This document shows, one piece after another, positions 1 through 64,000 of a stretch of 64,000 nucleotides of DNA. The translations under genes and the position numbers were made by a program. The stretch comes from Nostoc sp. GTDB taxonomy: Bacteria; Cyanobacteriota; Cyanobacteriia; Cyanobacteriales; Nostocaceae. Under the pieces are notes generated by a model. The model searched no databases and was not told the DNA's origin. It worked only from the letters and a program-made list of their open reading frames with translations. The DNA is taken from positions 3,953-67,952 of the forward strand of contig NZ_JBALDU010000068.1 in assembly GCF_036917235.1 (NCBI RefSeq), given 5' to 3'. The number at the start of each line of letters is the position of its first letter. Position 1 is the stretch's first letter.

Positions 1-164
1 AATACTCATCTTTGCATACTCTTCACATTATTTGCTGAAAAATGTATACCCAAGTACTGAGCTTTGTATATTCTTCATATTCTACTGAGGTCTAGGCAAT
101 AAGAAAGTAGAACCTAGTAGGCAAATCTTTTAAAGAGTAATAAAAAATACATCTTTTTTTAAAG

Positions 165-300
165 GCTGCGATACCTTCTCTGCGTTCGCGCAGCGTGTCG
201 TAGACAGACGCTACGCGTAGCTTGCTTCCCCGGAGGGGTACGGTAAGCTTTCCTGCGGAACGCTGCGCGAACGCTAACGCCTGCGGTTTTTGCTAGCATA
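165..300. repeat. Nested array of small dispersed repeats (SDR-type mini-hairpin elements)
   Basis: GC-rich patch in AT-rich intergenic DNA; contains TTCGCGCAGCGTGTCGTAGAC (185-205) inserted within other hairpin units. Confidence 0.7.
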
Positions 301-447
301 CGCCTTGGTTAACTTATACTACGATGAGAGCGATCGCCTGCCAATATATAACCGTGCAAAAATCGCTATAGGTTATCAAAATTATTAACGCAGACATAAA
401 TTAACTTAACCAAGAATACTGCAAACCATCCGCACCCATGCCAAAAG
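275..447 (+). pseudogene. Decayed partial copy of the promoter and 5' end of the Mov34 gene at 4187-4313
   Basis: 275-303 matches 4187-4215 with 2 mismatches in 29 nt; 378-447 matches 4243-4313; the ATG has become ATA. Confidence 0.75.
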
Positions 448-571
448 TTAAGAAACAAAACCTAACACATCCTCTTTGTTAAAAGTAATTGTATCGATCA
501 ATCGAATACGAGGTGTTGAAAAGAACACCTCGCAAGCTGTATCCAGACTGATGCTAGAGCGCTAATAAAAA

Positions 572-3500
572 TTAAACAACCACAAAGTTTTTTTCGGTTA
601 TTGTCAAGCCAGGAGATAATTGTGCAAATTGTACCTGAGTGAATCCACCCACACTACCATCAGAGTCAAAATACAGTGCACCTGTAGTAAAGTCATAGAT
701 AAATCTTTGATTGCTTGTCGTTGCAGATGTTCCGAGGGTAAACTGGCTTGTCTTAAGTGAACCTCTTGATAACCCGCCACCAAAATCAGCCGATACTTGA
801 ATTAGTTCATTAGTCGCGTTAAAGTCATAAACGCGCTCGATACCTTCTTCATTATTATTATTAATACTATGGAAAAAAAAGGTATCAATACCATCTCCTC
901 CATAAAGGGTATCGTTATCTGAAAGTTCATGATAGAATGAAGAATCGTTATAACCATAGCCCCCGGAGAGCGTATCGTTGCCATTGCTCCCCACAATATT
1001 GTCAGGGCGAAATGTACCTATGATATTTAATCCTTCGATATTCTTGTAGCTAACTCGATTATTGCCTAGCGTAATCGATCCACTGTTAGTAGTCGCATCA
1101 AAAGTCGAAGTGATTCCCTCGGTATTACTAACATCACTATAGTAGTAATAAGAGAACAGCACATCGTCACCCTTTCCCCCATCTATAGTATCTTTGCCAC
1201 CATTATTACCATCATAGCCCAGGGAAAGCGTATCGTTACCATTGCTCCCTACAATGTTGTCATCGTAGGCTGTACCTGAGATATTGAATCGTTCGATAAA
1301 CTTATAGTTAACTCGATCATTGCCCGCAGTAATTGCTCCACTATTAGTAGTGGCATCAAAAGTCGAAGTGACCCCTCCTGTAGCAAAGGTGTAATTGACA
1401 GATAACACATCGTCACCTTTTCCTCCATCTATCGTATCTTTGCCACCAGAACCTGTGGAGAGCCTATCGTTACTACTGTTCCCCACGATGTTGTCATCGT
1501 AGGCTGTACCTAAGATATTGAATCGTTCGATAAACTTATAGCTAACTCGATTCGTACCTGCCGTAATAGATCCAATGTTAGTAGTAGCATCAAAAGTCGA
1601 AATGATTCCTCCGGTAGCAAAGGTGTAATCGACGGACAATAAATCGTCACCCTTACCCGCATCTGCCGTTTGAGTCACTAAATCAGAAGTGGCGGGAGGA
1701 TATGTAGATCGGGTGTTTGATGGGGTACTGATATATAAGAAATCATTGCCATCGCCACCAAAAAGCAGGTTATCGCCTGTTGAACCACTAGTATCCAAGG
1801 TATCATCACCAGCGCCACCGTTAAGGGTGTTATTGCCAGATGAGACAGAGTTCGAGGAGGAGTCGTAATTATATTCGATAAAGCCAGAGACGGAGAGAGA
1901 ATCATTGCCATCACCCCCAGAGAGGAGGTTATCTCCTGCTGAACCACTAGCACTCAAGGTGTCGTCACCAGCACCACCGTTAAGAGTATTATTGCCTAAT
2001 GTGCGATTGTTTTTGTACTGGAAAAAGTCGCCGCCAGGGTTTGAGTAATAGCCAGAGACAGAGAGAGAATCATTGCCATCGCTACCAAAAAGTAGGTTAT
2101 CGCCTTTTGAACCACTAGCACTCAAGTTATCGTTACCGGCACCACCGTTGAGGGTATTATTACCCTCTAAGCGAAGATCGTCGCCTTGTGTGTCGTCGCC
2201 TTCTTGGTATTGGCTGGAGTAATACTGGTAGCCAGAGGCAAAGAGAGAATCATTGCCATCGCCACCAAAAAGCAGGTTATCGCCTGATGAAGAGTCAACA
2301 TTCAAGCTATCATCACCAGTACCACCATTGAGGGTATTATTGCCTACACCACCTCTCAAAAGGTCATTGCCACTCAATCCGTCGATTTTGTCATCGCCTC
2401 CCTGAGCATTGATGACATCATCTGAATTGTCAAAGCCGCTAACATTATTGTCGAGGTCGTTAAGAAAAGTGACTGTGTTTTTTTTAAAGACCGTGTTTTG
2501 GGTGGAGTTGGCATTAAAAACATCAAAGCTGTCTGTGATACTAGTTTGCCCCTCAAACAGAATATTGCCCAAATCTACAGTTGCTCCTGTAGATTTGCTG
2601 AGGTTATCCAGGTTTTCTAGGGCAAAGTTTTTCAAGATGAGTTTGCCTTTAGGAAGCGTCCCTACAAAGGTGATTTCCAGATTGTTGCCATTCTCGGCCA
2701 GCAGCATATTTTGAGCAGTAAACGAGAAGAAGAAGTCATTGTCCTGAAAACTTAGGGTGTCCACTTCGGCAATCACTGCTGCCGAGGGATTTATGTTTTT
2801 ATCTACTCCGCCGAAATCAGTGATGATATTATTAGTTTTGTTGTAGTATGAGAAATTGTAAACAACAAATTTATCCTTGCCACCGCCACCTGTGAGGATA
2901 TTATTGTTTATGCGACCGATACTTGTGGTAAAGATATCATCACCATTACCACCGTTGAGGGTATTATTACCAGAGGCGCCAGAGACAAGAGAATCGTTGC
3001 CATCGCCTCCATTCAGTAGATTATCGCCTGATGAAAAGCTAGCATTCAAGGTATCGTCACCGGCACCACCCTCAATGGTGTTTTTGCCATAGGAGTCAGA
3101 GACGGAGAGGAAATCATTGCGATCGCCTCCATTCAGTAGATTATCGCCTGATAAATAGCCTTCAGCACGCAAGGTATCGTCACCTGCACCACCAATGAGA
3201 GTGTTATTCCCCATACCACCTCGCAGCAAGTCGTTGCCACTCAAGCCGTCGATTTTGTCATTGCCCCCCTGAGCATTGATGACATCATCTGAGTTGTCAA
3301 AGCCGTTAACATTATTGTCGAGGTCGTTAAGAAAAGTGACTGTGTTCTTGTTGAAGATAGTGCTTTGGGTGGAGTTGGCATTGAAGACATCAAAGCTGTC
3401 TTTAATACTAGTTTGCCCATAGAATAGGATATTGCCAACCTGGGCTAAATTGTCTAGGTTTTCTAGGACAAAGTTTTCCAGAAAAACTGTGGCACTAAAC

Positions 3501-3853
3501 TCCGCCCCGTCAAAGCTGATTTCTAAGTTGTTTCCATTTTGAATTAATGGAGTTAATAGCAAATTTCTCGCAATTAATTGCTCATCTCCTGTAAATTGCA
3601 AGGTATCCACTGAGGCAATCACCTCTGCTGATGGGTTTGAGCCTTTACCAATGCCATCGAAATCGGGGATGATAATGGTACGACTGTTAAGGTTAGCCTC
3701 GTAAACAAATTTATCTTTACCGCTGCCACCGTTGAGGGTATCGTAGGCTCCATTAGGATATAGTTGATCGTCACCTGCTAAACCATTAATCAAGTCATCA
3801 CTTGTTGTCCCATAGAGGGTATCATTACCGTTTGTGCCATTGATATTTGCCAT
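572..3853 (-). CDS. RTX/hemolysin-type calcium-binding repeat protein
   Basis: 1093-aa ORF with many GGxGxDxL nonapeptides, internally duplicated modules and a C-terminal T1SS-like tail. Confidence 0.9.
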   Translation of the reverse strand: MANINGTNGNDTLYGTTSDDLINGLAGDDQLYPNGAYDTLNGGSGKDKFVYEANLNSRTIIIPDFDGIGKGSNPSAEVIASVDTLQFTGDEQLIARNLLLTPLIQNGNNLEISFDGAEFSATVFLENFVLENLDNLAQVGNILFYGQTSIKDSFDVFNANSTQSTIFNKNTVTFLNDLDNNVNGFDNSDDVINAQGGNDKIDGLSGNDLLRGGMGNNTLIGGAGDDTLRAEGYLSGDNLLNGGDRNDFLSVSDSYGKNTIEGGAGDDTLNASFSSGDNLLNGGDGNDSLVSGASGNNTLNGGNGDDIFTTSIGRINNNILTGGGGKDKFVVYNFSYYNKTNNIITDFGGVDKNINPSAAVIAEVDTLSFQDNDFFFSFTAQNMLLAENGNNLEITFVGTLPKGKLILKNFALENLDNLSKSTGATVDLGNILFEGQTSITDSFDVFNANSTQNTVFKKNTVTFLNDLDNNVSGFDNSDDVINAQGGDDKIDGLSGNDLLRGGVGNNTLNGGTGDDSLNVDSSSGDNLLFGGDGNDSLFASGYQYYSSQYQEGDDTQGDDLRLEGNNTLNGGAGNDNLSASGSKGDNLLFGSDGNDSLSVSGYYSNPGGDFFQYKNNRTLGNNTLNGGAGDDTLSASGSAGDNLLSGGDGNDSLSVSGFIEYNYDSSSNSVSSGNNTLNGGAGDDTLDTSGSTGDNLLFGGDGNDFLYISTPSNTRSTYPPATSDLVTQTADAGKGDDLLSVDYTFATGGIISTFDATTNIGSITAGTNRVSYKFIERFNILGTAYDDNIVGNSSNDRLSTGSGGKDTIDGGKGDDVLSVNYTFATGGVTSTFDATTNSGAITAGNDRVNYKFIERFNISGTAYDDNIVGSNGNDTLSLGYDGNNGGKDTIDGGKGDDVLFSYYYYSDVSNTEGITSTFDATTNSGSITLGNNRVSYKNIEGLNIIGTFRPDNIVGSNGNDTLSGGYGYNDSSFYHELSDNDTLYGGDGIDTFFFHSINNNNEEGIERVYDFNATNELIQVSADFGGGLSRGSLKTSQFTLGTSATTSNQRFIYDFTTGALYFDSDGSVGGFTQVQFAQLSPGLTITEKNFVVV

Positions 3854-4103
3854 AACTTTCTACCTATCTAAATCGATTTTTTCAGTAAATTTCAGTTATC
3901 AATCTGCGGTTTGTGCATTTTTAGGACACAAATAATTTGGCGAAATTTGACGTTTTCGACATACTTTTATCTCAACCTTGAGGAGAAGTAATATTTCTCT
4001 AATTTTCACCCTATTTTAAGACTTATACGTAGTAATTATCCAACTATCTCAAACTATCTAAGTACAACTCTCACCAAATTTATGAAACCCGAGTCCAGAG
4101 GCT

Positions 4104-4166
4104 GTAGGGGCGGATTCACAAATATGTTTCAATCATTCACAGAATATCTCATGAACCCGCCCCTAC
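4104..4166. repeat. REP-like inverted repeat
   Basis: GTAGGGGCGGATTCA ... TGAACCCGCCCCTAC imperfect arms. Confidence 0.7.
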
Positions 4167-4260
4167 CGTTTTGTGAGAAATGCGGGTAACACCTGTGGTT
4201 TTTGCTAGCATACGCATTCAGCAAGAATTGTTAAAAGTTGCTAAAATTACAAACGCAGAC

Positions 4261-4719
4261 ATGATTCAACTTAGCCAAGAACACTTGCAAACCATCCGCA
4301 CCCATGCCGAAAGCACCTACCCAGATGAGTGCTGTGGTATAATTTTGGGCTATCTGGCTAATGAGGGCAAAACTGTGGTAGAAGTCATACCAACAGAAAA
4401 TGCTTGGAATACAGAAGCGGCTGCTGAGTTTCCAGGGGAACGCACAACAGAAAGTAAAAGACGGCAATATACGATCGCACCCGAAGTTATGTTAAAAACA
4501 CAAAGGGAAGCGCGCGATCGCTCACTCAACATTATCGGCATTTTTCACTCCCACCCAGATCATCCTGCTATCCCCTCAGAATGCGATCGCCTATACGCTT
4601 GGCAGGGATACTCGTATATAATAGTTTCCGTCCAAAACGGCAAAGCTGGAGAACTCAAAAGTTGGAGCCTTGATGATACTCATCAGTTTCAAATAGAGGA
4701 AATTGAAAATATAAAATAA
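4261..4719 (+). CDS. Mov34/MPN/JAMM family (M67) metallopeptidase
   Basis: YPDECCG and HSHPDHPAIPSECD JAMM motif; start placed at MIQLSQ (4261). Confidence 0.9.
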   Translation: MIQLSQEHLQTIRTHAESTYPDECCGIILGYLANEGKTVVEVIPTENAWNTEAAAEFPGERTTESKRRQYTIAPEVMLKTQREARDRSLNIIGIFHSHPDHPAIPSECDRLYAWQGYSYIIVSVQNGKAGELKSWSLDDTHQFQIEEIENIK

Positions 4720-4859
4720 CTGGCTTAGTTTAAAGACAGTCATTCATCGCGGTTTTCGCCGCCCCCACAGATGAAAATTCGTCTTTCCCACTCCTATCTC
4801 TATATAAGATCCAGTTTTTCGATAGGATTAATATTCCGCTTTCCCACATCATAACTGCT

Positions 4860-6032
4860 ATGCTAAATCCCAATCTGGACGAAATCCAGTTGACCAAAGA
4901 CGATTACGAACGCTACTCCCGCCACATAATTTTACCGGAAGTAGGACTAGAAGGACAGAAACGCCTAAAAGCTGCCAGTGTACTGTGTATCGGTACAGGT
5001 GGACTAGGTTCACCACTACTTTTATATTTGGCGGCGGCGGGTCTTGGACGCATCGGCATTGTCGATTTTGATGTTGTCGATACTTCTAATCTGCAACGCC
5101 AAGTAATTCACGGGACATCCTGGGTGGGTAAACCCAAGATTGAATCGGCAAAAAACCGGATTCACGAGATTAACCCCTATTGTCAGGTTGATTTATACGA
5201 AACTCGTCTGACTTCCGAAAACGCCCTGGAACTGATTCAACCTTACGATATCGTCGTCGATGGTACTGATAACTTTCCCACCAGATATCTAGTTAACGAC
5301 GCCTGCGTATTGCTGAATAAGCCCAACGTCTACGGTTCAATTTTACGCTTTGAAGGGCAAGCTAGTGTATTTAATTACGAAGGTGGCCCGAATTATCGTG
5401 ACCTTTTCCCAGAACCACCACCACCAGGGATGGTTCCTTCTTGTGCAGAAGGTGGCGTATTGGGAATTTTGCCAGGAATTATTGGTTTAATCCAAGCAAC
5501 CGAAACTGTTAAAATCATTCTGGGACAAGGCAACACTCTCAGCGGGCGATTGCTGCTATACAACGCCTTGGATATGAAATTTCGGGAGTTAAAACTGCGT
5601 CCTAACCCGATTCGCCCAGTGATTGAAAAGCTGATAGACTACGAAGAATTCTGCGGGATTCCACAAGCTAAGGCAGAGGAGGCAAAACAGCAGTTGGAAA
5701 GTCAAGAAATGACCGTCAAGGATTTGAAGGAATTGTTGGATAGCGGTGCGAAGGATTTTGTACTGCTGGATGTCCGTAACCCCCATGAGTACGACATTGC
5801 CAAGATTCCGGGTTCAGTGTTGGTGCCCTTACCAGACATTGAAAATGGGAATGGTGTTGCTAAGGTGAAGGAAATATTGAACGGACACCGCTTAATTGCT
5901 CATTGTAAGATGGGCGGGCGATCGGCAAAAGCCCTCGCTATTCTCAAGGAAGCCGGGATTGTGGGGACGAATGTTAAAGGCGGAATTACCGCTTGGAGTC
6001 GAGAAATCGATCCTTCAGTTCCAGAGTATTAA
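4860..6032 (+). CDS. moeB: MoeB/MoeZ-type adenylyltransferase with C-terminal rhodanese domain
   Basis: RYSRH, GTGGLG, SNLQRQ, DGTDNF motifs; rhodanese HCKMGGRS. Confidence 0.92.
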   Translation: MLNPNLDEIQLTKDDYERYSRHIILPEVGLEGQKRLKAASVLCIGTGGLGSPLLLYLAAAGLGRIGIVDFDVVDTSNLQRQVIHGTSWVGKPKIESAKNRIHEINPYCQVDLYETRLTSENALELIQPYDIVVDGTDNFPTRYLVNDACVLLNKPNVYGSILRFEGQASVFNYEGGPNYRDLFPEPPPPGMVPSCAEGGVLGILPGIIGLIQATETVKIILGQGNTLSGRLLLYNALDMKFRELKLRPNPIRPVIEKLIDYEEFCGIPQAKAEEAKQQLESQEMTVKDLKELLDSGAKDFVLLDVRNPHEYDIAKIPGSVLVPLPDIENGNGVAKVKEILNGHRLIAHCKMGGRSAKALAILKEAGIVGTNVKGGITAWSREIDPSVPEY

Positions 6033-6039
6033 AAAGAGA

Positions 6040-6128
6040 GGCAGGAGGCAGATCGCTTTTAGCGTCTCCCCTTCTCCCAAAGGGAGAGGCTAGCGCCAAG
6101 GGAGAAGGCAGGAGGCAGGAGGCAGGAG
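6040..6128. repeat. GGCAGGA heptamer run with embedded hairpin element
   Basis: Repeated AGGCAGG units interrupted by TCTCCCTTCTCCCAAAGGGAGA. Confidence 0.6.
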
Positions 6129-6541
6129 GAATACTACCCTCTGTTTCCTGCCGTGAGCAGAGCGAGTTTGCGGTTTAAGTCCCCATTCCCCCATCTCCTT
6201 ATGACTACCTCGAAATCTCATCTCAATATTTTATGGGTACAAGTTTGGGTGTTGGCAGCGGTGCAGGGAGCAATTACCCTCTCTTGGTTAATTTATAATA
6301 TATATTTGCCGCAACTTTTGACTCAGTTTGGTTTTCCTGCTTCACTGGCAGTTGGCTTGGTGTTAGTCGAAAATGCCTTGGGTACGGTGCTGGAACCAGT
6401 GATAGGCGGACTTTCAGACCAAGCTAGACGCTGGGTAGGAACTCGGTTTCCCTTCATCTCAGTGGGTATGATTCTCGCATCGGCTTTGTTCATTGCTATA
6501 CCATGTGTTGTAAGTTTGATCCCACCTACTACCGTGATGCG

Positions 6542-6562
6542 TAGGCATAGCCCGCCGCAGGC
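6542..6562 (+). mobile_element. 21-nt SDR5-like element in HIP1 site, in-frame (adds RHSPPQA)
   Basis: GCG^TAGGCATAGCCCGCCGCAGGC^ATCGC. Confidence 0.85.
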
Positions 6563-6770
6563 ATCGCTCTTACCTATAGTATTGGTAGCTTGGGCATTGG
6601 CAATGACAATATTTCGCTCTCCAGCTATGTGCCTATTGGGGATGTATTCTAAGCCAGCCCAGTTACCTTTAACAGCAAGTGTTGTCACTTTAGCAGGCGG
6701 TTTAATTGGAGCTTTTAAACCGATAAGCTACAAGTTTATTCTGAGTTTAGGGCCAGTTTATACCTTTGCG

Positions 6771-6791
6771 TAGGCGTAGCCCGTCGTAGAC
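6771..6791 (+). mobile_element. 21-nt SDR5-like element in near-HIP1 site, introduces stops
   Basis: GCG^TAGGCGTAGCCCGTCGTAGAC^ATCGG. Confidence 0.85.
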
Positions 6792-7444
6792 ATCGGTTCC
6801 TTTCTCATGCTGGGGGCGGCGGCTGTGTTGCGGTTGGTTAATCCCGCAGAAGCACCAGTGGATAGACACCAAGCAGAAGTAGTAAAGTTGCCCTTACAGA
6901 AATTGGCTTTGATTTTAGTAACTGGTTTTGGTGTAGCGTGGGGTATCCGATTTCTCATGGATGTCTTGGGTAAAGTACTCAAAACCCAACTGAATACTGA
7001 TAATATTGATATGCAACTGGTGTGGATTGGAATAGCGATCGCAATTGCCAGCATACCAGCGGGAATTTTCGCCGTCAAAATTGGTAATAGTCAAGCAATG
7101 CTTTGTGGCATCTGTGCAATCATTCCCTCGTTATTGATAATGATATCTCTGGGCGCACAAATTCCGATAATTTTGTTAATCGTTGCGAGCTTTAGTTTAA
7201 TTGTCAACGGGGCAATTCCTTTTGCTTTAGGATTAGTACCCCAGCGGTGGGCGGGATTAGGAATTGGGATGTATTTTGGTGGGTTTGCTTTAGCGATGAG
7301 TTTGTTTGGCGTTATATTTCCCCAACTGCAACAGATAACACCTTTTGTCGGTGCTATTGGGGGTGGATTGGCATTTTTGGTTGCTGGTGTTTGCATTGCG
7401 GTGAGTGGCATTTTTGAAACGCAAAGGAACGCAGAGGTTTAACG

Positions 7445-7478
7445 CAGAGGGACGCAAAGTTATCTTCTGCGTCCCTCT
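7445..7478. terminator. Hairpin between convergent MFS and ftsH genes
   Basis: AGAGGGACGCA ... TGCGTCCCTCT arms. Confidence 0.45.
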
Positions 7479-7485
7479 ATGTATG

Positions 7486-7530
7486 AATTACGAATTACGA
7501 ATTACGAATTACGAATTACGAATTACGAAT
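7486..7530. repeat. STRR heptamer tandem (AATTACG)x6 overlapping the ftsH stop
   Basis: Six direct copies read from the sequence. Confidence 0.9.
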
Positions 7531-9403
7531 GAGTTACAGGTTTAACTTGACTCAACAAATCGTGCAGTTTTTCGCCTTCAATGACCTCTGTTTCTAAGAG
7601 TTGAGTAGCTATCGCTTCTAGCAAGTCTCGATTCTGTCTGAGAATCTCTAGGGCTTGTTCGTGGGCTGTCTCTACGATTTCCTTGACTTCGCTATCAATG
7701 GCTTTTGATGTGTCTTCACTCACCGCCCGCCGAGGATTAGCCCCACCATTACCCAAAAACATCGATTGTTGTCCTTGTTGGTAAGCCAGTGGCCCTAAAA
7801 CTTTGCTCATACCATAAGATGTTACCATCCGTTCTGCCAAGTCAGTTGCTCGTTGCAAATCGTTGGAAGCACCTGTGGTAATACTGTTAAACACAACCTC
7901 TTCGGCAGAACGTCCACCTAATAGAGTTGCAATCTGACCCCGCAGTTCCTCTTCATTCATCAAAAAGCGGTCTTCAGTTGGTAATTGCAGAGTGTAGCCC
8001 AAAGCAGCCATCCCACGGGGAATAATCGAAATCTTTTCTACGCGACCGTTTCCGGTTGTGAGCGCCCCGACCATTGCGTGACCAACTTCATGGTATGCAA
8101 CAATCTTTTTCTCAGTCTCGTTCATCACGCGACTCTTCTTCTCTAAACCGGCGACTACCCGCTCAATTGCTTCGGCAAAGTCTTCTTGAGCAACCTTTTC
8201 GCGCAGATTGCGCGCTGCCAATAATGCGGCTTCGTTCACCAAGTTTGCCAAATCTGCGCCAGCAAAACCAGGAGTACGAGTAGCGATCGCTTTTAAATTT
8301 ACATCATCTCCTAATTTTACCTTTTGAGCGTGAATCTTGAGAATTGCTTCACGACCAGATAAATCAGGACGGTCTACCAACACTTGGCGGTCGAAGCGAC
8401 CTGGACGCAGCAATGCCGGGTCTAGGGTTTCGGGACGGTTTGTAGCTGCTAGTACAATCACCGTTGCATCCCCAGCTGCAAACCCATCCATCTCAGTTAG
8501 TAATTGGTTGAGGGTTTGTTCGCGCTCATCGTTACCACCGTAGAAGCCATTACTACTACGAGACTTACCAATCGCATCTAATTCATCAATGAATACAATA
8601 CAGGGAGCTTGTTTTTTGGCCTGTTCAAACAAATCCCGGACTCTGGAAGAACCTACACCGACAAACAATTCTACAAACTCGGAACCAGAGATGCTGAAGA
8701 ATGGAACTCCTGCTTCTCCTGCGACGGCTTTCGCTAACAGTGTCTTACCAGTACCCGGAGGGCCAACTAACAACACACCTTTGGGAATCCTAGCGCCAAT
8801 TTGCGTAAACCGTGCCGGAGTCTTGAGGAAATCTACAATTTCTACTAACTCAGTTTTTGCTTCTTCTACCCCAGCCACATCTGCAAAGGTGATTTTCGCA
8901 GATTCGCCTTCAACGTAAACCTTAGCTTTGCTCTTACCAATGGAAAGCGCACCTTGCGGACCACCGCCACCACCACCACGGGCGAGAAAGAACTGCCAAA
9001 TACCAATAAAAATCAGTGGTGGAATCACCCAACTCAAGAGGGTTGTAAACCAAGTATTTTTGGGTGGCGGTGTAGCCGCGAACTCAACTCCCTTTTCTTC
9101 TAGAAGTTTGGGTAACTCTAAATCAAAGATTGGTGTCGTTGCAAACACTTGAGCCGGCTCGGCATTTTCTGCTTTTAATTGGTAAATAATCTGGTTTTGG
9201 CCAACGGAAACACGGCTGACTTCCCCTTCCTGTACTTGATGAATAAACAGGCTATAGGGAACACCAGTCGGGCCAGAAGCAAATAAACCAGGCAAAAATA
9301 AATTTAAGAGCAGGAATAGCCCTGATACTGCCAATAATATATTAGCAACGATCCGAAACCGAGGTGACTTAGGCTGTTCTTTAATTCCCATAGATTTTAC
9401 CAA
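7523..9403 (-). CDS. ftsH: ATP-dependent zinc metalloprotease FtsH
   Basis: Two TMs, Walker A GPPGTGKT, Walker [24 protein letters not shown] zinc motif. Confidence 0.97.
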
Positions 9404-9555
9404 TCCTTAAATAATGAAAACTAACTTGAAAATTGGGCATAGGGTATGGGCATTGGGCATTGCTTTTCCCCTGCTTCCCCTGTTCCTTGTTTCCCTTAAC
9501 GCTTTGAGAAACTTGATTAAAGACTAGTCAAAAATGCTGGTATATTCGCATCTGA

Positions 9556-9630
9556 GCAATGTCTACTACGGGCTGTAAGGCTCATGATGCTCGTTAGCCA
9601 TCTCTCTTTGGGAGAAGACTCGCTAACGGT
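9556..9630. repeat. SDR5-like element with nested inserts
   Basis: GCAATGTCTACTACGGGCT half-element followed by hairpin units. Confidence 0.5.
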
Positions 9631-9953
9631 AAGGCAAAGTTGTTCAGCTTGTCTCGATCTTCAACTATACTACCGTTTCTCATAATTTCTCCCATTTAGC
9701 AATGTTTGCAGCTTTTTTTACTTATTTATGTAACTAAACTTAACAATTTAATGAATCTTTGTGAACTAACGAGCAAATACGGTTTACCGTACTAAAAGAA
9801 TATGCATAGATTGGGAGACGCAAATAGAAATCCCTCACGAAGAGTTATTTTGGAGGCTTGGCGGAGCTTTCCTTGCTCCACTCCTGAATTCTTCAATAAT
9901 TTCACTTTGAACTTTGGAACAGCGTTCTCCATATATGCAGTTCCTCCTAGCTA

Positions 9954-11036
9954 TTAATGTCCATCATTTGACCAGTGGGGGCGATCGCTAGATAATTTAA
10001 TCACACCGTAAGAACGCCCAACCTGCCATAAAGTAGAATTTTCATAACTCGTTCGTGGCTGATTAATACTAACTGTCGTTCCACTAGCGTTTTTGATATT
10101 TAAGGTTCCTGACCAAGTAATTTCCCAATCAATTGCTAATCTTTGGGTATGACGAGAGGTAAGAACAGGTCGAAAAGCAATATTATAAGCAGACACCATT
10201 TCTTTAGCAGCTTGGACAGAACCAGCATTGGTGTAATGTAGCCAATTAATATCTACATTAGGCATAGGTGGAACATCTTTGGCAGCAATTTCATTATTAC
10301 TAATACGGAAAGCATAGTGCATTAAATAAGCTCGTTCTGAGGGGCGAAATACTGAAGAGATATCAATATTAGCTCCAGCATTTTTTAAAGCTTGCTCAAA
10401 AGCTTGGACTTTTTGACGGAAGGGAGAAGCTAAATCATCAATTAAGTCGCTGTCTGGGAAAAAATTAACCCAGGCTTTTCCACTCAGTCGTTGTCTTAAT
10501 TTTTTGGCGTATTCAGTTATGTTGTCTAAAGCCAACTCCAAATCAATCCCAAGCTTGGTTTTTGTTGTATTAGCAAGCTGTTGAGCTAATTCGGCTCGAA
10601 AATTGATGTCTCTGATTTTATAAGTTTCAGCTAGTCCTTTTGTACTGTTGGTGCCAAAGTCGCCATCAGCTACTAACGGTGGATTCAAACGACCGATCCC
10701 TGTTAAACTTTTTTGTAAATCTTTGATCTCGTTCTCTCCAAAGTTGAGATAGGTTAATAGTTGTTTACCGGCATTGGTATAGATAGCGAAATAAATTGCA
10801 AAACCTTGCTCTAACGCTTTTTTATAAGTAGCAGTATCGACAATTCCCGTTACTGTTAAAGCATTACTAGTCTGATAATCACGAGTTGCTTGAGCTGTAA
10901 TATTCCCAAAATCACCATCAACGGCAGCAATAGGGAAGTCGTAATCTAAAAGAAATTTCTGCCAAGCAGTTACAATTAGCCCTTCGGATTTTTTCTGGAG
11001 AGTCGGAAGTTGCAAAGCTTGAAGTTTAAAGCTCAT
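9954..11036 (-). CDS. Peptidoglycan-binding protein with C-terminal M15-like zinc peptidase
   Basis: DGDFGxxT PG-binding repeats; SRHTQRLAID and DRPHWS motifs. Confidence 0.7.
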   Translation of the reverse strand: MSFKLQALQLPTLQKKSEGLIVTAWQKFLLDYDFPIAAVDGDFGNITAQATRDYQTSNALTVTGIVDTATYKKALEQGFAIYFAIYTNAGKQLLTYLNFGENEIKDLQKSLTGIGRLNPPLVADGDFGTNSTKGLAETYKIRDINFRAELAQQLANTTKTKLGIDLELALDNITEYAKKLRQRLSGKAWVNFFPDSDLIDDLASPFRQKVQAFEQALKNAGANIDISSVFRPSERAYLMHYAFRISNNEIAAKDVPPMPNVDINWLHYTNAGSVQAAKEMVSAYNIAFRPVLTSRHTQRLAIDWEITWSGTLNIKNASGTTVSINQPRTSYENSTLWQVGRSYGVIKLSSDRPHWSNDGH

Positions 11037-11382
11037 AATTTTTCTTGAATGAAACAATTGTTTTCAGTTAATTTTTATGTCACTATTCGTCGTAGAATTT
11101 AAGTTACTACCGCTGCCAATTTGGTATCTCGTACTTCATTAGAGCGATTGGAGTTCAATAAACGCTGTTTTGCCAAACCCACTTTGGATTATAACATCCG
11201 CAGTTATATTAACTTTTCTCAGGAATACTTAAAATAGAAAGTAGCTATAATGGATTGGTTATTTCCACTTCGTTCTAATAACCCGCTCTAATTCCTACCC
11301 TACTAAGAGTTGAGGGTAGGGACTGCCACGATAGGTTCAAAAATCTCTGGCTATAATTACCCAAAATTGTATAACCATAGCG

Positions 11383-11403
11383 TAGGCAAAGCCCGCCGTA
11401 GGC
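11383..11403 (+). mobile_element. 21-nt SDR5-like element in HIP1 site
   Basis: GCG^TAGGCAAAGCCCGCCGTAGGC^ATCGC. Confidence 0.85.
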
Positions 11404-11614
11404 ATCGCTCATCACCCTATATTTAGCGCATCTACCGTTTTGGTCTTTATGTGATATCTTACGGTCAGTCGCTACGCGTAATACGTTAATTAAATTCATC
11501 CTATCAGGTGAGTCTAATGGGTGAGGTACAACAAACACGAAATATTGTACCTTGAGGCTATCAAATGGTTGTTTACCACCCCAGTTTCTCGGCTCAAAAA
11601 TTAGGAAGTAGATA

Positions 11615-12271
11615 ATGACTGTAAACCAAATTATTGGAGATTCAAAAAATAATATTTTTGCAAACCTTGGTAAACATTTTTTTGCCTGGATGATGACTTC
11701 AAGTAGTAGTAAATATGATCAAATTGTCAGCGATCGCAAACGTTCTCTTTTTGCTAATCTCCAAGGTAAAGTGTTAGAAATTAGCCCCAGAACAGGCGCT
11801 AACTTACCGTACTATCCTAAAGATATCCATTGGATAGGAATCGAGCCAAATTCACATACGCATTTTTCTCTCCAAAAACAAGCAGAAAAACTGGGTTTAA
11901 ATATAGACCTCCGCATTGGGAATGCTGAATGGTTAGATGCCGAAGATAACAGCATCGATACTGTTGTTAGTACATTAGTTTTATGCTCCGTGCCGAACAT
12001 AGATTATACATTACAGGCAATTTTAAGAGTACTTAAACCAGGTGGACGCTTCTTATTTATTGAACATGTTGCCGCACCCGAAGGAAGTTTATTGCGACAA
12101 ATACAAAACACAGTTAGTCCAATTTGGAAAGCAATAGGTGATGGTTGTCATCCAGATAGAGAAACTTGGATAGCATTAGGAAAGGCTGGTTTTAGTAGCA
12201 TTCATTATGAGCGATTTGATGCGCAATTACCAATTGTTAGTCCTCATATTATCGGCGTAGCGACAAAATAA
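11615..12271 (+). CDS. Class I SAM-dependent methyltransferase (METTL7-like)
   Basis: VLEISPRTGANL motif I variant; STLVLCSV; LKPGGRFLFIEHV. Confidence 0.85.
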   Translation: MTVNQIIGDSKNNIFANLGKHFFAWMMTSSSSKYDQIVSDRKRSLFANLQGKVLEISPRTGANLPYYPKDIHWIGIEPNSHTHFSLQKQAEKLGLNIDLRIGNAEWLDAEDNSIDTVVSTLVLCSVPNIDYTLQAILRVLKPGGRFLFIEHVAAPEGSLLRQIQNTVSPIWKAIGDGCHPDRETWIALGKAGFSSIHYERFDAQLPIVSPHIIGVATK

Positions 12272-12282
12272 AAGTATGAATA

Positions 12283-12700
12283 TAGCGGTTCTCGCTTGGG
12301 TGAGATACAAGAACCCCACCCCCAACCCCCTCCCCGCAAGCGATGAGGGGACTATGATTAGGAAACGCTATAATACTATGTCGGCTTGATTGCTTATTAA
12401 ACCCGAAGAACCCCACCCCGCAAAAGCTACGCTTTATCTCCCCTCCCCGCAAGCGGCTACGGTGTATATACATCTCTGTACAAACCCAAAATCGTTGGAG
12501 ATCCCCCTAAATCCCCCTTAAAAAGGGGGACTTTAAGAGACTTTTGCCCCCCAATTTATCGGGGGGTTGGGGGGATCAAAAGCCTATGACGCAACTCTAG
12601 AAGACTTGTGTGTACACCGTAGCCCCGCAAGCGGGGTGGGGTGTAATGATTGTGGTTAGCATAACTAATTACCCCCGACTAAAGCTGTCGGGTTTATGAG
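12283..12700. mobile_element. Nested MITE/REP complex
   Basis: Repeated CCCCCTCCCCGCAAGC; inverted GGCTACGGTGTA ... TACACCGTAGCC pair; internal CCCCCTTAAAAAGGGGG hairpin. Confidence 0.65.
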
Positions 12701-12717
12701 GTTTTCCACCAGAGATT

Positions 12718-13674
12718 TTATGGATTCTCGCGCAGGAAAGTATCAATATCATTTAGTTCTTGCTGATTGAGGCGAAAATCTCCAGCACCAATGATTCCTT
12801 CCACCTGCTTAGAATTGCGCCCGCCAACGATCGCCGCAGTCACCGTCGGATTATTTAAAGTCCAAGCGATCGCAACTTCACCTGGAGAGCGATCGTGTTG
12901 TTGACCAATGTGTTGCAACACTTCGACTAGCTTCAGGTTACGAGATAGACGTGGTTCCTGAAATTCACTACTGTTTTTGCGCCAATCATTATCTGGGAAA
13001 TTAGCAACCCGCTCAGGTGTCATCTTTCCTGTGAGCAAGCCAGATTGCATAGGTGAATAAACAATCACACCTATGTTATTTTCCTTACAAAAAGGCAGAA
13101 TTTCCTTTTCTACATCAGGCTTCACCAGTGAATAAGGCGGTTGCAATGACGTAACTGGCGCAATCTCCTGGATACGTTTCAACTGTTCTACATTGAAATT
13201 GGAAACTCCGATATAGCGAACCTTACCCTCATCCTTGAGCTTGGCCAAAGTTGTCCACCCTTCTTCGATATCTGAGTCAGGGTTAGGCCAGTGGATTTGG
13301 TAAAGGTCGATGGTTTCAACGTCTAGTCGGCGCAGACTGGCTTCAACCTCCCGCCGCACAGAATCCGCTTTGAGACTGCGACCAATTTCGCCCTTTTCAT
13401 CCCAGATCATTGAGCATTTCGTAAAAATATAGGGGCGACTAGATCGACCTTTTAGTGCTTTAGCAACAACCTCTTCAGAATGCCCTAGACCATAAATAGC
13501 TGCGGTGTCAATCCAATTAACGCCGAGATCAAGAGCGCGATTGATGGCTGCGATCGATTCCTGGTCATCTTGCTCTCCCCAGCCAAAAGCCCACCCACCT
13601 CCACCAATCGCCCAGGCACCAAAGCCGATTGGGGTAATGTTAAGCTCCGAATTGCCCAGCTGTTTGGTTTGCAT
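12718..13674 (-). CDS. Aldo/keto reductase
   Basis: IDTAAIYG, DLYQIHWP, IGVSNF, YSPMQSGLL motifs. Confidence 0.92.
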   Translation of the reverse strand: MQTKQLGNSELNITPIGFGAWAIGGGGWAFGWGEQDDQESIAAINRALDLGVNWIDTAAIYGLGHSEEVVAKALKGRSSRPYIFTKCSMIWDEKGEIGRSLKADSVRREVEASLRRLDVETIDLYQIHWPNPDSDIEEGWTTLAKLKDEGKVRYIGVSNFNVEQLKRIQEIAPVTSLQPPYSLVKPDVEKEILPFCKENNIGVIVYSPMQSGLLTGKMTPERVANFPDNDWRKNSSEFQEPRLSRNLKLVEVLQHIGQQHDRSPGEVAIAWTLNNPTVTAAIVGGRNSKQVEGIIGAGDFRLNQQELNDIDTFLRENP

Positions 13675-13819
13675 ATCTACCTTTTTGAAGAATTTTAGAG
13701 TCAATTGCTACTTTAAGCTGCAAATATTCTCTCAACAGCTATCTGAAGTATGAATTACTACTAGTGCAAATATGACAGGCGATCGCTCTTGAATGTTGTG
13801 TAATACACAGTACTTGTAT

Positions 13820-14099
13820 ATTAAATGCTCAAATTCTTGCTTATAACTCATCAAAGACAGCAGTAAATGCAATCACAGTTTTATTAGCTGCCGAACTTAA
13901 AGATACCCCGATTAAAATCAATGCTGCCGATCCTGGTTTTACGGCAACTGACATTAACCAATACCAAGGGTATCGCACTGTTGAGCAGGGTGCGATCCCT
14001 ACGGGGGGCTATGCCTACGCAGCAGTGAGACTCGCTACTTTACCTGATGATGGTTCTAGCGGAGGATTTTTTGATGAAAATGGTGTGGTTCCTTGGTAA
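13820..14099 (+). pseudogene. C-terminal fragment of a short-chain dehydrogenase (carbonyl reductase-like)
   Basis: Reads AYNSSKTAVNA...INAADPGFTATD...GGFFDENGVVPW*; N-terminus absent; carries a 21-nt insert. Confidence 0.8.
13997..14017 (-). mobile_element. 21-nt SDR5-like element in HIP1 site, reverse orientation, in-frame
   Basis: GCGAT^CCCTACGGGGGGCTATGCCTA^CGC. Confidence 0.85.
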
Positions 14100-14192
14100 A
14101 AAGTAGAGGGCATTAGGCATGGGTTATTCCCCTTGTCCCATTGCAAGCTACGTGCAGCATCTCGTAGAGAGCGTCATTACGAATTACTAAAT

Positions 14193-15944
14193 TTACCGGA
14201 TATTAACTTCTTGCAAGTAATTTACTTCTTGAAGAGATCCAATCTTAGTAACTGACTTTTTCGGGACAAATAAATTTGTTCTTTTTGCAGAAGCTATCCT
14301 TTGATAGTCAGCTACCACGCGTTGTTTTTGAGTATATTCATTCAATTTGACTTGAGCTTGAGCATAAACTAGAGTATCTTGGGGAATATTTCGGAGAAAT
14401 TTTACAGCCCGATCGAAATCACCAATAGATGCTTTTTTATAGGCTTTCTGTAAAAAGTAGGCCGCTCTGATTTGCCGCTTTCGATTGTATTCAGCTAACT
14501 TGTCTTGAACTAAAGCACCCGCATGACTTTCTTGAGGAATTTGACGCAGATATTGTAAGGCGGCAGAAAAATCTTTTTCGGCGGCTCTTTCATAAGCTTT
14601 TGTTAATAAATCTTGCGTCTGTATTTCAATGTTTACAGATGCTTTCTGAACTATTTTATCTGTTTTAGATTGCCAATATAAAATCTTGGGAACTTTCGCA
14701 GCAGCATGAAGAACATCTGACCATCTGCTCTCATGAAAAGCTAGCTGTGCTATTTCGTATTGCTGTGCAGCTACTTGCCATTGCTCTTGCCATTCTTCAA
14801 TTGTGGCTTGCGCTTCTGGATAAACATTGCTGTGGGAAGGAATTGATTTAGCGAGTGCGATCGCTTCTTCTAAATCCCCTGCTTGATATTCTTTTGTTGC
14901 TTTATATAATGTATCTGTTTCTGAATATGCAGGTGCAGTATTAACTAAAGAATATACACCAAATCCCATCAATAAAGAATTAGCTGCCAATCCTACTTTC
15001 ATTCCCGTTAATAATGGGGATGATTTTCCAGACACAGGATTTTTTGCTACTTCTAGAGAAAATTGAGAATCTCCCTCTAATGTTTCTGATGGCTGAGGTT
15101 CCCAGATTATTTGTTTGAGTACCCGCAGTACTTCACCCGCAGACTGAAAGCGGTCTTGGTGATTATAACGGATCATTTGGCTGAGAACAGCAGCTAGATA
15201 ATCGTTAACTGGCGTGTTTTGAGAACGCCAAAAAATTTCATTAGTAGAAGGATCGGTTTTTAATTGTAGTGGTTCTAGCCCTGTTAAAGCCTGGATAGCA
15301 ATCATACCCAAAGCATAAATATCACTGTTGGGCTGTGTTTGACCAATAAATTGTTCTGGTGGTATGTATCCCAATGAAGTGACGGGAATTCTATAAATGG
15401 GCAATTCTGCACCTATGCCAAAATCGATCGACTGGATTGAGCCAAAGTCAATCATAACTAACTTGTTATCAACAGTACGTCTGATCAAGTTTTCCGGTTT
15501 GATATCGCAATGGATCACGCCTTGAGAGTGGACAAATTCTAGAATACCTAAGACATCTATCAAAAATTCTACAACTTCGCTTTCACTCCACAGACAGCCG
15601 AAATGTTGCTCGATGGGCAATTCCGCAGTTAGCGCATGTCCTTCAATACACTCTTGCACTATATAAAATCGCTCGTTTTCTTCAAAACAGGCGATAAATT
15701 CAGGAATTTGGTCATGGCTTCCTAGAAGCTTGAGGGTTTCAGTTTCAGTCAGAAACAGTAACCTCAACATATCCAAGTAGCCGGATTCGGAACTGCTAAC
15801 TTTAATTTGCTTAATAACGCATTTAGGATTCTCTGGATAATCTACGTCTACAGCAATGTATGTTTGTCCAAACACCCCTGCACCGAGGCTTTGGACAACT
15901 TGGTAACGCCCTTGTAGTAATTTACCGATTATGTGGTGGGTCAT
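14193..15944 (-). CDS. Ser/Thr protein kinase with TM and C-terminal TPR-like helices
   Basis: LGAGVFG, HCDIKPEN, DFG, GYIPPEQ motifs. Confidence 0.92.
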   Translation of the reverse strand: MTHHIIGKLLQGRYQVVQSLGAGVFGQTYIAVDVDYPENPKCVIKQIKVSSSESGYLDMLRLLFLTETETLKLLGSHDQIPEFIACFEENERFYIVQECIEGHALTAELPIEQHFGCLWSESEVVEFLIDVLGILEFVHSQGVIHCDIKPENLIRRTVDNKLVMIDFGSIQSIDFGIGAELPIYRIPVTSLGYIPPEQFIGQTQPNSDIYALGMIAIQALTGLEPLQLKTDPSTNEIFWRSQNTPVNDYLAAVLSQMIRYNHQDRFQSAGEVLRVLKQIIWEPQPSETLEGDSQFSLEVAKNPVSGKSSPLLTGMKVGLAANSLLMGFGVYSLVNTAPAYSETDTLYKATKEYQAGDLEEAIALAKSIPSHSNVYPEAQATIEEWQEQWQVAAQQYEIAQLAFHESRWSDVLHAAAKVPKILYWQSKTDKIVQKASVNIEIQTQDLLTKAYERAAEKDFSAALQYLRQIPQESHAGALVQDKLAEYNRKRQIRAAYFLQKAYKKASIGDFDRAVKFLRNIPQDTLVYAQAQVKLNEYTQKQRVVADYQRIASAKRTNLFVPKKSVTKIGSLQEVNYLQEVNIR

Positions 15945-16158
15945 GACCTGGTTACTCAGTAAGTCCTTTTATCTAGTTTTTCTGACATTCCCTCCTGTTT
16001 CCGGAATACTTTAGAAATAAATAATCAGAGCTTTTGATACTTTAAATACAAGCTAATTTTTTTAAGTATTTTTGCGTAGTAAAAATCTATTTTTTATAAA
16101 AATAGAGTGGACAAGGTTTCAGTCTTGCTCACTCTACTCGGCTATGCTTGCTTCATCC

Positions 16159-16656
16159 TTAGTCTGATACTCGACTCCATGTGGGAGCGATTAACTGCCC
16201 AGCCAATCCTCCTTTTTGACCAATCGCAAAAACCTGGGTTGCTAGGAGTATTCTTCCTTTTTTCTGAGTTTCGGAGATTATAAAATTATATGTCACCGTG
16301 TCAGTAGAGAAAGGGATCGTAGCAACACCAGTACCATTTGTGGCCACCGAATAAGTTCCATTCGCCACCAGGGGAAGATCGTTAATGCTTCTAGAACAAT
16401 TAGGAATCGGATTGCCACACGGTAAGTTCGCTATGAGGTCTACAGTTAGTCCACCTTTTCCATCGAAGGTTATCGGCCCTAAGCTGGCAACATTAGCACT
16501 GTTGTTGACATAGGCATAATTTCCCTCAAGACTGGCCTTTGTGAAAGTCTGAGCGCTATAGGCCATAGCAGACTGAGCAGTGTAGATACCAAATATGACC
16601 AGAATTACCGCCAGTACCTTGAAAATATTCCTCATTTGAGTAGATTTATTTTGCAT
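16159..16656 (-). CDS. Hypothetical secreted protein
   Basis: N-terminal signal-peptide-like segment; beta-rich mature part. Confidence 0.6.
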   Translation of the reverse strand: MQNKSTQMRNIFKVLAVILVIFGIYTAQSAMAYSAQTFTKASLEGNYAYVNNSANVASLGPITFDGKGGLTVDLIANLPCGNPIPNCSRSINDLPLVANGTYSVATNGTGVATIPFSTDTVTYNFIISETQKKGRILLATQVFAIGQKGGLAGQLIAPTWSRVSD

Positions 16657-17273
16657 TTTCCTTACCTCGCTCTAACAACTAAAAATTGAGATTCTCCCGC
16701 TTTGGGGCATGACACAAAAGCTTAAAGACAAGCTCAAGCAAGCACAACCGCTACGTGAAGCGGTTAGCTCTCTTGGCTGCTGTCAGCTATCAGTTGCAAC
16801 AAAGTGCTGTTCTGGCAGGGATAAATACAGGATTTCCCACCAGTCAGATTTTGTAGTAGGCAAACTATTTATGAGACTGTTTTTATCAGTCTAATACCGC
16901 TAATTCGGATGATTAGACAGAAAAAACATCCTTAAATAGGCAATTACACTGTGATTAGTGAAAATACTACCACTATTAGGTGAATTAGACTGCAAAATTC
17001 CGTATTTCTTCCAATTGGTATGACTGGATATTACACATCAAGTAATCAGGTGTAGAGGTATGTTGAACTGTCCGCTGAAACAGTTAAGAAAAAGTTCGTT
17101 TTTTTTGACTGTTAAAGCACAGGAGCGTAATTTCACGTGAGTTCGACGGTTAGTAAACAGCAAAAAGCTTGCTATATATGAAACATAAGAAGTTGGGCAG
17201 GTGTTGCGTGCGATGGCTAAATAATTTAGGACTGCTTAACAGTAAGCACATTTATTTTTGAATTTTCAATTAT

Positions 17274-18827
17274 TTAACTATTGACTTCATCATCATGTTC
17301 AACCACCTCAGATTTATCTTGTAATGGCTTCACTACCCGTGCGATCGCCTCCTGAATAAAAGCTTTAATAAATTCATCTCTGCGATTAATTTGAAACTGT
17401 CGCTGTACAACTTCCGTCATTCCTCCATCACCCCAATCTTGGTCATGGCGAAAATATTCAATAAAACTTTTTCCCGCTATTCGCGTTAAATAAGCTGCTG
17501 TCACACCTTGAATTGCTCTACCAATAATAAAGGTGGCAACATTGAGTTGCAACGCTGTAGATAATAATTGAATTGCTCCTTTGACAATGCCTAAACTAGC
17601 GATGGTTTTCGCTAAAGAAAGGGCTAACTCTCGTCCCCGTTCCATATTCAATTCACAGCCATACACTCTGCCAATTTCCACAACCATTTGAGCATTAACA
17701 GCGGCTGTCGCCAATAAATCTACAACTGGTATCGGCGTCACTGATACCACACCAGCGCCAATCCATTGAAACCGTTCTACGATTTTGTCAGCTTGACGGC
17801 GACGCTGGCCATCAATGAGTTTTCGCGCTTCATCTCCCAATCGCAGAGATTGCAAAAGAATATTATCCGCCACCAAATCTTCGCCTTCGGCACGTAAAAC
17901 AGCAGCCGTGCGCCGCAACAAGGGAACAATATCCGGTTCTGGCTGGAAGGTTTCGCCAGTTTCAAGTTGTGCAGGTTGCGGATTAGCAGCGATCGCTACC
18001 ACATCATTAGTAGCAATAAATCCCCGTACCCGTTGACGCAATCTCGCAAGGATGGATTCTTTATCTTCGTCTGTATATAAATCAGTTTTGTTGAGAACTA
18101 GGAGCGATCGCTTGCCAATTTCTGCCAACCCCCGCAACGGCTCATATTCTGAACGCCGTAAATCATTATCTACTACAAACAAGAGTAAATCTGCTTCTGT
18201 CGCCAGTTCTCGCGCCATTTGTTCGCGTTCCGTTCCCGCCACCCCTGCTTCTAAAATCCCCGGCGTATCTGTAATTAAAATCTTGCGTTCTAATCCCTTC
18301 AATCGCAAACAATAGGTTTCTCCAACCTGAGTTGTACCCATTGGTGCATCCACCTGACCAACCATGCGTCCCATAATCGCATTTACTAGGGAAGTTTTAC
18401 CTGCACTCCCCGTACCAAATACCACTACTTGAATTTCACCCCGTGCGAGGTTGGCTTCAATCTCTCGCGATCGACTTAATAAAGCTTGACGTGTGACTTC
18501 ATCTTGAATTTGTGCTACCTGTTGCCGTACAGCCTGGAGAGTTGTAGAAGCTGCATCAGATTTAGCAGCCGGAATTTGTGCCGCAGTCGCTCGCTTCGGA
18601 TTGCGACGCGATCGCTTTTCCCCGGATCTAATCACCAATACATAATAAACAAAAGCTGCAACCAAGGCTCCAATCAGGATAATCAGCAGCAACAACAGCA
18701 AATTGCCTAGCAACGGCGAATAGGATAATTGCCAATAGAGGCGTGATAGGGAATCAATTAGCCATAGGGCTAGCCCCAAAATGACGATCAGACCGACAAT
18801 CAGCGTTACTATGCGTGACAGAGGCAT
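17274..18827 (-). CDS. YcjF/DUF697 family GTP-binding membrane protein
   Basis: GTGSAGKTS, DTPG, NKTD GTPase motifs; N-terminal TMs; DUF697-like C-terminus. Confidence 0.9.
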   Translation of the reverse strand: MPLSRIVTLIVGLIVILGLALWLIDSLSRLYWQLSYSPLLGNLLLLLLIILIGALVAAFVYYVLVIRSGEKRSRRNPKRATAAQIPAAKSDAASTTLQAVRQQVAQIQDEVTRQALLSRSREIEANLARGEIQVVVFGTGSAGKTSLVNAIMGRMVGQVDAPMGTTQVGETYCLRLKGLERKILITDTPGILEAGVAGTEREQMARELATEADLLLFVVDNDLRRSEYEPLRGLAEIGKRSLLVLNKTDLYTDEDKESILARLRQRVRGFIATNDVVAIAANPQPAQLETGETFQPEPDIVPLLRRTAAVLRAEGEDLVADNILLQSLRLGDEARKLIDGQRRRQADKIVERFQWIGAGVVSVTPIPVVDLLATAAVNAQMVVEIGRVYGCELNMERGRELALSLAKTIASLGIVKGAIQLLSTALQLNVATFIIGRAIQGVTAAYLTRIAGKSFIEYFRHDQDWGDGGMTEVVQRQFQINRRDEFIKAFIQEAIARVVKPLQDKSEVVEHDDEVNS

Positions 18828-19056
18828 GGCTGGGAAAGATTAGTGAGTATTCAGTAGGCAGATGCTTCTAATATTAATAGTTTCGGTATTTTTTACCAGA
18901 GTAGTGAGAAGGAGGCAGAGGGGAGGGGAGCAGGGGAGCAAGGGTGCAGGAGTGCGAAAAAAGAGGCTTTCCCGATAAATCAACAACGCTTACTCCATTT
19001 TTTGCATCTTTAAAAAATTGCAACAATGTAAAAATGCAATTGTCTACATTTGAACC

Positions 19057-20299
19057 TCACACCACTATAAGTGGCGTGATTCCTGCTTCAACGATCTCTG
19101 CCTGAATTACTTCAGGTCTTACAAGTTCTCCACAGGCGTTTAGAGCCTCCGGGATACCCACGGCGGCTATTAACCTCAAGCCCTCACCGAGTATGTTTAA
19201 AGCGGCGTTTGCGTCTCTTAAATTCTCCTTACTGCAAGTAGGGCAAGACCATTCACGCAACTTTAAATCCTTGACTAGTGGATTGATAAAACTACAGCAG
19301 TTGCAAGTCTGAGATGAGGGGTAAAACGTACCAACTTTCTGCACAATTCTGTCATGCCACATAGCTTTGTATTCGAGCATGGTAACGAATTTTGACCAGC
19401 TAGCATCGGAAATACTCGAAGCTAATTTGTGATTCTTCACCATGTTAGCGACTTGTAAATCTTGTCTCCGACACGCTCCGCGAACGATACAGATGATGCT
19501 GTTTTCTTTGATTAAGCGGGTTGACAGCTTATGTAAAAAGTCATCTCTCAAATTCGTAATGCGTTCATAAGTACGAGCCAGCTTGATTTTCGCTTTGACT
19601 CTATTATTACTACTTTTTGCACTACGGGATAGTTCTTTATGCGCTTTACGTACTTTCCTTTTTTGAATTTGGTAATATTTGGGATTATCTACAATTTCAC
19701 CATTGCTTGTAACAAGATAAGATTTAATTCCCAGGTCTAAACCAATATTTTGAGCGACTTGAGAGTGTTTCTCTATCTCTGTTTCACATAGAATGCTAGC
19801 AATATATTTACCTGACGAGGTGCGAGTTATCGTAACGTTTATAATCGTTCCAGTAATATTTTGAGAGTTGTGGAACCTTACCCATCCCATCTTGGGAAGT
19901 TTTAAACGATTTTGTATTACCTGAATGTTGCCGTTAGTCAGGTTGGTTTTGTAAGACTGCTTGGAGACATTCTTCTTTTTGAATTTAGGAAAGCCTATAT
20001 TTTTTTGCCTTTAACTTTCTTGAGTCAGCAAAAAAGTTTTTGTATGCTGTCTCTAAATTCCTAAGTGAGTTTTGTAAGGCGAACTTATCTACATCTTGGA
20101 GCCATTCGACTTCTTTTTTGAATAGAGTTAATCGCTGACTACAAGCGTTATAGCTTAACGTTTTTTGTTCGGTCTGGTACAATTCTTGTTTTAATGCTAG
20201 AAAGTGGTTATATACAAACCTTGCACAACCAATACTCTTATTAATTAAGACTTGTTGGTTATGGTTAGGAATGAGTGTAACTTTAAACGCTTTCTGCAT
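19057..20299 (-). pseudogene. tnpB: TnpB RNA-guided nuclease, frameshifted at an A7 run near 20000 and carrying a 21-nt insert
   Basis: HTH N-terminus; GLDLGIK RuvC-I; PSSQTCNCC and CPTC zinc finger; RDANAALN; split into two ORFs. Confidence 0.88.
19464..19484 (-). mobile_element. 21-nt double-hairpin element inserted in tnpB
   Basis: Minus strand ATCG^TTCGCGGAGCGTGTCGGAGAC^AAGAT; converts ICIEDL into [13 protein letters not shown]. Confidence 0.8.
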
Positions 20300-20687
20300 T
20301 TTGGCTTTCTATGTATTTCTTAACTTGTGCTTCTGTATTTTCGCTAACTGTTGAAACAAAATAACTAGGGTTCCAAAGATGACCTCCCCATAACTTTTCC
20401 TTGAGTTGAGGAAACTTTAAAAACAGTTTCCTGGCCGATATTCCCTTTAGCATTTTGACTATATTCGGAATAGTATGCTGAGGCGTTGCAGATACTAAAA
20501 CGTGAACATGATCTTCTACAACTTCAAGACTCTCGACTTTAAACTTGTAGAGAATTGCCGTCTCAACCAAAGTCTGTTTCAGAAACTCGGCTATTTCATC
20601 TTTCAGTACCTTGTGCCTATATTTAACACACCATACGATATGATACTCAATTGCATAAACGTAGCCTCTACCGTATTTTACTTCCAT
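20283..20687 (-). CDS. tnpA: IS200/IS605 Y1 HUH transposase TnpA
   Basis: [13 protein letters not shown] motif DHVHVL, LWNPSYF, catalytic YIESQ. Confidence 0.95.
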
Positions 20688-20809
20688 ACTTTATCTTACC
20701 ATGTGCATGACCATAGTAAGATAAAGTATGGAAATATGGAGCGCCTAACTCGTGACTAAGAGTCATGAGTGTGCGGCTTGCAGAAATCAATATTTTCAGA
20801 AATTTTAGT

Positions 20810-22246
20810 ATGCATACTATCAATAAAAAGTCAATAAATAATTCCTGGGCTGGTGCGATCGCAGAACCGGCAAAAGAATTTCCCCTTACTCAGCTATCAA
20901 TTATTTCTGGCAAAGTTCCAGATGGCTTGCGTGGCACTCTTTACCGCAATGGCCCTGCACGCCTAGAACGCGGTGGTAATCGCGTAGGACACTGGTTTGA
21001 TGGAGATGGGGCAATTCTCGGCGTTCATTTCACAGATGCAGGAGTTACCGGAGTCTATCGCTATGTGCAAACAGCAGAATATCAAGCTGAAACTCAAGCA
21101 GATAGATTTCTTTATGGTGTCTATGGGATGCATCCACCAGGCCCCATCTGGAAGCGCTGGGGTCAACAGATCAAGAATGCAGCAAATACCTCAGTGTTGG
21201 CTTTACCCGATAAATTGTTGGCTTTATGGGAAGCAAGCAATCCTTATGCCCTTGATTTGCAAACTTTAGAAACGAAGGGATTAGATGATTTAGGTGCTTT
21301 GGATAACGGATTACCTTATTCTGCTCATTACAAGCGCGATTCCCAAACAGGCGAAATTTTTAACTTTGGAATCAGTATCGGCAGTTCCGTACAACTGAAT
21401 CTCTACAAAAGCGATGCTACTGGCAAAATTATCCAAAAAACTGCTTTTAAGCTGGATCGCTACTCGATAATGCATGATTTTGTTTTAACTCAAAGGTATC
21501 TGGTGTTTTTTATGCCACCGATGCGGATGAAAATGCTGTCACTTTTGCTAGGTGTGACTACCTTTAGTGAATCTCTATTGTGGGAACCTCAATTAGGAAC
21601 CCAGGTGTTAATCTTTGACCGGGAAAATTTATCTTTAGTTAGTCGTGGCGAAACTGATCCTTGGTTCAATTGGCATTTTGGCAATGGTTGTGAAGATGAA
21701 GACGGTTCCGTGGTTCTAGATATGGTGCGATATGCAGATTTTCACCAAACTAATGAATATCTCAGAGAATTTGCAAGTGCTAAGACGCACACAGTTACTA
21801 GAGGAACATTGTGGCAAGTTCGCCTCAATCCCCAAACCGGCAAAGTAACAGCAATACAGGAAGTTGTCAATCGCAAGTGTGAATTTCCTGTAGTGCAGCG
21901 ATCGCAAGTTGGACAACCTTGGCGCTATACTTATGTATCATTAATGCCTCAAAGAGGGGATACAGACAAAGAATTATTCAGTGCGATCGCCCGCTTCGAC
22001 TACAAAACCGAAACCCTCACCGAAGCAGACTTAGGAGAAAACCGTTATCCTTCAGAACCCATCTACGCGCAAGATGCCCAAAACCCTGAGCAAGGCTGGG
22101 TGCTAACTGTTGTATACGATGGTAATTCTCATAGTAGTAAAGTTTGGATATTTGATAGCGATCGCCTGGATGCAGAACCAGTTTGCAAACTGGGATTACC
22201 TAGCGTCATTCCCCACAGTTTCCACGGCACTTGGAACCCAGCTTAA
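20810..22246 (+). CDS. Carotenoid oxygenase family protein
   Basis: HWFDGDG, SAHYK, MHDF, WHFGN, PHSFHG (four iron-ligand His); start moved out of the IS end. Confidence 0.9.
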   Translation: MHTINKKSINNSWAGAIAEPAKEFPLTQLSIISGKVPDGLRGTLYRNGPARLERGGNRVGHWFDGDGAILGVHFTDAGVTGVYRYVQTAEYQAETQADRFLYGVYGMHPPGPIWKRWGQQIKNAANTSVLALPDKLLALWEASNPYALDLQTLETKGLDDLGALDNGLPYSAHYKRDSQTGEIFNFGISIGSSVQLNLYKSDATGKIIQKTAFKLDRYSIMHDFVLTQRYLVFFMPPMRMKMLSLLLGVTTFSESLLWEPQLGTQVLIFDRENLSLVSRGETDPWFNWHFGNGCEDEDGSVVLDMVRYADFHQTNEYLREFASAKTHTVTRGTLWQVRLNPQTGKVTAIQEVVNRKCEFPVVQRSQVGQPWRYTYVSLMPQRGDTDKELFSAIARFDYKTETLTEADLGENRYPSEPIYAQDAQNPEQGWVLTVVYDGNSHSSKVWIFDSDRLDAEPVCKLGLPSVIPHSFHGTWNPA

Positions 22247-22345
22247 CAATTCAAAATAATAACAATTAGCGATCGCCTTGAATGCATAACTTCATTTTTT
22301 GGCTCTAAACTATCAGTAACGATATCAAACCCTAATTGTTACGTT

Positions 22346-23242
22346 TAAAGAGAATCTGCAAGGATTGGTCTCAAAGCCTTATAAATATTGGCTTGCAAGT
22401 TTTAGGACGGGTCTATTATGCAGTTGAGCCATACGGCGTTGTCCTTCTGATTCAGACTGAGCAAACCGCTGATGTGCAGCTGCTATGGTTTCATCATCAA
22501 CATACTGAATCAGTTCATTCGCTGCATCTCAAGCTTTTTGCGTAGTTTCCCTGACTATGACGTGCATCCGAATTCCAAAGCGGACTGTTCTACCTTGTTC
22601 TGCTGCTAATTGGCGTACCTTTGCAATCTTTTGAGCAACTTGATCTGGTGGTTCACCCCAAGTTAAATACACATCAATATGTTTCGCTGCAACTTGAAGC
22701 GCAGCATCCGAAGAACCACCAAAATATAAGGTAGGGTAAGGCTTTTGTACGGGAGGAAATTGGAGTTTTGCGCCTTGAACTTGCAAGTGGCGACCACTCA
22801 CTATAGGTTACTTCTTCACCTTGCATGAGCGATCGCCAAATTGTCAAAAACTCATCTGTGAGTTCATAACGCTGATCGTGATCTAAGAAAATTCCATCTT
22901 TAGCAAGTTCTTTGGTGTCGCCACCAGTGACAACATTTAGAATAATTCGACCGTTAGAAATCTGGTCAAAAGTAGCAGCCATCCTCACTGCTAATGAAGG
23001 CGACATAATTGCCGGACGAAAAGCGACAAGAAACCGCAAGCGTTCTGTAACTGAAATTAAGGAAGTCGCTACAATCCAAGTATCTTGTTTTTGTCCAGTA
23101 CCAATCAACATCCCACCATAGCCCAATTTATCAACAGCTTGAGCGATTTGCTGCATATAGGATAAGTGGCTGCTCGTCTGCCAATTGTAGTACCTAAATA
23201 ACGCTCATCTCCCTGTGTAGGTAAATACCAAAAAACTTCCAT
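22346..23242 (-). pseudogene. ssuD: Alkanesulfonate monooxygenase (SsuD family), multiply disrupted
   Basis: MEVFWYLPTQGD..., [30 protein letters not shown] pieces in three frames; TGG>TGA stop; 3' truncation. Confidence 0.85.
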
Positions 23243-23259
23243 GTTCCTATCTCCTGTCC

Positions 23260-24306
23260 CTATTTCTGACTGATGGTTTCTGGTGTGATGGCTGTATATT
23301 CTTCATTAGTCAGCATCGCTTCCTTGATACTAATAGGTTTAGGAATCACTTTTTCTTTGGCAAACAAATCTGCAATCTTCTGTTGATTTTCCATGATTTC
23401 TGGGGTAATTGGTCTTAACCCATAAGTTCGCCTTTCAATCATTGTTGTTAAAATATCTTCATCAATTTTGAGATGAGGAATAGTCAGTTTTACAACTTCT
23501 GCTCGGTTTTTCTCACCCCATTTACCTGTGTTATCGATTTCCTCAAGAACTAATCGCACTAATTTCGGATTTTCTGTGGCAAATTTTCGCGCAGCCATAT
23601 AATATCCGCCCTGAGTAGAAATGCCACTAGCATCTCGCAAAACACGAGCATTGGCCTTTTTTTGGGCCACGGCTAAATAAGGGTCCCAAGTTACCCAAGC
23701 ATCTATTTTGCCTTGAATAAAAGCATCACGAGCTTCTGAAGGAGGGAGGCTAAGAGCTTGAATATCACTATATTTCAAACCAGCCTCTTCCAAAGCTTTT
23801 ATTAATAAATAATGGGAAGCAGAACCCTTTTGAAAAACTACTTTTTTACCTTTGAGATCGGCTAAAGTCCGAATCGGTGAATTATTTTGGACGATAATTC
23901 CGCTTCCTTTACCAGTACTGGGTTTATTACTAGCAACATAAACTAAAGATGTACCAGCAGCTTGGGCAAATATCGGGGGAGTCTCGCCGACAGAACCAAT
24001 ATCAACCCTACCCACATTCATCGCTTCCATCAGTTGTGGCCCGGCGGCAAATTGCGCCCATTCTACAGAAACACCTAAAGGCTTTAGACGTTTTTCGATC
24101 AATCCTTTAAGTCTGACAATATCCCCAGAACTTTGATACCCCATTCGGACAACTTTGGTTTTCAAATCGATGGTTTGATTTTCTGAGTTTGGGGTTTGGA
24201 CTGAGCAACTAATTAAGGTTGTTGAGATTGTTAATAATCCAGGTAAAAGGAATAGTGAAAAACGTTGGAAAATCTTAACTTGTGGCTGTTTTAAGGCGAG
24301 AATCAT
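23260..24306 (-). CDS. ssuA: Aliphatic sulfonate ABC transporter substrate-binding protein
   Basis: Lipoprotein signal LISC; FAAGPQLMEA, VGETPP, KGSASHY, IDAWVTWDPY. Confidence 0.9.
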   Translation of the reverse strand: MILALKQPQVKIFQRFSLFLLPGLLTISTTLISCSVQTPNSENQTIDLKTKVVRMGYQSSGDIVRLKGLIEKRLKPLGVSVEWAQFAAGPQLMEAMNVGRVDIGSVGETPPIFAQAAGTSLVYVASNKPSTGKGSGIIVQNNSPIRTLADLKGKKVVFQKGSASHYLLIKALEEAGLKYSDIQALSLPPSEARDAFIQGKIDAWVTWDPYLAVAQKKANARVLRDASGISTQGGYYMAARKFATENPKLVRLVLEEIDNTGKWGEKNRAEVVKLTIPHLKIDEDILTTMIERRTYGLRPITPEIMENQQKIADLFAKEKVIPKPISIKEAMLTNEEYTAITPETISQK

Positions 24307-24426
24307 GGACGTGATACTTTGTTTTTTAATTTGCTTTTGACTTATTTGGCTAATATTTGCCTATCTTCAGTCGTAGAGGCGCACAGATGTACGCCTCTAG
24401 TGTTGTATTGCTCCTAACCTAAAGAT

Positions 24427-25182
24427 TTAGACTTTTTGAAGTTGAAGGTTCTTTCGGAATAGTTCTTGAACATTTTTCCAAGCATCGGCAGCAGCTTCGG
24501 CATTGTAGCTGGCGCGATGGTTGCAGAAAAAGCCATGTCCTGCACCGGGATAACGGAAAATAGCATGAGTAATCTGATTTTTCTTCAATTCAGCCTCAAT
24601 CTGTTCTGTATGTTCTAAGGGGATTCCCTGATCGTCAAGTCCAAAGAAGGCGTAAATAGGGCCTTTAATCTCTGGAGTGCGGGTGATGGTTGGTTCTCCA
24701 CCGCCGGGAGTTGAGTTGGGAATACCGCCGCCATAGAAAGAAGCTGTAACTTTGATATCTGGTAAAGTGGCAGCTAGATAAACGACATGACCACCAAAGC
24801 AGAAACCAATAGAGCCGATCGCATCTCCTTGTACATTTGGTAGAGTTCTTAAATAAGCGATCGCAGCCTTAATATCACTCAATATTTCCTCTGCTGTTGT
24901 CTGCTCTTTATACCCTCTTCCTTGCTGAACATCTTCAGGAGTGTATCCACCCTCAAAACCGGGGGCGGTGCGTTGAAATAAAGTTGGTGCGATCGCCACA
25001 TACCCCTCTTTGGCAAATTTCTCAGCAACTTCCCGAATGTGAATATTAACCCCAAAAATTTCCTGAATCACAATAACGGCTGGGAAGGTTCCCTTTTTTA
25101 TTGGTTCAGCTAAGTAAGCATCAATTTGCAAATCTCCGTTAGGGACTTTAACTTGAGCAGTACGAATTTCTGTGTTTGTCAT
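24427..25182 (-). CDS. Dienelactone hydrolase family protein
   Basis: QEIFGVN, GFCFGG, AGHGF motifs. Confidence 0.92.
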   Translation of the reverse strand: MTNTEIRTAQVKVPNGDLQIDAYLAEPIKKGTFPAVIVIQEIFGVNIHIREVAEKFAKEGYVAIAPTLFQRTAPGFEGGYTPEDVQQGRGYKEQTTAEEILSDIKAAIAYLRTLPNVQGDAIGSIGFCFGGHVVYLAATLPDIKVTASFYGGGIPNSTPGGGEPTITRTPEIKGPIYAFFGLDDQGIPLEHTEQIEAELKKNQITHAIFRYPGAGHGFFCNHRASYNAEAAADAWKNVQELFRKNLQLQKV

Positions 25183-25331
25183 CTTAGGATTAGCCTGTAA
25201 TTGCTTTCAGGACGCGATGTTTTATGGTAATTTTTGTATAATACTACTTAAAACATATCAGTTAACCGTAGTTTAAGAGTAGTATTTCACAAACAATGTG
25301 CAAAGGCAAGTCCTTTGATTTAGAGATGTAG

Positions 25332-25745
25332 ATGAACATAAGACCATACCAAGAATCTGATGCTGAATTAGTCAGTGCTTTGTGGGATGAGGTGTTTCCT
25401 AATAATCCGTCGCACAGCAGCCCAAAATTGGTAATCAGTCAGAAACTTGCTGTACAGCCTGAGTTGTTTTTCGTTACTGAGATTAACTCTGTAATTGTAG
25501 GCACTATCATGGCAGGATATGACGGGCATCGCGGTTGGCTATACACAGTTGCGGTCAGTCCTCAGTATCAACGGCAGGGTATTGGTAGCAAGCTAGTGCA
25601 GCACGCAGAGAAGGTAATGATAGCGATGGGATGCCTCAAAATCAATCTTCAAGTTCGTGTCTCCAACGCAGAAGTAGTTGAGTTTTATAGAAAACTTGGC
25701 TATCTCATTGAAGAACGCATCAGTATGGAAAAGCTTGTCGCATAA
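25332..25745 (+). CDS. GNAT acetyltransferase (YpeA-like)
   Basis: MAGYDGHRGWLY, QRQGIGS, FYRKLGY. Confidence 0.9.
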   Translation: MNIRPYQESDAELVSALWDEVFPNNPSHSSPKLVISQKLAVQPELFFVTEINSVIVGTIMAGYDGHRGWLYTVAVSPQYQRQGIGSKLVQHAEKVMIAMGCLKINLQVRVSNAEVVEFYRKLGYLIEERISMEKLVA

Positions 25746-25848
25746 ATGTGTGGTGAGTTTGAACAGAAAAACTTTAGAAATACGCCAGTATTACAGCAAA
25801 AGGTGATTGTAGCGCTACCAAATTTAACCCAAATTAGGAGAAAAATTT

Positions 25849-26259
25849 ATGAAGCTTAATGCAATTCATCATATTCAAGTAACCTATCCTTTTGAAGTGG
25901 AGGAAGCAATGCTATCTTTCTACAGCGAAGTTTTGGGACTGACTGAAATTGCCAGACCTGATGTCATCAAAAATGATCCAGGAGCGTGGTACAAGCTGGG
26001 AGACATTGAACTGCACGTTAGTAGAGAGAAAAACGCCAATAACCAAGCATCTAGACGACATTTTTGTTTCCAAATCGATAACTTGAACGCCTTTGAAGAA
26101 CACCTAAAAGAGCATGGGATAGAAATTATTCCCGATCGACGACCACTTCCAGGATGCGTGCGGTTTTTCCTCCGAGATCCCGGCGGGAATCGTATAGAGA
26201 TTGCAGAGTTCGTTAAAAGTACTTTTGCACAGCAACAAACAATCGATTTTGTAGCCTGA
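25849..26259 (+). CDS. VOC/glyoxalase family protein
   Basis: IHHIQV, RHFCF, LRDPGGNRIE. Confidence 0.88.
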   Translation: MKLNAIHHIQVTYPFEVEEAMLSFYSEVLGLTEIARPDVIKNDPGAWYKLGDIELHVSREKNANNQASRRHFCFQIDNLNAFEEHLKEHGIEIIPDRRPLPGCVRFFLRDPGGNRIEIAEFVKSTFAQQQTIDFVA

Positions 26260-26317
26260 AACCCTTACTGTGGAAACAATCGACACCAGTCAACCCCTTT
26301 GGGGAATTCAAAATTCA

Positions 26318-26412
26318 AAATGACGCTCTCTACGAGACGCTAAAAGCGAACGAAGACTCACTCTAAGCGAAGCCATGCCGTTGGCGTTCGCGTTAGCGTC
26401 TCTGAAAGAGAA
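26318..26412. repeat. Nested SDR-type elements
   Basis: CTCTACGAGACGCTAAAAGCGAA and TTCGCGTTAGCGTCTCTGAAAGAG units. Confidence 0.6.
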
Positions 26413-26600
26413 CAGGACTTACGCAACTGGCACACTGCGATGGGAGCAACGCGAAAAAGTGAGATCGGGGTTTAATTCTCAGTTATATGGTTAGATTCTC
26501 AATAAAAACAGATGTTTCGCTGCGATCGCACTATTAAACAGGTGATTTGTACCCCTAATTTTTAGCACCTCACAAAATCGCGTTGCTCCCCACTGCAATC
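26413..26600. mobile_element. MITE-like remnant
   Basis: Begins with CAGGACTTACGCA end motif; 13-bp inverted repeat GGGAGCAACGCGA at 26442-26454 and 26578-26590. Confidence 0.55.
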
Positions 26601-26694
26601 GCCATTTAGTAGTACATTAGTATTATTTAGCCTCTTTCTAAAAGCTTTGTATTCGGAATAGAAACGGCATTGGTGAAGCACTATTGGAATATTT

Positions 26695-26949
26695 CAGGAC
26701 TTACACAACTGTCACAAGCAATGGTGCGGCGTAGCCGTGCCGAGCGCCAAACAACCTAAAAGGCAAACATGGGAACATTGGGACGCTTTAGTTGTTGAAT
26801 TAAATAATTTGACAGCAATCCATGCTTAATTTTATAAATTGTTTGACCACTTTTATAAGCTAAATCTTTAAGTCGAAGCCAAACTAAAATAGCGCAAGCA
26901 ATATGATTTCTTTGAATACGAGCCTTACGGCATTGACATGATTCAATGC
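26695..26949 (-). mobile_element. IS701-family transposase 3' remnant with terminal sequence
   Basis: IESCQCRKARIQRNHIACAILVW; CAGGACTTACACA end at 26695. Confidence 0.8.
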
Positions 26950-27229
26950 GTAAGGATTCAGGTCTAATATTGAGGAAGTAAAGAAGGGCGAGACAGGGAG
27001 TTACTAGAATTAGCAATTATAAACGTTCTACTTCTTGCTGTAGTTCTAAGATTGTTTTCTGTAACTCACATATTGCCTTGCTCTGCTCAATAATTATCTC
27101 TACCAGTTCTTCTTTTGATAACTGGTTCAAGCTTTCTCGGTCTAAATCTTGAGGCAGGTTTTGGTTCATATTTGTGATACTCCCCCTCAAGTGTCCCCTT
27201 TGTCAATACTCTGCCACCTGAATCCTTAC
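26950..27229 (-). mobile_element. Internally deleted IS66-like mini-element
   Basis: 14-bp perfect TIRs GTAAGGATTCAGGT; frame from 27169 reads MNQNLPQDLDRESLNQLSKEELVEIIIEQ; no TSD. Confidence 0.75.
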
Positions 27230-27330
27230 CACGAGTTAATTCTTCAATGGCAAGTGGGATAGCTACAGAGCGGAGATGTCTAATAACCATAATCCTGGCT
27301 TAAAACAGCGATGATTGCAGATTAGGGGAG

Positions 27331-28677
27331 CTAAGTGCTAATCGCAGCTAATTCAGATTTTTGTGAAATTTGCAATTCCTCAAATTGAACTACTTCGTCA
27401 GCACAAGTTTTACCAGCTTCAAAGCAGGCTTCAAGAGATGCTCCTTTGATGTAATCACCTGTTAGATAAAGCCCTGGAAGTTGGGAAAGCTGAGTTTTTA
27501 GATTGGTGGTGAATTGAGGATAATTGCTAGTATAGGCACACAATCCAACTGGATGATATTTAGCAACGTATCGCATACGATCAGATCCGCTAATGGGAAT
27601 ATATTTATTTAGAGCTTCTTCTGCTAAACGAATGAGTTCTTCAGAAGTAGCTCCATCCTTCATGTAGCGGCGACCTGTACGACCACTAAAGGTATAGCGA
27701 ATAACGTTGCGTTCGTTAATACCGTAAGCTCCGGCATTGCTGATAGGATATGTGTCATTAAATACTAAAGCCCGTACTTTTTTTGAAAAAACTTCGCGAG
27801 CGTACTCTGCTACCACTACAGTTACAGGATAGTAGTTAACCAAGTCTAAAGTTTCAGCTAGCTCTGAACTTTGAGGTGCAACTATTTTAGAAGATACTGA
27901 TGCAGGAGTTGCCAATATAACACCCGCATATTCTAATTCTTGCACACCAGATAAATCCCGTAATCGTAGACCGACAACACGTCCATTGCGAACCATCAAC
28001 GACTCTACACGACTATTCAATCGTACAGGCCCAGTTTTAGCAAACTGTTCCAATACAGGTTGCATTCCTTGAGTCAACTGGTCGTAAGTATCAAGAACCA
28101 TGCGGAGATTACTCCCCAGATTTCCAACATAAGCTTCTTCTGGTTCTGCTCCATTCATCCGAACGGTCATAGGTCGGATAACAACCTGACAAAAATTGGG
28201 GCTGAAATATTCACTCAGAGGTTTATCTCCTAGACGTTGACAGAAGTCAGTGAAGTAAGGGCCACCCAAAAGACCATTTTGAAGGTTTCGCATGACGGCT
28301 CCACAAACATTCCAGAACCGCCAGATATCTTTAGGAGTCCCTTGGCTCAAAAATTCTAGGGTTGCTTTGACACGGCGACTGTTATCTAAAGTTAGTAATT
28401 TATTGTTACGAACTTGAGAAGAGTTAAGCCCAAAAAACTCATAGGGATTGTTCCCCATTGCAGTTGTAAACTCTCGGAAAAGATTGTATGTTCTACCAAT
28501 ATTTTTTCCTCCTAACTGTACTGGTCTATCTCCTAATAGAAATGGGCGAATGCGTCCACCAATGGCATCATCTTGCTCAATTAATTCAACATTGAAGCCA
28601 CGTTGTCGTAGATAGTAAGCCGTAGCAATACCACTAGCACCACTACCAATAACTGCGTATGTGTTTAAATTCATCAT
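27331..28677 (-). CDS. FAD-dependent oxidoreductase (HemY/amine oxidase superfamily)
   Basis: GSGASG Rossmann fold, GGR motif, GLYLTGDY..GASLEAC tail. Confidence 0.85.
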   Translation of the reverse strand: MMNLNTYAVIGSGASGIATAYYLRQRGFNVELIEQDDAIGGRIRPFLLGDRPVQLGGKNIGRTYNLFREFTTAMGNNPYEFFGLNSSQVRNNKLLTLDNSRRVKATLEFLSQGTPKDIWRFWNVCGAVMRNLQNGLLGGPYFTDFCQRLGDKPLSEYFSPNFCQVVIRPMTVRMNGAEPEEAYVGNLGSNLRMVLDTYDQLTQGMQPVLEQFAKTGPVRLNSRVESLMVRNGRVVGLRLRDLSGVQELEYAGVILATPASVSSKIVAPQSSELAETLDLVNYYPVTVVVAEYAREVFSKKVRALVFNDTYPISNAGAYGINERNVIRYTFSGRTGRRYMKDGATSEELIRLAEEALNKYIPISGSDRMRYVAKYHPVGLCAYTSNYPQFTTNLKTQLSQLPGLYLTGDYIKGASLEACFEAGKTCADEVVQFEELQISQKSELAAIST

Positions 28678-28834
28678 TCACCTCTAATTATATTTACGAA
28701 ATAGTGTCATTCAGTTCTCTGAGCCATCTAGCAGCAACTTGCAACTTTAACTTGATAATCTTGACAACTTCCAATTAGAAAATAACGAGATTATTAAGTA
28801 TGCTACAAAGTCTAAACGCTATATTTGAAGAATA

Positions 28835-29125
28835 TTAATCTTCTAAGACAGTAATGGTTACTTTGCGATAAGCTTGATCTCGAAATGGTAAAACTTCCAA
28901 GTAACGTGGATCTGTTAACCATCCTCGTACATGCTCAACTGAGGGGAACTTTAATATTCGGATAGATTCTTCCTCAAAAGAACCGAGCAATCGCTCCTTG
29001 GTGTGCATACGTAAAACTACTTCTGCTCCATATTCATCACGAATTGCTACAGCCCGTTTTTTGTAATTCTCAGCAGCTTCCGATGCATGAGGATTAGGTG
29101 TTAATGTTACCAGCACATGAACCAT
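28835..29125 (-). CDS. DUF1330-like small alpha/beta-barrel protein
   Basis: ILKFPS..VRGWLTDPRY....RDQA pattern. Confidence 0.7.
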   Translation of the reverse strand: MVHVLVTLTPNPHASEAAENYKKRAVAIRDEYGAEVVLRMHTKERLLGSFEEESIRILKFPSVEHVRGWLTDPRYLEVLPFRDQAYRKVTITVLED

Positions 29126-29203
29126 TAATCTTTTACCTTGATTAGCTATTGATAATTTTTAGCTAGGAATGTCTTAAAAATCGCTCATATCTACAATCGA
29201 CAA

Positions 29204-30169
29204 TTAGACTAGTTGCGATTCTAAAACTTCTTGTAACTCAATCAATGTCTTCTGCAAAGATTTAACATCTTCAACACTAAAAACTAGAGCAGACGGAACA
29301 ATCTTTTTAATTAACTTAGACAAGATTTTCCCTGGTCCGACCTCAACAAAAATTTCAATTCCTTGTTGTTGGATATAACGTATCGAAGCCTCCCAATGAA
29401 CAGCAGAAGTTATTTGCTGCTCTGATAACTGCCTCCATTCATAACCCTTGAGCATTGGTCCTGCTGTAACATTTGAGATTACAGGTATAGTTGCATTATT
29501 GAATTGAAACTTACGAACTATATGAGCAAACTGTTGTGCAGCTTCTTGCATTAAAGGAGAATGAAAAGCCCCTGAGACAGCTAAAGGGATAGCTTTCAGA
29601 TTATTTTCAAAGGCATAAAAAAGAGCTTCTTCTATAGAAGCATTATCACCGGATATAACAATTTGTTCTGGTGAGTTCAAGTTAGCAGGAACTAACACAC
29701 CATTTGGTTGCACATTTTCTCTACATAGTTCTTCTGCTTGTTTTAATGTAACTCCTTTTAGAGCCAACATACCACCCTCCTGCGTTTTTGACATTAAGGC
29801 TCCTCTAACTTCAATCAAGCGTATAGCATCTGCAAAAGAGAGTACGCCAGCAGCAACTAATGCAGCATATTCTCCAGCACTATGTCCACAGATAAATTTT
29901 GGTTTTATAGGAAAATGTTCTTGAAAAACACTGTACAGGGCTATGTTCGTTGTTAATAAACAAGGTTGTGCAATGGAGGTTTCCATCAAATTTTCTTCCA
30001 AACCGAAAAATGAGAGATTCCGAATATTTAAATTTGTAATTTGTTCGGCAGTCTCAAAAATTTTTTCTGCTGAGATAAACTTCTTAGAAATTTCTAATCC
30101 CATTCCTACATATTGAGAACCTTGTCCGGGAAAAACTAACGCGTAATTGTTTGAAGTTAATCGTTTCAT
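29204..30169 (-). CDS. fabD: Malonyl-CoA:ACP transacylase (second copy)
   Basis: FPGQGSQ, GHSAGEY, RG..M, VSGAFHS, EVGPG. Confidence 0.93.
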   Translation of the reverse strand: MKRLTSNNYALVFPGQGSQYVGMGLEISKKFISAEKIFETAEQITNLNIRNLSFFGLEENLMETSIAQPCLLTTNIALYSVFQEHFPIKPKFICGHSAGEYAALVAAGVLSFADAIRLIEVRGALMSKTQEGGMLALKGVTLKQAEELCRENVQPNGVLVPANLNSPEQIVISGDNASIEEALFYAFENNLKAIPLAVSGAFHSPLMQEAAQQFAHIVRKFQFNNATIPVISNVTAGPMLKGYEWRQLSEQQITSAVHWEASIRYIQQQGIEIFVEVGPGKILSKLIKKIVPSALVFSVEDVKSLQKTLIELQEVLESQLV

Positions 30170-30251
30170 AGTTTAAAGAAACCTCCATTGATATCAAGAT
30201 ATTTAAATCTAAACTTTTTGACGTAACTTTTAAAGATATAAAAATCTTTTT

Positions 30252-30521
30252 CTAGCTATTATTTAATGCTGATTCCAATAATTGATAGGCATTTTGTACT
30301 GTTTTAATTCTTCCAGCTTGAGTTGTAGATATCTTCACACCAAATTTTTGCCGTATTAGCATCACAATTTTGACAATATCCACGGAAGATATTCCTACAT
30401 CATCTACCCAAGAAGCATCAGGAAGAAGCTTATTTTGGTCTATGTTAAGTCTTTGGGCAACAGCATTACAAAATTCATAGAATGAAACTGGCTTAGAGTC
30501 TTTTTCATTGATTGCAACCAT
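30252..30521 (-). CDS. Atypical, non-acidic acyl carrier protein
   Basis: 89 aa; GISSVD at the phosphopantetheine site; F..KI and IKTV ACP pattern. Confidence 0.82.
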   Translation of the reverse strand: MVAINEKDSKPVSFYEFCNAVAQRLNIDQNKLLPDASWVDDVGISSVDIVKIVMLIRQKFGVKISTTQAGRIKTVQNAYQLLESALNNS

Positions 30522-30603
30522 GTTCTTCTCCTTCTCTATTTTGAGAGTTTCTTAAATATAGTAGTACTTTTCAATCAGTATTTGAGTAACCAATAGAGCT
30601 AAT

Positions 30604-31386
30604 TTAGTTAATAAACCATTCAATTGTTAGCTCAAAAAGTTCTTGTTGATGGAATGGAAAAGAATGATGCGCTCCTTCTATTACCTGTAATTTTGGTGGT
30701 TTATTAGAAGTCATTTGTGCTTGCTCTACTAATTGCTTTACCTCTTGTAATGGAACTGTTGCATCTTCAGTTCCATGAATAATTAACAAGGGCTGATTAG
30801 CTTGCTCAACCTCTTTTAACATATCAAGCTCAAAAGATTGCTTAAGAATTTCAGGGCCACAGGTCATAAGTTCTCCGTGGTAGAGAAATTCTGATTCATC
30901 ACCCTCTTCTAAAAGAGAAAATGAATCTTCTCCAATCAATCGCATAACAGTGCCTGACAAATCAGTAAATGGTGCCCATGCAACGGTCTTATATATCTCT
31001 GAATTTCTCGCACTTTCTCGGATAACAGTTACTGCACCTAAGCAATGTCCTACTAATCCAATTGCGTTTGGGTCAACACCATCTATCTTCTTAACTAAAT
31101 CAATTGCAGCTTCTAAATCTTCTAATTCTCTATCTAAAGTTAGGTCTACTAAATCACCATCACTATCACCTGAACCTGTAAAATCAAATCTAAATACTGA
31201 TAAATTATGTTTCACAGCATAGCGAGCAAATTCTACAAAGCGCCGACTTCCACCAATCTTAGTACCTGCAAATCCATGACATACAATTAAACACGGTCTG
31301 GGTTGATTGACTTGCCCATAATGCATAACACCCACAAGGTTTTGCCCACGCTTATTTTGAAAAACAAATGCTTCCATGTTTGACAT
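30604..31386 (-). CDS. Alpha/beta hydrolase with Cys nucleophile
   Basis: CHGF, RFDFTGSGDS, GHCLG elbow, HGTEDATV, GAHHSF. Confidence 0.88.
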   Translation of the reverse strand: MSNMEAFVFQNKRGQNLVGVMHYGQVNQPRPCLIVCHGFAGTKIGGSRRFVEFARYAVKHNLSVFRFDFTGSGDSDGDLVDLTLDRELEDLEAAIDLVKKIDGVDPNAIGLVGHCLGAVTVIRESARNSEIYKTVAWAPFTDLSGTVMRLIGEDSFSLLEEGDESEFLYHGELMTCGPEILKQSFELDMLKEVEQANQPLLIIHGTEDATVPLQEVKQLVEQAQMTSNKPPKLQVIEGAHHSFPFHQQELFELTIEWFIN

Positions 31387-31405
31387 CTTTTTTCTGCTAT
31401 AAATT

Positions 31406-31831
31406 TCAATGCTTCAGACATATTGCAATTGCGATCGCCGTTGCATAATCTTTTTCATGGCTAATACTTACATCCAAATGATGAGCTGCAATATTTTGCC
31501 AAAAAGGAAGAGCAGTTTCATATAAAAAAACAATTGGTTTTCCAGAACTATTGTGTAATATTTCTATGTCAACCAATTCAATTTGACTAATGCCACTTTC
31601 CAAAACCTTTATAATTGCTTCTTTACAAGCGAATTTTCCTGCTAATCGTTGAAGTCGATGATTCTCATTTGGAAGAGTTAAAACATCTTTCCATTCTTGT
31701 TCTGTTAACCAAACTCCTATTGGTGCATCCGCTAAGTCTTTTATATCTTTGATAGAGATAAAATCTATTCCAGTTTTGACTTGAATTGGTGACTGGGCAG
31801 AAGACGCACAAATTTTGTCTTTTAGAAACAT
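31406..31831 (-). CDS. acpS: AcpS-type holo-ACP synthase
   Basis: GID, AGKFACKEAIIK, GKP, SISHE motifs; 141 aa. Confidence 0.88.
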   Translation of the reverse strand: MFLKDKICASSAQSPIQVKTGIDFISIKDIKDLADAPIGVWLTEQEWKDVLTLPNENHRLQRLAGKFACKEAIIKVLESGISQIELVDIEILHNSSGKPIVFLYETALPFWQNIAAHHLDVSISHEKDYATAIAIAICLKH

Positions 31832-31864
31832 TTGATTTTTGTTTTGTGATGTGTAAACTACCCT

Positions 31865-32863
31865 CTAGCAAACAAACGATTTGTCCCAGCGAATTAGACT
31901 TGCTCCACAAGTCAGCCCTGCGCCAAACCCAACCATCATCACATAGTCGCCTGTGACAATTCTCCCTTCTTGAACAGCATCAAATAAAGCAAGTGGAATT
32001 GAAGCAGCAGAGGTATTTCCATATTTATGAAGGTTGCACATGAAACGTTCAAATGAAATTCCCAAATATACAGCAACTTCTTCAATAATGTGAATGTTAG
32101 CCTGATGAGGAATAATCAGCTGAATATCTTCAACAGAAATATTTGCTTTATTGCAGGTATCGGTGATGGTATCGCATACCATTGGTACTACAACCTGAAA
32201 TAATTCTTCCCCATTCATTTTCAGAAAATGCTGCCTATTTTTGACAGTTTGAATTGAAGTTGGAAGTGTAGTACCCCCAGCAGGCATATACAACAGATGT
32301 TTACCTGAACCATCAGCACGCAGCACAGAAGCTAAAAAACCATTTTCTTCTTGCCCTGACTCAAGCAAAACTGCTCCTGCACCATCTCCAAACAGCACAC
32401 ATGTAGAACGGTCTTGCCAATCTATACATCTGGAGAGAACTTCTGCCCCTATAACCAAGGCATTACGAACTGTACCAGTTTTGATAAACTGTGCTGCTGT
32501 TTCTAGACCATAGACAAATCCTGAACAGGCCGCAGATATATCAAAGGCAAAGGCATTCAAAGCTCCTATATTATTCTGCACCTGACAAGCAACTGATGGA
32601 AATGGTGTATCAGGCATCATAGTTGCGACTAGAATCATTTCTACTTCTAATGATTCGATACCGCGTTTATCCAACACCTGTTTTGCAGCAGCTGTTGCTA
32701 AAGTAGATGTGCTTTCTTCAGGAGAAGCAATTCGCCGTTGAACTATCCCAGTTCTAGTACGAATCCACTCATCAGACGTATCCACTATTTTAGCTATCTC
32801 ATGGTTTGTCATGATCTGAGTAGGTAGGTAAACTCCTAAAGCAGATAACTTTACAGGTATCAA
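31865..32863 (-). CDS. fabH: Beta-ketoacyl-ACP synthase III (second copy)
   Basis: WIRTRTGI, AACSGF (Cys), PHQAN (His), GNTSAAS (Asn), GFGAGL. Confidence 0.95.
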   Translation of the reverse strand: MIPVKLSALGVYLPTQIMTNHEIAKIVDTSDEWIRTRTGIVQRRIASPEESTSTLATAAAKQVLDKRGIESLEVEMILVATMMPDTPFPSVACQVQNNIGALNAFAFDISAACSGFVYGLETAAQFIKTGTVRNALVIGAEVLSRCIDWQDRSTCVLFGDGAGAVLLESGQEENGFLASVLRADGSGKHLLYMPAGGTTLPTSIQTVKNRQHFLKMNGEELFQVVVPMVCDTITDTCNKANISVEDIQLIIPHQANIHIIEEVAVYLGISFERFMCNLHKYGNTSAASIPLALFDAVQEGRIVTGDYVMMVGFGAGLTCGASLIRWDKSFVC

Positions 32864-33237
32864 ATTGACCTCCCACTTGACAATCGAATATTAGGTTTAC
32901 CATCCACTAGAGTTAGTAGAAGACAGCTCTTACCACTAGTTTCAGAGTCCCAACAGTAAATTGGAATGCCAGAGTGCTGTGAAAAGTCTGCTGTTACTTT
33001 TTGTAATTCGTCAAAGTTAACACTTTTAACTTTAACTAGCTTGGTTCTTAAAACAGCTTCTGCAAGGATGAATACGGAGCCAATCTCACTTAAATCTCTA
33101 TTTTTAAGTGAAATATTATTGCCAGATTTTAATTCATCCACTTCTCTATCAGAAATTTCTAAGCCAAGAATGTTAACTGCTTTTTTAATATCGCAAGTCT
33201 CTAAATTTAGCTTGGATTTCGGCATAGAGCTATTCAT
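32860..33237 (-). CDS. Orphan 125-aa protein, stop overlapping the fabH start (ATGA)
   Basis: Uninterrupted ORF in AT-rich DNA with a 4-bp overlap. Confidence 0.65.
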   Translation of the reverse strand: MNSSMPKSKLNLETCDIKKAVNILGLEISDREVDELKSGNNISLKNRDLSEIGSVFILAEAVLRTKLVKVKSVNFDELQKVTADFSQHSGIPIYCWDSETSGKSCLLLTLVDGKPNIRLSSGRSI

Positions 33238-33798
33238 TCTGTGATTTCCTACAAAGGTGGTAGAGTTAATTTAAGAATTTATACAAGTTAAAAAATTAAT
33301 TTTGACTTGTACAAATCCTGCTATTTACTACTATCAAATTATCAGAGCTTATTTCGAAAATTATGCAATTTAATAAATAAGTTTCTAAGAGTTGCTGATC
33401 TGAAAGTTTGACAAAATATGTGAAACATTTGAAATAGGGGAATGTGACAGTTTTAATGTAAAAAAAGGGCGTTGCCGAATCAAAAGATAAATTAGGCGTA
33501 GCCCATTGTATACATCACTTCCAATCAGATAGGTCGGTACGTCTTGAAATGTTGTGTATTGAAAATGAAAAAACCTAGAATCAAGTTTTGTTACCACTCC
33601 CATTGCGAGTGTTGCGGCGTTGATGTAGCGTCAGACCTTACGCTTAAGACTTGTTTTTAGCGCTAGTCTCCACGCGATCGCTACAAAAACGCCGTTACGT
33701 TAAACCAAAATACAACGGTGGATATTGCTGAGACACCCTTTTGTGGTTTTATTAAAGTCTCAGCTTTTTTGCACCTTTTTCAATCTGTCAAACTCAGG

Positions 33799-34953
33799 TT
33801 AAACAAAAGAGAACTGGCTGGTATTATTGAGATTGAAATTTGTAGCGACTTGTCCTTCAATTAAACCTATAAGTTCAGGAAGAATGTTTGAAGTGCCAGC
33901 AAAGTATATAGATGTCCCACTTGGAAGGCTGCCAAAAGATTGAACCAATAAATAATCTGATGCCGAACCTTTGAGTTCGATAGTATCCAAACCAGACTGA
34001 AAGTCTTTGATAAGCGCGAAATCTTGATCTCCAATGGATGATGGATTGCCGTCATTGTAGTAAACAGCATTCTTATCACCTAGAACGAAAGTATCTCTTG
34101 CTTGACCGCCTGTAAGAACGTCAATTTCACCCTTTCCAAGGCCAAAACTAGCAACAACGGGATTGACACCAATTAGTCTGTCTGCTCCCGCACCACCATT
34201 CAAGGTATCGCTTCCACTATCACCTTCGAGGGTATCATTGCTATCAGCACCAGCCAAAATGTCATTATCACTACCACCAGCCAACAAATCGTTGCCTTTA
34301 CCACCATCGAGATTATCATTCCCGACATCACCATTTAAAAAGTCTACGCCATCATTTCCCAACAGTACGTCGTTACCTACATCGCCAAAAATGCGATCGT
34401 CTCCTTTAGCACCGACTATAAAATCGTTACCGATTCCACCATTAAGCCTATCGTTACCACCTCCACCAGTAACAGTGTCATCCCCAGCACCAGTATAAAG
34501 AAGGTCGTTACCGTCACCTGCATCAATCACGTCAGTGCCATCACCGCCATAGATAATGTCATTGCCAGCCTCACCAAAAACTATGTTCAACTTACCTTCA
34601 AGATAAATAGTATCGTTGCCAGAACCACCATTGATAGTATCGTTGCCAAGTCCAGATTTGATGACATCGTCACCGTTTCCACCTGCAAGAAGGTCGTTTC
34701 CTGCACCACCATCTATAAAATCATTACCATCTTGCCCATTAACCAAATCATTGCCATCACCCGCATCAATAGAGTCGTCCCCTTCTTCTGAAGGAATAAT
34801 ATCGTTCCCACTACCTGCAATAATTAAGTCGTTCCCAGATCCAGTCAGGATCAGGTCATCACCTCCAAGGGCAACAACAGTGATATCATTCTGTGAGTCT
34901 ATCAGTTGGATAGAATCATTTCCTTGAGTTCCGGTAACAAATTGGCTTGCCAT
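33799..34953 (-). CDS. RTX calcium-binding protein
   Basis: About 20 GGxGxD repeats; DTFVLGD...DFALIKDF C-domain. Confidence 0.9.
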   Translation of the reverse strand: MASQFVTGTQGNDSIQLIDSQNDITVVALGGDDLILTGSGNDLIIAGSGNDIIPSEEGDDSIDAGDGNDLVNGQDGNDFIDGGAGNDLLAGGNGDDVIKSGLGNDTINGGSGNDTIYLEGKLNIVFGEAGNDIIYGGDGTDVIDAGDGNDLLYTGAGDDTVTGGGGNDRLNGGIGNDFIVGAKGDDRIFGDVGNDVLLGNDGVDFLNGDVGNDNLDGGKGNDLLAGGSDNDILAGADSNDTLEGDSGSDTLNGGAGADRLIGVNPVVASFGLGKGEIDVLTGGQARDTFVLGDKNAVYYNDGNPSSIGDQDFALIKDFQSGLDTIELKGSASDYLLVQSFGSLPSGTSIYFAGTSNILPELIGLIEGQVATNFNLNNTSQFSFV

Positions 34954-35315
34954 TTTTGCTTTTACCTCTTATAAATTGCTATTGAGAGTTATGAGAATTT
35001 ACGAATTTAAGCCACTAGGGTGGGAATATTTAAATTCGTCAATATTGATAACAACAGACAATAATTGCCCTATTAAAATTCCACTTGATGCAGATAAATC
35101 TAGTAGCCTTAGAGCTACACCTATAGACATTGCATTGCTTAAAAATAAATCAAGAAACTTGCTAGATTTACAGCACTGATTAACGGAGAATTACTATTAT
35201 GGAATTGAGCTATTCCTTTGAAAAAACAAAAACTAAATTAAGAGCAGTAATAAGCAATGCTAACCGTGTAATTTTGAATTAACTATATTTTAGAATTGTT
35301 TACTATGGCGAAATG

Positions 35316-35464
35316 CTGATTACAAAATTACAATAGCATAACTTAACATGGCTATTCAAGTAAGATTTGGCTATTCATAATCGCGCATAAATAACTTACT
35401 TGTTTTAGAGGCTAATTACGTCTTTAAAAAGATGTTAAATTAGGGATTTATAGAATATTAATAG
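35316..35464. repeat. About 150-bp direct repeat, copy 1
   Basis: Aligns with 38856-39003. Confidence 0.85.
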
Positions 35465-35819
35465 ATTATAATTAGGTTTAAAGTTGTAAAAATAATATTA
35501 ATTATTAAAATAAAAATTATGTCAGCCCTCGTTAGATAGAGTTAGTCGCGTTCATTCCTTCCCCAATTAGAGCAGCTGTCTAAAGAATGGACGCTCTATG
35601 ACTGCGGACTGGGTACTAGTAAAGAAAGTATGAGTAAACTTTGGTTAAAGTCTGAATCCCTATTAAAATGTTCAAGAATATGCAGTGAAACCATTCTCTA
35701 ATCCCCACTTCAACTTACGAATTTTCATTTGGCATGGAATAGAAACACCTCACAAACTCTATAAAAGAATTTGTAAGGTGTTTCTAAAGCCAAAATCCAT
35801 CAGTGAGTTTATAAGTGTA

Positions 35820-36776
35820 CTACTTTGGTTTATGTGCTGCCACTGTTGGAAATATACGTGCATTATCATAAACAAAGTTTATGTCATCAAATCCAGCTGT
35901 TTCTAGTTGTACTTTTGTAGTGGAACAACTTCTAAAACATCTCCACTTGGAATTTAAAATATCAGCAAAAATGATATTTTCTTGTAGTAGATTATTTTGA
36001 TCTATGCGGTTTATATCTCTCTCTGATTTAGAGTCTATATCTAAGGGTGGTGTTAAAAAGCTAGTTACTAATAACCCACCTGGAGCCAACGCTTTGAAAA
36101 ACTGATGATACAATTGTGTAACTTTATTATCATCAGCTTCATAAATATTTAAACCGTTACTAGTTAATAAGTTAAATTTGTTTTCAAAGGGTAGATTCCA
36201 TGCATCTTCTTGAAAGAACTCAACTTTAGCAGATAAAGTGTATTGTTTTGCTAATTCTTTAGCACCATTAAGCATATTTGGATCAATATCGATTCCAATC
36301 AAACGGAAATTATTTATTCCCGTAAAATCCAAACTTAATAAATCTCTCATAAAACCACAAGGCAAAGAAGCTAAAACTGTTCCCTCTCGAACATATTTTT
36401 GAATAATTTTAGTGAAATGCACAGACCTTTCCTGTGTGGCAAGAAAGCTTGGACATTTATCAAAAAGTGTCTTTTCAATTTCTGTAAAATGACGACCTTG
36501 TGGATCAATACCACTAATTCTCCCTGTATACGGATGACAAATCATGTAATCTGCCCAATCCCCGTCTAATCCTTGATTTTTTAATAAAAATTGACCATAA
36601 GGACAATCAGCTAATTCGTCCACAATTATTAATTGTTTTTCAACGCTAACATGGGGTTTATCTCCTGCTCGACGAATTCTTTCTTTAATAGTTTCTACAG
36701 TTTGTTCGAGTGTTTCATCTTTATAACCATGTGAAAGAATACGTTGATCATTGAGATATTTAGATTGGCTAGTCAT
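35820..36776 (-). CDS. Class I SAM-dependent methyltransferase
   Basis: ASLPCGFMRDLL motif I variant, GIDID, LAPGGLLV. Confidence 0.85.
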   Translation of the reverse strand: MTSQSKYLNDQRILSHGYKDETLEQTVETIKERIRRAGDKPHVSVEKQLIIVDELADCPYGQFLLKNQGLDGDWADYMICHPYTGRISGIDPQGRHFTEIEKTLFDKCPSFLATQERSVHFTKIIQKYVREGTVLASLPCGFMRDLLSLDFTGINNFRLIGIDIDPNMLNGAKELAKQYTLSAKVEFFQEDAWNLPFENKFNLLTSNGLNIYEADDNKVTQLYHQFFKALAPGGLLVTSFLTPPLDIDSKSERDINRIDQNNLLQENIIFADILNSKWRCFRSCSTTKVQLETAGFDDINFVYDNARIFPTVAAHKPK

Positions 36777-37037
36777 TTTTACGTACCTACTCTAAAGAAG
36801 TGTAATGTGTATATACTTGTTGTTTGCGGCTTATGCTCTGAGAGCTTTTTTACTGCGTGCCGCAATGTTGCGAATTTGTTGAAAGGATTGAGGTTGACGT
36901 AGGCAGGGGATAAATTGTGTAATTAAGTCTGCTCAAATTATTTATCTCTGGGAATTTTACGGTTTATCACTCACCAATTTAACTTGAGCTTTTATTAGTC
37001 CAAGACATCAGCAATTTAGCTTTGATAGTCTCTTTAT

Positions 37038-38531
37038 TTAGAGTTTAATTGTGACAGTCTTGATTTCAGTATATTCCTGAAGTCCGTACTCACCCAGTTC
37101 TCTGCCAATCCCAGATTGCTTAAACCCACCAAAAGGGGCAGCTGCGTCGAATATTTCATAGCAATTAACCCAAATAGTTCCAGCCCGTACATTATTTATA
37201 ATTGCATGAGCTTTAGAGATATCCTTAGTCCATACTCCTGCAGCTAGCCCATAAATTGTTGCATTTGCTCGCTGTATTACTTCGTCTATGTCTTTAAATT
37301 TGATAATGCTCATAACTGGCCCAAAAATTTCCTCTTGGGCAATCTTCATATAGTCTTGAACATCAGCAAAAACCGTAGGCTCTATGAAAAATCCATTATT
37401 ACCTACTTGACTACCACCACATAACAGCCGAGCACCTTCGGATATACCCGACTCAATGTAGCTTACTACTTTATTAAGTTGCATTTGATCTATCACTGGA
37501 CCTTGTTCTACTTTTGCATCAAATGGGTTCCCAACAATACGTTGCTTAGCTCGTTCAACACTCTTAGCAACAAACTCGTCGTAGCATTTCTCTTCAACAA
37601 ATAGCCTAGATCCCGCAGCACAACACTGCCCTTGGTTGAAAAACAGAGCGGAATGTGCCCCTTCAATTGCTTGATCCATATCGGCATCAGCAAAGACAAT
37701 ATTAGGACTTTTACCACCCATCTCTAGTGTTACACGCTTAAGGTTGCTCTTAGCGGCAGCTTCCATAACTAAGCGTCCTACTTCAGTCGAGCCAGTAAAA
37801 GCAACCTTATCGATATCTGCATGCCTTGCGATCGCAGCACCAGCAGTTGGCCCATAGCCTGGCAGAATATTAACGACACCTGGGGGAAAACCCGCTTCAA
37901 CGATTAGCTCACCCACTCGAAGCGCTGTTAAAGGTGTCTGTTCAGCAGGCTTGAGAACAACTGTATTGCCTGCTGCTAAAGCTGGTGCAAGCTTCCATGC
38001 TTGCATTACTAATGGAAAGTTCCAAGGAATAATCTGACCAATAACTCCGATTGGTTCATGTCTGGTATAGCTGAAAAACGGACTATTGGTTGAGAGAGTT
38101 TTACCCTGAATCTTATCAGCCCAGCCTGCGTAGTAGCGATAGCAGGCAATAGTCAGCGGTAAGTCAATATTAAGTGAATCTGTCAACGGTTTACCGTTGT
38201 CGAGAGTTTCAAGCCTTGCTAGCTCATCTGCATGTTCTTCTATCAAATTAGCTAATCTATATAACAATTTGCCACGATTACTACTAGACATAGTGGCCCA
38301 TTCCCTGGATTCAAAAGCAGTACGAGCAACTTTAACTGCTCGATCAACATCGCGAACATCAGCCTCGGCAATCTCGCAAATGATTTCGCCAGTAGCTGGA
38401 TTAATTGTCTTGAATGTTTTGCCAGAAATACTATCGATCCACTCGTTGTTAATGAGCAGTTTAGTAGTTCTGATTTTGAGGTACTGCTCCGGTTTTGATT
38501 CTGTTAACATGAAAAATTTCCTCGTATTCAA
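37038..38531 (-). CDS. NAD-dependent aldehyde dehydrogenase
   Basis: [41 protein letters not shown]. Confidence 0.95.
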
Positions 38532-38855
38532 AAGAGTTTTAGACCCGTAAAAAATTAATTTAGGTAAATTCAGGACATAAATACTATCCTTTTAACTCAA
38601 ATTACTTCTCTATCAAGCTAGTACAAAGATAGGATTAAGATGTTTCACACATAGTCAAGAAAAGTAATTTTAAATTGGCTAGATGATTTAGCCAAAATTC
38701 TATTTGCTATAACCTACAAAGTTAAGCTACTTTTAAAACTTTTGTTGAGAACATGATTGTTTCCTTTTTCTAGGAATGCTCATCTAATTATGGCTTGAGC
38801 AGTTGTTATATTACCTGAATCATTAAGTTTGGTATTGCTTATTCTCGTGTAATTA

Positions 38856-39003
38856 CTGATTACGAAATTACAATAACATAATTAAAATGGCTATTCAAGT
38901 AAGATTTGACCATTGTAATCGCGCATAAATAACTTACTTGTTTTTGAAGCTAGTTGCTTTTCGAGAAAGATGTCATAGTAGGGATTTATAGAAATATTAG
39001 TAG
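38856..39003. repeat. About 150-bp direct repeat, copy 2
   Basis: Aligns with 35316-35464. Confidence 0.85.
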
Positions 39004-39013
39004 AAGACAATTT

Positions 39014-39224
39014 CAGTAGATCGAAAAGTTTTCCATAAGCCTTACCAGTCCTTGATTTCCGCTTGGATATACCAAAAGCCGAAATCAGCTTGTAATTTGC
39101 GTTTCAAGAACTTTTGTTTTGGGTGGACTTCAGAGCGATCGCAACTGGCTATGATTGCCAGTTTCAAAACCGACGGCTGAAACCCTCATTCTTTCGTCAA
39201 CTTCCAAAAGTTTTCGATCTACTG
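39014..39224. mobile_element. 211-bp MITE with TIRs and 5-bp target duplication
   Basis: CAGTAGATCGAAAA ... TTTTCGATCTACTG, flanked by AATTT on both sides. Confidence 0.8.
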
Positions 39225-39498
39225 AATTTGGTTGGAATTGCAAAAAATGATATTGAATGTTAAAGTAGCAATTATGTTCATTGTTTTCAGATAAAATTAA
39301 AATCAAAAATATCTATAGATTGATTTGACAATATTATCCACTTGAGAAGATATCGCTGATTAAGTAAAATTTATTGCTCAAATATTCACTATAAGTTGCA
39401 TGAGTGGTTATGATTTATACATAACTACTCATACAACTATAACTAATTCGATCTGTATAGTTTTTATTCCCTGTTAATTTCAAATAGTTTGCTTACTT

Positions 39499-40734
39499 CT
39501 ATTTAAATAAAGACGAAAAGCTCAAAGCATTTTGAGGTAAAAATCGGTAGTTCCAGTCATCATTAAATTCAGGCTTTTTTAAATGGACTTTTGACAATTG
39601 GTTGTCAGTGACGTTCATGTCGATCTGATACTTATTTTCATTAGATGGATTTCTAATTATCAGTTCTTTATTGGTAGTAGTAGTACTTATTAAATTAATT
39701 GCTACTCCTTTAATGGTTAGTGGTCTACCTCTCCAGTTTTCTGTAATCAGACAGAACATACGATGTTCTATGTTGTTCCACTTACTTGTACCAGCCGGAA
39801 AATGTGCAAACTGAATGATAAGTCGAATTTCGTTAGCAAGCTTTTGAAGTTGGGTTTTCCATAACCCATCAGGCTCACTACAGTCTGCTGTAATCAACAA
39901 TTCTGTAGAATTATTGTAAATTTTTTTACCCATATCTTGCCACCATCGACGAATTGACTCAACAGTAACCTCTGCGGTGTTATTGTTAATGCCCACATTT
40001 ACCCACTCCTGACTTGTAGTCAAATCATAAACTTCACACGGAAGAGCATTTAAAAGTTCTTGTTCGGGAAAATAATTAGTTTTAGGGTTGACAAATTGTT
40101 TTTTTGATTGGCATTTTTCTACATCATTTTTATAGTTTCCAAGAGCTTCTTTTTTCTTGATATCAAGTGAAATTATAAGTTGACCACGGGCTTGAAAATT
40201 TTGCACTTGATCGTGGATACGTTGAAATTGAACATCCCGATTGCAGTTAGAGTCTCCTTCTTTAGTTTTACGGTTGTTTTGTAGGCTGTAACCCAGTTGA
40301 TACAATAAGGAAGCAACTTTTCTTGGACTGATGATATGACCCTTAGCTTGCAATTTTTGAGCTATTTTTGTGCTGCTTTCACAAGTCCAACGTAGAGGTG
40401 AGTCTGAATTGACACAATTCACCGGTTGAATTAATGCCTCCAGGTCTGGAATTAAGGTTTGGTCGGTGTCTAAAAGACGTTTTCTACCGCCTCCTTTACA
40501 TCGAGTTTTCTCCTGAAATTGGGTGTGTTTGATTTGAGTATCTGGCTCAATTTCGAGTTCACGGATTCCAACCCGAATCGTTTTTGGTGACAGACCAGTT
40601 GCTTGAGAAACTTGCGTAATTCCACCTCTACCGAATGCAATAGCCTCTGCGGCAGCCCACAGACGTAGCGATCTCTCGTTCAGATGAGGATAAAGGGAAT
40701 CAAACTTAGCTTTGAGAAACTCTCTTGCTGACAT
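39499..40734 (-). CDS. Divergent ISAzo13-family (Rhodopirellula-type DDE) transposase
   Basis: LNERSLRLWAAAEA, GGGRK, PLRWT, IRRWW, HFPAGTSKWNNIEHRMF, NWRGRPL. Confidence 0.85.
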   Translation of the reverse strand: MSAREFLKAKFDSLYPHLNERSLRLWAAAEAIAFGRGGITQVSQATGLSPKTIRVGIRELEIEPDTQIKHTQFQEKTRCKGGGRKRLLDTDQTLIPDLEALIQPVNCVNSDSPLRWTCESSTKIAQKLQAKGHIISPRKVASLLYQLGYSLQNNRKTKEGDSNCNRDVQFQRIHDQVQNFQARGQLIISLDIKKKEALGNYKNDVEKCQSKKQFVNPKTNYFPEQELLNALPCEVYDLTTSQEWVNVGINNNTAEVTVESIRRWWQDMGKKIYNNSTELLITADCSEPDGLWKTQLQKLANEIRLIIQFAHFPAGTSKWNNIEHRMFCLITENWRGRPLTIKGVAINLISTTTTNKELIIRNPSNENKYQIDMNVTDNQLSKVHLKKPEFNDDWNYRFLPQNALSFSSLFK

Positions 40735-40983
40735 ACAGCAATCCTAATATCTTAAACAGCTACAAACTTATCAGATATTGTTTAAGATATTATGCAAGTT
40801 TCGTCAGTAATAGGTTAAGGAAATCACTCCTTTTAAAAGGTATTGGTCAAAATTATTTACTTATCGGGAGAGAAAAATATAAGCCTTAAAGTTTCGTACT
40901 TGTTTGACTATTTGGTAGTAGGTGTCAGATTAAAAAATAAGAATTCGATATTTTTATTTATTCGCATTAACCACCCAGCCTTT

Positions 40984-41509
40984 TTAAACGTGTTGGGAAA
41001 GGTATTCGTGGGAGGTTATGATGCTAACAGATGTAGGACGCTCGGCGATCGCTAATTCTTGCACTTGAGTTGGTCGAGTCGGGTTGCTCAAGTCAAACAC
41101 TAAAAGGCGTTTCCCATGCTTGAGATGGGCAAAGGTTTGACTTTGCCAATCCCCTAGCGGTCTTTGCTGAAAAGTTTCAACCACTAATGCATAACGACCA
41201 TCGGGTGTAACCGCTACTGCCGCAGGTGGTCCAGCGACACAATTACCAATTACTCACCTCAGTTTCGTAAGCACGTAAGTCTCGAATCTGTTTCCCTGTC
41301 AGAGGAATTACACTTATACCATCCTTCCCTTCACGAGATCCAAGTTTTCCATCTACGTAGGCAGAAGCCAGCATATCTGCATCTGATACCGAAACAAGAT
41401 AACGACCCTGAAAATCTCCAGGGGCAGACCGATCCCAGGTTTGAGCAATTGTCTTTGCAGATATGCCCATCAAAGTTGCCAGCACTAAGGCAAAGATTTT
41501 CAGGTTCAT
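40984..41509 (-). pseudogene. Secreted beta-propeller (lactonase-like) protein, frameshifted and truncated
   Basis: Signal peptide; GTAATTG duplication shifts frame; removal restores EVSNCVAGPPAAVAVTPDGRYALVVE. Confidence 0.7.
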
Positions 41510-41659
41510 AGTCGGTGCAATTTGATGATTGAAATTCTGATAAAATTAACGTAGCTAAAAACACGCGTGATATTAAATTCTTTCCGTGACTCTTCGCGCT
41601 GACTTGACTGCTGGGGTATTCTGAATTCTGTCTTCAGCAGGACTTCTCATATTGCAAAA

Positions 41660-42706
41660 TCATGAGGCTGAACGGCTCCCTCCGGGCGATCGTTCTTTAG
41701 CTTGGTAATCCAGCATCCATTGGGGATACTCCACGGGTAAACGACTTGACTCATCAATCGCAGAGAGTTCGTCATCTGTGAACGTTAATTCAGCAGCCAT
41801 CAAGTTATCCCGTAACTGTTCTACAGACTTTGCACCAATGAGGACGCTTGTGACGTAGTTACGACTGAGTAGCCATGCCAGGGCGATTCGAGCAATGGAG
41901 CAATTGTGGTTTTGGGCGATCGGCTGTAAAGCATCAATAATTTTGTATGTTCGTTCTAAATCAACCGGAGGAAAGTCAAATGTAGTGCGTCTAGCACCTG
42001 TGGGATTGTCTTTCTCGCGTTCAAATTTGCCACTTAGTAAACCACCCGCTAAGGGACTCCAGGGTAAAATGCTCAACCGTTGATCTTGAGCCAGGGGAAT
42101 AATCTCGCGCTCTAAATCACGACCGGCTAAAGAATAGTATGCTTGTACCGACTCGAAGCGATGCCATTGGTATTTATCTGCGATCGCTAATGCCTTCATA
42201 ATCTGCCAGGCAGAAAAGTTGCATAATCCGATATAACGCACTTTACCAGCGGTAATTACATCATCTAGAACACTTAGAGTTTCTTCAATTGGAGTCAGTA
42301 GATCGAAACCATGAACCTGGTAAAGGTCAATGTAGTCTACTTGAAGACGTTTCAAGCTGCGATCAACTCCATTCAAAATATGATGGCGAGATAATCCAAT
42401 TTGATTTGGGGTGTTTCCTTTTCCTACTCGCTCACGTACTTTTGTGGCAATCACGACTTCATCACGAGGCAATCCCAACTGCTGAAGTGCCTTTCCTAAG
42501 ATGACTTCAGACTGCCCCTCTGAATAGACATCTGCCGTGTCAAAAAAGTTCACGCCTCCATCGAAAGCAGCGTTAACGAGTTCTGTTGCGGCATCAATGC
42601 CCAATTCGCCGATAACTTTCCAGAAACCATCGCCCCCGAAGGTCATAGTGCCAAGGCAGATTTCAGAGACATATAAACCCGTCTGTCCCAGTAATCGATA
42701 TTGCAT
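41660..42706 (-). CDS. Aldo/keto reductase
   Basis: CLGTMTFG, FFDTADVYS, ATKV, DLYQVHG, WSPLAGG. Confidence 0.93.
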   Translation of the reverse strand: MQYRLLGQTGLYVSEICLGTMTFGGDGFWKVIGELGIDAATELVNAAFDGGVNFFDTADVYSEGQSEVILGKALQQLGLPRDEVVIATKVRERVGKGNTPNQIGLSRHHILNGVDRSLKRLQVDYIDLYQVHGFDLLTPIEETLSVLDDVITAGKVRYIGLCNFSAWQIMKALAIADKYQWHRFESVQAYYSLAGRDLEREIIPLAQDQRLSILPWSPLAGGLLSGKFEREKDNPTGARRTTFDFPPVDLERTYKIIDALQPIAQNHNCSIARIALAWLLSRNYVTSVLIGAKSVEQLRDNLMAAELTFTDDELSAIDESSRLPVEYPQWMLDYQAKERSPGGSRSAS

Positions 42707-42739
42707 TTATGTGACTCTCAACTAAACAAAATCAAAGAC

Positions 42740-43453
42740 CTACACATAGCGATGGCCACCATCAACATGAATGACTTCGCCGGTAATGGAGGGATTGGTC
42801 ATCAGAAAAATCACGCTGCTGGCGACTTCTTCAGCCGTTGCTAAACGCCCAGTCAGAATCTTTGAGGCAACCTCTTGGAAAGCTCCTTGCTTGGCTTCGC
42901 CAAAAATTGCATCCCACATAGGAGTGTCAGTCCAACCAGGGGAAACAGCATTGACACGAATGGGGGTTAATTCGATTGCCAAAGCACGTGACATTTGTTC
43001 AGCTGCCGCAGTTGCAACCGCAGTTGCCCAGGCACCCGCAACTGGGCGAGCGGTGGATAAACCACCAGTGAGCGTTATTGAGCCGCCAGAAAACATTTTT
43101 GGCACAGCTGCTCGAATGACATAAACACTTCCCCAAACACGGCTTTCAATGGCAGGGCGAAATTGCTCAACAGAGCCGTCTAGAATCTTTCCACCGAAAA
43201 AACTACCGGCTGCGATGTAAACGTGGTCAACCTGTCCCGTTGTGGTAAACAAACGGTCTACTGCGGCTTCATCGGTAATGTCTACTATCGCAGTGTAAAC
43301 CTTTCCTAGTCGCTCAGATGCTTCTTCCAACTTGCTTAATGAGCGGCTGGCAATTGTTACATCTGCACCTAGCTGTTTTGCTAGTCGCGCAGTCTCATAG
43401 CCAATCCCCTGGCTACCACCAACCACAACCACATGTTTTCCTTCTAGTTGCAT
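42740..43453 (-). CDS. Short-chain dehydrogenase (atypical, no YxxxK)
   Basis: GGSQGIG, RVNAVSPG, VDGG; TAVATAAAE in place of the catalytic motif. Confidence 0.88.
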   Translation of the reverse strand: MQLEGKHVVVVGGSQGIGYETARLAKQLGADVTIASRSLSKLEEASERLGKVYTAIVDITDEAAVDRLFTTTGQVDHVYIAAGSFFGGKILDGSVEQFRPAIESRVWGSVYVIRAAVPKMFSGGSITLTGGLSTARPVAGAWATAVATAAAEQMSRALAIELTPIRVNAVSPGWTDTPMWDAIFGEAKQGAFQEVASKILTGRLATAEEVASSVIFLMTNPSITGEVIHVDGGHRYV

Positions 43454-43525
43454 TACTTAAATCTCAATCCTTCTAGTAATTATGTTTGAACAAACACTCA
43501 TTGACCACATCCAGTGCTGAGTAAA

Positions 43526-44187
43526 TTAAAAGTTACTCAGTTCTTGCGTCTTTGCTTCCAGCAGTCCCGCTAGAGTTTGATGAAAACTCTTTCGCTGGCT
43601 GAGAGTATCTAACCACGCTGCTGTTTTGGGTCTAGCTTTAACCAGTGCCGATCCTTCCTTCGTCATATTGACGTAGTACACCATTGACCCAACTATGATG
43701 TCAGCCAAGCTCAACGCATCACCCACAATAATGATGTTGTCAGTTCACGTTCGAGGATATCTAAATGCTGACTGGTTATGTTTGCTGACTCTGCAATCAG
43801 AACTTCATCACTTACCCCACCCATAATGGGAGTCATAATTCGCTGCAAGAATAGTTGCATTACACCGACTGGATATAAATAATTTGCCGCAATGCCAATC
43901 CATTTCCGCACCTGGGCGCGTGCTTTTGGATCAACTGGCTGTAAAGACGGCCCAGCGAATGCTTCATCAACGTAGCCTAAAATTGCTGGAGTTTCGTACA
44001 GAATGAAATCTCCTTGCTCCAATACTGGCATCTTCCGAAACGGGTTGAGCTTTGCGTATTCGTCCGTCCCTAAGTAGTCAAACCCAATTTCGTTGAAATG
44101 GTAGTCAACTCCTTTCTCGATTAAGGCAATGCGCGCAGAGCGGACATTAGGACTCACTGGAAAGCCGTGTACAACTAAATTGGACAT
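43526..44187 (-). pseudogene. Glutathione S-transferase, 1-nt frameshift near 43725
   Basis: NPFRKMPVL, YETPAILGY N-domain; GDALSLADI C-domain in another frame. Confidence 0.82.
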
Positions 44188-44294
44188 CTGGTTTACTCCT
44201 GAGCTATTAACGGCGTTTCTTGAACGCTCATTCAATTTGAATACTCATTCAAAATAAAACCAAAAAAAATAATTGTCAAGAGACAAAAGCAAAA

Positions 44295-44873
44295 TTAATT
44301 TATTTGAAGCAGTGTGCCCGCTCCTGCTGCAATACTGTTAAGCGTTTGAGCATCGCGTCGGATTCGTCCAACTGCTAACATCCCTATAACTAATCCCAGC
44401 AATGCTTTAGCATTCGTCTCGATCGCAAATGAGTTCGGTAAATCTCCATCTTGAATTGCCTGAGCCAGATTTTGCCGAAAGAATGACTCAATCTCATCTA
44501 AACGATCTTCAATAATGGCGATCGTGCTAGGTGAATGCGATTCGCGCTCTATTGCCGTGTTAATAATCAAACAACCCTTCTGTTTCGAGTCGTTAATCAT
44601 CGCTTTAGCCAAATGTTCAAACCATTGTTGAATACATTCCAAGGGAGCACAATGGCGTGGCATAGAAGCCCGAAAGAATTCTTGCGTGTATTTTTTGAAG
44701 GCTTGCTGAAACAACTTCTCTTTGTCACCAAAGGCAGAATATAAGCTTCCAGGCTGTATTCGTGTTGCTTGCACAATATCTTTCATGGAAGTGTTGGCAT
44801 AACCACGTTGCCAGAACAAATCCATAATAATCGTTAAAACTTCGTCCTTATCAAACTCTCGTTGCCGAACCAC
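44295..44873 (-). CDS. TetR/AcrR family regulator
   Basis: FWQRGY..TSM.....GSLYSAFGDKE HTH; GCLIIN. Confidence 0.92.
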   Translation of the reverse strand: MVRQREFDKDEVLTIIMDLFWQRGYANTSMKDIVQATRIQPGSLYSAFGDKEKLFQQAFKKYTQEFFRASMPRHCAPLECIQQWFEHLAKAMINDSKQKGCLIINTAIERESHSPSTIAIIEDRLDEIESFFRQNLAQAIQDGDLPNSFAIETNAKALLGLVIGMLAVGRIRRDAQTLNSIAAGAGTLLQIN

Positions 44874-44989
44874 GAATTAATTAATATCTTTTAGTTGGAT
44901 GTATTTGTCAAGTATACATATTTTTGAATACTTGATCAATATTATGCTGGTAGCGATCGCTTGCGCTTCTCTTGAGTTTGGGTATTTTT

Positions 44990-45120
44990 GTGCATATCCC
45001 ATTTGAACCAGTTCCACGGGAATATTACCTTCAAGATGCAACTTTAGAGGCGATCGCTGATTGCCTTAGCAAGCAACCAAATCGAGGAGTTATTGTTGCG
45101 ATCGATGAATTGGCAGGATT
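44990..45120 (+). pseudogene. DUF3987-like (primase-associated helicase) fragment
   Basis: QDATLEAIA.....NRGVIVAIDELAGF motif only. Confidence 0.55.
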
Positions 45121-45400
45121 TTCCTGTAACTCAGTCAAAACCTTACGCAGTGTAGGCAGGGAACGAGACAATCTATCAAGACGGGTAATAATAACTCGCT
45201 TAACTAACCCACCTCGAACCCACTGCATAAGTTGCTGAAAATTAGAACGTTGGTCTTCTTTGCCCTCACGCCCAGATTCCGTGTCAGCTAATACAAGCTC
45301 TGCTCCTGCTGCCTTCAGACGAGCTATCTGCCGATCTAACGCCGCCGAATTTTCTGCCTGTTCTCTAGACGAAACACGGGCATAGGCAATCACTTCGGGA
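45121..45400 (-). pseudogene. Truncated large serine recombinase (XisF-like) catalytic domain
   Basis: YARVSSREQ, ESG, R..F, ITRLDRLSRS; sequence breaks off at about 45120. Confidence 0.8.
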
Positions 45401-45403
45401 ATT

Positions 45404-45901
45404 TTAACAATTTTTTCCTGACTGTTCACAAGCACCAATACTTACCCAAGTACTAGATAGTTTACCATCTAGTTCGCTATACCACTCTTTTTTCCATATA
45501 GGGGCATTGTGTTTGAGCGTATCAATAGCATATTGGCAAGCTTCAAACGCCTCACCTCGATGAGGAGAACCCACAGCCACTAAAACGCTGATTTCCCCAA
45601 CTTGCAAACGTCCAACACGATGATAAATCGCAACTCGATTCACATCAGACATAGATAAGCGAATATCAGCAGCAATTTGATAAAATATCCGCAACGCCAT
45701 CGGTTCATAAGCTTGATACTCTAGAGCAATCACAGGTTTACCATCGGTTTGATTGCGAACCATACCACTCATCACAACCACAGCACCATTGGCTGGATCG
45801 TCAGATTTGGCGTAGATTTCTTCCACAGATAATGGTGCAAAGGTAATGGCAAAACTATCTTCGGCTCTTGGTTTAACAGCAGAGGTAAGTGTGGTTGTCA
45901 T
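45404..45901 (-). CDS. moaE: Molybdopterin synthase catalytic subunit
   Basis: GMVRN, LEYQAY, HRVGRL, HRGEAF, LKHNAPIWKKE. Confidence 0.95.
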   Translation of the reverse strand: MTTTLTSAVKPRAEDSFAITFAPLSVEEIYAKSDDPANGAVVVMSGMVRNQTDGKPVIALEYQAYEPMALRIFYQIAADIRLSMSDVNRVAIYHRVGRLQVGEISVLVAVGSPHRGEAFEACQYAIDTLKHNAPIWKKEWYSELDGKLSSTWVSIGACEQSGKNC

Positions 45902-46130
45902 AACTGCGTTGATATTATATGGGTTTTTTCTATTGTCTCTGAAGAAAGCATTACTAGTCTATGTTGAGTGGCTTTAGTTAATGCTTGTGGGCAAAAGAGG
46001 ATTTTTGAAGTTGATAAATTTTGTTGCTTATCAGGATAGCAATTAAGAAAACGGCTGAATATACAGCCTTTTTATCTAAACCTTATACAACACAAGAATT
46101 ATTGAAAACCCTAAATGCAGTTATTAGTCA

Positions 46131-46547
46131 TTAATCTGCATTATCTAGACGATCGCAGTCATATCTACCTTTAATCTCTTGATTGAAAAAGCTGCCAATT
46201 GAGTCAGAGGAATGTAAATCTTCCCAAGTATCCTCGTCTACGCCTAAATACTGATAAACCGCTCCACTTTGAAACTCAACTTGCAAAATCTGTTCGTTGC
46301 GATCGTAGCCTACAGCCATCGCCATTGATGAGACAACTGGTAGCATGACAATTGGTTCTTCTTCAAAGGGTAATGCAGTTGTTTCGGCGATCGCTTCGTT
46401 GAGTTCTTGCAATCCTTCATAGGCTTGTATCGGTGCCGGAATTTCCAAAAACTCTAGTTCGTTGCCTCGGTCGAGCAACAACTGCAAATATCCATCAGAA
46501 TGAGCGATCGCTACTAAACTGCTCAAGTCTACCTTAGATAGCTTCAT
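46131..46547 (-). CDS. KTSC domain protein
   Basis: VSSMAMAVGYD....LQVEFQSGAVYQY..V....S.G.FFNQEIK. Confidence 0.88.
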   Translation of the reverse strand: MKLSKVDLSSLVAIAHSDGYLQLLLDRGNELEFLEIPAPIQAYEGLQELNEAIAETTALPFEEEPIVMLPVVSSMAMAVGYDRNEQILQVEFQSGAVYQYLGVDEDTWEDLHSSDSIGSFFNQEIKGRYDCDRLDNAD

Positions 46548-47062
46548 TTATTTTCTACTCTCCTATTAGCGTAGTCGGGAGTGGTAAAGTTTTATGCAAT
46601 ATCAAGCGCTTTATAGTACATTTATACTAAATAATCACTTAAGTGTCAAGTTTTTCCTTCCAAGAGAGAATTTTAGGGATGTAGAGACGCTTTAGCAAAG
46701 CAGCACGCAGTGTTTTTCTCTGACATTTGGGGAAATACTTGTGATTAGGCTTGGGTGAATGAGCGTATTTGAGTCACCTGCCGCAGCAATCTCTGCTTTG
46801 TTAAGGGAACTCAACAGGCGAATTAAAAAATTGCATAAATGTTGAACTCGCCTCAGTTAAGTACTTAAAAATTTCAACCAATCTTTGTTCTCTCTAGACT
46901 TAACTGAGTCTCTATTGCTGTTTGTATCACTCAATTAGCTCACCCTTTTGGGTGAGTCATATATCAACCGATCAGGTGAACTGACTGAAGGAAGCTGAGA
47001 TTAATAATAAAGAGGATTCTATTACTAAAGAACACCGATTGCATTTTACCTAAATATAATTT

Positions 47063-47479
47063 ATGAAACTGGCTACCTTAATAAATTCTGCACTTATTTT
47101 TGCTTCTATTACCCTTATCCCTGGAATTGCTGGCGCTCAAACAGCTACTACCAACAACAGTGAAACAATAGCTGTTAACTCTAACAATTTATCCACTAAT
47201 TCGACTTATGCAAATTACCTCCAGCCTTTAAATCTAGTCACTTTTGCTTATCAAGGAGGCCTGCAACAACACGGTATTCCTAGCGGAGAAGCGCTAGTAC
47301 TTAAAACTCAAAATAGAAATATTCTTGCGAAAGATTTGGTGAAAGCTGCTGTGAATGCAGATAAATTACCATCACAAGTTTTAAACGATCAAAATTATTT
47401 AAGTGCTGTTAATTTAGAACTCAACGTATTGCCAGATTATGCTGCTCTGATTAATTTGGTTGTTTCTTACATCTTTTAA
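47063..47479 (+). CDS. Conserved hypothetical secreted protein
   Basis: Signal peptide; LVTFAYQG...GIPS motif. Confidence 0.7.
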   Translation: MKLATLINSALIFASITLIPGIAGAQTATTNNSETIAVNSNNLSTNSTYANYLQPLNLVTFAYQGGLQQHGIPSGEALVLKTQNRNILAKDLVKAAVNADKLPSQVLNDQNYLSAVNLELNVLPDYAALINLVVSYIF

Positions 47480-47691
47480 GTAAGTTTTTCAGTATGGTAT
47501 ATTTATATGCTTGTTACTAAGGATAAATAAGAACCTTTTATACACAGCGATCGCTGTGTATTAAAAGTATATAAGAAAGCTTGATATTGAAAAATAATTT
47601 CTAAATTTTGACATAAGTTGCATTTATCCTGTGCTAAAGCTATAGAAAATTGTATAATCGACAGCTTATCGAGCAAAAATTTCTATAGAGA

Positions 47692-48636
47692 ATGACAGAA
47701 GTAATAAGATCCGGGGGCCTAAATAATATTGAGTCCATTGAGTTTGAAGAGCAGTGCTTAGAAAAAGCCAGAGAAACAGGCGATCGCAATGGGGAAGTCA
47801 TTTCTTTGGCAAGTTTGGGCAATGCTTACCAGTCACTAGGTGAGTACCACCTAGCAATTGAGTTTTATCAGCAGTGGTTAGATATAGCTAAAGAAATAGG
47901 CGATCGCTTAGAAGAAGCCAAATCTTTATCTGGGTTGGGTAACGCTTACCAATCACTGGGAAAATACCAGCGAGCGATTGAATTTTATCACCAGTGGTTG
48001 AGTATTACCAGGAAAATAGGCGATCGCACTGGGGAAGGTATTTGCTTGGGAAGTTTAGGGAATACTTATGAATACTTGGGTAAGTACGAGCAAGCGATTG
48101 AATTCTATCACCAGTGGTTGAGTATTACCAAGAAAACAGGCGATTGGACTGGGGAATGCATAAGCCTGGGAAGTTTGGGCAATACTTATGAATCATTGGG
48201 ATCTTACCAACTAGCAATTGAGTTTTACCAACAATGGTTAGGGCTGGCAAAATTCATTAGCGATCGCAATGGCCAAAGCATGGCCTTGAGTGGATTGGGC
48301 AGTGCTTATAAAGCTTTAGGAAAGTACCAAAGGGCGTTGGAGTTCTATCAGCATTCATTAGAGATCAGAAGGGATCTTAATGATCCAAATGGGGAAGCAA
48401 ATGGCTGGTTTAATTTGGGTTTGGTATTAGAAAAAATCAATCGAGAATCAGAAGCGATGGATGCCTTTTGCAATGCTCGTGAAATTTATCATGCAATGGG
48501 ACTCGATGCCAGCCTGCAAGATTGTAACCATGCCATTGAGTTTCTTTCTCAAAATGTTGCAAGCGCACCATCTACTTTCTGGTTGAGCAGATGGTTAAGT
48601 CATTTGTCGCAGTCGATCAAAACTGGTTCTAAATAA
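47692..48636 (+). CDS. Tetratricopeptide repeat protein
   Basis: Repeated SLGNxYxxLGxYxxAIEFY units. Confidence 0.92.
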   Translation: MTEVIRSGGLNNIESIEFEEQCLEKARETGDRNGEVISLASLGNAYQSLGEYHLAIEFYQQWLDIAKEIGDRLEEAKSLSGLGNAYQSLGKYQRAIEFYHQWLSITRKIGDRTGEGICLGSLGNTYEYLGKYEQAIEFYHQWLSITKKTGDWTGECISLGSLGNTYESLGSYQLAIEFYQQWLGLAKFISDRNGQSMALSGLGSAYKALGKYQRALEFYQHSLEIRRDLNDPNGEANGWFNLGLVLEKINRESEAMDAFCNAREIYHAMGLDASLQDCNHAIEFLSQNVASAPSTFWLSRWLSHLSQSIKTGSK

Positions 48637-48676
48637 AGAGTGCTGAGTTTCGAGTTAAAAAACCCCTTTAATTCAC

Positions 48677-49252
48677 TCAGGACTCACCAGGATACTTATT
48701 GAATAATGCAACTGAGTTCTTGCGATCGAAGGAAAGCACAGAAAACGGATCTTTTCGATTCCCCATTTCCATCCCAGGAGTGCCTACAGGCATTTGAGGA
48801 ACAGATAAACCAACAACATTTGGCTTTTCTTGAAGTAGACGTTTGATGTCGTCTGCTGGAACGTGTCCTTCGATGACATATCCATTAACAATTGCTGTGT
48901 GGCAAGATGACAAGTTATCCGGCACGTTGTATTTTTGTTTGACTGTTTCGATGTCAGTTGTTGAAAAATCTGTGACTTTAAAACCCTGTGTCTTTAAGTG
49001 CTGAATCCACCCGCCACAACAGTTACAATCGGGACTGTAATATACAGTAGCATTTAGCACTGTTGATTTTGATAGTGTCTGTTGCTCTTGGATGTGCCTA
49101 GTGCTAAAAACAGCTTGAGCATGACTCATAGGAGCAGTGCTTCCCAAGATGCTCAACATCCCTAATGTTAGAACTACTATTTGCACAGTAGCAGGCATCA
49201 AGATGGGAAGTAACCATTTTTGCCAGCAATAAATCAATTGTTTGTGCGACAT
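48677..49252 (-). CDS. DUF411 metal-binding protein
   Basis: CNCCGGW, SCHTA, EGHVPA, VPQMPVGTPGME. Confidence 0.9.
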   Translation of the reverse strand: MSHKQLIYCWQKWLLPILMPATVQIVVLTLGMLSILGSTAPMSHAQAVFSTRHIQEQQTLSKSTVLNATVYYSPDCNCCGGWIQHLKTQGFKVTDFSTTDIETVKQKYNVPDNLSSCHTAIVNGYVIEGHVPADDIKRLLQEKPNVVGLSVPQMPVGTPGMEMGNRKDPFSVLSFDRKNSVALFNKYPGES

Positions 49253-49502
49253 CTGATACTTCCTAAATACAACATTGCTTCCAAAATACTCTGCGCTCCT
49301 GTGCGTTTAGAAATACTACGATTTTACATAAAAGAGATATGAGTAAAATTAAATATGTGTTATCCATAACCCTTGTAGAAATATAGCGGTGCTACGTCTC
49401 TACATTCATTTTTGCTCATACCTCTAAAACTGTACTATATCCTATAAAGCAAAAGCGATTCCTTATTAGTCATCATATTTTCATGAAAACAAATAGAGCG
49501 AT

Positions 49503-49523
49503 GTCTATGGCGGGCTACGCCTA
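49503..49523 (-). mobile_element. 21-nt SDR5-like element in HIP1 site
   Basis: GCGAT^GTCTATGGCGGGCTACGCCTA^CGC. Confidence 0.85.
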
Positions 49524-49708
49524 CGCTTTTATTGAGGCGATCGTCTTATGATTGATATTTTGGTGGCTAGTCACTTTAAATACTGTTCGGTTAAGAGATG
49601 CGATGAATCGCCGTCTCTACAATAATCAGTCTACAAGTCTGAAATAATTCGTAATTCAATTGTTAATTACGAATTACGAATTATTTATTACTTAAAGACG
49701 TGATGGTG

Positions 49709-50152
49709 TTAAAAACTAATTGTTTGTGGCTTGAAGCTCGACACACTATCCCAATAATTAACCTGGTTAATATTCACCTTCAACAAAGCAATATCAGGTT
49801 CGTCCAGTCCTTTCGGAAACCAGGTTTGAAGTTCCGGCTTCCATAGCTCTCGCAACTTGTTGCGGTCTTTGACGAGTTGTGCTGTACCTGAGATAGAAAC
49901 GTATCGCTGCTGTTCTTGTGATGAGAAACTAATATTAACCTCCTCATGGTGTTCAATTTCAGTCACCTTATGGGAACCAGCATAAGTAAAAAACCAGAGT
50001 ATACTATCAGAGTTAATCTCACCACTCTTTGACATAGGGTAACTATGCAAGCTGCCATCATCATCGACTGTGGTAAACATACCATAATCAATATCTTTGA
50101 TTAGCTCATGCAGTTTTTTAATCTGTTGATCGCGGTCTGTAGAAGTTGTCAT
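49709..50152 (-). CDS. Pyridoxamine 5'-phosphate oxidase-like general stress protein
   Basis: MFTTVDDDGSLHSYPM, YVSISG, WFPKGLDEP. Confidence 0.88.
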   Translation of the reverse strand: MTTSTDRDQQIKKLHELIKDIDYGMFTTVDDDGSLHSYPMSKSGEINSDSILWFFTYAGSHKVTEIEHHEEVNISFSSQEQQRYVSISGTAQLVKDRNKLRELWKPELQTWFPKGLDEPDIALLKVNINQVNYWDSVSSFKPQTISF

Positions 50153-50541
50153 TGTTTGTACTTTTTTCTCTATTTCTCTAATTTCTTCTGGGCTGTAATT
50201 TTTGATTACAACCAGATTTAATGCTGATAAAGTTATTTTTCAGTATTAACCTTTTTAATTTCAATTGCGTGAGCCTAAAGGTCTAATCATTCTAATTATA
50301 ATAAAATTAGCTTTTTTAGTTATATCTATAGAGTGATTTTACATTGGCGATCGCCACTTATGACTTGTTATTTGCGTATTAAAGTATTAAAATTTACGCA
50401 GCAAAGTATTTTTACGCTAAAATCTTAAAATTATACCCTATGAATGAGCCTCTTCAACCCATAGCAGGAGTATCACTTTCCATTCAGCGTCTACTATAGA
50501 CAACTAGGAAATAAAATTGCAGGATATCTGCCTTTTAAATT

Positions 50542-50757
50542 ATGGACTGGAAGTACAGGTGGAAAAATGGTTATCGACCAAGCCGAGACGAAGCAGCAAA
50601 AAATCCTCATTTGTTAGATGAGAATCAGTTCGAGAACGAAAAAGACCGAAAGCTTGCTGAAGAAACTGCAAGGAAGCATTTGGGCGTACCTGCACCAACT
50701 TTAGACGAAGATAAATCAATACTACCTCATGCGGCTTCGCTTAATGAAAATGTTTAA
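50542..50757 (+). CDS. Small hypothetical protein
   Basis: 71-aa charged ORF; start uncertain. Confidence 0.45.
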   Translation: MDWKYRWKNGYRPSRDEAAKNPHLLDENQFENEKDRKLAEETARKHLGVPAPTLDEDKSILPHAASLNENV

Positions 50758-50779
50758 TACTAACGATATAGGCATTTTT

Positions 50780-51370
50780 TGTCTATATATGCCCCATACC
50801 ATTATCAAGTTTAGCAAAATGCAGATTTCTCAACTTTTTAGTCGATTAAACAATAAAAAATTTAGTAATTTACTCACTCAGACAGTAGCTTTAGGCTTAG
50901 GCGCTATCGTTCTATTTTCAACTACTAATGCTAATGCTGCCGAGCAAGTTGTTTTAAAGTATGGTACTTTTCAGGGGCAAATATCGGTTGAAGAATTAAG
51001 TCAGTTTACAGAAACTGGCAAAACTACTCCAACATTAAGAGCTTATTTACAGGCGGCGCAACAAGATCCCGCAGTAGCTCGTAAGGCACTGAAAGCACCA
51101 ATAAAAGCTGATGCTGCATTTTTAAATAGCTTACTATCTAGTTGGGCTGGGCCAATTTTAGTTAACCAAATTGGTGAGGTAGTTCATCCTCCAGCAGGAG
51201 AACTAAATCAGGAAGCATTGCGAAGCGCTTTAAGTACATCTATTCAACAAAATGGTGAAGTTACACTACTTGGAGCCATTCAAAATTATCCAAATACTTC
51301 TGTTGAACTTGAAGGAGATCGTCTCATCTCTGTTTATGAACGCCTTAGCAGTCTTGCAGAACTCTTATAA
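50780..51370 (+). CDS. DUF1400 alpha/beta hydrolase-associated protein
   Basis: AAEQVVLKYG, ISVEEL..F, ALRSAL, TLLGAIQNYP; start approximate. Confidence 0.8.
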   Translation, partial: CLYMPHTIIKFSKMQISQLFSRLNNKKFSNLLTQTVALGLGAIVLFSTTNANAAEQVVLKYGTFQGQISVEELSQFTETGKTTPTLRAYLQAAQQDPAVARKALKAPIKADAAFLNSLLSSWAGPILVNQIGEVVHPPAGELNQEALRSALSTSIQQNGEVTLLGAIQNYPNTSVELEGDRLISVYERLSSLAELL

Positions 51371-51554
51371 TGATTACTTACAGACAAGAGATTTGTCACG
51401 AGATGATTTGTTTAGTGTCTCAAGAGTGATGAATTTTAATCACCATTATGATTAAGTTAATACTGAAGAGTCTATCTTAGGGTTCATACCCTGTTACTTA
51501 GAAATTCCCTAACCTAAATGTAGAGTTTAGTCTAAGAATAGGAAAAGGATTTTT

Positions 51555-52112
51555 ATGACAACCGATATTTCTAGAGATACTAACAAAAATGTTAATGGGT
51601 CACTGATAACAGGTGTTCTGTTGAGTATTTTAGGGGTTATTGCGATCGCAGCGCCTAACTTTACCACCATATTCGCCGAAACTTGGATTGCAGGGATTTT
51701 GATTTTCGCCGGATTTACAAAACTAGTTTATGCCACTCAAACCCGCGAAGGAGGAGGTTTTATTTGGAAACTTCTTTTGAGCGGGCTTTATATTGCTACC
51801 GGCATCATGCTGTTTGTTTACCCTTATACGGGTGTTTTGACACTGACTCTGTTACTTGGCACATTTTTGTTGACTGAAGGCACATTCGAGTTAATTCTGG
51901 CATTCAAGTTGCGTCCACAACAAAACTGGACGTGGATATTAACTAATGGCATTATTACCCTCGTGTTAGGTGCAATGATTTGGTTCCAGTGGCCCTTCAA
52001 TGCGCCTTGGCTAATTGGGACATTAGTTGGTGTCAGCATTATTTTTAGCGGCATTTCACGCGTGATGCTGGCGTTGAATGGGCGTTCTACCTTAAGTGGA
52101 GAACTACCTTAA
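51555..52112 (+). CDS. HdeD/DUF308 family membrane protein
   Basis: Six hydrophobic segments, GVLLSILG, WLIGTLVGVSIIFSG. Confidence 0.88.
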   Translation: MTTDISRDTNKNVNGSLITGVLLSILGVIAIAAPNFTTIFAETWIAGILIFAGFTKLVYATQTREGGGFIWKLLLSGLYIATGIMLFVYPYTGVLTLTLLLGTFLLTEGTFELILAFKLRPQQNWTWILTNGIITLVLGAMIWFQWPFNAPWLIGTLVGVSIIFSGISRVMLALNGRSTLSGELP

Positions 52113-52197
52113 ATAGAGAATAGACAATAGGGAAAGGTTTTATAAATACCTAATTCCCAATCCCCAATACCAAAAAAGTTTACAAGACATTGCAGCA

Positions 52198-52294
52198 GCG
52201 ATGCCTACGGTGGTCACTGAGCGTAGTCCTACCTCTCTGGGGAAGTCAAGGCTACGCGCAGCGTCTCGTAGAGAAGTGCTGGCTATGCCTACGC
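52198..52294. repeat. SDR5-like element expanded by nested insertions
   Basis: GCGATGCCTACGG ... GGCTATGCCTACGC ends enclosing further units such as TACGCGCAGCGTCTCGTAGAG. Confidence 0.7.
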
Positions 52295-52355
52295 CAACAA
52301 AATTGCTAAATTAACAAAGGAAATCAAAATCAAGGCCAGCTAGCTGCAATTAACA

Positions 52356-54434
52356 ATGGTATCTATTGCTACTCCCTTCTCGGATATTCAAAACCATTGG
52401 GCACGTTTATTTATTACAGCCTTAGCCCAACGCGGTATTGTCAGTGGGTTGCCTAATGGCACTTATCGCCCCGATAATTCACTTACCCGTGCTGAATTTG
52501 CCGCTATTATCGCCAACGCATTTGGGACAGTTTCCAAGAAGCGGCAGTATGTTCCCTTTGTTGATGTACCCACGAATTATTGGGCAGCAGCAGCCATCAA
52601 AACAGCTTACGAAAAAGCATTTATTAGCGGGTTTCCTGATAAAACTTTCCGTTCCGCTAACCGAATTACTAGAGTAGAAGTCTTAGTTTCTTTGGTAGCA
52701 GGCTTAGAAATTGCTACCAAGGTTAAACCCGACCTCCTCTCAAAACTCTCACAAATTTATCAGGATTCTGTTCAGATTCCTGAGTATGGTAGAAATCACG
52801 TAGCTATTGCCACCAGCGCTGGATTGGTGGTTAGTTTTCCAAATATTAAATTACTCAATCCTAATCTTGCAGCCACCCGTGCAGATGTGGCAGTGATTAT
52901 TTATCAAGCCTTGATGTATTTAGGTCAGGCAGAAAAAATTGCGTCTAGTTACTTAGTACAGCCGCCAATATTAACACCAACACCAACTCCAACTCCAATA
53001 CCAACTCCAACTCCGACACCAATTCCAATACCAACACCTATAGGTAGTGTTAGGGTAAATCATAGCCGGGAATTCCGGGGGGCATGGGTAGTATCTGTAT
53101 GGAATGGTGATTGGCCTTCCAAACCGGGACTTTCTGTTGCTCAACAAAAAGCAGAACTTACCGAGATTATTACTAAATTACAAGCGCTAAATTTCAATGC
53201 TCTGATTTTCCAGGTGCGACCAGAGGGAGACGCTTTGTATGAATCTCAATTAGAGCCTTGGAGTGCTTGGATTACAGGAACTCAGGGGAAAGCACCAGAA
53301 CCATTTTACGATCCTTTAGCGTTTGCGATCGCAGAATGTCACAAGCGCAATATTGAACTCCATGCTTGGTTCAACCCTTACCGTGCTAGCACTTCCACCG
53401 ACCCAGCGAAAACAGTCCGTCCCCACATCGCAGCTACTAATCCAGAAAGCGTTTATTTGTGGAAAACTCAACGCTGGATGGACCCAGGACTAAAAATAGT
53501 TCAGGATAGGGCGTATAACGTAATTCTCGATGTAGTGAAGCGCTACGATGTTGATGGCATTCACTTAGATGATTATTTCTATCCATATCCCATCGAAGGA
53601 CAGTCTTTCCCCGATGAGAAAACCTACGCTGTATATAAAGCAGCTGGTGGTACACTCAGCCTTGGCGATTGGCGACGAGACAATGTTAACAAAATGGTAC
53701 AACGCCTTTGGCAAGGAATTAAAACAACCAAACCCGACGTTAAATTTGGTATAAGTCCCTTTGGAATTTATCGCCCCGGACAACCTGCTGGGATTACTGG
53801 GTTGGATGCTTACAACGTGCTGTATGCAGACTCGAAGAAATGGTTAGAAGAAGGCTGGATTGATTATATCGCTCCTCAACTTTACTGGCGCACAGACCAA
53901 CCACAACAAAGTTATTCAGCGTTACTAAAGTGGTGGACACAGGTAAACACAAAACAAAGACACGTTTACGCTGGCAACAATCTGACAGAACCAAGCAACA
54001 AGAGTCGGGAGAGTGATGAGATTGAAAAGCAGGTGATAGTTAGTCGTAGCCAAGCTGCACAGTTATCGCTGGGGAATATCTTCTTTAATCTCAGTGTTTT
54101 AACAGAAAATAGTCAGGGCATTGCTGATAAATTCCAAAGTCTGCTGTATAACAAACCTGCGCTACCGCCAACTTTGCCTTGGCAGGATACAACACCACCA
54201 CCTCCACCGATTGGATTACAAGTCAATAACCGCAAACTGAGTTGGCAGCCTGGAGATAATCAGCCAGTTCGTTCCTGGACACTTTATCGGCTGAGTGGCG
54301 ATACTTGGACAATTGGGCGAATTTTGTCTGCTGGCACAACCTTCGCTACCGTCCAACAAGCGGGAAGCTATGCCGTATGTGCAGTGGATAGATTAGCCAA
54401 CGAGAGTACGGGAACAGTTATTACAGTTAGTTGA
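52356..54434 (+). CDS. SLH-domain family 10 glycosyl hydrolase-like (GHL10) protein
   Basis: Three SLH repeats, (PT)n linker, EFRGAW, ELHAWFNPY, DGIHLDDYFYPY. Confidence 0.92.
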   Translation: MVSIATPFSDIQNHWARLFITALAQRGIVSGLPNGTYRPDNSLTRAEFAAIIANAFGTVSKKRQYVPFVDVPTNYWAAAAIKTAYEKAFISGFPDKTFRSANRITRVEVLVSLVAGLEIATKVKPDLLSKLSQIYQDSVQIPEYGRNHVAIATSAGLVVSFPNIKLLNPNLAATRADVAVIIYQALMYLGQAEKIASSYLVQPPILTPTPTPTPIPTPTPTPIPIPTPIGSVRVNHSREFRGAWVVSVWNGDWPSKPGLSVAQQKAELTEIITKLQALNFNALIFQVRPEGDALYESQLEPWSAWITGTQGKAPEPFYDPLAFAIAECHKRNIELHAWFNPYRASTSTDPAKTVRPHIAATNPESVYLWKTQRWMDPGLKIVQDRAYNVILDVVKRYDVDGIHLDDYFYPYPIEGQSFPDEKTYAVYKAAGGTLSLGDWRRDNVNKMVQRLWQGIKTTKPDVKFGISPFGIYRPGQPAGITGLDAYNVLYADSKKWLEEGWIDYIAPQLYWRTDQPQQSYSALLKWWTQVNTKQRHVYAGNNLTEPSNKSRESDEIEKQVIVSRSQAAQLSLGNIFFNLSVLTENSQGIADKFQSLLYNKPALPPTLPWQDTTPPPPPIGLQVNNRKLSWQPGDNQPVRSWTLYRLSGDTWTIGRILSAGTTFATVQQAGSYAVCAVDRLANESTGTVITVS

Positions 54435-54843
54435 ACAATAGTGCTGCCCAGATTACCCACAACTTTTATGGATACAACTGACGAATAGGAATCAGACTCG
54501 AATGGCACTAAGAAAAGCCCAAAGACTTATTGTATCTTCGTTCCCAGGCTGGAGGCTGGTAATCAGTTGGGGCAGGGGCTGTATCTTAACTTACTGCCAT
54601 TCAAGTCTGACTCTTCAAGATAAAACCAGTCTGATAATAATAGCGTAACTGCGGAATTAAAACCATCATCACCCGCTCAAACACTGATGTTGGAAATTTT
54701 TTGAATAATTAACTCTCATAAGTAAAAATCTGTTTTTAACCTTTTCATAACTTAAGATTAACCAAAATTTATCCGGTATCAGCTCTAGACTTTCTGAAGT
54801 AAGCATTGTACAAAAAAGCTAGTCAGTACAGGATGTAAATTAC

Positions 54844-55281
54844 ATGAGTCGAAAAGCCAGCAAAGTGTTTAAACAGTCTGGGGTGATTCCTTACAGAGTG
54901 AACAATGGTAAAGTTGAAATCTTGCTAATTACAACCCGTGACTTTCAACATTGGGTGATTCCCAAAGGAGATATTCCTAATGGCATGAGTCCGCCTGCTT
55001 CAGCAGCAAAAGAGGCGTGGGAAGAAGCAGGGATAATTGGACAAGTAGATGCAAATGAACTGGGAACTTACAAGTACCGCAAACAAGGCAAAATTTACTG
55101 CGTCAAAATGTATTTACTATCAGTCGATATGCTGAGTGAAGATTATCCCGAAGCAAGTAAAAGAAAACGGCAGTGGGTAGAAGTGAATAAAGCTATCAGG
55201 CGGGTTAAGTTTAATTCACTCAAACGAATCCTTAAAGGTTTTTTCCAGGTAAAATCTCAATTTTGTTCATTACGATGTTAA
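54844..55281 (+). CDS. NUDIX hydrolase
   Basis: WVIPKG...SAAKEAWEEAG Nudix box. Confidence 0.92.
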   Translation: MSRKASKVFKQSGVIPYRVNNGKVEILLITTRDFQHWVIPKGDIPNGMSPPASAAKEAWEEAGIIGQVDANELGTYKYRKQGKIYCVKMYLLSVDMLSEDYPEASKRKRQWVEVNKAIRRVKFNSLKRILKGFFQVKSQFCSLRC

Positions 55282-55390
55282 GTAGTGGACAGAAAAAATT
55301 AAACTATATTATACAATACAAACTAATAAAAGGTTTGTAGTCAAAGCTCCAAACCTTACTATAAACCTTTGTTTATTCACGCCCACTTAA

Positions 55391-56182
55391 TTAAATCCAT
55401 AATAAAGCTACCCAAGTTTTTATACCAACAATTCCATCAGCCTGTAATTTCTTAGATGTTTGAAAACTAACAATTGCATTTTTAACTGATTCAGAAAAAC
55501 GCCCATCAATGGCATCAGTATATAATCCAATATCTTTTAATTGCTGTTGTAATTGTTTTACTCTTAGCCCAGAATCTCCTAGCTGCAATCCATTAAATCT
55601 ATTCAAATCGGCTCGACCACTAACACCAGCTACACCAGATATATCACCTTCATATTGATGGATTAAGTATTGTCCTTGCCAAGCACCAGGAATAGTTGGG
55701 TTCCTAGTTCCATAGTGGGCAATCCATAAAGGATAACTAGCAAAATCAGATGGATTACCAAGTTCTGTCCAAAAACTGGGAAAGGTATAAATAATTGGTT
55801 TAATAGGTTTTTTTGTTTGTTGTAAAAGGGCTTTTTCCACCTCTGCTAACCACAACTTCGCTGCATTAATTACAGCTTGGCTATTTACTTTGTCAGTTAC
55901 CTCTACATCTATGACTGGTGGTAAGTCTCCCGGTTCTAATTTGCCCAAAGTTTTTAAGAATTCTTTTGCTTGCTGAACCGGGTCAGATGTATGAGGGTGA
56001 AAGAAATGATAAGCACCCCGAATCAGACCAACAGCTTTCATGGTTTGCCAATGATGAGCAAAAGCAGAATCTTTAATGCTTACTCCTTCTGTGGCTTTGA
56101 CAAACGCAAAAGTTTTACCAGAGTTTTTTACTGCTGTCCAATCTACTCTGCCGTCTTGATCGGCAACATCAATTCCTTCCAT
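55391..56182 (-). CDS. GH25 lysozyme with C-terminal peptidoglycan-binding domain
   Basis: GIDV, KATEG, GAYHF, PPVIDVE, LWIAHY; DGIVGIKTW. Confidence 0.92.
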   Translation of the reverse strand: MEGIDVADQDGRVDWTAVKNSGKTFAFVKATEGVSIKDSAFAHHWQTMKAVGLIRGAYHFFHPHTSDPVQQAKEFLKTLGKLEPGDLPPVIDVEVTDKVNSQAVINAAKLWLAEVEKALLQQTKKPIKPIIYTFPSFWTELGNPSDFASYPLWIAHYGTRNPTIPGAWQGQYLIHQYEGDISGVAGVSGRADLNRFNGLQLGDSGLRVKQLQQQLKDIGLYTDAIDGRFSESVKNAIVSFQTSKKLQADGIVGIKTWVALLWI

Positions 56183-56283
56183 AGAATTTTTTAACCTTTT
56201 TGATTAGTACAATCTTGAACTTATCAGAGGCTTTGATTAAATTTATGCTTTTTCTGGGTATTTGAGTAAATTTCTGTAATTTA

Positions 56284-56925
56284 CTAGGGTTGAGTGTTAA
56301 CGGCTCGTACTGGAGTCACTCTAACTTTGCCTGTACAAGGCTTGATTTGTTCTGTAAGGGTAAAGTGCTTGTAAGCATTTGGAGGTGTGATTTCAATTTT
56401 ACTAGACGTTGGGCAGTTTTGATCTGGGGAACTAATGTGGTTATATGCTATCTGAAATGAGGCTTCTTTTCCAGGAGCCAGAGTTACTTGTTGTCGAGGT
56501 TGCTTACTCGAAAAGTAAGTATCCTGGGAGCGAATAACTTTAATCCCCTGCAAAGGTTGATCTTTTGCATCCAGTAGTGCCAATCCCGGATAACCGTTGA
56601 GGGTGCAAGGGGATGAGGCGTTATTGGTGAAGGCGTAGGTAAGTGCAACATTCCCAACGCCAGCATCTTCGGAGACTCGGCGCACTGACAATTGACTAGT
56701 TTCACAGCGCGTCGGATTTGTGGCAGTAGTGGCTTCAGGGGTAGAATGCTCTATAGGTTTTGCAGCCGGTGTGGGTGTTGAGGTCAACACAGCTTCTTTG
56801 GTCGGCTGCTCAGTCATTATTGGTAAGGCTTGCGGCTGTTTTGTAACAGAGGAAGAACCGACACAGCCAGTTGTCATTGCAGTTAGGAGCAACAACATAC
56901 TGCTTTCCATAATTAGAATTCGCAT
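56284..56925 (-). CDS. DUF4232 lipoprotein
   Basis: Lipobox TTGC; C....L, FTN....CTLNGYPGL, VTLAPG. Confidence 0.8.
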   Translation of the reverse strand: MRILIMESSMLLLLTAMTTGCVGSSSVTKQPQALPIMTEQPTKEAVLTSTPTPAAKPIEHSTPEATTATNPTRCETSQLSVRRVSEDAGVGNVALTYAFTNNASSPCTLNGYPGLALLDAKDQPLQGIKVIRSQDTYFSSKQPRQQVTLAPGKEASFQIAYNHISSPDQNCPTSSKIEITPPNAYKHFTLTEQIKPCTGKVRVTPVRAVNTQP

Positions 56926-57299
56926 ATCTTCTTTTTTGTAGTAAACTACTTACACTGATGCTTCATATCCACTATAAGTTTCCAAATTCACAAGATATAC
57001 CTTGTCGTACGTTTGATATTATACCAATTAGCTAGATGCATCATCATAGCTAATTATTAAACGAACTGCGATCGTGTAGTGTCTTGTAGAGAAGGAGTAA
57101 TAATTCAGTGCAAGCTTATGGGGAAATATATTGACAAAACGCGATCTTTGCTTTGGACTTTTGAATAATGGAGGGAAATGGATTTATGCCTCTTTAGATC
57201 GCCTATCTACATAACTAGCAACATGAATTAGTAACATAAATTCTACGAACATATGATTAACTGTACTAAGTAATTATGATTGTTTGAGCTAACAAAATT

Positions 57300-58316
57300 A
57301 TGAGATTTTTCAATTTTTGTCAGATTAGCCTTCCACTAATCGGCTTTGCCTTGCTAGGATTTATAGCCCCAAGAGCTAATGCAGCGCTTTTAGTGGGGAG
57401 TTATAATAATAACTCCGTTCTGCGCTACGACGAAAAAACGGGAGAATTCATTGATGATTTCGTTCCTTCAGGTAGTGGCTTACTAAAGGGGCCAACTGGT
57501 TTAACTATTGGACCCGATAACAATCTTTATGTTAGTAGTATTTTGAGCGGTAGCGTCCAACGTTACGACGGAAAAACAGGGAATTTCATTAGTACCTTCG
57601 TTCCTTCTCTTAGTGGTGGACTAGATACACCTGAAGACTTGGTTTTTGGGCCTGACAGCAACCTCTATGTTACCAGTATTAACAGCCGTACTAGTAATAG
57701 TGTTCTACGCTACAACGGGAAAACAGGAGCTTTTATCGATACTTTTGTCCCCTCAGGTAGCGGCAGACTCAGTGCGCCTTTTAGTTTGAGCTTTGGTTTA
57801 GACGGGAATCTCTACGTCAGTAGTACTCTTACTGATAGTATTTTAAGGTACAATGGCCAAACTGGAGCTTTTATCGACACTTTTGCAACAGAGGCAAAAG
57901 GGTCAGAAGCTGGTGGCTTGACCTTTGGTCCAGACGGCAATCTCTACGTTGCTAACTTTAAGGCTAACAATATTTTGCGCTTTAACGGTAAGACAGGAGC
58001 CTTTATCGACACTTTTGTCCAAGCTGGCAGTGGTGGACTCAATGATCCTGTTAAGCCAATCTTCGGCCCCGACGGAAACCTTTACGTTAGTGGCTTAAAT
58101 AGTAATAACGTGTTACGTTACAACGGCAAGACAGGAGCTTTTATTGACACCTTTATCCCAGCCGGTCTAGGTGGGTTAAATGGTGCTGGCTTTTTGGCTT
58201 TTACTGAAGACAGCACTGTTATTCCTGAACCTAGAATGGGGCTAGCTTTGTTGGCACTTGGTGCTACGCTAGGAGCAAGCAAGCTACTTAGCCGTAAGCA
58301 GAAAGCCACATCATAA
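57300..58316 (+). CDS. PEP-CTERM NHL-repeat beta-propeller protein
   Basis: Repeated FGPDGNLYV...VLRYNGKTGAFIDTF; VIPEP + TM + basic tail. Confidence 0.9.
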   Translation: MRFFNFCQISLPLIGFALLGFIAPRANAALLVGSYNNNSVLRYDEKTGEFIDDFVPSGSGLLKGPTGLTIGPDNNLYVSSILSGSVQRYDGKTGNFISTFVPSLSGGLDTPEDLVFGPDSNLYVTSINSRTSNSVLRYNGKTGAFIDTFVPSGSGRLSAPFSLSFGLDGNLYVSSTLTDSILRYNGQTGAFIDTFATEAKGSEAGGLTFGPDGNLYVANFKANNILRFNGKTGAFIDTFVQAGSGGLNDPVKPIFGPDGNLYVSGLNSNNVLRYNGKTGAFIDTFIPAGLGGLNGAGFLAFTEDSTVIPEPRMGLALLALGATLGASKLLSRKQKATS

Positions 58317-58436
58317 AAATCCAGCAATTACTGGAGCTTGAGTAGGAACCCCAGACGATTTGAGCATTTTGATTCCAAATACCCAAAAATTTAAATCTAA
58401 TTTAAATAGTAAGTAGCAGTTATTGGGTGCTACTTA

Positions 58437-59420
58437 CTATTCAATTGATGATTTTATTTTTCCGAAGTCACTGACGCGAATTAAAATATTATCTGTTGCT
58501 TCAATCAAAGCATTACGAATTCCTGGTTCACTCATCGAATGTCCGGCATCAGGAACCACTATAAATTCTGCTTCTGGCCAAGCTCGATGTAATTCCCAAG
58601 CTGATATCATTGGGCAGACTACATCATAGCGTCCCTGAACAATTACAGCTGGAATATGGCGGATTCTGTCTACATTTAAGAGTAATTGATCTTCTGTTTC
58701 CAAAAATCCCTTATTCATAAAGTAATGGCATTCAATCCGAGCAAAAGCTGAAGCAAATTCACTCTCGCCAAACTTTTGCATGAGTTCTGGGTCTAAAAAA
58801 AGTCTACTGGTGCTACCTTCCCAAATTGACCAAGCACGCGCTGCTGTTAATTGAATTTCTAAATCTGGATTGGTCAAGCGTTTGTAATATGCTGCGATTA
58901 AATCATCACGTTCATCTACAGGAATTGGTTTGAGATATTCTTCCCAAGCATCAGGAAAAATATAGCTAGCACCCTCTTGGTAAAACCAGCGCAACTCTTT
59001 TTGCCTCAGCATAAAGATCCCACGCAGAATTAATCCTGTGCATCGAGAGGGATGGGTTTGACTGTAGGCTAATGATAAAGTGCTACCCCAACTACCACCA
59101 AAAACCGCCCACTTTTCTATACCTAAATGTTGGCGCAGTTTTTCGATATCACTGACTAAATCCCAAGTGGTGTTTTCTCGTAATTCAGCATGGGGCGTAC
59201 TTTGACCACAACCGCGCTGGTCAAACATCACTATCCGCCATTTTTCTGGGTGGAAATATTGCCGATAAAAAGCTGGACATCCGCCACCAGGGCCCCCATG
59301 CAGCAAAACGATGGGTTGACCTTGGGGGTTTCCTGACTCTTCAAAATGGATAGTATGAAGGTCGGAAACCTGTAAACTACCTTCTAAGTAAGGCTCGATC
59401 GCTGGGTAAAGTTCTCTCAT
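58437..59420 (-). CDS. pip: Proline iminopeptidase
   Basis: HGGPGGG, DQRGCGQS, GGSWGS, GRYDVVCP, AGHS. Confidence 0.95.
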   Translation of the reverse strand: MRELYPAIEPYLEGSLQVSDLHTIHFEESGNPQGQPIVLLHGGPGGGCPAFYRQYFHPEKWRIVMFDQRGCGQSTPHAELRENTTWDLVSDIEKLRQHLGIEKWAVFGGSWGSTLSLAYSQTHPSRCTGLILRGIFMLRQKELRWFYQEGASYIFPDAWEEYLKPIPVDERDDLIAAYYKRLTNPDLEIQLTAARAWSIWEGSTSRLFLDPELMQKFGESEFASAFARIECHYFMNKGFLETEDQLLLNVDRIRHIPAVIVQGRYDVVCPMISAWELHRAWPEAEFIVVPDAGHSMSEPGIRNALIEATDNILIRVSDFGKIKSSIE

Positions 59421-59439
59421 TTTGCATATTTTATCAGTA

Positions 59440-59920
59440 ATGTTGTGATGGCGATCGCTCTATCTGTCAAACTCTCTTCAAAAGCCAACCGCAACACCTC
59501 CAACCACTATGGTTTGAGTTCAATTCCTGTTTTGATGTCTTTAGTCTGAGTTGCACCATGAAGGGCCAAATTAACCCGCATTAGCATTTCATCTTCGGGT
59601 AATCCTTTATCTGAGATCGCAAATCCAGCTTGATGATTATCAATCTCGTGTTTGATCCGAATTAACGCCTTCACATAACTAGTTTGCACCATGAAATTCT
59701 GATCAGGATATTCTTGGAGCAAAGTTTGTAACAGCTTAATTCCGGTATCAATTTCTGCTGTCTCTCCTTGGCGATCGGGAATTGATAAATCCATCACAAT
59801 CAGGTCAAAATGGCAATATTGAAGTTGAGAAAGAGTCTATTTTGCCGTCTGAGCCTTAGCGATTGCAGATAAAGGATACTGTCTACTTAAGACATCGAGC
59901 GTACCCAAGTGATTGCCAGC
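59440..59920 (-). pseudogene. NarL-like response regulator remnant
   Basis: DLIVMDLSIP, KP*WLEVLRLAFEE..TDRAIA with two in-frame stops; both ends lost. Confidence 0.7.
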
Positions 59921-60008
59921 CTCCAAGCTGGATTTATCTACTCTTTCTGCACCGTCTTGACAAATGTGCATTTACCTTAACCTCTTATGGATGGGAAATG
60001 CCTGCTTT

Positions 60009-60587
60009 TCAACTATCCCCAAAACCTGCGAGTTTTTTAATTTCTGTGATTTCATTGGCTACTGTATTATTTATAAAAACATCTGAATACCTACAGCTTA
60101 CTACAGCAGTTCCCTCATTTCTTCCTTTTCCTGTTTTGACAACTTCCCACGATAGCTCTGTATTAGATCTACCAAGCTCCGCGGCACCACCTCCCGTTAT
60201 GTAAGTTTCTTGTGATACCAATTCAAAATCACTAGGACAAGTTATTGTTGGCGCCGGACATACTTTTCTTTTACCAGAGCTGCCATTAGTACAACTTTGT
60301 CCTAATGTCGTTACTTTGCGAAAGGTTTCGTAATCTTCACGACGCTCTTGCCTAAATTCATTTTCAAGTTGACTTAAATCATTGCTAAATTGTATGAGAA
60401 CAGCGGGTGTGATAGGTGAAGTTGTGTATTTTTTTGTCAGATATTCAAATTTTGTTTTATAACTTGCAACATAATTAGTAAAAGGTTCAGGTGGATTGAT
60501 ATCTTGAAAGGAAATATCTTCAGCAAAGGTTACTACGGGAGAAGCAAGTACTATTAACATTCCAATTATTGTGTCAGAAAGTCTCAT
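60009..60587 (-). CDS. Orphan secreted protein with helical N-part and four Cys
   Basis: Signal peptide; uninterrupted 192-aa ORF. Confidence 0.65.
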   Translation of the reverse strand: MRLSDTIIGMLIVLASPVVTFAEDISFQDINPPEPFTNYVASYKTKFEYLTKKYTTSPITPAVLIQFSNDLSQLENEFRQERREDYETFRKVTTLGQSCTNGSSGKRKVCPAPTITCPSDFELVSQETYITGGGAAELGRSNTELSWEVVKTGKGRNEGTAVVSCRYSDVFINNTVANEITEIKKLAGFGDS

Positions 60588-60690
60588 TGGTTTCTACTCC
60601 TTATGAATGATTAACACTTTCTATTACTACTATTTTTCAGTAATGGCTATGATCGCCAAAGGTATCCCAGAAGTTTTTAGTCTATTGAGT

Positions 60691-61299
60691 TTAGTTTGCA
60701 ATCAAAAACTCGAAATTTTTGTCTGTAAATCGGTATTCTGCTCCTCCAAATGAAACGTAGCAGATTTTAGTCGGCTCATAGTATTTTCCAGGTATATACT
60801 CACCTTTGTACTTGGCTCTGCATACATATAATGTGTTTCCACCATTATCTTGATTGCCTCCCCAAACTCTATCTCTAGAAGATGGCAATTCTCCCCCAGT
60901 ATTTCTCCAGCTCCAGTTGTTTCCCGTTAGTACACGATATTTGGTGTAGCGATATTCTTTATTTCCCCCCGGAATGAAGCAATTATGAGCCTCAGTTAAC
61001 TTTCCAGGTATATACTCTTTATCATGTATCGCTTGGCAAACATACAGTTTATTTCCATTCTGACTGCCACCAACAACAGCATTAGTAGGGATATAGTTAT
61101 TGGTTTTTTTCTTTTCGTAATTTACCCATGAAACACTCGCCAATGCAGGTACTGCTATAGAAACTGCTATTCCAGTTGCTAGAAGTGTAGCGATCCGACT
61201 GAATTTCAGCAAACTTACTTTTGTAAAGTTGGTGTTCATCCTTTTATCCTCACTAAGCATTCGTTGCCACTGATTGTTTTTATGATTCTTGGGTTTCAT
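60691..61299 (-). CDS. Secreted DM9/DUF3421 repeat protein
   Basis: Two GG......LYVC.A......IPGK....C repeats; start may be 61239. Confidence 0.75.
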   Translation of the reverse strand: MKPKNHKNNQWQRMLSEDKRMNTNFTKVSLLKFSRIATLLATGIAVSIAVPALASVSWVNYEKKKTNNYIPTNAVVGGSQNGNKLYVCQAIHDKEYIPGKLTEAHNCFIPGGNKEYRYTKYRVLTGNNWSWRNTGGELPSSRDRVWGGNQDNGGNTLYVCRAKYKGEYIPGKYYEPTKICYVSFGGAEYRFTDKNFEFLIAN

Positions 61300-61617
61300 A
61301 GGAATTCCTCGTCAATTGGGGAAGTTTTTCCCCAGGTAGAGGAATAAGTAATGAGGCAGTAATCAAATGCCCCGTGCAGAGATAATTAAATAAATTTTAA
61401 TTCACCTTATTTGCACTTTTTTGTGGTACTTACTAAATGAACTTCTCTGCATATCACTCTTTACGACAACTTTTAGTTTTTATGCACTGAGAATATAAAA
61501 TTTGGAAAAAAATCTGTAAAATCCTTACGCAGCAAGGAATTAGCTTTTCAATTCATGAATTGCCCCTACATTTCGTACTTGATGCGTAAGGTCTATTACG
61601 CAAGAGGTTTAATTTTT

Positions 61618-62568
61618 TCACCTCGGAACTGGTACTTGATTAATTACCGACGCAATTACTGCATCCATTTGTAAACCATCCAGCATTGCTTCTGGTTTCA
61701 ATATAAGACGATGACGTAGCAACGGTGATGCAACTGCTTTTACATCATCTGGTGTGACAAAATCTCTTTCCGCTAACCACGCTAATGCTTGAGATGTCTG
61801 CAACCAAGCACCGGTAGCGCGGGGTGATGCACCCAAAGTCAAATCAGGATATTGACGCGATGTTCTCACCAACGCCAACAAATAATCAACGATCGCTTCT
61901 GATACTTTAACTTCTTTGACTGCTTGTCGTGCTTGCAAAATGTCGGCTACTGTTGCGATTGGTTTCAAACGGCTAATATCCGAACGTCGTGCGGCAAAAC
62001 CCGCCTGACGATTGAGTAACATTTGCTTTTCGGCAGCTTGATCGGGGTAATCTACTACCAACTTAAATAAAAATCTGTCTAACTGTGCCTCTGGTAAAGG
62101 ATAAGTCCCCTCAAATTCCAGGGGATTTTGTGTCGCAATTACCCAAAATAAATCTGGTAAAGGCAAACTTTCACCATCCAGTGTTACCTGCATCTCTTCC
62201 ATCGCTTCTAGCAGCGCTGCTTGTGTCTTGGGCGGAGTACGGTTGATTTCGTCCGCTAGCAATACTTCAGTAAATATTGGCCCTTTTTTCAAAGTGAAAT
62301 TGCGGCTATTCAAGTCAAAAATATTTGTACCAGTAATATCTGAAGGTAAAACATCTGGTGTTAATTGAATCCGGCGAAACTCCCCTTGAATTAACTGCGC
62401 TAACACTTTTACTAGTAGGGTTTTCCCAGTTCCCGGTACTCCTTCTAAAATTACGTGTCCACCCGCTAGCAGTGCTACTAAGAGTTGCTGTATTAAGCTA
62501 GATTGTCCGACAATTACTTGATTAAGACCTTGACCAAGACGAATTAAGATAGGATGTGTTTCACTCAT
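61618..62568 (-). CDS. MoxR family AAA+ ATPase
   Basis: GVPGTGKT, DEINRTPPKTQAALLEAMEE, ATQNP, QLDRF. Confidence 0.95.
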   Translation of the reverse strand: MSETHPILIRLGQGLNQVIVGQSSLIQQLLVALLAGGHVILEGVPGTGKTLLVKVLAQLIQGEFRRIQLTPDVLPSDITGTNIFDLNSRNFTLKKGPIFTEVLLADEINRTPPKTQAALLEAMEEMQVTLDGESLPLPDLFWVIATQNPLEFEGTYPLPEAQLDRFLFKLVVDYPDQAAEKQMLLNRQAGFAARRSDISRLKPIATVADILQARQAVKEVKVSEAIVDYLLALVRTSRQYPDLTLGASPRATGAWLQTSQALAWLAERDFVTPDDVKAVASPLLRHRLILKPEAMLDGLQMDAVIASVINQVPVPR

Positions 62569-62635
62569 ATTTTTTATTGATAAATAACCAACGCAGAAAT
62601 ACTATGCATAATTAAAAAAAATTAATTTTTAATTT

Positions 62636-63727
62636 TTAATTTTTAATTTCTCTAATGCTTCGCCATTTCCCCAACCAGCTTAACAGGTCTCGTTCACTGA
62701 TGGGTTGTTTGCGAGATTGTAGCTTTAAAACTGCATCTAATTCTGCTGCACTTGCGCCTGTTTTTTCCATCCAGAAATCGAGCAAGACTTGACGTTCTAA
62801 AAGTACTTGTCCTAATCCCAAGGCTTTTTGGAGTTGTAGTTGTTCTTGTTTACCCACCATTTCAACAACAAAGTCGGTGGTATCAGCTTTCTGCAACACC
62901 CCGGCTAAAGCTTGAATGTATGCCTCACTATTATCTACAACTGGTGTATCTAAAGCTACTGGCTTACCAAAGCGACGATTCTGCGCCCAAACTAGCACTA
63001 ATAGCAGGATACCTACCTGTATCAATATTGGAAGTAAAGGAGTTTTGGCAAAAAAGCTAGATAAATCTCCTTCGTTTTCTTTCTTCCTGACATCGGCATC
63101 TTTATAGCCGTGAATGTATTCATCGACAAAGACTGTGTTACTTTTTTCAGTAACCAAACTAGCTAAATACTTGAAATTACTTAAATAATCTTGGTAGGCG
63201 TTGGCAGCTAAATAAGGAGTGGTAGAAAAAATCACCTTTCCTTTTTTGTAATTTTCTTTCCAGACAACAGCACCAAAGCGATCGCCTAAATTAACTTGCT
63301 GGGAGTTAGCTTTTTTATATCGTCTACGTGTATCAATTTTAATATCACCTTCAGGAGATTTTTGCATAGTGCCAAACTCCGCTTCTGTAACCCGCGCCTT
63401 TGCACCCAAAATTACCAAAGTATTCCCTTTTTCTACCCATTCCCGCTCTTGACTATCCAGTGACGCGTCCCTGAGATAGCCACCTACCTGTAGGAAGGTA
63501 ACTGGGCTGTTCTCTGGCTGAATATCACTAAAAGGCTTTTGCCAGCGCTGAATAGAAATTCCCTGTTGTTGCATAAAAGCATACCAAGCACCATAGCCAT
63601 CAGAGTTACGGTTGTAGGTAGAGCCAGTGTTAATTTTAGTATTATTGGGAGCCGCGAACAAACTAAGTAAAACGATCGCAGCGAGTGCGATCGCTCCCAT
63701 CCAAGCAAGGCGATTTGGACGTTTCAT
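62636..63727 (-). CDS. DUF4350 domain protein
   Basis: GSTY....GYGAW, VDEYIHG, NRRFG; typical MoxR partner. Confidence 0.85.
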   Translation of the reverse strand: MKRPNRLAWMGAIALAAIVLLSLFAAPNNTKINTGSTYNRNSDGYGAWYAFMQQQGISIQRWQKPFSDIQPENSPVTFLQVGGYLRDASLDSQEREWVEKGNTLVILGAKARVTEAEFGTMQKSPEGDIKIDTRRRYKKANSQQVNLGDRFGAVVWKENYKKGKVIFSTTPYLAANAYQDYLSNFKYLASLVTEKSNTVFVDEYIHGYKDADVRKKENEGDLSSFFAKTPLLPILIQVGILLLVLVWAQNRRFGKPVALDTPVVDNSEAYIQALAGVLQKADTTDFVVEMVGKQEQLQLQKALGLGQVLLERQVLLDFWMEKTGASAAELDAVLKLQSRKQPISERDLLSWLGKWRSIREIKN

Positions 63728-64000
63728 TTTCGACTTTCATAGCCTTTGAATATCACTGTTAATACTTACTTATTTTTCAGTTAAAGTCAAAATATACTTT
63801 CTTTAACTTCTTGCAGCGATCGCCTGTTTGATGAATGCTTCTAAATTTTGGGTAGCACTGGCTTGTCAAACAGAACCTTGCTTGAGGTTTTAGGGCTTCA
63901 CGAACTGAGTATCGCTAATCGATAGAACCTAAAGAATTGCTGTAATCCCGTATAGGCATGAGTTACAACTGCGATTTTTGGAAATAGTGAAAATCCGGCA

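Follow-up and report, generated by a model that had tools for sequence, protein, structure and literature searches.

A rare gene cassette shared by Cyanobacteria and Bacillota, predicted to prime a small metabolite on its own carrier protein

Within the 64,000-nucleotide window of Nostoc DNA analysed here lies a compact operon of eight genes (27331-33237) that we read, with a probability of roughly 0.55, as an 'initiation-only' type II synthase working on its own insulated carrier protein and yielding a small specialised metabolite. Its basic ACP, the altered ACP-docking surface of its FabH and its acidic AcpS point to a carrier system that would be insulated from fatty-acid synthesis.

ORF and domain calls place the eight genes co-oriented on the minus strand, with intergenic spacing of -4 to 157 nt, in AT-rich DNA (GC 37.5% versus 41.6% for the genome, the 5th percentile among 5.9-kb windows), as the first-pass annotation had described. 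All eight are under purifying selection (dN/dS 0.06-0.30). A domain search of the operon returned no fabG, fabZ, fabI or plsX domain, and no elongating ketosynthase (PF00109) was matched anywhere on the 69-kb contig C68, which bears out the earlier claim that reductases and an elongating ketosynthase are missing. The first gene encodes a small protein of 125 aa (32860-33237; no Pfam or NCBIfam match) whose stop overlaps the fabH start by 4 nt. It had been called an orphan, a label that did not hold: homologues with 47-94% identity lie directly 5' of fabH in Nostoc, Scytonema, Fischerella, Leptolyngbyaceae and metagenome copies, and the gene, with a dN/dS of 0.16-0.21, belongs to a conserved family of cyanobacterial cassettes. 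Its AlphaFold model is poor (pLDDT 51).

About 17 of 185,579 species representatives have the core of the operon, FabH-AcpS-Cys hydrolase-ACP-(Cof phosphatase)-FabD, with its gene order unchanged; they include Nostoc, Scytonema, Fischerella, Leptolyngbyaceae, Gloeobacter, Priestia, Tumebacillus and Paenibacillus. Both phyla, Cyanobacteria and Bacillota, thus share the cassette and its gene order, a point missed by the first-pass annotation, and its recurrence across their loci confirms it as a conserved unit. Within the host family it is present in 3 of 301 genomes (about 1%). The closest relative locus, that of Nostoc cf. commune SO-36, has different flanks, and Nostoc linckia NIES-25 carries a plasmid-borne copy. 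An ISAzo13-family transposase (39499-40734, minus strand; PF07592) sits at the edge, and all Nostoc-type loci have a transposase of that family at the corresponding place. Given the 3 of 301 genomes, the low GC, the edge transposase, the differing SO-36 flanks and the NIES-25 plasmid copy, the operon is a rare, horizontally mobile accessory island. Full-text searches of the open literature found neither a description of the cassette nor a characterised match, so the view that the gene set resembles no described cluster stands as far as the searchable literature goes. Among the PADLOC anti-phage defence models there was only one marginal desaturase match (E 5e-4).

Upstream, an RTX calcium-binding repeat protein (33799-34953, minus strand; PF00353) is of doubtful membership; a homologue lies upstream in all Nostoc-type loci and in no other lineage. 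A methyltransferase (35820-36776) and an aldehyde dehydrogenase (37038-38531), both on the minus strand, had been suggested for testing along with the cluster. They are specific to the window and outside the conserved unit: both are absent from every relative including SO-36, and the relatives have a second RTX/HpiC1-like gene there instead. Two copies of a 78-nt direct repeat (85% identical) flank the pair, one at 35378-35455 and the other at 38916-38993.

The operon does not hold the only fabH and fabD of the genome. Housekeeping plsX-fabH-fabD was found on contig C90 and acpP-fabF on contig C2, and a housekeeping fabH is also kept by 6/6 other cassette-host genomes checked. Cassette FabHs form one clade (support 98/100) apart from the housekeeping FabHs of both phyla, and with the separate C90 set this upholds the earlier view of a dedicated, non-housekeeping system. 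The operon FabH (31865-32863; TIGR00747, 390 bits, cut-off 292.1) shares 48% identity with the housekeeping FabH of the host and 62-65% with Bacillota cassette FabHs. The catalytic triad C112/H244/N274 and the CoA-binding residues W32, R36 and R151 are kept in 13/13 cassette FabHs, and the operon FabH has a Phe87 gate of the type typical of short primers. The docking patch, by contrast with that of all housekeeping FabHs compared from both phyla, has lost its basic residues; taking K214, R249 and K256/K257 of E. coli as reference, K214Q is found in 13/13, R249H in 12/13 and a non-basic residue at K257 in 13/13, with A253E in 11/13. Identity with the DarB/StlD dialkylresorcinol ketosynthases was rejected (53 bits, NCBIfam cut-off 550).

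The carrier protein (30252-30521; PF00550, phosphopantetheine-site Ser present) has a charge-inverted helix II (…GISSVDIVKIVMLIRQKFGVK…), with a pI of 8.05 and a net charge of +1, against pI 4.05 and -15 for E. coli AcpP. It scores 53.2 bits on the AcpP equivalog TIGR00517, under the cut-off of 70.45. The cassette ACP family ranges in pI from 6.5 to 9.7, neutral to basic, and cassette-type ACPs make up only 40 clusters among 5.8 billion proteins. The dedicated AcpS-type phosphopantetheinyl transferase (31406-31831; PF01648) is AcpS-sized at 141 aa and passes TIGR00556 (68.7 bits, cut-off 45.35) but not the equivalog TIGR00516 (53.2, cut-off 59.8). Its pI is 5.8, and the cassette AcpS family lies at about 5-6. 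It is the sole AcpS-type enzyme of the genome; the second PPTase is Sfp-type, within a 243-aa frame on contig C99. FabD, a malonyl-CoA:ACP transacylase (29204-30169; TIGR00128, 296.6 bits, cut-off 260.9), shares 34% identity with the host housekeeping FabD. Q11, Q63, S92, R117, H201 and Q250 are kept in 10/10 cassette FabDs, and its docking residues show no clear inversion, with positions 286/287 still partly basic. Charge inversion of the ACP and of its partners would account for the cluster having an AcpS, FabD and FabH of its own. This inversion had gone unnoticed in the first-pass annotation.

The next protein, a putative off-loading enzyme, is an alpha/beta hydrolase (30604-31386; PF01738, the dienelactone hydrolase family, 51.5 bits, cut-off 21) whose G-H-C-L-G elbow carries a Cys nucleophile. 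The Cys115-Asp208-His241 triad is invariant in 25 homologues; the nucleophile is Cys in 17/17 close, cassette relatives and Ser in 60/62 distant ones. The predicted structure is of good quality (pLDDT 89), with Ser carboxylesterases as nearest folds and GrgF and DcsB further down the list; PET46, TTL lipase and feruloyl esterases are the nearest relatives in sequence and fold. The earlier proposal of one or a few condensations followed by off-loading through the Cys hydrolase fits the invariant triad and a natural fusion of hydrolase and ACP (P0033).

Two further genes complete the operon. The DUF1330 protein, a small alpha+beta barrel (28835-29125; PF07045), accompanies the cassette in Nostoc, Tumebacillus, Priestia, Paenibacillus and one metagenome copy. 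CmaL, named in the consulted source as the only characterised member, is required for L-allo-isoleucine (PMC4228168, reference list), and by analogy the operon protein is likely to act in tailoring of isomerase or tautomerase type. The FAD oxidoreductase (27331-28677; PF01593) belongs to the protoporphyrinogen-oxidase/phytoene-desaturase branch of the amine-oxidase superfamily, with PPOX 2ivd and phytoene desaturase 5mog as best PDB relatives. It is restricted to the Nostoc-type variant, the one without a phosphatase. A Cof-type phosphatase (HAD-IIB, TIGR00099 above cut-off) is present in 11/11 complete non-Nostoc loci, its gene lying between those of ACP and FabD in nearly all other lineages, and it is absent from the Nostoc variant; this near-core gene of the relatives was likewise missed by the first-pass annotation. 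A tetronate cassette was rejected, the relatives' phosphatase being Cof-type and not FkbH and the window having none, and so was an AfsA-type butyrolactone synthase pathway, no cluster protein matching the AfsA-domain Pfam.

We therefore propose the following route, in which activation, loading and condensation draw on sequence evidence and we infer insulation, off-loading and tailoring. The dedicated acidic AcpS would turn the basic apo-ACP into its holo form. FabD, with catalytic and malonyl-binding residues complete, would charge it with malonyl from malonyl-CoA. FabH would then condense a short acyl-CoA with malonyl-ACP once to give a 3-oxoacyl-ACP, in the simplest case acetoacetyl-ACP, the short primer being suggested by conserved pocket residues. 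Given the charge inversion in helix II of the ACP and the loss of Lys/Arg residues from the docking patch of FabH, the intermediate would escape FabG, FabZ, FabI and FabF, and its beta-keto group would be retained. The 3-oxoacyl group would then pass to the Cys hydrolase, forming a thioester with it, and be off-loaded. Since a Cys nucleophile gives a thioester acyl-enzyme, plain hydrolysis seems less likely than acceptor transfer or lactonisation, although with ordinary carboxylesterases as nearest folds it too is possible. The Cof phosphatase of nearly all other lineages suggests, as a guess, a phosphorylated acceptor or intermediate. In the Nostoc variant, where the phosphatase gene has been lost, DUF1330 and the PPOX/CrtI-like FAD dehydrogenase may tailor the freed beta-dicarbonyl into the small metabolite, which could be a ketone, pyrone, lactone or signal as the first-pass annotation had suggested. 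A bolder version, which we consider improbable, is a naturally evolved orthogonal carrier system common to cyanobacteria and Bacillota, whose PPTase, FabH and Cys acyl-transferase would be co-adapted to the charge-inverted ACP and keep a reactive beta-ketoacyl unit out of fatty-acid synthesis. Its ancestral form would pass this unit to a phosphorylated acceptor, hence the Cof phosphatase, to form a butenolide, furanone or enol-lactone independently of AfsA, and the Nostoc variant would have put a flavin dehydrogenase in the place of the phosphatase and so yield another derivative.

The number of condensations is where the first alternative departs. FabH might re-load the chain and, using the private ACP, extend it by two or three malonyl units; the Cys hydrolase and barrel proteins would then cyclise the product to a ring of the pyrone, resorcinol or phloroglucinol type. 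Genes for SnoaL, ABM, a fused 4-OT tautomerase and CMD, typical of poly-beta-keto tailoring, occur in relatives and with DUF1330 would supply the barrels; the Priestia locus adds a full accBCDA set, suggesting a high malonyl demand, and without reductases all keto groups would stay. A KAS III, however, normally performs one CoA-primed condensation, and the CoA-binding and narrow-pocket residues are kept here. With no chain-length factor or second ketosynthase in about 25 loci, and with the phosphatase unexplained, we give such an iterative mini-PKS only an outside chance.

Alternatively, the operon could furnish 3-oxoacyl-ACP as a starter unit or acyl donor, in the manner of R1128, for a PKS, NRPS or lipid synthase/acyltransferase encoded elsewhere. 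Its FabH, AT and ACP make-up resembles the ZhuH/ZhuC/ZhuG logic, a PapA5-like O-acyltransferase lies downstream in some cyanobacterial copies, and a solo copy of the hydrolase sits within a PKS/NRPS cluster. Yet neither in the window nor in the loci of Tumebacillus, Priestia, Paenibacillus and Gloeobacter does a PKS or NRPS adjoin the cassette, the whole contig is without a ketosynthase, and a charge-inverted ACP would dock poorly to unrelated synthases, which leaves this a distinctly unlikely role.

Highly unlikely, too, is a BioZ-type cofactor or precursor route, in which succinyl- or glutaryl-CoA would be condensed to 3-oxoadipyl- or 3-oxopimeloyl-ACP. The relatives' accessories do mirror beta-ketoadipate enzymes (PcaC-like CMD, 4-OT, an enol-lactonase-like hydrolase and a muconolactone-isomerase-like barrel), and BioZ structures are detectable as FabH relatives, but the operon FabH is far nearer true FabHs (E 1e-91) than the PDB BioZ entries (E 1e-48 to 1e-49), so identity with BioZ was rejected; no bio genes lie nearby, the distribution is very rare, and an insulated ACP would block the reductions needed for pimeloyl-ACP. 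That the operon is a back-up for initiating ordinary fatty-acid synthesis is scarcely credible: FabH and FabD exceed their housekeeping family cut-offs, but a housekeeping set is present, only 1% of the family's genomes have the cassette, the ACP is basic and under the AcpP cut-off, and FabH stands in a separate clade with changed docking residues.

If the initiation-only reading is true, the operon is a compact natural insulated acyl-carrier system in which an electrostatic interface of inverted charge has co-evolved among ACP, PPTase, loader and condensing enzyme. This bears directly on the avoidance of cross-talk between carrier proteins and on the engineering of orthogonal FAS/PKS modules. 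It would also be a small biosynthetic cassette common to cyanobacteria and Bacillota that standard genome mining has probably overlooked, and its compact size (about 6 kb, eight genes) leaves it open to direct heterologous expression.

Several known systems share parts of this design. The DUF1330 protein belongs to the same Pfam family as CmaL of coronatine biosynthesis, a small barrel required for an isomerisation beside a carbonyl or imine; the likeness is at Pfam-family level, and the cassette differs in pathway setting and has no aminotransferase partner. Dienelactone hydrolase, PhaC synthase and the ObiF/SulM thioesterase domains combine the alpha/beta-hydrolase fold with a Cys-His-Asp triad, as does the cassette hydrolase, although the latter is nearest to Ser carboxylesterases, is free-standing and is predicted to act on a discrete ACP. 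With the gamma-butyrolactone and furan hormones (AfsA, BprA and a phosphatase; MmfL/H/P), the logic may match hypothetically in a beta-ketoacyl thioester, a phosphorylated acceptor, a HAD phosphatase and oxidoreductases; the cassette, however, is without an AfsA domain, its transferase would be the Cys alpha/beta hydrolase, and the window variant is without the phosphatase. The priming modules of R1128 and daunorubicin (KSIII ZhuH/DpsC, AT ZhuC/DpsD, ACP ZhuG) likewise combine a stand-alone KAS III, an AT and a dedicated ACP to make a short beta-ketoacyl starter. The cassette, in contrast, has its own PPTase and Cys hydrolase, cyanobacterial and Bacillota hosts and no nearby KS-CLF or PKS, and an R1128-type priming module was rejected, PF00109 being found neither on the contig nor in the roughly 25 related loci. 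Type II fatty-acid synthesis differs in having FabG, FabZ, FabI and FabF, whereas the cassette is rare, pairs a neutral to basic ACP with an acidic AcpS, and unites a separate-clade FabH lacking K214, R249 and K257 with a Cys hydrolase in one operon. With the initiation stage of that pathway (FabD, FabH, AcpP and AcpS) it nevertheless has four enzyme families in common, and the catalytic residues of FabH and FabD are intact.

Eight co-oriented ORFs lie on the minus strand at 27331-33237, with intergenic spacing that ranges from a 4-nt overlap up to 157 nt. They encode a 125-aa small protein without a Pfam or NCBIfam domain assignment (32860-33237), a FabH (31865-32863; TIGR00747, 390 bits against a cut-off of 292), an AcpS-sized PPTase (31406-31831), a 260-aa alpha/beta hydrolase (ABH) with the nucleophile elbow G-H-C-L-G (30604-31386), an 89-aa carrier protein (ACP; 30252-30521), a FabD (29204-30169; TIGR00128, 296.6 bits against a cut-off of 260.9), a DUF1330 protein (28835-29125) and an FAD amine-oxidase-superfamily protein (27331-28677). 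The PPTase, ACP, DUF1330 protein and flavoenzyme were assigned by Pfam/NCBIfam. All eight genes are under purifying selection, with dN/dS of 0.06-0.30 relative to two Nostoc relatives, and together with the ORFs and domain assignments this bears out the eight-gene set of the first-pass annotation. GC content of the cassette is 37.5% compared with 41.6% for the genome, in the 5th percentile among equal-sized windows. The small upstream protein is conserved across cyanobacterial versions, and its AlphaFold model has a pLDDT of 51. A scan of 26500-36000 returned promoter and terminator counts equal to the shuffled expectation and so gives no indication of where the operon ends.

The 7.67-Mb genome carries plsX-fabH-fabD on another contig, C90, and therefore the cassette fabH and fabD are not its only copies. 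Their proposed non-housekeeping nature, against which a sole fabH/fabD in the genome had been named beforehand, thus stands. Elsewhere, acpP adjoins fabF on contig C2, and a 243-aa frame on contig C99 encodes an Sfp/HetI-type PPTase. Identity between the cassette proteins and the host's own copies is 48% for FabH and 34% for FabD. The carriers themselves are inverted in charge: cassette ACPs have a pI of 6.5-9.7 and a net charge of 0 to +5, E. coli AcpP has a pI of 4.05 and a net charge of -15, and the host AcpP is likewise acidic. Helix II of the ACP reads SSVDIVKIVMLIRQKFGVK in place of DSLDTVELVMALEEEFDIE, and the protein fails the AcpP equivalog test. At positions of FabH that we take, from the mutagenesis literature, to dock AcpP in E. 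coli, the 13 cassette FabHs carry K214Q (13/13), R249H (12/13), a non-basic residue for K257 (13/13) and A253E (11/13). All housekeeping FabHs examined keep Lys/Arg at the docking positions, and the cassette FabH fails the housekeeping docking-patch test. No change affects the CoA-primer residues W32, R36 and R151, the catalytic triad or Phe87. With a pI of about 5-6, the cassette AcpS proteins are acidic. FabD retains its full set of catalytic and malonyl-binding residues, and its docking positions 286/287 are altered only in part and not clearly inverted. Taken together, these features explain why PPTase, loader and condensing enzyme are all encoded within the operon. They also predict, from sequence, that the intermediate would be invisible to FabG, FabZ, FabI and FabF, and that the cassette carrier would be insulated from the host fatty-acid enzymes.

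Homologues of the hydrolase form a tight family at identities of at least 51-57%, the next relatives reaching at most 37%. Among 185,579 species, represented by one genome each, this family comprises 17 loci, hosted by several Nostoc, Fischerella muscicola PCC 7414, a Leptolyngbyaceae MAG and Aphanocapsa lilacina among cyanobacteria, and by Priestia megaterium, Tumebacillus flagellatus, Paenibacillus puerhi, P. filicis and a Bacilli MAG. Separate look-ups added copies in Scytonema, Gloeobacter morelensis and Nostoc cf. commune SO-36. The order FabH-AcpS-ABH-ACP-(Cof-type HAD-IIB phosphatase)-FabD is kept in all but one locus. The exception is a lone hydrolase in Nostoc sp. ChiQUE01b (72% identity; 10001-10783 of its locus), embedded in a PKS/NRPS cluster that also encodes a P450, an APS kinase and two sulfotransferases; FabH, ACP and FabD genes are absent there. 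Between Cyanobacteria and Bacillota, identities are 62-65% for FabH, 60-63% for the hydrolase and 54-70% for the ACP. Maximum-likelihood analysis groups the cassette FabHs in a single clade (support 98/100), distinct from the clade of cyanobacterial housekeeping FabHs and from both Bacillota FabH clades. A housekeeping fabH is also kept in 6/6 other host genomes checked. Only 3 of 301 genomes in the window's taxonomic family carry the hydrolase. An ISAzo13 transposase (39499-40734) occupies the same edge position in all Nostoc-type loci, the downstream flank of the closest relative, SO-36, is unlike that of the window, and the Nostoc linckia NIES-25 copy resides on a 1.78-Mb replicon annotated plasmid1. 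Taken together, the cassette is a conserved, mobile unit. In one metagenome contig (L016, 17302-20164) the cassette lacks AcpS and contains a tandem pair of Cys hydrolases; eboA-TatD-UbiA of an ebo cluster lie within a few kb of it.

Nostoc-type loci (the window, SO-36 and about ten more) share the order transposase-RTX-RTX-small protein-FabH-AcpS-ABH-ACP-FabD-DUF1330-flavoenzyme. They lack the phosphatase, which is present in 11/11 complete loci of the other types, where its gene usually overlaps those for ACP and FabD. Other lineages have recurrent extras: a fused 4-oxalocrotonate tautomerase, DUF1330, PcaC-like CMD, SDR, aldo-keto reductases, a PapA5-like O-acyltransferase, ABM and SnoaL barrels, and MFS/EamA exporters. 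In Priestia megaterium (L013/L026; 4619-5490, 7444-11182) the cassette is followed by a complete accB-accC-accD-accA and a CMD gene; the phosphatase gene there seems to be broken into two frames, of 218 and 87 aa. A 210-217-aa protein, 57% identical between Tumebacillus (L010, 13425-14078) and a metagenome contig (L125, 7319-7951), adjoins the cassette and has no match in Pfam/NCBIfam. One or two RTX proteins occur per locus, one with an HpiC1-like domain (33799-34953 in the window; 4698-7811 in L015 and 3573-6714 in L115, two relatives' loci), their genes lying between transposase and cassette in every Nostoc-type locus and being absent from the other lineages. The methyltransferase (35820-36776) and ALDH (37038-38531), earlier proposed for testing together with the cluster, are ruled out as pathway members because no relative's locus contains them. 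Their block stands where relatives have an RTX/HpiC1-like gene and is flanked by a 78-nt direct repeat (35378-35455 and 38916-38993) whose copies are 85% identical and spaced by 3538 nt; this arrangement suggests that one block replaced the other. A 41-nt AT-rich motif, 63-73% similar between copies, has two copies immediately in front of the small gene (33249-33371) and one just upstream of the transposase (40760-40800); the genome holds no further copies, and the motif does not represent the end of a multi-copy IS.

Residues Cys115, Asp208 and His241 of the hydrolase show no substitution in 25 homologues. The nucleophile is Cys in 17/17 cassette-type copies and Ser in 60 of 62 more distant relatives. 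One metagenomic protein fuses hydrolase and ACP with both signature motifs present. The hydrolase model (pLDDT 89) has Ser carboxylesterases as its closest folds, with the polyketide-handling hydrolases GrgF and DcsB lower in the list of matches, and the fold comparison leaves the range of likely chemistries as wide as before. An acyl-enzyme on Cys is a thioester, and in PhaC, ObiF, SulM and dienelactone hydrolase such an intermediate favours transfer or ring closure. Plain hydrolysis by the cassette enzyme may nevertheless occur.

Judging from the conserved residues, AcpS would activate the private ACP, FabD would load it with malonyl, and FabH would perform a single CoA-primed condensation to a short 3-oxoacyl-ACP. 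We infer that the Cys hydrolase off-loads the 3-oxoacyl group and that, in most lineages, a phosphorylated acceptor or intermediate serves as the phosphatase substrate. In the Nostoc variant, DUF1330 and the PPOX/CrtI-like flavoenzyme, for which protoporphyrinogen oxidase and phytoene desaturase rank first among PDB structures, would modify the product. CmaL, the only studied DUF1330 member, is needed for L-allo-isoleucine according to a reference cited in PMC4228168. Rival readings are an iterative mini-PKS, a starter module serving a distant synthase, a dicarboxylate route like that of BioZ, or redundant initiation of FAS. A domain search of the whole 69-kb contig found no ketoacyl-synthase domain besides FabH. 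Membership in BioZ does not hold for the cassette, nor does membership in AfsA, FkbH, KS-CLF or DarB.

PADLOC gave no link to a defence system. Full-text searches of the literature yielded no description of the cassette's gene set or of such a charge-inverted ACP, and to that extent the view that it matches no described cluster is upheld. A survey of cyanobacterial PPTases does list a few AcpS-type enzymes from this phylum (PMC5605751). The ACP and FabH fail the AcpP and docking-patch tests, and the cassette enzymes belong to known families.

Follow-up and report, generated by a model that had tools for sequence, protein, structure and literature searches.

An accessory gene cassette of Nostoc sp. 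probably encodes a priming-only type II synthase with inverted carrier-protein recognition

We describe a small, horizontally mobile gene set in a Nostoc genome that probably encodes a self-contained, mobile, priming-only type II synthase, in which the polarity of acyl carrier protein (ACP) recognition is inverted and which would be insulated from the fatty acid synthase (FAS) of the host. The set lies in a stretch of 64,000 nucleotides of genomic DNA (the window), and its genes are listed in Table 1. GC content is 0.34-0.39 over 28-40 kb, as compared to ~0.40-0.46 in most of the remaining window. The stop of orf125 and the start of FabH overlap by 4 nt, and KR, DH, ER and an elongating KS are all absent from the cassette core. 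The cassette is accessory, being present in 3/151 related genomes. A search of sequencing runs found no RNA run containing the stretch, the best holder being a lichen metagenome DNA run, and the literature searched on the cassette, on the pairing of a basic ACP with an AcpS of its own and on DUF1330 with KAS III yielded nothing relevant.

Table 1. Genes of the cassette and the flanking transposase, with window coordinates
Feature	Coordinates	Strand	Basis or remark
orf125	32860..33237	-	ORF; small conserved protein without assigned function
KAS III (FabH)	31865..32863	-	Pfam ACP_syn_III + C, NCBIfam
AcpS-type phosphopantetheinyl transferase (PPTase)	31406..31831	-	Pfam ACPS domain
Alpha/beta hydrolase, Cys nucleophile	30604..31386	-	Pfam/NCBIfam
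Acyl carrier protein (ACP)	30252..30521	-	Pfam PP-binding domain
Malonyl-CoA:ACP transacylase (FabD)	29204..30169	-	TIGR00128
DUF1330 protein	28835..29125	-	Pfam
FAD amine-oxidase / protoporphyrinogen-oxidase-like flavoprotein	27331..28677	-	Last gene of the co-directional run
ISAzo13-family DDE transposase	39499..40734	-	Flanks the low-GC island containing the cassette

The ACP, whose minus-strand ORF includes GISSVDIVKIVMLIRQKF, belongs to a conserved family that extends past the window. A first-pass annotation of this DNA had called the protein charge-reversed, with 10 K/R against 9 D/E by hand count. The sequence strings that it quoted were present in minus-strand ORFs where it had placed them, and composition analysis returned the same count, with a pI of 7.84 (4.05 for E. 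coli AcpP) and an overall charge near neutral (+1). From the pantetheine Ser through helix III (Ser..+30), the net charge is +5 in the window protein and +4 to +6 across 40 family members, whereas E. coli AcpP, the AcpP of the host and ACPs from outgroups range from -7 to -10. Residues K51, R57, K59, K63, R71 and K73 are found at the positions of E41, E47, E49, E53, K61 and T63 of E. coli AcpP, and Ser45 at that of Asp35, with the motif SSV in place of DSL. Reversal does not describe the whole protein, however. D40, D41 and D48 (E30, D31 and D38 of E. coli) are retained and the N-terminal half is still acidic; the inversion affects only loop II, helix III and the part of helix II beyond residue 41.

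The AF2 model of the ACP (pLDDT 87.5) has the canonical four-helix fold (helices 14-25, 46-60, 66-70 and 75-88), helix II starting at Ser46, and aligns with E. coli and H. pylori ACPs at a TM-score of ~0.8-0.9 (target-normalised). The protein scored 37.4 bits against PP-binding (PF00550; cut-off 20.8) and fell below the equivalog cut-off of TIGR00517 (53.2 vs 70.45). Since its best PDB profile matches are all FAS or mitochondrial ACPs, the ACP is derived from AcpP and not from a PCP. PCP or PKS ancestry was considered and ruled out, the top profile and fold matches being all of FAS type.

The AcpS ORF includes GIDFISIKDI and encodes a protein of 141 aa, which scored 41.4 bits against PF01648 (ACPS; cut-off 25) and 68.7 against TIGR00556 (cut-off 45.35), and lies below the housekeeping equivalog TIGR00516 (53.2 bits vs a cut-off of 59.8). 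Arg14 of B. subtilis AcpS contacts Asp35 and Asp38 of the ACP and orients Ser36 (PMC3447402), and E. coli AcpS, with docking residues Arg15/22/26/29/30/69/115, requires an acidic helix II and modifies strongly negative ACPs only (PMC12551638). Alignment bore out the proposal that this Arg is replaced by Asp in the cassette enzyme. Asp29 of the window protein aligns with Arg15 of E. coli (Arg14 of B. subtilis and B. anthracis), a position where all 15 family members have Asp and all nine canonical enzymes have Arg, and the position of E. coli Arg30 is occupied by V/I/L in 15/15 and by K/R in 9/9, respectively. The docking helix alpha1, which is shortened and acidic in the window protein, has a net charge of -1 to -4 in the family, compared to +1 to +5 in canonical enzymes. 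The Mg/CoA-binding residues Asp9, Glu58 and Lys62 (E. coli) are invariant in both groups (15/15 and 9/9), and the catalytic residues of the window protein are D23/E71/K75.

Both residues of the Arg14/Asp35 pair have changed as had been suggested, but no mirror swap has taken place. Position 35 of the ACP is Ser and not a base, and Asp38 is retained, so AcpS Asp29 needs another partner, which is probably a new Lys/Arg lower on helix II of the ACP. The first-pass annotation had also given insulation as the reason for a dedicated AcpS and FabD. For AcpS this needs correcting. The cassette AcpS is the only AcpS-type PPTase of the genome and the other PPTase is HetI/Sfp-like, so a dedicated AcpS is no shield against a host AcpS; what it gives the cassette is self-sufficiency, and the Sfp-type enzyme of the host could well modify the cassette ACP. 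The host also has its own FabH and FabD and an acidic AcpP outside the cassette.

The ACP-docking patch of E. coli FabH is basic and is formed by K214, R249, K256 and K257, as Zhang et al. reportedly found in 2001. This patch had been described as neutral or acidic in the window protein, around an intact Cys-His-Asn triad, and alignment to E. coli FabH agreed on both points. The FabH ORF includes HQANIHIIEEVAVY and LFQV, and the protein scored 426.3 bits against NF006829 (cut-off 249) and 390 against TIGR00747 (cut-off 292.1). Relative to E. coli, K214 is replaced by Q223, R249 by H258, A253 by E262, K256 by V265 and K257 by Y266, and the resulting patch (E219, Q223, H258, E261, E262, V265 and Y266) has a net charge of -3 vs +4 in E. 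coli; His258 may be partly protonated. Patch charge was -4 to 0 in the 55 family clusters and +2 to +5 in 64 close non-members, with no overlap. Q214/H249 (E. coli numbering) was found in 44/55 family clusters and K/R at 256 or 257 in 0/55, the exceptions to the pattern being three clusters that keep Arg249 and six with Lys/Arg at 214. Since residue 249 is Arg in 145/150 of the nearest FabH representatives (Lys in 1/150 and His in 0/150), the change in FabH lies far above chance.

The catalytic triad C113/H253/N283 and the CoA-site residues W33/R37/R152 (E. coli Trp32/Arg36/Arg151) are intact in all FabH family members aligned. The small primer pocket is E. coli-like, with F88 in the window protein, and agrees with F87, L142, F157, L189, L205 and M207 of E. 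coli FabH. On the strength of its sequence, the window FabH is expected to condense acyl-CoA with malonyl-ACP.

FabD (TIGR00128, 296.6 bits vs a cut-off of 260.9) retains S97, R122 and H203 (Ser92, Arg117 and His201), and GHSAGE replaces GHSLGE. In the published FabD-AcpP interface, K189/R190 contact Glu41 of the ACP and K286/R287 contact Asp35/Asp38. The K189/R190 region of the window protein is an acidic FENNL-K, and the K288/K289 pair (K286/R287-type) is retained; across the family, K189 is lost and the region is acidic, R190 is replaced by K, E or T, K279 is K or Q, and the 286/287 pair is mostly basic. FabD thus appears to be altered just where it meets ACP residue 41 and to be basic where the ACP keeps Asp38, mirroring K41/D38 of the ACP. 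Interfaces between ACPs and their partners are plastic, however: the E. coli FabD mutants R287A and K286A/R287A stay fully active, which indicates that losing single salt bridges need not confer specificity. Family-wide comparison of AcpS, FabH and ACP upheld the idea that these three partners differ from canonical enzymes in complementary directions. The shift in FabD at the residue-41 contact is an addition to these three.

We propose that the synthase is made up of AcpS, FabD, FabH, ACP, the Cys-nucleophile alpha/beta hydrolase and the DUF1330 protein. AcpS would convert apo-ACP to holo-ACP, FabD would load malonate onto holo-ACP, and the Cys hydrolase would eventually take the acyl group off the ACP, hydrolysing it or passing it to an acceptor; this last step may fall to a PapA5-like condensation enzyme in some copies. 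The product is likely to be a short beta-ketoacyl unit released by the Cys hydrolase. AcpS, FabH and the residue-41 region of FabD have lost Arg/Lys and gained Asp/Glu, so the four proteins should recognise one another. The acidic AcpP of the host would fit the cassette enzymes poorly, and the basic-patch FabG, FabZ, FabI and FabF of the host would fit the cassette ACP poorly, so that the reactive beta-ketoacyl intermediate would be kept out of fatty-acid elongation. We infer this functional insulation from published electrostatic rules; the direction and strength of the binding preference, the primer and the product are proposals as well. More tentatively, the system could be fully orthogonal, with a basic ACP that is seen only by its own AcpS, FabD, FabH and hydrolase, all with acidic surfaces, and is invisible to the host FAS and to canonical AcpS.

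The hydrolase has a Cys nucleophile (GHC115LG), Asp208 and His240/241, and this triad does not vary among the window copy and the eight loci aligned with it (nine copies); the gene was found in 14/14 loci, and the encoded enzyme is likely to act in off-loading or transfer. Its net charge is -18 in the window and -8 to -21 over all copies, and among the neighbours of the ACP it is the most constant one. This could indicate that a downstream partner, and not insulation, drove the co-evolution: the ACP would have turned basic for the acidic Cys hydrolase, a condensation-type acyltransferase or an NRPS, AcpS, FabH and FabD would have followed by compensation, and orthogonality to the host FAS would be incidental and maybe partial. 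A PapA5/Condensation-like enzyme is indeed encoded in some copies, and one family FabH adjoins a C-A-PCP-TE NRPS in which helix II of the PCP is basic and where ACP, AcpS and FabD are absent. However, acidic charge is common among cytosolic proteins, which makes the net charge of the hydrolase weak evidence, and the presence of a dedicated FabD and AcpS is left unexplained unless host enzymes fail on the ACP, which is insulation again. We regard this explanation as unlikely.

Both cyanobacteria and Firmicutes have copies of the FabH-AcpS-Cys-hydrolase-ACP core, most of them accompanied by FabD and DUF1330. The gene order FabH-AcpS-hydrolase-ACP is kept from Nostoc to Paenibacillus and Tumebacillus; FabH adjoins AcpS, and the ACP gene comes after that of the hydrolase, in nearly all copies. 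The DUF1330 gene accompanies the cassette in Nostoc and in Firmicutes (dN/dS 0.05-0.10). A Cof-type HAD phosphatase gene is present in most non-Nostoc copies, no HAD remnant was found in the window, and the flavoprotein gene is restricted to Nostoc copies. Homologues of orf125 were found in cyanobacterial copies only (loci L001-L008, L029 and L030; dN/dS 0.17-0.22); the protein gave no Pfam or NCBIfam match, and its AF2 model (pLDDT 46.9) was too poor for a fold search. All eight cassette genes are under purifying selection, with dN/dS of 0.05-0.23, and these values together with the intact catalytic residues rule out a pseudogene or drift. The idea that the substitutions might be sporadic was rejected, the signatures being co-conserved across cyanobacterial and Firmicute copies.

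The FabH family forms a monophyletic clade (support 1.0) with a long stem. All copies therefore come from one event, and their co-conservation amounts to one evolutionary replicate. The covariation that the first-pass annotation had suggested looking for was seen as family-wide co-conservation, but pairwise signal within the family was uninformative, since copies that keep Arg249 in FabH (L029 and L030) have a nearly identical ACP, in which only K63 is changed to Q. FabH homologues without Arg249 outside the family are few and have other partners; the idea that they repeat the pairing of acidic patch and basic ACP independently was rejected, as none adjoins an ACP and one is a lipoyl-domain fusion.

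A single origin and a long stem would also be consistent with a frozen accident of one lineage, in which a burst of substitutions on the stem was kept for stability, the enzymes are cross-reactive and there is no functional orthogonality. The tolerance of FabD interface mutants to salt-bridge loss and the retention of Arg249 or Lys214 in some family members would fit such a history. Yet four proteins are altered precisely at mapped contacts, in a complementary direction and at no catalytic site, and low dN/dS preserves these residues in cyanobacteria and Firmicutes. E. coli AcpS, moreover, fails on weakly negative ACPs (PMC12551638), and we consider an accident of this kind quite improbable. 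It is very improbable that FabH docks no ACP, and instead joins two CoA thioesters or uses an acyl group bound to the hydrolase, the ACP serving FabD and the hydrolase only and the basic patch having decayed by disuse: the non-ACP partners of other homologues lacking Arg249 and the family member next to the NRPS would suit this, but the patch is conserved as Q/H/E with acidic gains and not as random decay, the FabH gene keeps company with those of AcpS and the ACP, and malonyl-ACP is the extender to be expected from a FabD that has kept its malonyl-binding Arg.

To our knowledge, characterised type II systems all follow one rule, by which an acidic helix II of the ACP docks on a basic enzyme patch. 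If the cassette is indeed a synthase of inverted polarity, this natural inversion over four proteins would mean that recognition polarity is arbitrary and can be reset by co-evolution. The inversion would likewise account for the way in which a side pathway protects a FAS intermediate (beta-ketoacyl-ACP) from FabG and FabF, and synthetic biology would gain an ACP, a PPTase, an acyltransferase and a ketosynthase that form a ready orthogonal set for insulated pathways or site-specific protein labelling. Were the system fully orthogonal, the cassette could cross phyla and, free of cross-talk, yield a reactive metabolite of beta-ketoacyl origin in whichever host received it. The cassette family marks an uncharacterised small-molecule pathway common to Nostocales, Gloeobacter, Paenibacillus and Tumebacillus.

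The cassette shares with ordinary type II FAS its four protein families, whose catalytic residues are the same, and the fold of the ACP. Its FabH and FabD score above the NCBIfam cut-offs, and the expected chemistry, from acyl-CoA and malonyl-ACP to beta-ketoacyl-ACP, is alike. The cassette differs in that polarity is inverted on the docking surfaces of ACP, AcpS, FabH and part of FabD, and in that reductase, dehydratase and elongating KS are missing from the core, where their place is taken by a Cys hydrolase, DUF1330 and, in most cases, a HAD phosphatase. The charge of helix II governs which PPTase acts on a carrier (PMC12551638). PCPs and many PKS ACPs in which helix II is neutral or basic reportedly need an Sfp-type enzyme, a rule attributed to Mofid et al. 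in 2002. The principle would be the same in the cassette, since helix II charge decides which PPTase works, but here a basic carrier is paired with an AcpS-type enzyme bearing an acidic docking helix and not with an Sfp-type one; no case of such a pairing was described in the literature searched.

As far as is known, AcpR and the ACPs of aryl-polyene clusters stay acidic and use the PPTase and FabD of the host. They are second, pathway-specific ACPs beside their own partner enzymes, AcpR with a bacterial serine palmitoyltransferase (PMC9386255, PMC8041823), and the cassette resembles them in encoding a dedicated ACP together with its partners. BioZ, PqsD and the lipoyl-FabH fusion are, like the cassette FabH, instances of a KAS III scaffold recruited to a side pathway. 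BioZ retains the arginines at its tunnel entrance and uses ordinary malonyl-ACP, whereas the cassette FabH, judged by its gene context, keeps the use of an ACP but with an inverted interface.

Relative to the real E. coli fabH, fabD, acpP and acpS sequences, which served as the numbering reference, the ACP of the cassette differs from AcpP by D35S, E41K, E47R, E49K and E53K, gains K63, and retains D30, D31 and D38. The first-pass annotation, all of whose quoted sequence strings are present in the window, had correctly described the loss of the Asp before the Ser, the basic helix II and the count of 10 Lys/Arg against 9 Asp/Glu (pI 7.84). A search of 5.8 billion proteins placed the ACP in a tight family of 40 clusters (median pI 8.8) from Nostoc, Fischerella, Scytonema, Richelia, Gloeobacter, Paenibacillus and one Bacilli MAG. 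The 30-residue segment beginning at the pantetheine serine had a net charge of +5 in 37 of these and of +4 or +6 in the remaining 3, compared with -7 to -10 in outgroup ACPs and in the AcpP of E. coli and of the host. The AlphaFold model, based on 31 sequences (pLDDT 87.5), has helices at 14-25, 46-60, 66-70 and 75-88, with Ser46 starting helix II. A PCP identity was ruled out, as the closest structural matches were the E. coli and H. pylori ACPs and the top matches of the family profile were FAS and mitochondrial ACPs only. The protein is an AcpP descendant with altered charge.

Both the ACP and the AcpS score below the housekeeping equivalog cut-off and lack the charge features by which canonical docking is defined. 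Asp29 of the window AcpS stands, as had been claimed, at the position of E. coli Arg15 and B. subtilis Arg14, which is Asp in 15/15 family members versus Arg in 9/9 canonical enzymes. The position of E. coli Arg30 is V/I/L in all 15 versus K/R in all nine, and the net charge of the docking helix is -1 to -4 versus +1 to +5; catalytic D9, E58 and K62 are invariant throughout. In B. subtilis, Arg14 contacts ACP Asp35 and Asp38 and orients Ser36 (PMC3447402). Because ACP position 35 is now Ser and D38 is retained, the AcpS change is not a mirror swap of the Arg14/Asp35 pair, and the new Lys/Arg residues further along ACP helix II are more plausibly the partner of the acidic AcpS helix. The E. coli enzyme docks through Arg15, 22, 26, 29, 30, 69 and 115 and is efficient only on ACPs of net charge around -14 (PMC12551638). 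The host Sfp-type PPTase may modify the cassette ACP regardless.

The FabH and FabD are bona fide members of their families. In FabH, K214, R249, A253, K256 and K257 correspond to Q223, H258, E262, V265 and Y266, so that the basic patch is lost and the Cys-His-Asn triad kept, as first proposed; also unaltered are the residues that bind CoA (W32/R36/R151) and those of the small, acetyl-type primer pocket (F87, L142, F157, L189, L205, M207). The docking residues reportedly come from Zhang et al. 2001. Among the 150 nearest representatives of 1.8 billion proteins, position 249 was Arg in 145, Lys in one and His in none, and position 214 was Lys or Arg in 130. A second search set 55 family clusters, with identity of 57% or more, against 64 close non-members, and the net charge of a seven-residue patch fell into disjoint ranges, -4 to 0 and +2 to +5, respectively. 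Covariation within the family was uninformative: the few FabH members that retain Arg249 or Lys214 are accompanied by no informative change in their ACP.

Two other FabH arrangements were observed. At L031, a locus with no ACP, AcpS or FabD near its family FabH (K214/H249 subtype), this gene directly follows a C-A-PCP-TE NRPS gene with a basic PCP helix II (GGHSMLAVRLLRHIEKSF). In a Biotin_lipoyl-FabH fusion that occupies the E2 place, the basic ACP patch is absent (SNFDA), and the lipoyl-fused KAS III may be primed directly from the lipoyl arm.

The published E. coli FabD-ACP structure has contacts K279-E30, R287-D35/D38 and K189/R190-E41, and E. coli FabD interface mutants are described as tolerant. 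Family FabD has lost or acidified the K189/R190 region (FENNL-K, LERDI-E, LDEEV-T), and its 286/287 pair is still basic. These changes seem to mirror those of the ACP residue by residue, and the pattern, absent from the first-pass annotation, is the strongest hint that changes followed contacts. Family FabD also has new basic residues in place of E. coli I136 (K) and G283 (K/R), adjoining the pocket for ACP Leu37, which is Val in the cassette ACP.

A pattern search of one-genome-per-species contigs returned 19 ACP-encoding loci, of which 14 were family members (seven Nostoc, two Paenibacillus, and one each of Fischerella, a cyanobacterial MAG, Aphanocapsa, a Bacilli MAG and Tumebacillus) and five encoded ordinary acidic ACPs. 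The ACP and Cys hydrolase were present at 14/14 family loci, including those cut by contig ends; FabH, AcpS, FabD and DUF1330 are the further core genes. Among 151 genomes belonging to the same family, just 3 have the ACP, and one cassette copy lies on a Nostoc linckia plasmid. Sporadic substitutions, which had been expected under drift, were not found, the ACP, AcpS and FabH signatures running family-wide, and dN/dS of 0.05-0.23 in all eight genes (Nostoc and Fischerella copies compared) rules drift out. The FabH clade is monophyletic (support 1.0) with a stem of 0.28 versus a median internal branch of 0.07, indicating that the signature arose once; the co-conservation is a single evolutionary event.

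All non-Nostoc copies (Fischerella, Aphanocapsa, Firmicute) carry a Cof-type HAD-IIB phosphatase between ACP and FabD, and the gene is cleanly absent from every Nostoc copy, leaving no remnant. A tandem 4-oxalocrotonate-tautomerase protein is an addition of the Firmicute copies, accompanied by an SDR and EamA transporter in Tumebacillus and by an MFS transporter in Paenibacillus; the extra genes of Fischerella-type copies encode an MFS exporter, PapA5/Condensation-like acyltransferase and aldo-keto reductase. A variant without FabD (L029, L030) runs orf119, FabH (Arg249 kept), AcpS, Cys hydrolase, ACP, HAD, PapA5/Condensation-like enzyme and aldo-keto reductase.

The eight closely spaced, co-directional genes lie in a region of GC 0.34-0.39, lower than most of the remaining window and flanked by an ISAzo13 transposase; orf125 had no family match. 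The host, a Nostoc-like cyanobacterium (7.67 Mb), has its own FabH-FabD pair on a different contig, and its AcpP is of the ordinary acidic kind (pI 4.05). Its one further PPTase is HetI/Sfp-like, so the cassette AcpS is the only AcpS-type enzyme in the genome. The RTX repeat proteins may be linked to the cassette or merely co-resident on the island, and the short downstream ORFs may be insertion-sequence debris at its other edge. At the other loci compared, the methyltransferase and aldehyde dehydrogenase have no counterparts near the cassette.

Positions of features in the window and at the loci compared
Locus	Feature	Position	Strand	Remark
Window	Dienelactone hydrolase	24427-25182		Ordinary, separate gene
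Window	Short overlapping ORFs	26756-27290		No family matches; directly downstream of flavoprotein gene
Window	Cassette	33237 to 27331	minus	orf125, FabH, AcpS-type PPTase, alpha/beta hydrolase, ACP, FabD, DUF1330, FAD amine-oxidase-like
Window	FabD	29204-30169	minus	GHSAGE, family motif, where GHSLGE is usual
Window	ACP-FabD gap	30170-30251		82 bp, no HAD-IIB remnant
Window	Cys hydrolase	30604-31386	minus	Nucleophile-elbow Cys115 (GHCLG), invariant in the nine copies aligned
Window	RTX calcium-binding repeat protein	33799-34953		Directly upstream of cassette; one copy in window
Window	SAM methyltransferase, aldehyde dehydrogenase	35820-38531		Between cassette and ISAzo13 transposase
L001-L007 (other Nostoc)	Two RTX repeat proteins	about 3.8-7.0 kb		Upstream of cassette
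L008 (cassette copy)	HAD-IIB phosphatase	4147-5016		
L025	Biotin_lipoyl-FabH fusion	6001-7458		485 aa; directly follows 2-oxoacid dehydrogenase E1-alpha and E1-beta genes
L026	Biotin_lipoyl-FabH fusion	1606-3063		As L025
L029	Cassette variant	4609-10750		
L031	NRPS and family FabH	826-5999		

In the proposed pathway, AcpS would activate the ACP, FabD would load it with malonate, FabH would form a short beta-ketoacyl-ACP, and the acidic hydrolase would off-load the acyl group by hydrolysis or transfer. The core lacks a reductase, a dehydratase and an elongating synthase, so its intermediate is of a kind normally consumed at once by host FabG; the inverted interface would block this consumption. 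The neighbouring enzyme types (phosphatase, tautomerase, alpha+beta-barrel DUF, reductases, flavoprotein, exporters) allow the speculation that the product is a small exported keto/enol or lactone-type metabolite. Complementary co-evolution is shown at the level of sequence, and insulation from the host fatty-acid enzymes is, in our judgement, moderately likely; we place it no higher because of the single event, the Arg249/Lys214 exceptions, the tolerant FabD mutants and possible modification by the host Sfp-type enzyme.

Literature searches, limited in coverage, returned no natural basic ACP whose AcpS or FabH is correspondingly acidic. The nucleophile motif of the hydrolase is GHC(L/M)G, accompanied by an invariant Asp and His, and an elbow Cys nucleophile is common to this alpha/beta hydrolase, dienelactone hydrolases and PHA synthases.
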